The position numbers and the translations under genes were made by a program. This document shows, one piece after another, positions 1 to 35,603 of a stretch of 35,603 nucleotides of DNA; positions within the stretch are counted from its first letter, which is position 1, and every line of letters begins with the position of its first letter. Under the pieces are notes generated by a model that saw nothing but the letters and a program-made list of their open reading frames with translations, was not told the DNA's origin and made no database searches. The DNA comes from a virus (Duplodnaviria; Caudoviricetes), in the IMG/VR virus record IMGVR_UViG_3300035105_000087, positions 1-35,603 of that record. One strand, 5' to 3'.

Positions 1-502
1 CTAATTCCTCTTCATATTTCTTTTCTTTCGTCTCAACCACTTCAACTGTGATTTCAAGATTCTTAAAGATAGCGTCAAGATATTCGTAACCAAAACGAGC
101 AAGCCTATCTTTGTATTCAATCAGTATCCGTTCAACCTTACCTTCAAAACACATCTTGATTAATTTGTGTATGCCGTTTCTTTTCTCATTTATCCCGCTG
201 GCAATCTCATCAATCATCATATACTTGTAGCCTTTGGATTCAGCGTATTTTCTCAACCTGTCTTTTTGCCGTTCAAGATTTTCTTTCTGCTTGGCTGTAG
301 AACATCTCGCATAAATCATAGTCAACTTTTCTTGCTTCTCTTTCTCAACTCCCATATAAGCGTCTAAATCATCTTGTCTAAAACGCCTATGCTTACCCGA
401 AGTCTTGAAAGACTTTATCTTTCCTTTGTTGGCAAGCGTCTTGAGGGTATTAATTGATACCCCAAGATATTCGCTTGCTTCTGTGCTTTTATAGATTTTC
501 AT
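1..502 (-). CDS. tnpA: IS607-family transposase TnpA (MerR-type HTH + serine recombinase), 3' truncated by window
   Basis: Manual translation from ATG at 502: MKIYKSTEASEYLGVSINTLKTL...TSGKHRRF...IYARCSTAKQKENLERQ...DEIASGIN...EYKDRLARFGYEYL; no stop in window, so missing from ORF track. Confidence 0.93.
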   Translation of the reverse strand, partial: MKIYKSTEASEYLGVSINTLKTLANKGKIKSFKTSGKHRRFRQDDLDAYMGVEKEKQEKLTMIYARCSTAKQKENLERQKDRLRKYAESKGYKYMMIDEIASGINEKRNGIHKLIKMCFEGKVERILIEYKDRLARFGYEYLDAIFKNLEITVEVVETKEKKYEEEL

Positions 503-1124
503 TTATTATCTCTGGCTCTAAATATTCCCCCAATATATAGTTTTTATTTTCATTTTTGGGATAATCTTTTATTGGATAAGCTAATTTTAACAACCACTCT
601 TTTTTTAATTGCTTATTTTTAGTTGCAAAAAAAACATACCGATGTTTAGATGTTCTAATTTTCCTTTTACCATTTTGTTTTGCATTATCGTAATGCCTAC
701 TATGCTTATTACCTTCTGTGTATTTGTCTGTTCTTTTTTTTGTAGCCCCTGTATACATAAAATTACATGCTTGATATATATACCCATTGTGATTCATTCC
801 ACTGTCTGCGTATGAAACGACAACCCAATTATAAATGGAAATTCGTCTTAAACAAGCACTAACAAACTGTGAAAGTTGCTCATGTAGGCTTTCAACTCTA
901 CACAATCTGTTTAACTCATAAACATTATCCACAAATTCACCATTCATTATCCCCTTACACAAACTCGGACTGGCTGGTTTCCCAAAAGTACAAACAGCTT
1001 TTAATTCTCCTCCGAGGAACCAACCAAAAGCCTTTGAAATAACAGGTTTTCTTCCTGAATAGTGTCTTGGTAATAAAAAAGAACAAGCCTCTTGATATGT
1101 TAAACATTTAATTTCATCTTTCAT
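489..1124 (-). CDS. mom: Mom-family (GNAT fold) DNA adenine modification protein
   Basis: Motifs HYSG, ELNRL, VVSYAD-x4-H-x-GYIYQACNFxYTG typical of Mu Mom-like proteins. Confidence 0.8.
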   Translation of the reverse strand: MKDEIKCLTYQEACSFLLPRHYSGRKPVISKAFGWFLGGELKAVCTFGKPASPSLCKGIMNGEFVDNVYELNRLCRVESLHEQLSQFVSACLRRISIYNWVVVSYADSGMNHNGYIYQACNFMYTGATKKRTDKYTEGNKHSRHYDNAKQNGKRKIRTSKHRYVFFATKNKQLKKEWLLKLAYPIKDYPKNENKNYILGEYLEPEIINENL

Positions 1125-1269
1125 CTTTCAACTCCTTAACTAATTTCTCGTTTGCATCCACAATCTTCTGCATATCTTCAACTGATATTTCTTTTTCCAA
1201 AGGCTCAAAGAAATAAACCTTCTCGTCCTCTGTCTGAAAATACTCTTTCGTTACCTTTATGACTTTCAT
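1114..1269 (-). CDS. 51-aa hypothetical protein inside the IS
   Basis: MKVIKVTKEYFQTEDEKVYFFEPLEKEISVEDMQKIVDANEKLVKELKDER; GGAGG upstream; stop overlaps mom start. Confidence 0.7.
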   Translation of the reverse strand: MKVIKVTKEYFQTEDEKVYFFEPLEKEISVEDMQKIVDANEKLVKELKDER

Positions 1270-1282
1270 TTTTCATACCTCC

Positions 1283-1311
1283 AATATACTACATTTTGAG
1301 TTAAAAAGCAA
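1283..1311 (-). promoter_or_regulatory. Sigma70-type promoter in IS left end
   Basis: TTGCTT-17 bp-TATATT on minus strand directly upstream of GGAGG and the 51-aa ORF. Confidence 0.65.
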
Positions 1312-1313
1312 GT

Positions 1314-1349
1314 GATTTTAACCGATTTCTTTTGATTTTGTCGGATTTT
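1314..1349. repeat. Four GATTT motifs at exact 10-bp period (probable TnpA binding sites)
   Basis: GATTT starts at 1314, 1324, 1334, 1344; IS607 ends carry phased short direct repeats. Confidence 0.7.
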
Positions 1350-1560
1350 CATAAGCAGTTAGAACCTCCAAATCATTTCTACAATTCTTTACATTTAATC
1401 TTAAAATTATGTCGCAAAGATCAGTAACCGTGCCGAGCGCTTCCCTGCACTCGCGCACTAGGTCTTTCGTGGACCTCGCCGTGTTTATGTTTCGATACCG
1501 AACAATTGCCATGGATCGCGTCTTTGCAACCTCGTTGAGAAGTTGTTTTTTTACTTTCAT
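1318..1560 (-). CDS. Hypothetical protein, C-terminus probably supplied by IS end
   Basis: Coupled to upstream ORF; last ~15 codons (VLTAYENPTKSKEIG) read through the IS left end. Confidence 0.6.
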   Translation of the reverse strand: MKVKKQLLNEVAKTRSMAIVRYRNINTARSTKDLVRECREALGTVTDLCDIILRLNVKNCRNDLEVLTAYENPTKSKEIG

Positions 1561-1757
1561 CCCCTGTCACTATTGTCGAAAAACCGGCAGGCCGTCATGG
1601 TTGGAATAACATGGGACACAGCGTAATAACTACAACGCCCTTTGTTGTCGTAATGCATACAATCTTTGCAAGTCTCACGCGGAGTTGTCCCAACCACAAC
1701 TACGAGGTTTCCGAAAGCGTTTTTTTCATGCCTCAGTTCCACCATTGGATTACTCAT
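1557..1757 (-). CDS. Small Cys-rich (zinc-binding) hypothetical protein
   Basis: CKDC...C...C-x-x-F pattern; GGAGG RBS upstream. Confidence 0.7.
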   Translation of the reverse strand: MSNPMVELRHEKNAFGNLVVVVGTTPRETCKDCMHYDNKGRCSYYAVSHVIPTMTACRFFDNSDRG

Positions 1758-1837
1758 ATGTCACATTCCTCCTTTTTACGTCAAAAATTCAATTTTGAGC
1801 CATTTTCTTCCACCAAGTAATACCATACCACTACAGG

Positions 1838-2329
1838 TCACGAGAAATTCCACGAGACACCCCTAGATTTTCCTCTAATTGGAATCTGGTCACTGCTCAC
1901 AGACTCAATTTCTCCGATATCCGATGTTTTCGCGTTGAAAACTATCTTGAATCCCCTCGAAACCAGGTCGAGCTTGTTGCGCTGTGCGTCGGTCAGCATG
2001 GACGCATGAGGGGGGAGCCGTTCCTCGGAAATGCCGAGTATATCAGCTAAGTCCTTGCGCCAGAAATAGTCATTATTATTCTGGATGTTCCTGCGCCCCT
2101 GGGAATGCTCACGTGCTCCACGGTGAAAATTAGCCGGCACAGGGAATGTGCGTCTCTCGTAGTTCTCGGACAGCCACCGGCAAGCGCCTCGAAACTGCTC
2201 CCAGGAAAATCGTTTCGCGATATACGAAACAAGAAATTTCTTGCGTTCCTCAGTCAGGGAGACGTCGAGGACGTTTGCCAGGGCATCGAGGTTGTGGCCG
2301 ATTTTTATTTTGTCGGTAAATGCTATCAT
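1838..2329 (-). CDS. Replication-associated protein (helicase loader/inhibitor-like)
   Basis: Directly downstream of initiator, ATGA overlap; helical N-domain ending in FPVPANF, typical of this gene position. Confidence 0.5.
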   Translation of the reverse strand: MIAFTDKIKIGHNLDALANVLDVSLTEERKKFLVSYIAKRFSWEQFRGACRWLSENYERRTFPVPANFHRGAREHSQGRRNIQNNNDYFWRKDLADILGISEERLPPHASMLTDAQRNKLDLVSRGFKIVFNAKTSDIGEIESVSSDQIPIRGKSRGVSWNFS

Positions 2330-3030
2330 TTCCCCTCCTCGTCGAAAATCGTCCCGCTCATATCATAGTTACGCTTCGGCTGCGCTTTGTTTCGCAGAGC
2401 AACCAGCCGATCATAATGTTTACGGAGCTTTTTAGGACTCAAAATATTTGTGGACCAGAACTGAGCGTCCTTGTCGCATGAGTTGAAGAGCCACTGGATC
2501 GTTGACCTGATGTCCTGCGGATCGCGTTTGTCCAGCCGGAGCATCAAATCGACCTCTTTCGACCATGTACGGATATTCGGGGGACGTGCGTGTGAAATTA
2601 TTTTTTTTATGTTCTCGTACAAAAATTCAGAAATCAAAACCTGGTGGGAGTCGCGACGAAAGTTGCGACATACCTCTTCTCTTCTCTTCTCTTCTCTTCT
2701 CTTCTCTACGCCACAGACTTTTTCATCTTCCGTAACAAGCTCAACGAAAGTCTGTAACATCTGCAACGAGCGATCTAAAGGCCGATTTTTGAAATCAAAC
2801 CCTTTTCTTGACAAATATTGCTCGTTTAGTGGTATAAACTTTCGGGTCTGAAGCTCTAAAATGACGAACGCAATGAACCGCCATTTGTCGATTTCGGGAA
2901 TCATCTCGAACTCAGGATCGGCACATAACATCGAGAAATAAATTTTACACCAGATCAACTGACGGTCCCGGTAGCCGGGGTGATATTTATCGAGATTTTT
3001 GACATGGAGATACCTCAAAACATCACCCAC
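2326..3030 (-). CDS. Phage replication initiator (replisome organiser)
   Basis: N-terminal wHTH-like region, EKRREEKRREE linker, C-terminal FWSTNILSPKKLRKHYDRL motif of lambda-O-like C-domains; start may be TTG at 3018. Confidence 0.8.
   Translation of the reverse strand: MGDVLRYLHVKNLDKYHPGYRDRQLIWCKIYFSMLCADPEFEMIPEIDKWRFIAFVILELQTRKFIPLNEQYLSRKGFDFKNRPLDRSLQMLQTFVELVTEDEKVCGVEKRREEKRREEVCRNFRRDSHQVLISEFLYENIKKIISHARPPNIRTWSKEVDLMLRLDKRDPQDIRSTIQWLFNSCDKDAQFWSTNILSPKKLRKHYDRLVALRNKAQPKRNYDMSGTIFDEEGK
2674..2707. repeat. (CTCTT)n tandem repeat in initiator linker, possible origin-adjacent tract
   Basis: About 6.8 copies of CTCTT encoding EKRREEKRREE. Confidence 0.7.
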
Positions 3031-3071
3031 TTACATGCGGAGACAAGCGCTGGGTCGTATCCTTGATACAT
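3015..3071 (-). CDS. 18-aa leader peptide coupled to initiator gene
   Basis: Strong AAAGGAGGG RBS, MYQGYDPALVSACKWVMF*, TGA overlaps in-frame TTG of the initiator. Confidence 0.45.
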   Translation of the reverse strand: MYQGYDPALVSACKWVMF

Positions 3072-3085
3072 GACGCCCTCCTTTC

Positions 3086-3165
3086 AAAAAAGTGCGCGGG
3101 GGAAGACCAATCGGCATGGTTGATGGGGAGGAGGGACCATCCGGTGCCAAAGCCGCCCCCCGCGC
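3086..3165 (-). terminator. Long hairpin with U-tract and C-rich loop (terminator/attenuator)
   Basis: GCGCGGGGG...CCCCCGCGC followed by ACTTTTTT; internal CCCTCCTCCCC. Confidence 0.55.
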
Positions 3166-3197
3166 TTAATTATTTGCCTCGATCCATTTCTGGATTC

Positions 3198-4001
3198 CTA
3201 TGATTTAGCCGTGGAATCATCTTCGACGTTGTAAGATATATTTTCAATGACTCCATCCCTGTAATGGTTGATTGAATTGTCAGCGTCATGTACATCGCGC
3301 CACTCAACGCTTTTCGGACACCATTTCGAAAGAAGTTTCAGCGCCGTTTTCCTGTACATATCTTCAGGCCATTTCGCCCATGGAGAATATCTCGAATTAC
3401 CAGAAGGACTCATGGCTTTGTGACGCATGATTTCAGGCATGGGGACGAACTTGAAATGAGTCTTCCCGCGGATCACGACATACGCATATGCACCGATAAT
3501 ATTTCCTCCGTCACCCGATGATGGACGGTGCGTCAAATGTTCGTTTGTCCCGTAGCAATACGAAAATTCGTCGTTTTCCCTGACGATCTCGGCGAACACC
3601 TTGTCCACGATCTGTGAACGATACATCATGTCAACGAGACCCTGATATCCGACAATGAGCGCTGCCTCATGTTTATCATGCTTGCAAAACGGGAGAATCC
3701 AGCAGTGTCCAAGGACACCGATCTCAAGCCCCATCTGAGCGGCCTGCATGACACTGCCAAGCACGGACTCGACCGAACATTCTTTGAGACCAGGAGTGGT
3801 TCGTAAAGCGGTCAACGCCAGCCGAATCAATCGATCCGACGTAATGTGTTGCGGGAGCACCATTTTGATCTGCTTGTCCATCTTGCGGATCATCGACTCA
3901 ATGGTCATTTCCATCGTATTGGATTTTCGTTTCGTAACTTCACCACGAGCCTTCTGGCCAAGAGTGTCTGTAAGTTCTGTTTGTTTTTGATCGTTCATCA
4001 T
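3198..4001 (-). CDS. recT: RecT-family ssDNA annealing recombinase
   Basis: LPQHITSDRLIR, SVLGSVMQAAQMGLE, GHCWILPF, GYQGLVD, SPW-x-KW-x-EDMYRKT motifs. Confidence 0.93.
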   Translation of the reverse strand: MMNDQKQTELTDTLGQKARGEVTKRKSNTMEMTIESMIRKMDKQIKMVLPQHITSDRLIRLALTALRTTPGLKECSVESVLGSVMQAAQMGLEIGVLGHCWILPFCKHDKHEAALIVGYQGLVDMMYRSQIVDKVFAEIVRENDEFSYCYGTNEHLTHRPSSGDGGNIIGAYAYVVIRGKTHFKFVPMPEIMRHKAMSPSGNSRYSPWAKWPEDMYRKTALKLLSKWCPKSVEWRDVHDADNSINHYRDGVIENISYNVEDDSTAKS

Positions 4002-4011
4002 GATGTTCCTT

Positions 4012-4242
4012 TCATTTCAAAATTGATTCGACATCTACCTTTGCCGCCGCTGAGAATTTCTCCAGCGTCGAAATCCTTGGATCCTTGATCTTACATCGAG
4101 CGAACTTTTGTATATGAGTGTATCCGAGACCGGATTTTTCCGCGAATCGCTTCAAGTTCCCGTGCTTTTCGGCACCTTGTTCGCATATTCTTTGAATGTT
4201 ACGAATGACGTACTTACGAACATCCTTCCGTCGTCCCATCAT
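4012..4242 (-). CDS. XRE/Cro-type HTH regulator
   Basis: LKRFAEKSGLGYTHIQKF...DPRISTLEKF; ATGA-type overlap with yqaJ stop. Confidence 0.8.
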   Translation of the reverse strand: MMGRRKDVRKYVIRNIQRICEQGAEKHGNLKRFAEKSGLGYTHIQKFARCKIKDPRISTLEKFSAAAKVDVESILK

Positions 4243-5198
4243 ATCTCTCCTTTCAATAAAAATCGCCGTTGTCTGGATGACATAAGGCAATGCTTGTAAA
4301 TGTCATGATACTGTTGCTTGAGCATATTAGTATTCAACCGTTGAATATCAGATGCTTTCCACGTCACGGCCTCTTTGCCGTTAATAGTTCCGACCTCGTT
4401 AGTTTTGAGCATCTCCTTCAATTTATTTTCATACAGGCGTTTCTCCTTTTCGAGTTCCTTGATACAATTATTCACCTTATGAAGTTTTGTGTGCAGGTCG
4501 CCGCCAGTTGATCCCAGTTCGATGGTTGTCCTGGATGATTCAGGATACATGGTGTTCAAGAGCCTTGTCGAAACCTCTGATTCGTCCACAGGTGGAGGAT
4601 TCCTCGGTATGACATACTCGCGCCAAAATCGTTCGCAAATCTGCACGAGATTGCGGATTATTTCATCATTACGCTTTATCCCCTCACGAAGGATCAGCTT
4701 TTGACCGCCGACTAAGACGGCGATGTCGGCTAACCGGTACCCTGTGAGAAACAAGTACCATTGCACCTGGGTCATGTAGTGATCAGGGACCAATTCATCA
4801 CTCCAGTCTGAGAGATGGAACGGGTTCAACGTTTTGATTTCGAGTACGCCGCGCGATTCCTTGGATTCATATTCGCCGTCAAGGCTCCCTATGGCCCATG
4901 GATATTCCCGGTGCTGAAGAACCCCGGCGATTCTTTTGAACTGTTTATTTGTTCGGTTTTCGTACTCTCTAGCAATAGGGGATTCCAGAAGGCGCCCCCA
5001 TTTCAAATATTCTTTTTCTTCTGTATTGATGTCTTCACCAATCTTGTCCATGTACACTTTTACTGGACTGCTCCATGGTGATATTCCACATATTCCGGCA
5101 ACGTCTGAGCCGCCGATGCCGCTCTTGCGATATGTGAGCCACCTCTCACGTTCCGTGTCCGGGTCGATATATATAATGTTTGACGTGTCTGTGATCAT
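4239..5198 (-). CDS. yqaJ: YqaJ-like viral recombinase exonuclease
   Basis: WL-x-YR-x-x-GIGGSD, WG-x-x-LE, SLDG, LEIKT, Y-x-x-QVQWY. Confidence 0.95.
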   Translation of the reverse strand: MITDTSNIIYIDPDTERERWLTYRKSGIGGSDVAGICGISPWSSPVKVYMDKIGEDINTEEKEYLKWGRLLESPIAREYENRTNKQFKRIAGVLQHREYPWAIGSLDGEYESKESRGVLEIKTLNPFHLSDWSDELVPDHYMTQVQWYLFLTGYRLADIAVLVGGQKLILREGIKRNDEIIRNLVQICERFWREYVIPRNPPPVDESEVSTRLLNTMYPESSRTTIELGSTGGDLHTKLHKVNNCIKELEKEKRLYENKLKEMLKTNEVGTINGKEAVTWKASDIQRLNTNMLKQQYHDIYKHCLMSSRQRRFLLKGEI

Positions 5199-5554
5199 GC
5201 CATCGTCATTGGGGTGAATATGTAGGGGTCTTGTGATTCGTCGATAACCCTGCGGATCATTTGTGAGATTTCGCGAAGCTGGTCGTCGTCGATCTGGTGT
5301 CCCAGTACGCCCTCAACAAGGTGTTGCACCTTGTCCTCGAACCTCCCGATATCACATTTCACGATGGATTCGATGTAGTCTGAGATGTACATCACCTCCG
5401 GTCCATGCGGAACGTAGCCATTATCGATCAGAAAATTCCTAATGGCCTCCTCTTGATCATCTAGGCGTCTGTCTTCGTCGCGTTCATCGCGATCAAGATC
5501 GTTGAGGTATTCATTGAGCCGACGCTCTTCCTCTTTTCTCAATTCCTCGTCCAT
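5195..5554 (-). CDS. Acidic hypothetical protein
   Basis: AAGGAGG RBS before ATG at 5554; stop overlaps yqaJ start. Confidence 0.75.
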   Translation of the reverse strand: MDEELRKEEERRLNEYLNDLDRDERDEDRRLDDQEEAIRNFLIDNGYVPHGPEVMYISDYIESIVKCDIGRFEDKVQHLVEGVLGHQIDDDQLREISQMIRRVIDESQDPYIFTPMTMA

Positions 5555-5568
5555 TACGTAGCCTCCTT

Positions 5569-5676
5569 TTAATATGTTTTCAGCAGATGTTCGATCTGCC
5601 AAACTTTCCACTTGGCGAAATACAGCAGATATTTGTTTTTGCTTTTTTTTGTCCTGAACATATTCCTCTTTTTCAT
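5569..5676 (-). CDS. 35-aa basic peptide, first gene of recombination operon
   Basis: AGGAGG RBS; MKKRNMFRTKKSKNKYLLYFAKWKVWQIEHLLKTY*. Confidence 0.55.
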   Translation of the reverse strand: MKKRNMFRTKKSKNKYLLYFAKWKVWQIEHLLKTY

Positions 5677-5699
5677 GCTAGCCTCCTGAAATAAAGAAC

Positions 5700-5766
5700 C
5701 CCCCTGCGGGAAAAATGGAAAAACCGCAGAGGGGCAAAGGGCGGGAAGAGAGGGGGAAACCCGCCC
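5700..5766 (-). promoter_or_regulatory. Tandem GC-rich hairpins with pyrimidine loops in 5' leader
   Basis: GGGCGGG/CCCGCCC (5739-5766) and CCCC(T)CTGCGG/CCGCAGGGG (5700-5734) between promoter and first RBS. Confidence 0.55.
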
Positions 5767-5811
5767 GATATGATCATATTTATAATCGTAATCCCTCTCA
5801 TCACGATTGAA

Positions 5812-5840
5812 ACAATAAATAAATCTATTTGTTGAGTCAA
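5812..5840 (-). promoter_or_regulatory. Sigma70-type promoter for recombination/replication operon
   Basis: TTGACT-17 bp-TATTGT with upstream A/T tract. Confidence 0.75.
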
Positions 5841-5867
5841 TAAAAAAAATAAAATTATTATTTTTTT

Positions 5868-6575
5868 TTAATGTTTTATGTTTCTAGCGCAAATTTTTTC
5901 ATGGCGAATGAACTTCAACACCTCGTTTATCGCGTAGTTCGCCCATCCCTTACTTACCCAGTCGGAATGTTTTTGTCCGTTCGCGTGTATGTTGAATACA
6001 TACGGAAAGCGATCCGATTCTGTAATCGGACACCACACCCCCTCGAAATTGATGTTCACGTCAGCCTTTGTTCCATCGCGATGTCGGAACCCCCAGTACC
6101 CGGAATTCCCTCTCGATATCAAAAGCGGGAGCCATTGGATCACTCTGTCAGACGTGGAACAGAAGTTGAAAACGGCCCGCACCTTTCTATACATCCGCTT
6201 GAAGTCATATGAGCAATGCAGAGTGCCTCCGAATAAGCATAGATATATGTTATCCCATATTTCGTCTGCTTTTTCCAGCGCCCTCGCTACAATGTGCGTC
6301 CCGTTTGAGTGCGCCATGATGATTACTTTTTCGTAGTCCCTGGAAAGCTCCTCGATCCGCTCTTTCAGCGTGTAAATAAGTGGGCGATGGATTGCGTGGC
6401 GTATCAGGGGGATGACCATGGTCCACGTTCCGACCATGCCATACCCGCCGTTGTAGACCTGCCCGGTATCATTGTTCTCGTTCAGCAACTTTCTGAACAT
6501 ATACTCATAATCGTCAGCATTGGACGACTTGGTGTTGATTCCATGCACAATGAGGTAACAATGATTGTTTTTCAT
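5868..6575 (-). CDS. Alpha/beta hydrolase (lipase/esterase-like) at lysis locus
   Basis: LIVHG oxyanion motif, AHSNG nucleophile elbow, SDRV acid, HSDW histidine. Confidence 0.85.
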   Translation of the reverse strand: MKNNHCYLIVHGINTKSSNADDYEYMFRKLLNENNDTGQVYNGGYGMVGTWTMVIPLIRHAIHRPLIYTLKERIEELSRDYEKVIIMAHSNGTHIVARALEKADEIWDNIYLCLFGGTLHCSYDFKRMYRKVRAVFNFCSTSDRVIQWLPLLISRGNSGYWGFRHRDGTKADVNINFEGVWCPITESDRFPYVFNIHANGQKHSDWVSKGWANYAINEVLKFIRHEKICARNIKH

Positions 6576-6919
6576 TTTCCCTTTTCCACGATCTGACCGA
6601 TAAGCGCAATCATGGTCTGGTTGTAGGTTTTAAAGTCCTCTCGGAGATCCTCGAAACCTTTTTCCATTGCTCGTTTCAACTCATCGAATTCGCGTTTCGA
6701 CTGCGAATGAATGATATCACAAGCGCCTTTTCTGACATAGCTGGCATCAACGTGGGCCTTATGCTCATCGAATCTTCTATACACGCCAGCCACGCTTTTT
6801 TCGCGTTCATCGCTCACCGCTTGTATCCTTCTGCTGTTGTCTGCGTATACCCTGTATATGAGACCAAGGAGTGCAATCGCGCCCCCTGATATTGTGATGA
6901 TGATGCTGGAATCCATCAT
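6572..6919 (-). CDS. Holin-like membrane protein (N-terminal TM + coiled coil)
   Basis: IIITISGGAIALLGLIY hydrophobic helix then charged coiled coil; last-but-one gene of late operon. Confidence 0.5.
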   Translation of the reverse strand: MMDSSIIITISGGAIALLGLIYRVYADNSRRIQAVSDEREKSVAGVYRRFDEHKAHVDASYVRKGACDIIHSQSKREFDELKRAMEKGFEDLREDFKTYNQTMIALIGQIVEKGK

Positions 6920-9900
6920 ATAAAAGTCCCTTTCTTTTTTGCGGTCTTTTTGATCGCATATTTCCCGAATAAAAACTCTCTGAAATCCCCTGACCCGGAC
7001 AGCGCGGCGTCAATCACATACCACAACTGCAACGGTACAAGACCTGTCATAAGTCCAGCCCCCTTGACTCCGTGTTTCAGCGCGTGTTCAGCCTTCTTTT
7101 TTCGAGTCGATTTTTTTGATTCCGTGATGGCCTGTCGTGCATACCTCATGGAAACACCAACTTCGGCAGGACCGGACAAACCGGACGTCGTGATATCACT
7201 GCCCCAGTCGAACATCGCCAACCGCACGACATCCCGCATTCCGATCATACCGCCGCCTCCGTATCCGATAACCCCCTTCAGGTATTCTTCAGGCTCTTTT
7301 TCCGTTCCGAATGATCGAATGAAAGTCGCCATCAGACCTGGCACAATCAACAGCCATCCAACTCCGGCTGTGAAATCCACAATATTTGGTATTGTTGCGC
7401 CACGTTTCTTGGTCTTGCGGATATGGTTAGTCATCTGGTTGTGGTAGTTTGAATAATGCGTATAGAACATTGTGAAAAGTTTTTTCCACTCGGACCCCTT
7501 AGATACCTGAGCAAGGTCTTTCACACTTCCAGATGGCTGTGTTCGCCGAACCACGCCGTCAGCGTACTTGACAGACTGCTTCACGTTCCCACGTGTTTTG
7601 TTCAGCATCTTATTGTAGGCAGCCCACCAGGTAGGCAGTGTCGTCGCGATGTCAACGCCACGGATCAGCGCGAACAACATATTCCCCGAGCTAGGTTTGT
7701 TTTTCAGAAGAGCTTCCATGTTGTCCGTTTCAAGCCAATTCCTGACCTCCCGATCAAAAGAGTTCTGCCGGAATCGCATCTGCTTGGACAGCCCCATGAT
7801 TTTTCTGTACTTGTCGGCGATCCTCGCCGGGTTATGGTAGAAATCAAGCAATCCCTTGAGAGCGTTCAGCGCTCCGACCTCATAAATGGTCTGAGTATAC
7901 GAACCGGCCTGTAATGCCGACACCGAAAGCTTCAGCCCGAGGATGGCCATCGTTGAATTGCGCCGGAGCTTCCCGACGAATCCCTCTATCGCATCTTTGC
8001 CGATGCCTTTCGGGTTCGCAACGGATTTTAACCAGGGCTGGAACTGCTTCCAGCTTTCCTCGCCAACGGCCTTTCGTATGGAATCTGACAGAATCGAGGA
8101 CCGCAACAGCTTGGAAACGTCGCGTACAGCAGGGGCATGAGTAATATAATGGTTGACATGGTTCATGTGGTTCATCATCACCTTGAAAAAATCAAGACTC
8201 ACCGCCTCTTTACCACCCACGCGCTTGATCGTGAACCCTTTTTCTACCTGTATTCGCTCGAAGATGTCCTCAAACATATCAGCGGTCTTCTCATGGAATT
8301 TCAATTGCTTTGAAAGGTTTTTGTCCGTTACAATAGGCCAATACCATTCGCCCTCGACCTTGACCGGGCGCTCTCCGGTAAGTTCCTCGGTGACCCTCGC
8401 GATGTCGTCCCACTTCGAGTTGATTAAATCTGCAATTTTACGGACAAACTTTTTTTCGTTTGCCGTCAATGCATTCTCGATGTCGTTTAGGTTTTCGATT
8501 GAAAAATTCCCGCCTTCAGGATGTACCAGCCTCGCAATGTTTCCGGCGTTCCCCATGTTCGCGTACACGGCCATCATCTGTTCCCGATTTAGCTGGAAGT
8601 CCCCGAAGTCCACGACCTGATATCTGATGCTTTTCAATTTACCATCACGTTCCAGAAGTCGCATCGCGTTCGATATCTTCTGTCCATCCTCGAATGATCG
8701 TTGAGCCTCGTCGTTCCACGCTTGTTGAATAGGATCAATCAGGTAATCCTGTACGACTCCCTCTTTGAACCCGTCAAGCTCCCTTGCAATAAACTCGACC
8801 TTTCGATGTTCCCCGAACACGTCCTTCATGTACTGATATGCTTTATTTATACCTTCTTTTTTCCGCTCCGGGATACGCGGCCCGACTTGTTCCTCAGGAG
8901 GGGGGACACTGTGCTCCTTCTGGATCGCACTAACCATTTGGCCCACAGCATCATCCAGAGAAGCCTTCCGGTTTTGCGTAAGAAACTTGTTGCGTTGTCT
9001 CCCAAGATGAACGGTCTGCTTGATCGCGGAATGAATGTTCCTGAGAGTCGGCAGATCGATCTGACTGATACTGACCTTTTCGGCCATTTTAAGCTCTTGC
9101 TCAAGCCAGGGCGGCACAATCTCGCCGGCGTCGCTAAGTTCCTGCACCCATTCACGGATGCTTTTCCGGTTCTCAATGGTTTTTTTCGACCGCCTGACAA
9201 GATCGAGGTTTTCAAGGATTGAATTCACGCGGTCACGATATGTACCAGGAATGCGACGCTTGACCAAAGACTTAATGGATTTGACGATTCTTTCAACTTC
9301 TTTACGGTCCTTGATCTTCTGAATACGATCGCCCTGTTTTTCTTTCAGAGACTGTATTCGTTTCTTCTGTGTCTCAAGACGTTTTTCAACAGTGCTTTTG
9401 AGCCGTGAATCCGCTTCTTCACGAAGCCTTTTGATTTTGTCCAGATAGAATTTTCTAATGCGCTTTTTCTCTGATTTCGAAGCAGAAACCATACGCTTAC
9501 GTTCACGCGCATACTTCTCCTTGAGTTCCCTGATCTTCGCGGCATTTTTGCGTTTCAGTACACCCGCCTCTTGTGCGGCTTCTCTGACGGCCTTGTCAAA
9601 TCTGTCCCAGTTCGCGATACGACCGGTACGTTCAATCTTTATCGCGCCTTCAAGACTCTGAATTTCTTTCTTGAGGTTACGTATTTCTTCAGTATCAGCC
9701 TTGCGCTGTTCAGGGAGAACATCTTTCAAAATGCTCTTCTTGATGCGAGCCTCAAGTTTCTGCCAGGTCTTTTCGGGGATGATAGGACGTCCCTCGTCGG
9801 TGTCGGAAACTTCAGGGATGGCTGACTTTTTGCGAACCTGCGCAGCGGTTCTTTCCTCTGTGACAGGCGCCCACTGCGTCTTGCCTTCGCCGGCCTGACG

Positions 9901-11871
9901 GTACATCTCCTGAATCTTTTCCGGTATTTTCGCTCCTCTGATCTTCCGAATTCTCCCGATGAGTGCTTTCAAGGAGTTCTTCGCTTTTGCGAACAGCTTG
10001 CGTATCCCACCGGCTTTCTCGTGAATTTTCTCTGAGAAGAAGAAATCGCGCCCCTCTTGGGCGAAGTGTTCATCAACAGACCGTTGGTCCCCGGTCTCTT
10101 CGTGGTAGTTCTCAAAGGCTGTGCGGTCCTCTGCGCTCATTCTGGAGAACCCACGGTGATACCATTCCTCGACCATCGTGTCGGCATCGTGTCCCTGGTA
10201 CAGGTCAATCGCTGTCCTGAGAGCGTCTTCATGGACCTTCGTAACCGTGCGTCCAGTGATTGCGTAATCCGATGCGTCTTCGCCCTCAAGTCCTTCGTTT
10301 TTAAGAATTTCTGGTGTGGCTTCCAGGACTTCACGAGACACGCGAATCGTGGAATCACGGTCGAAATCAGGAGCAATGTTGATCAGGGTTTTTGCAATAG
10401 CCGCCGCTCCAGGGTCCATTTCCCCGGACGTTTCCTTCTGCTGGATGTACTCAATGGTGTTCGTGGCTTTCTTGGATTCGGATTCAGTCCACCCGAGTGA
10501 CCTGCGTTCAGTTTGAATGCGTTCCTCTAAGTCAGTGATTTTCTGGTCGTAATCCCTGACAGCGGCTTCCGATGCCATTTCCCCATAATTGTCGATGTAA
10601 GCCTTCTTGTTCTCTCGAACGGTCTGAAGCTCTCGTTCAGCACTCTGGATTTTTCTGCCGATCTTCTCCCGAACATCCCTAATATCGGCCTGCTCTCGCT
10701 TTTTCAGTTCCGATACGCGGTCCTCGTAATAGGACCGAAGGTTACTCTCTTCGGCCCCGCCTGATTTCATGTCTTTCTGCCGTTTTTTCTCCAAGCTCTC
10801 ATGCTCTGAACGATATTGCTTGCGGACATTCTGGATTTCAGGGGCGATGGCTGATTCGGCTTCGTTCATTTCCATGTCCTGCTTCTCTCTGATCTGCTGT
10901 CCCTGAATTTCCCCGAGTGTATCTGTCATTACAGCAGTTGGGCCGCCTACAAGGCTCCCAACAAGCGCTGATTTTCCTGCACGTTTCCATACATCAATCT
11001 TCGACAAATCTTCTCCGGTCGCGTAGGCCTGAATGATTTCTTGAATTCCTTCCTGGAGACCTTCCCCGAATCCCCCCTTTGCGAATTGCCCCAAAACTTG
11101 CTTGACCGTCGTTCCAACGCCCTTCCCGCCGAAATATCCTGCAACGTAGTTCGTCGGAGCAAGCACCATAAGATTGAGAGCGAACGCTTTGCCGAATGCT
11201 TTGTGTGCAGCGTCTTCATCTCCTCCTGTCATCTGCAATACCTGTTCAGCCACGCTTCCTGCTTCCGTGAATGCTTCAAGACCTGTCATAGTTGACAACC
11301 CAAGAAGCTGTGCCGCCCTAGTCGATACGGTAAGTGCCCTAGCCAGGCCGGACGCACCGCCCCCCATACCAGCAAACAGCGCCATTGATCCAATAGCATT
11401 TCCTATGTTGTTGAATATGTCCGGGTTTTCCGTGGCGTAGGCTTCCTGTGCGGCATTCCCGACCTCCGTCAGAACGTCCCCGAGCTTGCCGACTCCCAAA
11501 TCCTTGTCGAGATGCTTCTTCGCTAAACTGTTAACTGTCCTGAATCCACCGCCAAGACCAGACACCACCCCGGCACCACCGGCGGCAATATCTTTGCCTC
11601 GCTCGTATGCCTCGTCCATAAGCGATGGAATGATGTTTTCGAGTATCCCCTCGGCCTCTTCCTCGTGACGATAGAAATCCTCTCCACGGTCTTTAGGAGC
11701 AGGGGGAGCATTGGATAAGGACTGCTCACGAATCCTCGCATTCGTCTTGTTCGTGCGCATGTCGTCACTCTCTATCACCCGGTCAAGTTCTGCCAGCGGA
11801 TCGATGTCTTTTTCCGTGGATTCCGAGAACGTATCCAGGTCTTTCAGAGCTGATTCAATGTCGTATGCCAT
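6916..11871 (-). CDS. Large internal virion/DNA ejection protein (1651 aa)
   Basis: Gly/Ala-rich hydrophobic segments, long coiled coils, helical C-terminus; third of three genes after tail module as in podoviruses. Confidence 0.75.
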   Translation of the reverse strand: MAYDIESALKDLDTFSESTEKDIDPLAELDRVIESDDMRTNKTNARIREQSLSNAPPAPKDRGEDFYRHEEEAEGILENIIPSLMDEAYERGKDIAAGGAGVVSGLGGGFRTVNSLAKKHLDKDLGVGKLGDVLTEVGNAAQEAYATENPDIFNNIGNAIGSMALFAGMGGGASGLARALTVSTRAAQLLGLSTMTGLEAFTEAGSVAEQVLQMTGGDEDAAHKAFGKAFALNLMVLAPTNYVAGYFGGKGVGTTVKQVLGQFAKGGFGEGLQEGIQEIIQAYATGEDLSKIDVWKRAGKSALVGSLVGGPTAVMTDTLGEIQGQQIREKQDMEMNEAESAIAPEIQNVRKQYRSEHESLEKKRQKDMKSGGAEESNLRSYYEDRVSELKKREQADIRDVREKIGRKIQSAERELQTVRENKKAYIDNYGEMASEAAVRDYDQKITDLEERIQTERRSLGWTESESKKATNTIEYIQQKETSGEMDPGAAAIAKTLINIAPDFDRDSTIRVSREVLEATPEILKNEGLEGEDASDYAITGRTVTKVHEDALRTAIDLYQGHDADTMVEEWYHRGFSRMSAEDRTAFENYHEETGDQRSVDEHFAQEGRDFFFSEKIHEKAGGIRKLFAKAKNSLKALIGRIRKIRGAKIPEKIQEMYRQAGEGKTQWAPVTEERTAAQVRKKSAIPEVSDTDEGRPIIPEKTWQKLEARIKKSILKDVLPEQRKADTEEIRNLKKEIQSLEGAIKIERTGRIANWDRFDKAVREAAQEAGVLKRKNAAKIRELKEKYARERKRMVSASKSEKKRIRKFYLDKIKRLREEADSRLKSTVEKRLETQKKRIQSLKEKQGDRIQKIKDRKEVERIVKSIKSLVKRRIPGTYRDRVNSILENLDLVRRSKKTIENRKSIREWVQELSDAGEIVPPWLEQELKMAEKVSISQIDLPTLRNIHSAIKQTVHLGRQRNKFLTQNRKASLDDAVGQMVSAIQKEHSVPPPEEQVGPRIPERKKEGINKAYQYMKDVFGEHRKVEFIARELDGFKEGVVQDYLIDPIQQAWNDEAQRSFEDGQKISNAMRLLERDGKLKSIRYQVVDFGDFQLNREQMMAVYANMGNAGNIARLVHPEGGNFSIENLNDIENALTANEKKFVRKIADLINSKWDDIARVTEELTGERPVKVEGEWYWPIVTDKNLSKQLKFHEKTADMFEDIFERIQVEKGFTIKRVGGKEAVSLDFFKVMMNHMNHVNHYITHAPAVRDVSKLLRSSILSDSIRKAVGEESWKQFQPWLKSVANPKGIGKDAIEGFVGKLRRNSTMAILGLKLSVSALQAGSYTQTIYEVGALNALKGLLDFYHNPARIADKYRKIMGLSKQMRFRQNSFDREVRNWLETDNMEALLKNKPSSGNMLFALIRGVDIATTLPTWWAAYNKMLNKTRGNVKQSVKYADGVVRRTQPSGSVKDLAQVSKGSEWKKLFTMFYTHYSNYHNQMTNHIRKTKKRGATIPNIVDFTAGVGWLLIVPGLMATFIRSFGTEKEPEEYLKGVIGYGGGGMIGMRDVVRLAMFDWGSDITTSGLSGPAEVGVSMRYARQAITESKKSTRKKKAEHALKHGVKGAGLMTGLVPLQLWYVIDAALSGSGDFREFLFGKYAIKKTAKKKGTFI

Positions 11872-12728
11872 TATTCAAGCATTCTCCTGTAGTATTCGAG
11901 ACGCCTGGCCGATTTTAAATGCGCCTTGCTTTTTTTCGAGAAGGCCAAGCGTTGTTTCGGAGTGAGTTCACTCCATTTAATCAACCTTTCTTCAGCGTTT
12001 TCACCAAGTTCGTTTCTTGCTTTTTCAATGACCTTTTCGTGATCGACGTTTCGTTTGCCTGAATCTTCCGGGATACTGTTCACAACATCTGCGACGTTCT
12101 GGATCCCACTTGCGAGCTTTCTTGGAGCTTGAGATACGTCATACGCTGTTTTGAGAGCTTTCCCGGCAAACCTTACAGGGCGTTTTCCGAGATCCCACGC
12201 CTTTTTCAGCAAACCTGAATCGTCTTCCTTTTCCAAATTTTGCGCGACGAACTGGTCCATGCGTCCTAATTCTTCCTGCGGATATCCGGCAAGCTCGAAA
12301 TTCTTCCTTACTTCCGGCCATTTTTCCATGGTGAGCGGATCATCCTCGTCAGATATCGCGCTCCCGAGGTCTCCGTATATTGACCTCCGCTGTGTTGGCG
12401 TCAGCAAGTCCTCTCTGCTTTCTTTTTTTTGTTTAAAGAGCAGTTTCGCTTTTTCAAGTGCCGTTTTGTCTTCATGACGCTTCTGTTCAGCCAGCATCTT
12501 GGCTTCCCAGTTCATTTGTTTTTGAGCGTCTTCCTTCGCCTTGTTCATCATATCCAGCTTCGCAAGCTCCATCGCTCGCTTTTCTTTTTCTCGCTCACGC
12601 TGTAGCTTCGCCATTCTGTAAGCGTCTTCACGCCTGCGCTCACGAGCCTCTATTTCTGCGGCGGTCTGACCGGTTTTAAACCCGGCATCATATGCGACCT
12701 CACCGCCAAATGTGTTAATAGTAGGCAT
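11871..12728 (-). CDS. Putative ejection protein
   Basis: Helical charged protein, Cys-free, synteny. Confidence 0.55.
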   Translation of the reverse strand: MPTINTFGGEVAYDAGFKTGQTAAEIEARERRREDAYRMAKLQREREKEKRAMELAKLDMMNKAKEDAQKQMNWEAKMLAEQKRHEDKTALEKAKLLFKQKKESREDLLTPTQRRSIYGDLGSAISDEDDPLTMEKWPEVRKNFELAGYPQEELGRMDQFVAQNLEKEDDSGLLKKAWDLGKRPVRFAGKALKTAYDVSQAPRKLASGIQNVADVVNSIPEDSGKRNVDHEKVIEKARNELGENAEERLIKWSELTPKQRLAFSKKSKAHLKSARRLEYYRRMLE

Positions 12729-12733
12729 TCAGA

Positions 12734-13849
12734 TTACCTCCCGAGGTAGGAAATACCACTGCGTTTTAATGGATTGTTCGCAAACACAATGTCGCCTTCG
12801 TCATTGATGTAATTTCTGTCCCGTGATTTCTTCTTTTTCTCTTTCTGGTTCCCAGAAACATCGTAATGAATCCCAGAATTCCCTCCGGCTTTTACCGGGT
12901 TGAAATAAAAGAGTCCACCACCACCGCCACCTCTACCCTCGGCCTGACCAAGCTGGTTGAAGTATTGGCTTCCGGGGTCGTACTGATAGCCCATTTGAAC
13001 GTCAGCTTTCCCGCCCGCCAAAGACAGATCGTTTTGGTTGAAGTACCCGAGACGAGTTGCGAGATCACCGGTAATCCCCGCCATGGAGGACGCGAGGCCG
13101 CGCCTCTGGTTCAGGCGGTTGTAAAAGTCTTCACGATTGGCCGTGCGAACGTCCAACTCAGTCTGTATAGGAAGAAGCGCGGACTGCAACCCGGCATTCC
13201 TGAACAGGTTCATCCGGCGACCCGCCGTTACACCTGAATCGATATCCGAAAAACCAGATGCAAGATTTTGTGCCTGTGCCGCGATTTCAGCTTTTCTATT
13301 AGCGATCATTCGCCGCTTGTCCTTGTCGCTGATCAGGTCGCCTTTCCCCGCAAGCTCATTAATCATCGGCTCGTAATATCCAAGGGATTTTTGAGTGAGA
13401 TTTCTCACATCCTGTTCGCGTGAAGCCATTCGCTTTCCGGCCTGATCAAAATATCCAAGCGCTGATTTTTTCGATGCCTCCTGCTTGCGCTTGGCTTCAT
13501 TTGCGGCGCGTTCAGCTTTTTCCCTGTCGGTCAGAGGCTTTTTTTTCGCGCCCATGTACGCAAGGCCGTCAATTTTAGACGGCATATACCCCGGCAATCC
13601 CCGTGCCTGATCTGTCCCGATATGCGGCGTTTGACTCGGCAGTCGGTTTGTTTCACTCTGAATCGTGGGTTTCATTCCGTTCCAGGTTCCCTGATAAAGT
13701 TGGGTTTTGGATCTCACCCCACGCTCGGGACCTGCAAACCCAGTAATGTTTCCACCACCGGGCAGTCGGGTCAATCGACGATTCGTGATCGTCTTTTTCT
13801 TTTCGTAAACGGGTTTCCCGTCCACTGTAATCGTCGTGCGCCTCGCCAT
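12734..13849 (-). CDS. Putative ejection/DNA pilot protein
   Basis: Low-complexity G/A/Q-rich helical, Cys-free, synteny. Confidence 0.55.
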   Translation of the reverse strand: MARRTTITVDGKPVYEKKKTITNRRLTRLPGGGNITGFAGPERGVRSKTQLYQGTWNGMKPTIQSETNRLPSQTPHIGTDQARGLPGYMPSKIDGLAYMGAKKKPLTDREKAERAANEAKRKQEASKKSALGYFDQAGKRMASREQDVRNLTQKSLGYYEPMINELAGKGDLISDKDKRRMIANRKAEIAAQAQNLASGFSDIDSGVTAGRRMNLFRNAGLQSALLPIQTELDVRTANREDFYNRLNQRRGLASSMAGITGDLATRLGYFNQNDLSLAGGKADVQMGYQYDPGSQYFNQLGQAEGRGGGGGGLFYFNPVKAGGNSGIHYDVSGNQKEKKKKSRDRNYINDEGDIVFANNPLKRSGISYLGR

Positions 13850-13873
13850 CTCATCACCTCCCGGTGTATATAT

Positions 13874-14623
13874 TCAAGGATAACTTAAAATGCTTCCTGC
13901 CCGCCATGTGCCGTTCGTGCAGGTGCCATCATAACCGTTTCCGCTTTGATCTTTCGCTGTTTCCCCGTTCGCCGCCGTGCCGTCACCGCCGTCGTCTAAT
14001 GGAAAATATCCGTCAGGATCAAGCCCCGCCTGCTCTCCATAATACCGCATTCGTGAGCTATAAATCGCCGCGATTTGTGTTGCAGTCAGGACAGAGGAGT
14101 AAATTTGAAGATCTTCTATGAGGCCCTTAAATATATTATTAGAATCAACCGCATTTCCTCCGATTCCTAAATCGCTATTATTGACATCGATATCATCCGT
14201 ATCGGATTTCGTCTCATAGAATTGTCCATTTATATAGAAATCACAGTCATCGGTACTATCACTATATGTCAAAGCCACGTGATACCATCGTCCCAACGTC
14301 AAACTGCTCCCCGTACCGTAGCACGTCACCCAATTCGCCCCATCATAAGCAATGAACCTCAAACTTGTTTCAGTGCCTGAATCCTGATTAAGATATAGAC
14401 TGTAATTTACATCACTGGCGCCAAACCCGCCCTTAATTGCGATGTAGTTCGTACTGTATGTCGAATTGTAAACAGGTTTGATCCAAGCACAGATAGATAC
14501 TGCATCTGGACAGTCTATAGAATCCCCACAGTTTATAAACGCCGAACTGCCATCCCCCTCCCATGCCGCGAAACACGTCCATGCGATTAAGCACGATAAA
14601 ATGAATACGAGAAATTTATTCAT
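13874..14623 (-). CDS. LamG/concanavalin A-like domain protein with signal peptide (putative receptor-binding protein)
   Basis: Start MNKFLVFILSCLIAWTCFA|A overlapping upstream stop; SICAWIK, WYHVALTY, FYING, FKGLIEDLQIYSSVLT LamG motifs. Confidence 0.85.
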   Translation of the reverse strand: MNKFLVFILSCLIAWTCFAAWEGDGSSAFINCGDSIDCPDAVSICAWIKPVYNSTYSTNYIAIKGGFGASDVNYSLYLNQDSGTETSLRFIAYDGANWVTCYGTGSSLTLGRWYHVALTYSDSTDDCDFYINGQFYETKSDTDDIDVNNSDLGIGGNAVDSNNIFKGLIEDLQIYSSVLTATQIAAIYSSRMRYYGEQAGLDPDGYFPLDDGGDGTAANGETAKDQSGNGYDGTCTNGTWRAGSILSYP

Positions 14624-15155
14624 CAGCCTGCCCTGCTTCGATAAGGTTTTGCACAGCGGCCACAAGATCAGACCAGTCACGGTTCGGTAATAATTCAATA
14701 TTCGATCCAGAGGCCGCATTTACCTGTGCGGCAATCTCGTTCACCTTGCTCCGAGTTTTCACCAATGAGTTCGTGATCAGCTTCAGAGCCGCACGAATCA
14801 GTTTTGATCGCCCATCGTTCGCCGAGATATACCCGATCGCTTCAGCACGACTGGTCGTTACCTGCGCCGCCTCTGCAGCCGCCTGCTCTGCTGCAGTAAT
14901 CGCGTCCTTCTCGGCTTGTGAAAGTTCCGTGAGTTCGCCGTCAACAACACGAAGCCATTTCGTTGACGTGGAAACCAAGATGTTCCGTACCGGGATATAC
15001 TCCGCATCCTCGTTGCGGTAAACAAGAACACGATCACCCTGAACAGCATTTCCGGTCAATCTTGCGGATGTGACCTTGCCTTCTTCATCGTACACGATGG
15101 ACACCGCCCCGAACGTCGAAACGCAAAATAACAGCATGGCAAGAAGTTTTTTCAT
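14616..15155 (-). CDS. Signal-peptide protein, tail-fibre assembly chaperone-like
   Basis: MKKLLAMLLFCVSTFG|A; KWLRVVDGELTELSQAEKDA then Ala-rich helix; directly after fibre gene. Confidence 0.55.
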   Translation of the reverse strand: MKKLLAMLLFCVSTFGAVSIVYDEEGKVTSARLTGNAVQGDRVLVYRNEDAEYIPVRNILVSTSTKWLRVVDGELTELSQAEKDAITAAEQAAAEAAQVTTSRAEAIGYISANDGRSKLIRAALKLITNSLVKTRSKVNEIAAQVNAASGSNIELLPNRDWSDLVAAVQNLIEAGQADE

Positions 15156-16873
15156 CAGCTTTGCTCCTCTAAAATAACACCAAGAATTTCGACGTCATCC
15201 GTGGCGTCATCTGCAGTTAACACGTCTCTCATCAAATGAAACCTGCATATATCGCCAGCCGCAATTTCGTCGGCCTGTGTGACTGTAAAAGTAATTTGCG
15301 CCACCCTCGGATATCCAGCTGGTTGATCCGTTGCGAGGTCATGGTCAACTGTCTGCACGGAATCGTATCCGTCCGAATTGAAGTCCTCGCTGTCGGAACT
15401 CGGGGTAGTCGCCATGAACTTCCCGTCAAACTCAACGTCTTTGTCCCCGCTCTGCGTTGTGGCACAGGAAAAAACAATCGTAACCAGGATATCGCCCCCC
15501 GCGTAATCGTTTCCCATAATGAACTGCCAAACGACTTCTTCGTCCGTGCTGTCATCGAAAAGCCCTTCCCATGGACGTTCTCCGCCGTCAATCGCCATCG
15601 GGTTCGTTATGTCACCGCCACCGAGTTTCCCGCTTTGAATAGGCAAGTCCAAACGCCAGAGTCCAGCACCGCCGCCGCTTGTCTCTAAATCATCCAATTT
15701 TTGCGCCACCTCCTGAACAGTATCATCGTTCCCATCGAGATTCCCGTCGAAGCCGCTTGCATCAACCGGTACATCAGCGGCGCTTACCTCCCCGGCACCT
15801 GTTCCCCAATTAATATGCGCGTCATCTATTGAATCATCGACGTACATATCGGAGTCGATGCTGTTGGCTTCACCGCCCTGAACGAAATCTGAAACATCGG
15901 AAAGCGTCGAATATAAACTCGCCTCATCGGTAAGCACCGGCTCATACACCCCAGAATGATTATGATCCCCTGCCGCGACCTGCGCCGCCCCTGTCCCCAC
16001 GTCCCCGTTCGTGTTCAGGTTTTCGTAGGTAACGCCGGACGCCTCGATGTATGTTCCGTCGCTTGACGTGTACACGGAAACACCAATCTGCGTTTCAAGC
16101 TCCGCTTCGGAATCGAGTTCCGCTTCCGTAATCACGTCCACCATCGAAAGCCCCGCCGCACCGTCGCTCACCGGAGCCGTTCCTGCGCCACCTGCGGTTG
16201 TCATGCTCTCAACGTTGTCATCCGTCACGTCGTCGTCGTCTAAAGCCCCGTCGTTGTTCGTATAAACATCCGAGGCATCTGAAACCTGTGTTTCAAGCTG
16301 TGCTTCAGTAAACGCATCAACATCGGTTATGACATGATTGTGCGAATCATCCGCAACGGTCGCCGTGCCGTCCTCGGCTATCGTCAAATCACCTGAAATG
16401 CTCTTGTTCTGCCAATTATCAGTAGCGGCCTGATATATCAAGACTTGCGCCGCAACATGGGAAGCAATCGCGACGTTCTGCAAATCGTCAATATCGTCAT
16501 CCGTCACGTCATCGTCATCAAGGGCGCCGTCGTTGTTGGTAAAAACGTTCGTGACATCGGCAAGGTCGCCCTCAAGTTCAGCCTCGGACGTTGCGCCTCC
16601 GCCGCTGTTGAGTTCCGCGAGAGTCAGCGCGCCGGATACCCCGTCCTCAAAACACATATTCCCGGAACCGTCCTTGTATATCTGCGTCGATGAATCCACG
16701 AGCCGCAAATACGAAGTGTAAACGTAATCGAAGTACCCATTCAACCATCGCTTGGCGGAAGTGCCGATCCCGCCCTCGCTGTCCGCACGCGGAACGATGC
16801 TTACCGTCGCCGCGTAGATGGACAGTAACATCATCACAATCAAACAGATAAATATCGGTTTTTTCATCATCAT
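15155..16873 (-). CDS. Acidic tail fibre-like protein with signal peptide and internal repeats
   Basis: MMMKKPIFICLIVMMLLSIYA|A; IVP...IGTSAKRW-x-x-GY fibre motif; ISGDLTI-x-x-DG-x-ATV, HNH motifs; beta-rich C-terminal head. Confidence 0.75.
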   Translation of the reverse strand: MMMKKPIFICLIVMMLLSIYAATVSIVPRADSEGGIGTSAKRWLNGYFDYVYTSYLRLVDSSTQIYKDGSGNMCFEDGVSGALTLAELNSGGGATSEAELEGDLADVTNVFTNNDGALDDDDVTDDDIDDLQNVAIASHVAAQVLIYQAATDNWQNKSISGDLTIAEDGTATVADDSHNHVITDVDAFTEAQLETQVSDASDVYTNNDGALDDDDVTDDNVESMTTAGGAGTAPVSDGAAGLSMVDVITEAELDSEAELETQIGVSVYTSSDGTYIEASGVTYENLNTNGDVGTGAAQVAAGDHNHSGVYEPVLTDEASLYSTLSDVSDFVQGGEANSIDSDMYVDDSIDDAHINWGTGAGEVSAADVPVDASGFDGNLDGNDDTVQEVAQKLDDLETSGGGAGLWRLDLPIQSGKLGGGDITNPMAIDGGERPWEGLFDDSTDEEVVWQFIMGNDYAGGDILVTIVFSCATTQSGDKDVEFDGKFMATTPSSDSEDFNSDGYDSVQTVDHDLATDQPAGYPRVAQITFTVTQADEIAAGDICRFHLMRDVLTADDATDDVEILGVILEEQS

Positions 16874-17226
16874 TCCTTTGGCATTATATCACCGTTACCA
16901 TCCAGTTCGTAATTTTTATCGAGTATTGTAAAAGACGCAAGTGGTTGAAGATCATTGTTGCCGTCTTCCTCGAAGCTTGTATCAATACTCAGACCATCAA
17001 CTGGCATCATATTACTATTGGCATCAAGCTCGAAAAGCCCACCTGAATAAAACCTGATTTCCTCAAGCGCATCTTCAACGTTCGTTGAATCGTACAAATT
17101 TTCATCATCATCAATACGAACGCGCTTGGCTTTTGTCGTGCCTGCATTCGCGATGGACTCGAAGGCTGCCCAAAAAATGCCAAGCCACACAATGAATATC
17201 ACGATTCTTAATTGACGAACGGTCAT
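16870..17226 (-). CDS. Small signal-peptide/N-anchor tail protein
   Basis: MTVRQLRIVIFIVWLGIFWAAFESIANA|G; STNVEDALEEI fibre motif; three F/YE-x-D-x-N-x-x-hMP repeats. Confidence 0.65.
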   Translation of the reverse strand: MTVRQLRIVIFIVWLGIFWAAFESIANAGTTKAKRVRIDDDENLYDSTNVEDALEEIRFYSGGLFELDANSNMMPVDGLSIDTSFEEDGNNDLQPLASFTILDKNYELDGNGDIMPKE

Positions 17227-17657
17227 GTTTCCACCGATACGACAAACGTCGCCGTTAAAGTTTCGTCGGAATCCGGGGCGAATCCAAGCGTGAACTTTCC
17301 TGAACTGGGGTCCGTTTCCATAACGTTCTCGGATTTCACAGGCGTTCCCCAGTCAAGATGAACCTGCAACGTGCCTGATACATAGGGAACGACAACACCA
17401 CCGTTCGTGGTGTAAAATACGGTTTCAGACCCGTCAGTCGTAGGAGTTACGCTTTGCATCACCTTGAAATTGTTCGACGTAAGCACCACGCCGCCTGACG
17501 AAGTATCGACGTTCACCATGTTAACGATATAATCCAACGCCTGATCGAGATCAGCATATATCTTCCGCAGATACTTCACTATAGCCGTGATTTCCGGGTT
17601 GCTTGACCGCGTTCCGGGTGGTTTCGTGAGCCTTGGCCTTGTGTATGAAAACGCCAT
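17223..17657 (-). CDS. Tail protein (helical N-terminus + beta-sandwich fibre-attachment-like domain)
   Basis: DGSETVF...YVSGTLQVHLD...FTLGFAP pattern; position after nozzle. Confidence 0.6.
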   Translation of the reverse strand: MAFSYTRPRLTKPPGTRSSNPEITAIVKYLRKIYADLDQALDYIVNMVNVDTSSGGVVLTSNNFKVMQSVTPTTDGSETVFYTTNGGVVVPYVSGTLQVHLDWGTPVKSENVMETDPSSGKFTLGFAPDSDETLTATFVVSVET

Positions 17658-19675
17658 TATCTGAAATGCTCCTGAATGTAAAACACGATTGAGTTTATCG
17701 TCACCGGATCAGCTACACCATGTCCAGAGATTTTGAACTGGAAATATCGTTGCCTGTTATTGCGAAGACTAAGTGGGTTCACATAGTCCTTGGAAAGGTC
17801 GAATGTTTTCGTTGTGCTTGCTGACGTAGGCATCTCCGTTGATTCTGCAAAATAACATTCGATATTTACCTCCGTGCTTGATGCAGTTTTAGCAAAGTTC
17901 AGCATCACCTTCCGAATTGTTTCCGACGGATACCGTGTCAGGTCGAATATTTTCGACGTCCAGTGCCATCGGATACCACCGATTTCATAAGTCCATCCAA
18001 CTTGCGGTGTATTCGTCCAGTTTGTATCCACGGTGATCACGGTGTCAGAGTTCACGGAGATTTTTTGTTCCTCGACGAACGCGCCGGAAGAATTGTACAG
18101 CTGAACGTAGCAATCTTTGAGTCCGTCATCCTCGTCATAGAAATCAGCTGAACTGTCAGTGATCGATGCGGCCCCTGCGCTTGTAATCGTACCCGTCAGC
18201 GTTCCTGTGGATGACCCACCGAGATTATTCCCGGTAAGAAGTTTATACACGAACCCGCCCACGGTCCCAATCCATGGTTTCTTCACGTCGTCACCGTCTT
18301 CTGTGGACTTCACAATTGCAATACAGTTTGCCCTGATCGGCCATGTCACCCATTCTTTCCAGTCCCAAAAGTACACGAGGATTCTGTCATTTTCGGTTTC
18401 ACCGCTTGACGTGTAAATCATCATGTAAGCGCGGATGTATTCACACCACACGCCTTCGCAGTATTCGAGCCTCGAAAGCTCGATTCCGTCAGCTTCCTTT
18501 TTGAGGTCAGGTCCAAGGAACTTCGCGTATTCACCGAAAGTCTGCCAGAGTTCTCCCTGCGGGGAAAGAAACAGCAGGCTACCTGTTTCCGGGATAGGTG
18601 CGATACTGAAATGCGATTTCGTCCCGATCTTCGTGTTGGATTCTCTGTAATCAAACTCGTCGTCATGGCTTTCACTAAGAAGGTAATGTGAATAGTTCTT
18701 GAATATACATGGCTGATCGTTAATCACTCCGCCACCGGAAAGTTCCGTTGGGTCTTCGGAATTGATGCGAAGATAAAAATCCGTCGGAAAACTCCACGGC
18801 AAAGGTTTGCCTGTAGTCGGGTGTTCCGCTGAATACTTAATAATCTGTTTGTCCCCGGTAATCAAATAACCAACGGAAGAAAGATCTGCACCGCCTTCGT
18901 AGTTCGATGATAATGTGATTGATGTACCTGAGTTTACCGCTGAAATAATGTACCCTCTGGACTCATCGTTGAAATAAATAGTCATTCCAACCATATTTGT
19001 TGTCCAATGAGTTGAGTTCCCGGTAACCGCTGTCGCTCCATCATTCACAGAAACCACCCCTGTGGAATACTCCCTGATCCCAAACGCTAAAATACGGTTT
19101 TTCGTCGCGATGAAATACCGATTCCATGGCGCATTGTAATTCAGGTAAGTTTGGGTTTGCGTTCCGTCCGCATTGGTTTCGAGCTTACCGAACGGATAAT
19201 TTGTGTCTCTGGTCAGTCCGTCATCTTCAAACGATGTCGTACCGATTTCGACGTTGCCTATGTAATAATACACGCTTCCGTCTTCCAACGTTGCGTAAAT
19301 CTTCAGGTTCGTGAATCCTGCGTTGTCAGCCGTCCCTGGGAGCGTAAGAACGACTTTATTGTTGGACAGGGTACCGGTGGTATAGATGGGTGAAGGATTT
19401 GTCTCGTGAGCGCTGTGAATGTCTCCGTCGCCCGCTGTGATGTTCGCTTCCGTGTAGAAATACTTCACCACGCCCGACATTGACCCCGCACCGGATTCGT
19501 TCGCGGTGATTGCCGTTGAAGGATCGTCGTGTTGCCACACGAACCCACTGTTTTTGTCGTAATACCTGGGGATGTTTTGCCCGTCCATCAGGTATGCGTA
19601 CCTGCGAAACTCCGTTATGACAGGTTTGATCCCGGAGTTCATTCCTGTAATGATTTCGGTGCTTGTACTACTCAA
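17657..19675 (-). CDS. Tail nozzle/stabilisation protein (P22 gp10/T7 gp12-like), lacking usual N-terminal segment
   Basis: Beta-propeller-type sequence, IKYS...PWSFP, IFK, IG-x-x-SHFSI, ILVY...W, W-x-SK-x-FDL; TTG start with GGAG RBS. Confidence 0.75.
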   Translation of the reverse strand: MSSTSTEIITGMNSGIKPVITEFRRYAYLMDGQNIPRYYDKNSGFVWQHDDPSTAITANESGAGSMSGVVKYFYTEANITAGDGDIHSAHETNPSPIYTTGTLSNNKVVLTLPGTADNAGFTNLKIYATLEDGSVYYYIGNVEIGTTSFEDDGLTRDTNYPFGKLETNADGTQTQTYLNYNAPWNRYFIATKNRILAFGIREYSTGVVSVNDGATAVTGNSTHWTTNMVGMTIYFNDESRGYIISAVNSGTSITLSSNYEGGADLSSVGYLITGDKQIIKYSAEHPTTGKPLPWSFPTDFYLRINSEDPTELSGGGVINDQPCIFKNYSHYLLSESHDDEFDYRESNTKIGTKSHFSIAPIPETGSLLFLSPQGELWQTFGEYAKFLGPDLKKEADGIELSRLEYCEGVWCEYIRAYMMIYTSSGETENDRILVYFWDWKEWVTWPIRANCIAIVKSTEDGDDVKKPWIGTVGGFVYKLLTGNNLGGSSTGTLTGTITSAGAASITDSSADFYDEDDGLKDCYVQLYNSSGAFVEEQKISVNSDTVITVDTNWTNTPQVGWTYEIGGIRWHWTSKIFDLTRYPSETIRKVMLNFAKTASSTEVNIECYFAESTEMPTSASTTKTFDLSKDYVNPLSLRNNRQRYFQFKISGHGVADPVTINSIVFYIQEHFR

Positions 19676-20769
19676 TTAAAGTTCTCCGTTGAAAATTTCC
19701 CGATTCGTTTATTAAAGTAATCGAGAAAATAAAGGTTCCCGGTATTCGAATCGATCTGGATTCTTCTTGGAAGGGCACATTGCTGGCTACCTGAGCCGGA
19801 TGTCAAATACGTAGCCCATCCGGCACCGCTCATCTCGAACCTCACGATTCGGTCATTCCCGGCGTCCGAGACGTAGAAATGTCCATCGTATTCAGCTATA
19901 CCACTCGGGGAGGACAATTCCCCGGCGTGCGGCGCCCATGAGGCACCGATATAGTCTCTGTCTGTCACGTCCAGCGTCGTCGCACACACGTAATCAGAGT
20001 CCGTCTCACAAAATACGACTCGCGGTTCGCCCTGGTATCCAGTGGCGCTGTACACGGCTGCAGTCATGTTCTCCCATCCGTAGTCCATGCGGACGTCGTG
20101 AGTGAAAGCCCGGTCACATTCGACGATTTCGTCGGTGCTGTAGTCAGTCAAATAAAAATATCCTGTATCTGCGGAATAAAAAATGTCCCTAACGTAGGCG
20201 AATCCCTCCGGATTGATGTCGATCTTGTCCCATCCCTCCCCGCCGAACTTGACCTTGATCCAGTTCGTGTAATTATCGATGATGTGCAGGTATCCGTCGC
20301 CATCCATCGTCATCGCCTGAATGAGCTGGAACTGATCCTGTCCGGACCCGGCGCTCCCGTATTCTTCCCGCTGGTATCCACCCCATTTCATACGGACGAT
20401 TTTGTTCCTCTGGGCGAGGTAGAACCACCCGTTTTCCGTGTCCACGTAAAATGTTTTGATGACAGCCGTCGGATCTTCGGAATCCACAAGAACGTCCCAG
20501 TCAAGAAACGCCGGTCCTTTGTATACCGTGCCTCCTGACACAGTGAACAAGTTTTCATTCGGAGACGTAGAACTTCCGAGTTGATGGATGGCATCGATCT
20601 GAGAAGAATGCCCCAACGTGGACCATTTTGTCATTCCCCGCATATTCAACATCTCACCCCGTCTTTGCAGATTTACGCCTGATGCGTGTGTCGCTATATT
20701 CGACTTGATATCGACTGAATCAAGTCCGACAACCTGTCCACGGAATTCGTTTATTTCGATTGTTTTCAT
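19672..20769 (-). CDS. Nozzle-N-terminus-like segment fused to NHL-repeat beta-propeller (365 aa)
   Basis: GSAGSGQDQF, LSSPSGIA...YVSDAGNDRIVRF, GSGSQQCALP NHL motifs; first ~85 aa similar to 20769-21866. Confidence 0.75.
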   Translation of the reverse strand: MKTIEINEFRGQVVGLDSVDIKSNIATHASGVNLQRRGEMLNMRGMTKWSTLGHSSQIDAIHQLGSSTSPNENLFTVSGGTVYKGPAFLDWDVLVDSEDPTAVIKTFYVDTENGWFYLAQRNKIVRMKWGGYQREEYGSAGSGQDQFQLIQAMTMDGDGYLHIIDNYTNWIKVKFGGEGWDKIDINPEGFAYVRDIFYSADTGYFYLTDYSTDEIVECDRAFTHDVRMDYGWENMTAAVYSATGYQGEPRVVFCETDSDYVCATTLDVTDRDYIGASWAPHAGELSSPSGIAEYDGHFYVSDAGNDRIVRFEMSGAGWATYLTSGSGSQQCALPRRIQIDSNTGNLYFLDYFNKRIGKFSTENFN

Positions 20770-21866
20770 TAGAAGATATCCGCTATCCGAACCTTTGAAT
20801 TCCCTTTGTCACCGACAACGAGATTTGAGTCCCCTTCAAAACCAACGTAGTCTATACTTGTAGAAAGACCTGTGAGGTATTCCCCGGTTTCGTCGCCATT
20901 GGAATCGATTTTCGCGACGCGATTATTATCAGGATCAGCCGCGTACCCGGAACCGTCATCGTTGTACGCAACTCCGGTATAATTTGTTTCTTTAGACGTA
21001 CTGTAGATTTCTTCCATCGTGGACGTATTTATGATATGAAAATATCGCAACTCCGGAGACGGCTCGGTCCATGTGTAGCTGAAATATATATGGAGTGGTC
21101 CTACGAGCATTGAGAAATCCCGGCCCTGTGAGAATATCCAATTCAGCGCGACCGCATCGACTATTTTCGCGTTAAGCGACATTTTCATCACGCAACTGAA
21201 AAACCCCTTAACATCGCACCCGCCACGCCCCGCGAACAGGTATCCTCCGTAATACCATATCACCTGATAATTGTTGCAATCGATTGCCGTGCCGTCGGAA
21301 TACTCGATCTCAAGGGTTTCGTATGATTGAAAATCCGGTGGGATTTTATAAATATATCCTCCAGAAATCGCCCACCAGTACCCGGCGCCGTAGGTTATCG
21401 ATTTGTACGATGGAATTTCTATCCGTTCAAACCTTGGATATCGGCTCCGGGTCGGAAACCTGAAATTCACTGTCTCACCGCCGTATGTGCCGGATCCGAA
21501 CATCCATCCCCGGTCCGAATCGTAATGTAAAATCTCGACGTCGCTCCACCCGGTATCCCACTCGAAATCGTTGAATCCGGTTTCCCATCCGCCCCATTCG
21601 TGAGCGACCGCGCCGTTTTGCACAGTGAACACCGTCTCGCTTTCCGTTGTAGTATATCCGTGCTTCGGGAGTTGGTGGATTGCCATAATAGGGTATCCAG
21701 CCCCTACGGTGTCGGTTTTCACCATTCCGATGGTGTTGTTCAACGCGCCAAACGGATTGTCTATCCTGACGCCCTGCGCGGACGTTGCCTGGTCCCCATT
21801 GATGGCGACACCTGGTTTCAAAACGTTCACCCCCTTGAATTTACCAAGCTCGACGTGTTGAACCAT
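20769..21866 (-). CDS. Paralogous nozzle-N-terminus-like segment fused to a different beta-propeller (365 aa)
   Basis: Shared F-x-G, AT-x-A-x-GV, GM-x-K, AIHQL, FTV-x-x-G-x-V; C-terminal GVAY...YAADPDNNRVAKID NHL-like blades. Confidence 0.7.
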   Translation of the reverse strand: MVQHVELGKFKGVNVLKPGVAINGDQATSAQGVRIDNPFGALNNTIGMVKTDTVGAGYPIMAIHQLPKHGYTTTESETVFTVQNGAVAHEWGGWETGFNDFEWDTGWSDVEILHYDSDRGWMFGSGTYGGETVNFRFPTRSRYPRFERIEIPSYKSITYGAGYWWAISGGYIYKIPPDFQSYETLEIEYSDGTAIDCNNYQVIWYYGGYLFAGRGGCDVKGFFSCVMKMSLNAKIVDAVALNWIFSQGRDFSMLVGPLHIYFSYTWTEPSPELRYFHIINTSTMEEIYSTSKETNYTGVAYNDDGSGYAADPDNNRVAKIDSNGDETGEYLTGLSTSIDYVGFEGDSNLVVGDKGNSKVRIADIF

Positions 21867-21867
21867 G

Positions 21868-22803
21868 TCACGCTCTCCCGTAATCTCGACTCGCGCTACG
21901 ACGCGGACCGTTCATGATTTGATTGTATGGCGCTCTCTCACGCCTTGAGGAAGCAGTTTTTTCGATCCCGTACTTGTACTGCCTCGCACGCTGAAATACT
22001 CCCTCACGCGCCCCCATGAAGTCCTCGTACTGAATTTTTCCGTCCTTGAACTGCGCAATCAAAATCATATAGTCGATCACACAGTCGGAAAGCCGCTCGT
22101 TTATGATGTCGGAATCTTGGGCGGCGATATACGAACTCCCTGAAGCTACCGTGGCAGATGTCGTAATGGTAAGTTCTGTGTCTGAATCGACACTTTCGAT
22201 CTCGTAAAAATTGTCCGGGAAATCACCGTCAATGCCGAACAGGTACCCCGCTCCGATTTTGTCACCTGCTGAAAGCTCCGAATCCCAGGACGTCCCTGAC
22301 CCGGTGACGGTTGTGCCGGAAATAGTGATTGTTCCCGTGGAATAGTACCTGTAAAGCCGGGTATGCTTTCCACGATATTCGAGCTTAATGTAATCCGTTC
22401 CGCTGGAAAGAGATGAATCGTATGGATATAGACCGTACTTATTCTCCGCGAAATCCGGATACCACCAGCTTGGGGTAGATGAGTCGTCGCTCTGCCAATT
22501 CGGGTACTTTTCGTTTAGCTTTTGTATGTCGGTTGGATACAGTTCCTCGCGGTCGTCTACGTCGCCTGTCCTCGCGTAGTACACCCGGTCCAAGGCAGAA
22601 AGGTCCAGGCAGTCAGAAGGCAGACTGTAAAGCCTGGAGGTGGTTGCGTCCGTAACCGTGTTCTTGAATATACATCGTGCCTCGTTATTGATAGCGCTCT
22701 CTGCCTGGTCCACCCACCTTTTCAGCAAAGATATGGAGAACCTGGCCTCGTCGGCCTCCCCGAGGATTTCATAAAACTTGTAGAAGTATTCCGCTAGGTT
22801 CAT
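21868..22803 (-). CDS. Head-tail adaptor protein with inserted beta domain
   Basis: Helical N/C termini, YSLPSD, P-x-WWY, GLYP, LEY motifs of podovirus adaptors; Thr/Ser/Gly-rich insert. Confidence 0.7.
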   Translation of the reverse strand: MNLAEYFYKFYEILGEADEARFSISLLKRWVDQAESAINNEARCIFKNTVTDATTSRLYSLPSDCLDLSALDRVYYARTGDVDDREELYPTDIQKLNEKYPNWQSDDSSTPSWWYPDFAENKYGLYPYDSSLSSGTDYIKLEYRGKHTRLYRYYSTGTITISGTTVTGSGTSWDSELSAGDKIGAGYLFGIDGDFPDNFYEIESVDSDTELTITTSATVASGSSYIAAQDSDIINERLSDCVIDYMILIAQFKDGKIQYEDFMGAREGVFQRARQYKYGIEKTASSRRERAPYNQIMNGPRRSASRDYGRA

Positions 22804-22825
22804 GACGTATACCTGTATGCGCATA

Positions 22826-22851
22826 GGGAAAGGTGCCGAAGCACCTCTCCC
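22826..22851 (-). terminator. cUUCGg tetraloop hairpin between head and tail genes
   Basis: GGGAGAGGTGC-TTCG-GCACCTTTCCC; weak U-tract so may be a processing/stability element. Confidence 0.55.
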
Positions 22852-22873
22852 CGTTCGCTGTTATGCCTCCGGT

Positions 22874-23326
22874 TCACTTGTTTTTCCCACTGGCTTTGTT
22901 ACCGAGCCCATCGTTCAAACCAACTTTTCCCCTGGAAGGCGGGAAAGTTTTAGGTTTCCGTTTGGGACGAAGACCGAGCTTACTCCTGAGTTCCTCTTTC
23001 TTATTCTCGCTTTCGATCATGGTTTCGCGCTTTTCATTGATCTTCAGTTTTTCGATGTCCCGGATGATCTGTACACGTTTTTCCATGGCGGCCTTGTTTA
23101 TTTTGCCCTGGTTTTTCACGCCGTTATTGTAAGCGTCCTCAGTGACCACCGTCAGGTATCCGGGGAACCTCTTTGAGCAGATGTTGAACAGCTTCAACGG
23201 GATTTTTCCGAATCGGTTTTCACGGCTGAAAAAATACCGTTTCCGGTTGTGGTCCTGCGAGAATATATCTCGTTTCCCGTCATACCGGACAAAAACAGAG
23301 TCTACTGTATTTCTCTCGATTTCCAT
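22874..23326 (-). CDS. Basic hypothetical protein
   Basis: AGGAG RBS, same strand, in head operon. Confidence 0.7.
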   Translation of the reverse strand: MEIERNTVDSVFVRYDGKRDIFSQDHNRKRYFFSRENRFGKIPLKLFNICSKRFPGYLTVVTEDAYNNGVKNQGKINKAAMEKRVQIIRDIEKLKINEKRETMIESENKKEELRSKLGLRPKRKPKTFPPSRGKVGLNDGLGNKASGKNK

Positions 23327-24341
23327 TGTACTTCTCCTGTGATTTCACGATAAAAAGTCCGATCAGCGAGGCCATGGTGAACCACATCCTCGTGATCTCA
23401 AACGGATATTCAATGATGGACAGAAGCGCAATTGCCACCATGGACAGCGACAAAGGGTCGCGACCGATCCTGGTTTTCAGTTCGTTCATTAGGCCGATAA
23501 CATAAAGTGCCCCGAATATCCCGGACCCGAAAACAAACTGCAAAACGCTGGAATGTATTGCGTAGTCCACGCTGACAACGCGCTCACGTCCTGGAATTGT
23601 ACCCAGTCCGAACCCGCGAAGAGGAGCCTTGAAAAACAGCTTCAAAAATTTCCCCCACACGTCGAACCGAATCCTTAAAGATTCCAATATATGTTCCCGA
23701 AGAAACACAGCACCGGCAACTGCCAGCACGATTAACGATCCTCGCATGTAAACGTTCCTGACCCGGCAAAACACAACAACGGCGGCCACGCCTATAATCG
23801 CGCATTGAGGATCTCCCGCGAGGCTTATGCCCACACAGGCAAGGAACATCGGAATCGAGATGTCCCACATGATTGGCAATATTGCGGCCAGGTACGTCGA
23901 TAGCCGGGGGGAGTTTCCCATCAACCCTCCGGGATGAGATTCAGGGGTCGTGTCGAGAACCGGGCTGAACCCGGCTTTTTGCATCAGGGCCACGCTGATA
24001 TTGATCATCGCACCGATGGCGATCCAACGAAAATACTCTTCGGGTGTATCAGCGTACATCGTCACCACGCACACGATGAACATGAATATCGATGCGTTCA
24101 GGCACCAGTACATTACAGCGTTGTCTAGGTTGTGCATGAGAGCGTTCAAAACCACCAGCATCCCGAACGGAATCACCAGTATATTCGGTGCATCACGTTT
24201 CGGTGGTTCGATCAACGCGCACATTCCAAGAACGATCGCGCACAGGTGAAAAAATTTCGCATCGAAATTATTCAGCGAATGACCAGGCAAATATCCGATC
24301 ACACTTAACAGCAGGAACGCCTTGATCATAAACGATGCCAC
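23280..24341 (-). CDS. O-antigen ligase / O-oligosaccharyltransferase-like polytopic membrane protein (Wzy_C/WaaL fold)
   Basis: About 10 hydrophobic helices; ALMQ-x-x-G, GLMGNSP, S-x-x-x-R-x-x-VW, PLRGFGLG, HSSVLQ...GIFG, EYPF; GTG start after AAGGAGG. Confidence 0.85.
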   Translation of the reverse strand: MASFMIKAFLLLSVIGYLPGHSLNNFDAKFFHLCAIVLGMCALIEPPKRDAPNILVIPFGMLVVLNALMHNLDNAVMYWCLNASIFMFIVCVVTMYADTPEEYFRWIAIGAMINISVALMQKAGFSPVLDTTPESHPGGLMGNSPRLSTYLAAILPIMWDISIPMFLACVGISLAGDPQCAIIGVAAVVVFCRVRNVYMRGSLIVLAVAGAVFLREHILESLRIRFDVWGKFLKLFFKAPLRGFGLGTIPGRERVVSVDYAIHSSVLQFVFGSGIFGALYVIGLMNELKTRIGRDPLSLSMVAIALLSIIEYPFEITRMWFTMASLIGLFIVKSQEKYNGNREKYSRLCFCPV

Positions 24342-24429
24342 AGCGCCGCCTCCTTTATCCAGAACGGGATGGCGATCACGACGACAACTGCCGTGAACAG
24401 CATCGCCATAAATGAATCGAGGATCACGA

Positions 24430-24451
24430 GGAGGGGAGATTGCTCCCCTCC
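24430..24451 (-). terminator. Hairpin downstream of capsid/decoration genes
   Basis: GGAGGGGAG-CAAT-CTCCCCTCC perfect 9-bp stem; no U-tract. Confidence 0.45.
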
Positions 24452-24489
24452 CCATGAATACCCCAAGAACCTGTCAAGGTCGCCCTTCA

Positions 24490-24999
24490 TTAGGTCTCGT
24501 ATGTGACGTATACACCAACGTCAGCGTCCACAACATCAACGTAGACTTCGTTCGTGAACGAAATACCTTTCGGAAACACAAGATGTTTCGAGTCGGCTGC
24601 AGTGCCAACCTTTACATCGAGTTTCGCATTTCCGCTTGTCGCGGATTTCGCGGCATTGGTATCGTAGAATGCCACCCAGTCACCAGCACCTGTACCCGTT
24701 ACCGTAATGGTCGCTAACTTCGCACCGGTGGAAATCAGCGCGCCATCAGCGGCGACACCGTGTACCATCTGCGCGTCACTGGCGTTGTTGTTTTGGTTGA
24801 TCAATACGGCACCGTTGGAATCGACTTCCGCGAGATACCCGCCGTCCAGGTCCGCAAGGACGCCATATCCCTGGAACCCGGTACGGGCTGCGCTCTTCAT
24901 GTTCACGTCATCTGTGGAGCTTACGGCTGCGTACAGGCTAAGCGCGATCAGCACCACGGCCAAAGTGTACGCTCCGATGTTAATGATTTTCGATTTCAT
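24490..24999 (-). CDS. Capsid decoration-like beta protein with signal peptide
   Basis: MKSKIINIGAYTLAVVLIALSLYA|A; beta-rich body (FYD, FPKGISFTNEVYV); immediately after capsid gene with GGAGG RBS. Confidence 0.65.
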   Translation of the reverse strand: MKSKIINIGAYTLAVVLIALSLYAAVSSTDDVNMKSAARTGFQGYGVLADLDGGYLAEVDSNGAVLINQNNNASDAQMVHGVAADGALISTGAKLATITVTGTGAGDWVAFYDTNAAKSATSGNAKLDVKVGTAADSKHLVFPKGISFTNEVYVDVVDADVGVYVTYET

Positions 25000-25030
25000 G
25001 TTTCAAACCTCCTTGATTATGTTTGCAGGG

Positions 25031-26314
25031 TTACGAGATGGTCGCGGCTCCGGGAGGCGCGGAACAACTCATCATCACGCAGTAGTTCTTCACGCTGTCG
25101 TCGGACTCGAACAGAGCCTTGTCACCGAAGATCGTCTTGATCCCGATGCCCTGCTCCATGCCGTAGTCTTCGGTCTGCGTGATTTCCTTTGCGTACAAAG
25201 AATGCGCCCGCATCGCGGTACGCGCTCCGAACGCGATCTGCCTGGACTCGAACTTCCCATAAGCAACAAAATCACCCGTAGTGTATTCCGCCGCTGTACT
25301 CGTGGAACCTCCATAGGTCTGAGCACGGGAACACCCGGTGAACGAATATTTCGTCTTCCCGGTATAAGTGACGTATTCGACCGCACCGGTGGAGTTTTTG
25401 AGGATACACAACGTCCCGGTACTCGGGAAGTTCTGCGTATAGTCCTTGTTGTTGTTCGCTCCGACAGTGATCGTGCTGACGCCTGTGGTATGAGAGCCGT
25501 AAATTTTCGCGCTCGGGCGAAGATATGACCCCTGCATTCCGCGAATTGCCCTTCGGGGATAAATGATCATCCCGCCGATCATGCCGATCGCGCCGGGGAA
25601 CAGAGGATTATTTTTCCCGCGAATATTCGCCTCAGCGTTGGTTTCGTACCACCTGGCGTCGCCTTTAAGCCGATAGATGTCGAAACTGTCCAGGGCCACA
25701 CCGTAAACAGGATAATCGTTCCCGAATCCGTCGCCCGAGACTCGCAGGGGTTCCGCGCCCATCGTTTCCAGGGTAAGCTGAAGACGCTCAATTTCCGTCA
25801 CGCCGAACGTGCAGTCGGAATTGAGGTAGGTGCGGTCTGCGGCGTCGTTCGCGAACAGCGTGGTTTCGGACGAATAGTCCGTGTTGATCAACTGGTAGTC
25901 CATGTGGTAGTCTTTGTATCTGGCCATCCAGTCAGCGAGCATGTGTCCCGCGTGTTTGTACATCTTGAACAGGGAAAGATGCTCACCCCATTCGTTATAC
26001 GCCACCGCATGTCTGAATAGTCCGGTCTCGACGTAAAAGTTCCCGACGGTCGCCTTTTCCTCGTTGGCGGCCAGGGTGCTTTCGTTCGTGGTCGCCGACC
26101 CGTAAAGCTGCCCGACAGTAATGAACGTTATTTTCTGACCTGCTTTCTTGATGCGGGTGTCATCCTTTCGGATAATCGCCGTATCTCCGTATTCGTCGCC
26201 TTCGTGTTTCGACCAGAACTGTTTTGCCTGGGCATCGAAATACACTGCGTCGTCCCACCACTCCGGTTTCCCGTCAGAAAAATCCGAAGCGGTCATTGTG
26301 TTCAAAGTAGTCAT
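25031..26314 (-). CDS. Major capsid protein (N4-gp56/DUF4043-like) with inserted domain
   Basis: KKAGQKITF, L-x-x-NEE, RHAV, LADWMA, RGKNNPLF-x-GAIG, FGA, EDYG...GIG-x-x-x-IFG; after scaffold. Confidence 0.88.
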   Translation of the reverse strand: MTTLNTMTASDFSDGKPEWWDDAVYFDAQAKQFWSKHEGDEYGDTAIIRKDDTRIKKAGQKITFITVGQLYGSATTNESTLAANEEKATVGNFYVETGLFRHAVAYNEWGEHLSLFKMYKHAGHMLADWMARYKDYHMDYQLINTDYSSETTLFANDAADRTYLNSDCTFGVTEIERLQLTLETMGAEPLRVSGDGFGNDYPVYGVALDSFDIYRLKGDARWYETNAEANIRGKNNPLFPGAIGMIGGMIIYPRRAIRGMQGSYLRPSAKIYGSHTTGVSTITVGANNNKDYTQNFPSTGTLCILKNSTGAVEYVTYTGKTKYSFTGCSRAQTYGGSTSTAAEYTTGDFVAYGKFESRQIAFGARTAMRAHSLYAKEITQTEDYGMEQGIGIKTIFGDKALFESDDSVKNYCVMMSCSAPPGAATIS

Positions 26315-26343
26315 GTTTCATACCCTCCGACCGGATCAGGGCG

Positions 26344-27405
26344 TCAGTCCTCGACCTGAAAACGTTTGCGTTTCTCGCGTAAAACGTTCACCGCTTCGTT
26401 TCCAGTTGCCTCAGCACTGCTTGTTTTGCCTTCCGACCCGATGCTTGTAATATATGTTTTGTCTTTAGGTTTCGGTTTCGGTTTCTCGGAAGAAGGTTTT
26501 GACGGCTTCCCGCCCTCGCCAGGCTTGACGCCAAGCTCAGAGGCGGCAATCTTAACCGCAAGGTATGGTCCATTCGGATTCGCACCCAATCCGTATTCCT
26601 TGAGAACCTCCGCAGCTTTCGTGTTCAATTCCGAGCCTTCCTGGTCTGCGCCGGGAAATTCCTTTCCGGCGACTTCCAATGAATTGTTCCAGGAATCCAT
26701 GAACAGCTTTTGTGCCTCGGTAGTTTCTGCTTCGGCTGGTTTGGTCTGCTGGTTTTCCGATTTTCTTGCCTTGCGGTCCTGCTGTCGTTTTTCCCACTCC
26801 GCATGTTCGCGTTCGTGCTTGTCGATCGCTTTCTGGTATGCACGTTCCTTCTGAAAACGCTCCTTTGCCGGCAGAAGATCGAGTTCGTCCCAGTCGGGTT
26901 CCTCGACATCAAGTTTCGGCTCCGGGTCGTCCTGCGAACCTTCGAGACTTGAGAAGTCCCAATCAATTGGGTTTCCGTTCTCGTCACGCTTCAGGAACTG
27001 TTCGTATGGCTTCAGAAGACCTTGAAGTCGCTCCTGATTCTGTTTGAGCCGGTTCAACTCCGTGCGGGTCTCCTGAATGTACCTGTCCTTGTCGCGGATC
27101 TGCTTGTCGCGGGAATCGCCTGTCGGTTCTTCTTCCTCGTGTGTTTTGCCGTCATCCTTGGGGTCATCCTCATCGGCTCCCTTGTCAGCCGGCTTCGTTT
27201 CGTCATCTGGCCTCGGGTCGTCCTTCTGCGTCTTTTTTGAAGGCTCCTTGACCTCAGACTTGGAAATACGATTGTGCTCGTCAGTCACGTCCGTCGCGGA
27301 GTCATACCGCCCTCTGGAGGCGCGAAGCTTTTCGATGTCATTCGGCTTTTCAGGCGTGGTTTCATTCACATCGTTTTCCGGGTTGATGATTGTGGTCTCG
27401 GCCAT
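26344..27405 (-). CDS. Capsid scaffolding protein
   Basis: Acidic disordered N-terminus, coiled coils, between portal and capsid. Confidence 0.75.
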   Translation of the reverse strand: MAETTIINPENDVNETTPEKPNDIEKLRASRGRYDSATDVTDEHNRISKSEVKEPSKKTQKDDPRPDDETKPADKGADEDDPKDDGKTHEEEEPTGDSRDKQIRDKDRYIQETRTELNRLKQNQERLQGLLKPYEQFLKRDENGNPIDWDFSSLEGSQDDPEPKLDVEEPDWDELDLLPAKERFQKERAYQKAIDKHEREHAEWEKRQQDRKARKSENQQTKPAEAETTEAQKLFMDSWNNSLEVAGKEFPGADQEGSELNTKAAEVLKEYGLGANPNGPYLAVKIAASELGVKPGEGGKPSKPSSEKPKPKPKDKTYITSIGSEGKTSSAEATGNEAVNVLREKRKRFQVED

Positions 27406-27489
27406 TGTAGTGGCTCCTTTCGCACCGCTCCGTTTCCGGGTGGTCGGCGTCTATTAATGGTTACGGCTCCCTTTCGGGGTGATCCGATG

Positions 27490-27852
27490 TTACGTCCTGA
27501 ATCGTCCTCTGTCTTTCTGCTCCGGCTGGCGCTCGCCTCGGAGCAATTCAATATTCTTAAACACCTGCTGCAGCATTTTTTCAGCGCGGTCTCCTTCTTC
27601 GATCCGGGCATCGATCAGCCTCGAAAACTTGCGGGCCGCATTCCACTCGTAACGGGAGCGGATGCAGTCAAGATTATCTTCCAGAGACCTCTCAGTTTTT
27701 ACCACCAGGTCTCTGATCAGCTTCTCGTAATAGATGAACTCAGGATATTCCATGAGCTTCTTGAGTCCGTTCCGCATCATAACATCATCTTCGAGGCGGT
27801 CCTGCAACTTCAGCAGATCTTCTATCTGATCATTAGTTCGCGTATCGCTCAT
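27490..27852 (-). CDS. Helical hypothetical protein after portal
   Basis: ATGA overlap with portal; conserved gene position in podoviruses. Confidence 0.7.
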   Translation of the reverse strand: MSDTRTNDQIEDLLKLQDRLEDDVMMRNGLKKLMEYPEFIYYEKLIRDLVVKTERSLEDNLDCIRSRYEWNAARKFSRLIDARIEEGDRAEKMLQQVFKNIELLRGERQPEQKDRGRFRT

Positions 27853-29939
27853 TCCATGCCACCTGCCATTGGCGTAAATTCGTCTTCATCAGGTACAGGG
27901 CGCTCACCAGCGGCGGCCTCCATAGCCCCAACATTACGGTTCAGTTCCTGATCAAGTTCCTGCTGTTCTCGTGCGGCCTGCTGTTCCTGGAAAATCTCCT
28001 GCATCGCCTGTTTCTGCATATTTAGCATATACTGCTGGTACTCCTCGACGGTTGGAATCGATTTGTTTACGTCAACATCACCCATCGCAATCAAAACCTC
28101 CTTGATGAGGTTCCTGCGATAATGGGGATGATTCATGACCATATCTTCTTGTGATAGAAGCTTGTATTTATCCAATACCTTGATGAGCCGGATGCGCTTG
28201 TCGTCGTGCGTAGCCCTGACCGTCACGTTCAGGTCGTGGTCAAGCGCAATAAGGTTCTCCATCTCCAGGCCACCGGCTTTCGCACCCATGACCCGCGTTA
28301 CGAATTCCTTGATTTTCGGGTCGTCTCTGGCATCTTTGGTGAGCATCTGCTTCCATATTCGGTATCGCTGGTAGAAAATCTTTCGTATGGACTCGGCCAT
28401 GTTCTTTTTGTACATATCGCGAGATTTCGCGCCTTCCTCCAGCAACCTAATGAGCCCACCAAGAGTTTGGTCGGATTTCGTCTCCATACCAACCGCAGGA
28501 TTCGGCAGACCGAAACGCGCCTGAATACGCTCGATCAACTGTTGTTCTTCATGGTAACTGTCAGAATCGTAAGTTGTGACTTTCTCCGTGCGAATAGCAT
28601 CCTCGCCAATATCCTCAAGCTCATCCCATACCGAGTTTCCATCGTTGTGAATCGCCCGGTTGAATCCGATGTTTCGCCTGACGTATCGGGTTGGCCTCGC
28701 GAATCTCTCCCTGGTAATCGCACGCTCGTTTCTCAGGTGATCGACGTAGCCTTTATCATCGAAATTCATCTCGGCGACACCGATGTTTTCGACGCTTTTC
28801 TCGATGTCGAATTTGATCTTGCCGGCGACAATCGGGCACATACCGTGATCGTAGGGGAAGCGTTCCCAGCCCAGGATCTGTTTGGATTTCGGGTGGCATA
28901 GCACCACGACGTGTTCCTCGAGGCCGTCGTTGTCAACATCGTATTTCCCGAATACCAGACACAGCTTCAACTTCTTCGTGCGGTATTCGGTCTGTGACCA
29001 ATTCAGCGTTTGCTTTTTGACCTCGGACTCGTCAACCGCGGTCTCTTTGAACTGGTTCACATGGTCTTTTAGGTATGCTTTCGAGACCTTTTTGAGCAGG
29101 GTTTTCTGGTCCTCGTCGCCGGTCTTGAGCATCGTCATGATCTCGTTCGCCGTCTTGTGCAGTTCCAGGCCGACGTACCCGGTCTCAAACGCATCATCGA
29201 GGCTCTCGGCATCAGGAGACCAGAACACGCGCTTGCTGTGGACGCAGATGGTTCTCGGGCCGTACCGTTTCCATCGCCAGGTTTTTTCGGTCGTGGTTGA
29301 CCGCATGACATTCGGGAGGCGCATCAGGATCTCGTCAGCCTGCGGGGAAACTGGAATGGGCTGTTCGCCCTCAACGCTGACCGGCATCAGGTTCTCATCA
29401 ATCCCGGTGACGGGTACATCCGTCCCGTCCTCGCCAACCACGGAATATGAGTCGTACTCGATCTCGTGCCGCTCTTTGACCTTCTCCGCGAAAGTATACG
29501 CAAAGCTCGTCCCGAGACCAACCGCTTTGTAAACGTAACGATAAAGCTCCTCCCTAATTTCGTCGTTAGCGTTCGCATCCCAAGCCATCAGCGTCCTGCC
29601 TGATGCCTCGATTTGCTCTTTCTGCTCGTCGTCAGCACCGACAGCCTCGACGTCGATTGGCTCGTTGTAGTCAAAAAGGTCTTGCACCAGGCGAGGCGAA
29701 ATAGAATCGGCCATCGTCATGGTGACGTCCGATGAAAAATTCGGGGCGCCATCGTAGGGATCAGTTCGTTGGTATCTGAGCATCCTCAGATCCATCCCCC
29801 ATTTGTCCAGCTTGTCGTGGAAGGTATCGTGAACGTGCTTTATTCCGTCCTCGGCACACTGGACGAAATAATCGCCCATTTCATCCTCACTGAACTTGCG
29901 CTGAAAAATGCTTTCCTGACTGTTATCTGGATTTCCCAT
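27849..29939 (-). CDS. Portal protein (P22-like)
   Basis: 696 aa after TerL; DVDNDGLEE, PYDHG-x-x-P, T-x-GG-x-x-x-L motif, Q-rich C-terminal barrel. Confidence 0.88.
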   Translation of the reverse strand: MGNPDNSQESIFQRKFSEDEMGDYFVQCAEDGIKHVHDTFHDKLDKWGMDLRMLRYQRTDPYDGAPNFSSDVTMTMADSISPRLVQDLFDYNEPIDVEAVGADDEQKEQIEASGRTLMAWDANANDEIREELYRYVYKAVGLGTSFAYTFAEKVKERHEIEYDSYSVVGEDGTDVPVTGIDENLMPVSVEGEQPIPVSPQADEILMRLPNVMRSTTTEKTWRWKRYGPRTICVHSKRVFWSPDAESLDDAFETGYVGLELHKTANEIMTMLKTGDEDQKTLLKKVSKAYLKDHVNQFKETAVDESEVKKQTLNWSQTEYRTKKLKLCLVFGKYDVDNDGLEEHVVVLCHPKSKQILGWERFPYDHGMCPIVAGKIKFDIEKSVENIGVAEMNFDDKGYVDHLRNERAITRERFARPTRYVRRNIGFNRAIHNDGNSVWDELEDIGEDAIRTEKVTTYDSDSYHEEQQLIERIQARFGLPNPAVGMETKSDQTLGGLIRLLEEGAKSRDMYKKNMAESIRKIFYQRYRIWKQMLTKDARDDPKIKEFVTRVMGAKAGGLEMENLIALDHDLNVTVRATHDDKRIRLIKVLDKYKLLSQEDMVMNHPHYRRNLIKEVLIAMGDVDVNKSIPTVEEYQQYMLNMQKQAMQEIFQEQQAAREQQELDQELNRNVGAMEAAAGERPVPDEDEFTPMAGGME

Positions 29940-30100
29940 TTGTCACCGACTATGCCGTTTACGGTCCGCGTTTACGGCCTTTTTACCATCTCGGCTCCGC
30001 CTACAACTCATCGATCCGATAATTTCGTCCTGAGCGCGTTTCCAGTCAGGGACGTCACCACCAGGGGGGATTTTTCTAGGTTTTGGCCGGCTCATCTTTT

Positions 30101-31510
30101 TCATGCGATGCTCCTCTCCCTGGGTCGGAATCGTCCGACCTTCTGGGCGTGTGATGGTTCTCGTTCTTTGTATCCGTCGATATGTTTCGTCGCGTTGAAG
30201 TCAAAACTCGGGAACCGCCTGGTCTGCGTGAACCCCATCATGAGGGCTGCCGCGCAGTCGGGACTCGGGATCTTCTGCTTGCGATACCATTCCTTGTCAA
30301 GGATAATTCGCTGTCCGGTAGACCTGTGGGTGAATCGGATCGCTGTCAAATCGTCCATTTGCTCTTGGCCCTCGTCGCCATCCTCATCCGGGATCAGGTC
30401 AACGAATCCCTTGTCCATCTCGTCGCGAAGATATGCGTAATCCTCATCTCGGTTGTATAAATATGAATCTGATTTAATCCGCCTAACCTTGTAGGGCACA
30501 ATGATCGTTTTGCCGGGCCCGCTCGACATCTGCTCCGAAACGCGCCAGTACACGCCATCGCCGTTGCCCTGGGAGTCCAGCACGAAAACCGATGGCCGGA
30601 ACAGCCGCAAATACTCCATTGACAGTCCAGACAATTCCATGAGGTTTTTTTGGCGGTAGATTTTGAGCAGGGTCTGTTTCCATCCTCCACGCGCCCGCTG
30701 TAGCAATCCAAAAACAGCCCTGTCGGGGTTCTCTCCATAGCTTGCCACGTCCAGGTACAGCACAGAGGGGCCGTCATCGAGGAGCGCTAGGTCCAGGTCA
30801 TACGACCGCCGAAGCACTTGGTACGGGTACAAGAGATCGCCCGTGTCGTCGTCCTCATGGCTGTTCAGGACCATGCGCCTGTAGTGCGCCGGCGCACGGT
30901 CTTTCCGGGCCTCCTGGTCTCGTATGAACGCCTCAGGCAGATTCTCGGCGTTGTCGAAGGTCGTTGCCTGCCATACCCGAAAATCCTCACTCGGAGGGAA
31001 TTTGATCCAGTTTTTCCATACCCAATTGTGACCGCATGCATTGGCGATGACCCAGCCGGATGCATATGGTACCTGACGCCGGAGCCGATCGCACAAAAAC
31101 TCAAACTGTGTCGAGTCCGGGAACTCCTCGCCCTGTTCCATATAGAACCATCCAAGATTTATGTTTTTTAACGTATCCACTTCGGACCCGTGGCGAAACA
31201 TGATAACCGAGCCGTTTGGTAGCTCGACCTGTTTTTTGCTCTCGTTGATGCGGTACTGCGGGAAATAGCTGCGAAAATCCTGCATGGTCGAATCTCGGAG
31301 GTCGGTGTAGTCCATCCTGACGATGCACCCAAGATTTCGTGGATATATCTCCGATAGTCGCACGCCGCGTATGATGCCGCACATAGTTTTCCCTGTCCCG
31401 ATGCCTGCGACAAGCGCCGGATACCTGACGATCGAGTCCAAAAACTCGATCTGATATGGCCGAAGCGTTTTAATCCTGTCGTCAAGCACCGTCATCATCC
31501 CGGTTGTCAT
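30101..31510 (-). CDS. terL: Terminase large subunit
   Basis: PYQ, Walker A AGIGTGKT, LPNGSVIMF, TFDN-x-x-NLP, nuclease LDVA-x-x-G and SPD; start approximate. Confidence 0.93.
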   Translation of the reverse strand: MTTGMMTVLDDRIKTLRPYQIEFLDSIVRYPALVAGIGTGKTMCGIIRGVRLSEIYPRNLGCIVRMDYTDLRDSTMQDFRSYFPQYRINESKKQVELPNGSVIMFRHGSEVDTLKNINLGWFYMEQGEEFPDSTQFEFLCDRLRRQVPYASGWVIANACGHNWVWKNWIKFPPSEDFRVWQATTFDNAENLPEAFIRDQEARKDRAPAHYRRMVLNSHEDDDTGDLLYPYQVLRRSYDLDLALLDDGPSVLYLDVASYGENPDRAVFGLLQRARGGWKQTLLKIYRQKNLMELSGLSMEYLRLFRPSVFVLDSQGNGDGVYWRVSEQMSSGPGKTIIVPYKVRRIKSDSYLYNRDEDYAYLRDEMDKGFVDLIPDEDGDEGQEQMDDLTAIRFTHRSTGQRIILDKEWYRKQKIPSPDCAAALMMGFTQTRRFPSFDFNATKHIDGYKEREPSHAQKVGRFRPRERSIA

Positions 31511-31991
31511 CGACACCATCCCCTGTCCCAAGAAGCGCACCCTGTGGCGGACCCTGTGGCGGACCCTCCACGGTACTCCCACCGGCCTGCCTGGGGTAAC
31601 TGTCCGACATCAATCCCTGTGGCTGGTAGCCGTTGATCTGTATCACCAGGGGCCGTGTAGCCTCACCGCCGACATGCTCAGAGCGCAACGAAAACTCGTC
31701 ACGGTTGACGCGCTCAAGATATTTTAAAGCCAGGTCGATATTTTCCGTCCCGTTTTTCGCCGCGCGTTTGAGCGCTTTGTCTAAAGCGATTTTGGCGTTG
31801 ATGCTGGGCGTCCCGCGTAGCTGGGCGATGCGGTCGTGGAATGGATGCCCCCTGGGATAGCGCTTCCAAAATGCGCTGCTCGATATACCTGCGATTTTAC
31901 AGGCCTCTGTGATGTTGCAGTTCATCGAGAATGCGTAACTCAAGCTTAGCTTTATCGGATCGACCGTTTTAACTTTTCTGACCTTAGGCAT
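31482..31991 (-). CDS. terS: Terminase small subunit
   Basis: HTH NITEACKIAGIS, ALKYLER...EFS motif, upstream of TerL. Confidence 0.85.
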   Translation of the reverse strand: MPKVRKVKTVDPIKLSLSYAFSMNCNITEACKIAGISSSAFWKRYPRGHPFHDRIAQLRGTPSINAKIALDKALKRAAKNGTENIDLALKYLERVNRDEFSLRSEHVGGEATRPLVIQINGYQPQGLMSDSYPRQAGGSTVEGPPQGPPQGALLGTGDGVDDNRDDDGA

Positions 31992-32297
31992 GGTGCATAC
32001 AGAATACAGCTATTTTTTTTACATGTTCCGAAAACTCCGTTTTTTGACCCATTCTAGTCACGCCTATCACCAAACATCATCAGGCCCGAAGTAATCCCCG
32101 GTTTCCGGCTCAATCCACCGCCCTCACCCCACTTCCAGTATGCACATAGCATATACGATATACGCCCCTCTCGTTGCCATTCCTACCATGTAACTCGTTA
32201 TCGTCAATTTACGCAGGTATTTATGTTGCAACCGCAGACATTTACGTAGATTTGGGACCACAGGAATATTTTTACACGGCGTCGTAATAGACTGTAT

Positions 32298-32339
32298 TGC
32301 AACGCGTTGCATAAATCACAGTTGCTTGTGTGTTATACT
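32298..32339 (+). promoter_or_regulatory. Extended -10 promoter with upstream palindrome (divergent early promoter)
   Basis: TGtTATACT at 32331-32339; perfect palindrome TGCAACGCGTTGCA at 32298-32311; GTTGCAAC at 32226-32233. Confidence 0.55.
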
Positions 32340-32379
32340 GGAGACAGAAGCAAAAAAAATAAAAAAGGAGGGAGAAAAG

Positions 32380-32544
32380 ATGAGCGCAAAATCCATGAGA
32401 GACGCCCTATGGTGCATTGCCAACATGCAAGTCACTACGGAAACCGATACATCCGAGGTTCTGGCATTGTGCATGTCCATCGCTCGAATAGAACTGGAAA
32501 AATTTTCAGCGGAAGGTGATCAGGAACCGGGAAACAACGTGTAA
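32380..32544 (+). CDS. 54-aa hypothetical protein
   Basis: AAGGAGG RBS, first gene after promoter. Confidence 0.7.
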   Translation: MSAKSMRDALWCIANMQVTTETDTSEVLALCMSIARIELEKFSAEGDQEPGNNV

Positions 32545-32547
32545 CCC

Positions 32548-32602
32548 TTTCCCCGCAGGGTTGGACTCCCTGCGGCACCTAGACCGGCGGCGCGCCGGGG
32601 GA
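32548..32602 (+). repeat. 55-bp intergenic structured repeat, copy 1
   Basis: Identical to 33966-34020; hairpins CCGCAGGG/CCCTGCGG and CCGGCG/CGCCGG. Confidence 0.9.
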
Positions 32603-32638
32603 GTGGAAAACCAAAAACGAAATGGAGGAAAAAAGAAA

Positions 32639-33067
32639 ATGAAAATCGGTGATAAACGTTATGGCGTTGACGGGAAAAAAATCCGAACGGGGATCGTTGT
32701 GGAGGTTCCCGGGTTTGGGCTAGGTGTAGATTGGGGTTGGGACCATTTCTCTGGTAGGCCTGCAATAAATTTGAATCTTGGCTATGCAGATATAAAACAG
32801 GCCGAAATTGAGCTAGAACGTCAAAATAGGGAATTTGATGTTTGGCGAAAAAAACGAAATATTGAATTAAAAAACAGGGAAATTAAACGCAAAAAACTCG
32901 AAACAAAACAAAAAAAATGCCTCCACAAAAATACCTACTGGGGCAAAACACACGAGGATATTGAAGCCGATCGATACATCGGCGGTATAAACGAAACGCT
33001 GTTCTGTGCGTATTGCGGTATGTGTTTGGACGTGGAAGCGCGGGAGGTCATGGCATGGGAAATGTAA
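32639..33067 (+). CDS. Hypothetical protein (beta N-domain, coiled coil, C-x-H...C-x-x-C)
   Basis: GGAGG RBS before ATG at 32639. Confidence 0.75.
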   Translation: MKIGDKRYGVDGKKIRTGIVVEVPGFGLGVDWGWDHFSGRPAINLNLGYADIKQAEIELERQNREFDVWRKKRNIELKNREIKRKKLETKQKKCLHKNTYWGKTHEDIEADRYIGGINETLFCAYCGMCLDVEAREVMAWEM

Positions 33068-33100
33068 TGGACTCAAAAAAAATGAAGGTGTTTTAAAAAA

Positions 33101-33226
33101 ATGGAGATTTATATTTTTAAAACGAAAAACGGGTTTTTTAAAAAATTTCGTTTTCAACATCGATGCGCTTATCGAGACCAGGGACGCCGAGTGGATCGCG
33201 TGTGCGGCGCGTCAGCTTCCCGTTAG
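33101..33226 (+). pseudogene. Chimeric remnant: MEIYIFKTKNGFFKKFRFQ head joined out of frame to one helical-repeat unit
   Basis: 5' part matches 35256 onward; 33171-33191 identical to 35075-35095. Confidence 0.6.
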
Positions 33227-33242
33227 CTGTACTGGAGGCAAT

Positions 33243-33596
33243 ATGCCGACAATGCTCGGGAAAGAATATTTCACGATGTGGGAATGCACGAAGTGCGGAG
33301 CGGTTCATCGTGAACAAGGCCGCCATAAGTTCACACTGGCCGTTGAAATTCCACCGATGGAGGATGGTGGATGCGGTTACTCTTGTCCGTTTTTGCACAG
33401 TGATGACGACGGAGAATACTGTTGCGAGGGTCACGGTTTAGATGTTGGCGACGGAGTGAAAATTAAACCTGGGCCAGGGTGCCCGAGATGGACGGAGGGA
33501 CCATGCAAACAATCAAATTCTGGTTCTATTACATATTGGCAAGAATGCGCGGAATCGGACGAACATACAATTATATGCCGAAGGGGTCAGGTGTGA
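33243..33596 (+). CDS. Cys-rich zinc-finger hypothetical protein
   Basis: GGAGG RBS; WECTKCG, C-x-x-x-CPF, CC, PGPGCP. Confidence 0.7.
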   Translation: MPTMLGKEYFTMWECTKCGAVHREQGRHKFTLAVEIPPMEDGGCGYSCPFLHSDDDGEYCCEGHGLDVGDGVKIKPGPGCPRWTEGPCKQSNSGSITYWQECAESDEHTIICRRGQV

Positions 33597-33703
33597 GTTG
33601 TGGAATCAATAAAATCAATGAAATCAGAACGATGTTTTTCAGGCATGGATGGGTTCCGTTCTGTGTTACCAGGAACGGAAGCTCTTATGTGTGCAACAGC
33701 TAA
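33503..33703 (+). CDS. Hypothetical protein
   Basis: GGAGGG RBS before ATG 33503; overlaps previous ORF. Confidence 0.5.
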   Translation: MQTIKFWFYYILARMRGIGRTYNYMPKGSGVSCGINKINEIRTMFFRHGWVPFCVTRNGSSYVCNS

Positions 33704-33748
33704 CAACGCCATCAACACGGATGCGGCCAAATAGCGGCCGCACCGGTT

Positions 33749-33964
33749 ATGGCTATCGATAGCCGCTACGATCCACGCATGCTCGATGCGCTTATCGATA
33801 CCGGGGACATCTGGTGGATCGTATGGGCGGCGTGTGAGCTCCCCGATAGCCGCTATGATCCCCGATTGCTCGATGCAGTTATAAAAACCGGGGACGTCGG
33901 GTGGGTCAAATGGGCTGAACATTGGCTCCCCGATGAACGAAAAGCGAAACTCGAAACGCTCTGA
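33749..33964 (+). CDS. 29-aa helical-repeat protein, headless/truncated copy
   Basis: Two DSRYDPR-x-LDA-x-I-x-TGD units plus capping helix; lacks MIRFY head and clear RBS. Confidence 0.55.
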   Translation: MAIDSRYDPRMLDALIDTGDIWWIVWAACELPDSRYDPRLLDAVIKTGDVGWVKWAEHWLPDERKAKLETL

Positions 33965-33965
33965 A

Positions 33966-34020
33966 TTTCCCCGCAGGGTTGGACTCCCTGCGGCACCTAG
34001 ACCGGCGGCGCGCCGGGGGA
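33966..34020 (+). repeat. 55-bp intergenic structured repeat, copy 2
   Basis: Identical to 32548-32602, again just after a stop codon. Confidence 0.9.
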
Positions 34021-34072
34021 ACTCAAACTGAAAAAAGGATGGATTGAGCAATCAACCGATGAGGTGGAAGAC

Positions 34073-34294
34073 ATGACCAGTCTCTATACAATGGCGCAGA
34101 TTGCGCCGAACACACCCGTAAAAATACGCGGGCTGACCGGAACGGTGGTCTCCCATGCCTGGGAGACATCCATGAATCTCGATCAGTATATCCTCTACGT
34201 CGTGGAGCTTGATCGCCCAATATGGCGTAGGGGTGTGGAAATCGCTAGGATCGCGGTACCGCTACGCGATCTTGAGGTTTTGCCCACACAGTAA
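34073..34294 (+). CDS. Small beta-barrel (SH3/KOW-like) hypothetical protein
   Basis: VKIRGLTGTVV...YVVELD...V-x-x-x-DLEVL; GAGG RBS. Confidence 0.65.
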   Translation: MTSLYTMAQIAPNTPVKIRGLTGTVVSHAWETSMNLDQYILYVVELDRPIWRRGVEIARIAVPLRDLEVLPTQ

Positions 34295-34376
34295 ACGCGC
34301 TTTGCGTTGGCGGATCCATGTGGGGGCCGGCTCGCAACCCGGCGGCACCCCGGGGAAACAAATGAAGGGATGGAAA

Positions 34377-34784
34377 ATGATTAGATTTTATTTATCGGAT
34401 TTGAAGGAATGGCGCGCCTGCCCTGATGGGGACGCCGAGGAGATCAAATGGGCGGCGTGTGAGCTCCCCGATAGTCGCTACGACTCCCGCTTGATTGACG
34501 CCCTGATCGATACCGGGGATGCAGGGTGGCTCGCGCGGGCGGCGTGTCGTCTCCCCGATGACCGCTATGACTCGCGCCTCATTGACGCGCTAATCGAGAT
34601 CGGGGACGCCTGGTTGATCGCGTGTGCGTCGTGTCAGATCCCCGATAGCCGCTACGATCCCCGCCTCATCGACGCCCTGATTGATACCGGGGACGTCGGG
34701 TGGGTCAAATGGGCTGCGCGCTACCTCCCCAGCGACCGCAGAGCGGAATTGAACAAAAAACTCAAAAGAGGATGCAAAAAATGA
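34377..34784 (+). CDS. 29-aa helical-repeat protein, copy with shortened head
   Basis: MIRFYLSDLKEWRAC then LPD-x-RYD-x-RLIDALI-x-x-GD repeats. Confidence 0.8.
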   Translation: MIRFYLSDLKEWRACPDGDAEEIKWAACELPDSRYDSRLIDALIDTGDAGWLARAACRLPDDRYDSRLIDALIEIGDAWLIACASCQIPDSRYDPRLIDALIDTGDVGWVKWAARYLPSDRRAELNKKLKRGCKK

Positions 34785-35254
34785 TCAGATTTTATTTATC
34801 AGATTTGAAGGAATGGCGCGCCTGCTCCAACGGGTACGCCTGGGCAGAGAGTATAGCGCGGGCCCGGGGACGTGATTACGTCGTCACGGAGGATTTTGAT
34901 CGTGCTGATTGGCTGGCGTGGTGTTGTCACATGGCGGCGTGTTGGCTCCCCGATAGCAGATATACTCCCCGCCTCATCGACGCCCTGATTAATACCGGGC
35001 ACGCCGGGTGGATCAAATGGACGGCGTGTTGGCTCCCCGACGACCGTTACGATCCGCGCCTCATTGATGCGTTGATCGAGACCAGGGACGCCGAGGAGAT
35101 TGCAATGGCGGCGCGCGACCTTCCCGACAACCGCTATGATTCCAAGCTCATTGATGCGCTGATTGAGACAAAAAACGATAGGTGGCTCGCGTGGGCGGCG
35201 CGCTATCTCCCCAGCAACCGTAGAGAGGAACTCAACCGGAAACTTGAGGAATAA
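34781..35254 (+). CDS. 29-aa helical-repeat protein, full head + three repeats
   Basis: MIRFYLSDLKEWRACSNGYAWAE...DRADWLAW head; ATGA overlap. Confidence 0.85.
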   Translation: MIRFYLSDLKEWRACSNGYAWAESIARARGRDYVVTEDFDRADWLAWCCHMAACWLPDSRYTPRLIDALINTGHAGWIKWTACWLPDDRYDPRLIDALIETRDAEEIAMAARDLPDNRYDSKLIDALIETKNDRWLAWAARYLPSNRREELNRKLEE

Positions 35255-35255
35255 A

Positions 35256-35474
35256 ATGGAAATATACGTTTTTAAAACGAAAAACGGATTTTTTAAAAAA
35301 TTCCGTTTCCAACGGTCGTGTTCTGGCAAATCACGATTCGTAACAGGTAAAATTTTAAAATTTTCATTTTTGATTTGTTGGAGAACTGATGGCGGGGTAA
35401 TACCAAAACTATGCCGGGGGCTTCCCGGGGGAGCAAAACGAGAACAAAAACGGATGGAGACATGCAAAAAATGA
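35256..35474 (+). CDS. Basic hypothetical protein (MEIYVFKTKNG family)
   Basis: GAGGA RBS; paralog head at 33101; stop overlaps next start. Confidence 0.6.
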   Translation: MEIYVFKTKNGFFKKFRFQRSCSGKSRFVTGKILKFSFLICWRTDGGVIPKLCRGLPGGAKREQKRMETCKK

Positions 35475-35603
35475 TCAGATTTTATTTATCGGACCTTAAA
35501 AAATGGCGCGCCTGCTCCAACGGGTACGCCTGGGCAGAGAGTATAGCGCGGGCCCGGGGACGTGATTACGTCGTCACGGAGGATTTTGATCGTGCTGATT
35601 GGC
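35471..35603 (+). CDS. Further helical-repeat family paralog, truncated by window end
   Basis: 35462-35603 is a near-identical copy of 34772-34913 (690-bp offset). Confidence 0.8.
   Translation, partial: MIRFYLSDLKKWRACSNGYAWAESIARARGRDYVVTEDFDRADW

Follow-up and report, generated by a model that had tools for sequence, protein, structure and literature searches.

Tailed phages assemble in the cytoplasm. The locus analysed here raises the question of how such a particle could use the products of five virion-operon genes that begin with signal peptides, and what a Wzy_C/WaaL-type membrane protein does in the same operon. The window, meaning the whole stretch of 35,603 nucleotides (positions 1 to 35,603 of the IMG/VR record IMGVR_UViG_3300035105_000087; Caudoviricetes), encodes all of the features listed with coordinates below on the minus strand. 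The reading we prefer, with a probability of roughly 0.4, is that the outer parts of the particle would be exported by Sec, glycosylated by the WaaL-fold enzyme and joined to the particle at lysis.

Signal peptides were called with a rule-based Sec/SPI heuristic (basic N-region, hydrophobic core, small residues at -3 and -1), not with SignalP. Five of the 23 window genes tested were positive: SP1 (24490..24999; MKSKII...LSLYA/A, the slash marking the cleavage site, with GGAGG upstream), SP2 (16870..17226; ...SIANA/G), SP3 (15155..16873; ...LSIYA/A), SP4 (14616..15155; MKKLL...STFG/A) and SP5 (13874..14623; MNKFL...WTCFA/A). The SP5 signal depends on the choice of start: the ATG at 14623, overlapping the 3' end of the gene before it, gave a score, whereas the longer ORF beginning at 14719 did not. 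As a control, 1385 internal starts were drawn at random from regions free of TM segments, and none was positive; the only further score among the 35 window genes, a weak one (27; cut-off 30), came from helix 1 of the Wzy-like protein. Inspection of the five signals showed no lipobox and no twin Arg, and they were accordingly read as neither lipoprotein nor Tat signals. The original prediction, which had placed signal peptides on exactly these five genes and none on the core particle genes, was borne out on both counts. Judged from their sequences, the five proteins are very probably cleaved and exported.

The core genes were identified with unequal certainty. The major capsid protein (25031..26314; 427 aa) was matched to PF13252 (E 5e-10) and phrog_334 (E 3e-27), the SU10-type adaptor (21868..22803) to PF24175 (E 7e-11), and the terminase is likewise backed by family matches. 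The portal gave no match in Pfam, PHROG or PDB, and the probable nozzle (17657..19675), which is kept in relatives, gave only a short tail-module match; of the core labels originally proposed, those of the capsid and adaptor therefore stood on family matches, while portal and nozzle are named solely from their position and size. Two proteins of 365 aa each, neither with a signal peptide (19672..21866), are exchanged between strain variants; the one at 19672-20769 gave weak NHL/beta-propeller matches. A small cytoplasmic gene of the head module (22874..23326) has a similar counterpart in that slot even in relatives lacking the Wzy-like gene. The 54-codon ORF at 24326..24490, whose ATG overlaps the SP1 stop and which encodes a single hydrophobic stretch, had no homolog among the proteins of relatives. 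The comparison of pN/pS with the strain variants L001 and L003 was uninformative, the scaffold-to-adaptor block being near-identical, and the promoter and terminator scan gave results at chance level.

The membrane protein (23280..24341; 353 aa, polytopic) most likely starts at 24341 rather than 24455, at a GTG following GGAGG where the homolog P0002 also begins; the original prediction was supported as to its fold and linkage. The match to Pfam Wzy_C (PF04932) had an E-value of 0.0078 and a score of 16.4 bits, below the cut-off of 31.7, which the relatives L016 and L019 passed; 68 of 140 family members matched at E<=0.01. Wzy_C accounted for 28 of 30 matches in an Atlas search, and a profile match to WaaL (7TPG) was obtained at E 1.5e-12. 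The predicted model (pLDDT 94) was similar to WaaL (TM 0.62), by Foldseek (E 6.5e-6) and in a structural comparison with WaaL (VIA; Z 22.1, rmsd 4.0 over 314 residues), the runner-up being SEDS (Z 11.4). A WaaL fold is supported by the family profile and by this model. The homologs form 211 clusters at 50% identity (E<=1e-30), and the database names of 20 of them were 'hypothetical protein' or 'O-antigen ligase' only.

Arg225 and His263 of the window protein align with the WaaL Arg and with the His, at the catalytic position, of the WaaL His-Asn motif. Of 141 homologs, 140 retain the Arg. The His is present in 25, and in 2 of 31 locus-linked copies, and is replaced in the other 116, chiefly by Phe or Tyr. 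Further polar loop residues are kept to varying degrees (Asn114 in 136 of the 141, Gln121 in 130, Glu311 in 82 and Arg318 in 97). WaaL and PglS need this His, and PglS H324A serves as an inactive control (PMC12800693). The window protein ends shortly after its last helix, and the C-terminal domain of PglL/PglS (Wzy_C_2) or PglL_A was found neither there nor in any of the 140 members.

Relatives were defined as loci found through capsid or nozzle similarity, and comprised 49 capsid clusters. Thirty-nine clusters extended 2.5 kb or more downstream of the capsid gene, and 33 of them had a Wzy_C-like gene, in agreement with the predicted co-occurrence of the transferase gene and exported proteins; in 32 it lay at most four genes from the capsid gene and co-oriented inside the head module. 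It was also found in all five near-complete genomes searched. Five of the 39 clusters, represented by fragmentary loci, showed neither transferase type, yet carried exported proteins. The gene does not look like a serotype-conversion moron, which would form a transcription unit of its own, apart from or opposite to the late genes; it runs in their direction, closely spaced with its neighbours in the head module. Wzy and capsid distances were correlated (Mantel rho 0.59, p 0.0005, 29 loci), which is what a resident morphogenesis gene would show. The gene does move, as the window Wzy groups with a different capsid clade. Its product also diverges far faster, with nearest-neighbour identities of 15-63% versus 40-90% for the capsid. 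In L008 and L012, the gene is split into two ORFs at the identical place.

In a single relative, L195, the Wzy slot is filled by a TMTC-like GT-C protein with a membrane domain and a C-terminal TPR region, which is unrelated to the Wzy family by profile comparison (hhalign 1.7%). The protein has a DD after TM1 and an ERxxY motif, and matches PMT_2 weakly (E 0.011); JGI names two of its homologs protein O-mannosyl-transferase. The SHKSYRP motif was not found (YRP in 1 of 56, and absent in L195), there was no DUF1736 match, and the membrane part had no match in the PDB. This swap, newly described here, hints that the job of the slot may be extracytoplasmic glycosylation. Judging by the homologs of the L195 gene, Omnitrophota are the probable hosts of the L195 clade; almost no phage has been described for this phylum (PMC13452462).

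The glycosylation step has one indirect support, the L195 replacement, and is weighed against by the loss of the His in most homologs, the export signals in clusters without the enzyme and the acceptor analysis. Exported proteins from Wzy-plus loci (85) did not differ from those of Wzy-minus loci (18) in Ser+Thr content or in two sequons, in tests whose p-values are not independent because the proteins are related. TfpO-type pilin glycosylation uses an acceptor with a C-terminal Ser; one of 61 cement-like proteins ended in Ser, and in the window only SP3 did. No Cys pairing (parity) signal was observed in the exported proteins. Glycosylation of proteins by the phage enzyme may occur, with the balance tilting slightly against it.

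The absent sequon signal would also suit a different role, in which the exported proteins belong to the virion and the WaaL-fold protein modifies the host surface late in infection, by O-antigen ligation or polymerisation or by pilin glycosylation, hiding the receptor from progeny and superinfecting phage. The nearest fold is that of an LPS ligase, the rapid divergence of the protein fits such a role, and the published phage Wzy_C genes (D3, VarioGold) act in serotype conversion, according to PMC9658991. The VarioGold gene, in the same source, lies opposite the late genes and beside the integrase, whereas the present gene is co-oriented within the head module and broadly follows the capsid tree; the L195 replacement, moreover, resembles enzymes that modify proteins. 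We regard late modification of the host surface as unlikely, although a serious contender.

The loss of the His alongside a near-invariant Arg would also be compatible with a protein that is mostly not a transferase, and that binds lipid-linked glycan, serves as a membrane platform holding exported parts near capsids, or drains the lipid carrier for lysis. The split gene in L008 and L012 is consistent with this, as is a feature that points to membrane-linked assembly, namely an amphipathic N-terminal leader on the capsid protein of 33 of 49 relatives. However, the window retains the His, the further polar loop residues are conserved, and an exchange for another glycosyltransferase fold in L195 suits a catalytic job better. 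A largely non-catalytic protein is accordingly judged rather improbable.

Under the preferred reading, the exported proteins would be virion parts, and their positions argue for this. Of 48 capsid clusters, 46 had a signal peptide on the gene directly after the capsid gene. Among upstream genes the background was 9 of 519, and signals were called on 1 of 49 capsids and on 0 of 7 nozzles. Loss of the signals in homologs had been named beforehand as a possible refutation. SP1 belongs to the family in this position, which lies directly 3' of the capsid gene across relatives in one to three paralogs. Its predicted model (pLDDT 85) contains an 8-strand jelly-roll domain. The comparison with the KHP40 cement protein (7DOU) gave a Z of 6.3 (rmsd 3.0, 85 aligned), which is not above unrelated jelly rolls; the best structural match was nucleoplasmin (Z 7.3), none reached Z 8, and the Foldseek E-value was 0.012. 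The SP1 profile gave just weak lectin matches against PDB sequences, which were taken as chance, and no match to PHROGs for the window. SP1 is therefore described as cement-like, from its position and the Z of 6.3.

The other exported proteins follow the nozzle. A 144-aa signal-less protein (17223..17657), with no family or PDB match, comes directly after the nozzle and may be the cytoplasmic docking point for exported fibres. SP2 has an acidic mature part of 90 aa, and its residues 32-58 match phrog_7154 (E 2e-5) and phrog_4184 (E 0.002), both of which are unnamed phage families. SP3 (572 aa, acidic and repetitive) occupies the fibre slot, and its closest Atlas clusters are viral (score 0.91, Uroviricota; a lead only). 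SP4 (179 aa) matches no family. SP5 carries a LamG/concanavalin-A lectin domain (PF13385, E 1e-26), matches the virion structural family phrog_8510 (E 4e-13) and has six Cys in its mature part.

Among the fibre-slot exported proteins of relatives, 25 of 34 had no PHROG match and 7 matched tail or virion PHROGs. The scarcity of virion-family matches, together with the general knowledge that tailed phages assemble in the cytoplasm, would favour proteins that never enter the particle, and act as host-envelope adhesins or exclusion factors in a late surface-remodelling cassette with the transferase. These seven matches speak against such a cassette, as do the occupation of the cement and post-nozzle fibre slots by exported proteins, and the absence from the window of any large gene lacking a signal between the 144-aa stub and the ejection-type genes. 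We consider the cassette improbable, and a place in the virion for the exported proteins probable. An exit in which uncleaved signals act as anchors, and the particle is enclosed in host membrane bearing the exported proteins, or carries a piece of such membrane, would accommodate the amphipathic leaders on capsid and scaffold (the latter in 14 of 49) and the A24 prepilin-type peptidase encoded in 10 of 49 clusters, but is highly improbable given that each of the five signals has a small-residue cleavage site at its end, that the leaders are absent from the window, its capsid included, and that the DPBB lytic-transglycosylase-like protein of one complete relative fits ordinary lysis.

In the preferred scheme, the capsid and tail core would be built in the cytoplasm. 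The outer parts, comprising the cement-like jelly roll and the fibre and lectin proteins, would leave through the host Sec pathway, and some of them would receive a lipid-linked host glycan from the WaaL-fold membrane protein. These parts would then dock on the particle at lysis, a step we infer. A broader version covers the family as a whole: capsids would be made in the cytoplasm, those of many members tethered by pilin-type leaders, while a phage GT-C enzyme would glycosylate the secreted cement and fibres in the periplasm with host lipid-linked glycan, and particles completed at lysis would leave coated with host sugar, much as a eukaryotic virus does via the secretory pathway. This version, in which WaaL and TMTC folds are interchangeable, is somewhat more doubtful.

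The literature search found no paper describing exported, phage-glycosylated virion parts of such phages, and the text on HFTV1, considered as a precedent, mentions no signal, secretion or N-glycans. Among cultured phages, tblastn gave no match for the window capsid or the Wzy homolog P0041, and only partial matches (25-27%) for the capsid P0021. The GTDB genomes yielded seven loci, all of them short internal-domain matches, with no prophage of this phage family and hence no host call for the window. Of 21 runs, all with the label oil-field metagenome and 18 of them flagged as possible sources, none was listed as containing RNA. If true, the scheme would break the rule that tailed phages complete their particles in the cytoplasm, and would add a second way for phage virions to become glycosylated, in which the surface glycan of the host itself is copied. 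The 211 clusters of WaaL-fold enzymes, which are compact and mostly lack the canonical His, would then bear on catalysis and on glycoconjugate engineering.

Of the known systems, WaaL of Cupriavidus metallidurans (7TPG/7TPJ, PF04932) has in common with the phage protein its fold, the Arg in the alignment and, for the window copy, the His; the phage protein differs in being smaller (~350 aa), in its identity of 15-17%, in the frequent loss of the His and in being encoded in a head operon. PglL, PglS and TfpO share the WaaL-like core and place Und-PP glycans on exported proteins (PMC12800693), the mode proposed here; they differ in the C-terminal domains absent from the phage family and in their acceptors, the candidates here showing neither the C-terminal Ser nor a sequon signal. 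Pseudomonas phage D3 and Variovorax phage VarioGold (VG_p25) also encode a Wzy_C protein, and the VarioGold cluster includes a signal-peptide gene (PMC9658991); that cluster is moron-like, whereas the present gene lies between the cement-like and adaptor genes family-wide. The L195 protein resembles TMTC1-4, protein O-mannosyltransferases whose membrane domain plus TPR, DD after TM1 and ERxxY are given in PMC7801869, but is a bacterial or phage homolog known from sequence, lacking SHKSYRP and a DUF1736 match. Like the cement protein of Helicobacter phage KHP40, SP1 is a single jelly roll encoded next to the capsid gene; unlike it, SP1 has a signal peptide, and its fold score is no higher than that of nucleoplasmins. 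The enzymes that glycosylate mycobacteriophage virions are reportedly soluble and cytoplasmic. They too are phage-encoded and modify virion proteins (Freeman et al. 2023, as cited in PMC12619734), the targets described there being the capsid and tail tube, whereas the present locus combines a membrane protein of a GT-C-type fold with candidate acceptors that are exported.

The virus record filling the window is whole, linear, 35.6 kb long and ~51% complete. On its - strand, genes are arranged as in a short-tailed phage: those for the terminase (PF04466), probable portal, scaffold, capsid protein of the N4-gp56 type (PF13252), adaptor of the SU10 type (PF24175) and probable nozzle, and three of the ejection type. 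The labels portal, nozzle and ejection are probable, being drawn from the size and place of the genes; no Pfam, PHROG or PDB entry matched the portal. The capsid carries an inserted domain at residues about 260-350 (25250-25530), probably a surface domain, which matches many unrelated phage proteins (loci L022-L080). No endolysin was identified in the window. After the ejection genes, at 5868-6919, where a lysis cassette would be expected, come a gene for a one-helix protein and one for a lipase-like alpha/beta hydrolase (DUF676, under the cut-off). Within 2-1124 (-), a DNA modification gene of the Mom family (PF25680) adjoins a truncated HTH-resolvase gene, presumably an IS607 transposase. 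In the region 32516-35603 (+) lie several paralogous ORFs made of short units in repeated copies ('LPDxRYDxRLIDALI'); the DNA there is repetitive as well, and the region is rearranged in the relative L002.

Signal peptides were called by our own rule-based heuristic, not SignalP, in 5 of the 23 window genes and in 0/1385 random internal starts used as a control. The five are exactly those of the original prediction, whose signal-peptide N-termini were borne out: SP1 (24490..24999, -), the post-capsid gene, and SP2 (16870..17226, -), SP3 (15155..16873, -), SP4 (14616..15155, -) and SP5 (13874..14623, -) in the fibre slot after the nozzle. The signal of SP5, the LamG gene, was scored solely from the coupled ATG at 14623.

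Relatives were gathered by capsid or nozzle similarity only, leaving out short matches to an internal domain, loci whose capsids were truncated, and L174, a locus with a capsid of another type. The 75 loci retained, all with capsid ORFs no shorter than 340 aa, formed 49 clusters at 90% identity and were 28-41% identical to the window. With an in-house gene caller and a nearby alternative start allowed equally for all genes, the post-capsid gene had a signal peptide in 46 of the 48 clusters holding such a gene, against a background of 9/519 upstream genes, 1/49 capsids and 0/7 nozzles. The fibre-slot genes of the relatives likewise bear signals. The signal-peptide observation holds up: it extends across the family and lies far above the chance level. 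The predicted export route of the signal-bearing proteins is well supported at the sequence level, and we place the probability that the cement-like and fibre proteins would be exported by Sec and cleaved at about 0.9.

Flp-prepilin-like amphipathic leaders were seen on 33/49 capsids and 14/49 scaffolds of the relatives (e.g., L181:10001, L188:9053, L095:556-1005), and an A24 peptidase gene lay upstream in 10/49 clusters, all from one capsid clade; the window has neither the capsid and scaffold leaders nor the peptidase gene. In three relatives (L182, L189, L013), a ~190-aa ORF, probably an intron endonuclease, splits the capsid gene close to its beginning.

The Wzy-like gene (23280..24341, -), between SP1 and the adaptor gene, most likely starts at 24341, its homolog P0002 beginning at the same place, and is directly preceded by a 54-codon hydrophobic ORF. 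A Wzy-like gene lay downstream of the capsid gene in 33 of the 39 clusters that had 2.5 kb of DNA or more (at most four genes away in 32), as judged by a profile partly built from the same loci, with strong matches independently linked to PF04932. Near-complete genomes had one copy (5/5). The protein evolves much faster than the capsid, and in a quick Wzy tree several capsid clades recur. The gene is resident but able to move, since its distances track those of the capsid (Mantel rho 0.59; cement 0.70; 29 loci), yet the copies of the window and the relative L007 cluster with another capsid clade. In two diverged phages the gene is split at the same place into two overlapping ORFs (L008:10510-11483, L012:11559-12535), with no slippery run seen in common at the split sites. 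The strain variants L001/L003 have a swapped portal region (27490-29939) and two swapped propeller-like genes (19672-21866) relative to the window, and the scaffold-capsid-SP1-Wzy-adaptor block is almost identical.

A search for homologs among 1.84 billion representatives returned 211 clusters (E <= 1e-30), and a 141-member profile had a single match among PDB sequences, WaaL 7TPG (E 1.5e-12). The model of the window's protein (pLDDT 94) resembled WaaL (TM 0.62, Z 22.1) far more than SEDS proteins (Z 11.4); the PglL C-terminal domain was present in 0/140 members. The likely ligand of the protein is a polyprenyl-linked host glycan. Action of the WaaL-fold protein on the host surface seems somewhat unlikely. 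By structural alignment, Arg225, conserved in 140/141 homologs, coincides with an arginine of WaaL, and His263 with the histidine of the WaaL His-Asn motif. His263 occurs in 25/141 homologs, being replaced mostly by Phe or Tyr, and in 2/31 locus-linked copies, including the window's. In PglS, which has the same core as WaaL, loss of the equivalent His leads to inactivity and a Glu is also important, according to PMC12800693. A Glu is present at position 311 in 82/141 homologs. We assume that this Glu311 might correspond to the important Glu of PglS. A non-catalytic role is unlikely, and less probable than host-surface action.

The Wzy-like gene was absent from 6/39 clusters. At one locus, L195, its slot is occupied by a gene for a 487-aa membrane+TPR protein (L195:12241-13704), in the order capsid, two exported jelly-roll genes, membrane+TPR gene, small gene, adaptor. 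Profile comparison found this protein unrelated to the Wzy family (1.7%). A DD motif follows its first helix, and it also has an ERxxY motif; both are invariant in 41 aligned homologs and both are TMTC motifs according to PMC7801869. The SHKSYRP motif was absent, the match to PMT_2 was weak (E 0.011), and the membrane part had no match in PDB; 2/56 homologs carry the JGI name protein O-mannosyl-transferase. Although this is a single case, the filling of one slot by two unrelated lipid-donor glycosyltransferase folds is the strongest hint that the slot serves glycosylation outside the cytoplasm. All homologs with an organism label (4/4) were Omnitrophica/Omnitrophota, hinting at an Omnitrophota host for the L195 clade only; such hosts possess Tad pili and peptidoglycan, according to bioRxiv 10.64898/2026.06.07.730766.

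Signs against the glycosylation step came from the exported proteins. Their Ser+Thr content was 0.20 versus 0.16 in core proteins, and was equal with (85 proteins) and without (18) the Wzy gene; no signal emerged from tests of two sequons, of Cys pairing or of a C-terminal Ser. In five fragments (L170, L221, L092, L014, L223), exported parts were present and neither a Wzy-like gene nor one like that of L195 was found, so export is independent of the enzyme. The Wzy-less phage L170 has a five-helix protein after its fibre genes (L170:18812-19588), without support in Pfam or NCBIfam, which by its motifs resembles a shortened GT-C; its contig also carries a GT4 gene. In other Wzy-less lineages (L088-L093, L096, L014), a long stalk or a repeat extends the post-capsid exported protein (289-496 aa). 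The glycosylation step is plausible, newly backed by one gene swap and opposed by these signs, and glycan transfer by the WaaL-fold protein onto the exported proteins is a tentative reading, somewhat short of even odds.

SP1 and its paralogs have a C-terminal domain in common, predicted to be an 8-strand jelly roll (model pLDDT 85). As the match to the cement protein of KHP40 (Z 6.3, rmsd 3.0, 85 aligned) is no closer than that to nucleoplasmins (Z 7.3), the cement label comes mainly from gene position. SP5 has a LamG lectin domain and matches a virion-protein PHROG, the nearest Atlas clusters of SP3 are viral (0.91, a lead), SP2 had two matches to unnamed PHROG families and SP4 had no PHROG match. 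Among 34 scanned of the 38 fibre-slot exported proteins listed, 7 matched tail-fibre, baseplate or virion families, 2/34 unnamed PHROG families and 25/34 none. A small signal-less gene directly follows the nozzle in the window and relatives; its product, without a match in family or PDB searches, may be a cytoplasmic stub docking exported fibres. The cement-like and fibre proteins are probably outer virion parts. Their being non-virion cargo is improbable, and a membrane-carrying particle is very improbable.

In the late phase of infection, assembly of the capsid and tail core would take place in the cytoplasm. The cement-like and fibre proteins would undergo Sec export and cleavage; upon membrane failure the exported parts would meet the particle. 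Among published full texts, mostly outside subscription journals, no case emerged of a tailed phage that exports its cement or fibres or that has a ligase in its head operon, and a term search of the HFTV1 preprint gave none either. Virion glycosylation is known in mycobacteriophages (as cited in PMC12619734). The published phage Wzy_C genes are of the serotype-conversion type, and in VarioGold, unlike in the window, the Wzy_C gene lies opposite to the late genes, according to PMC9658991.
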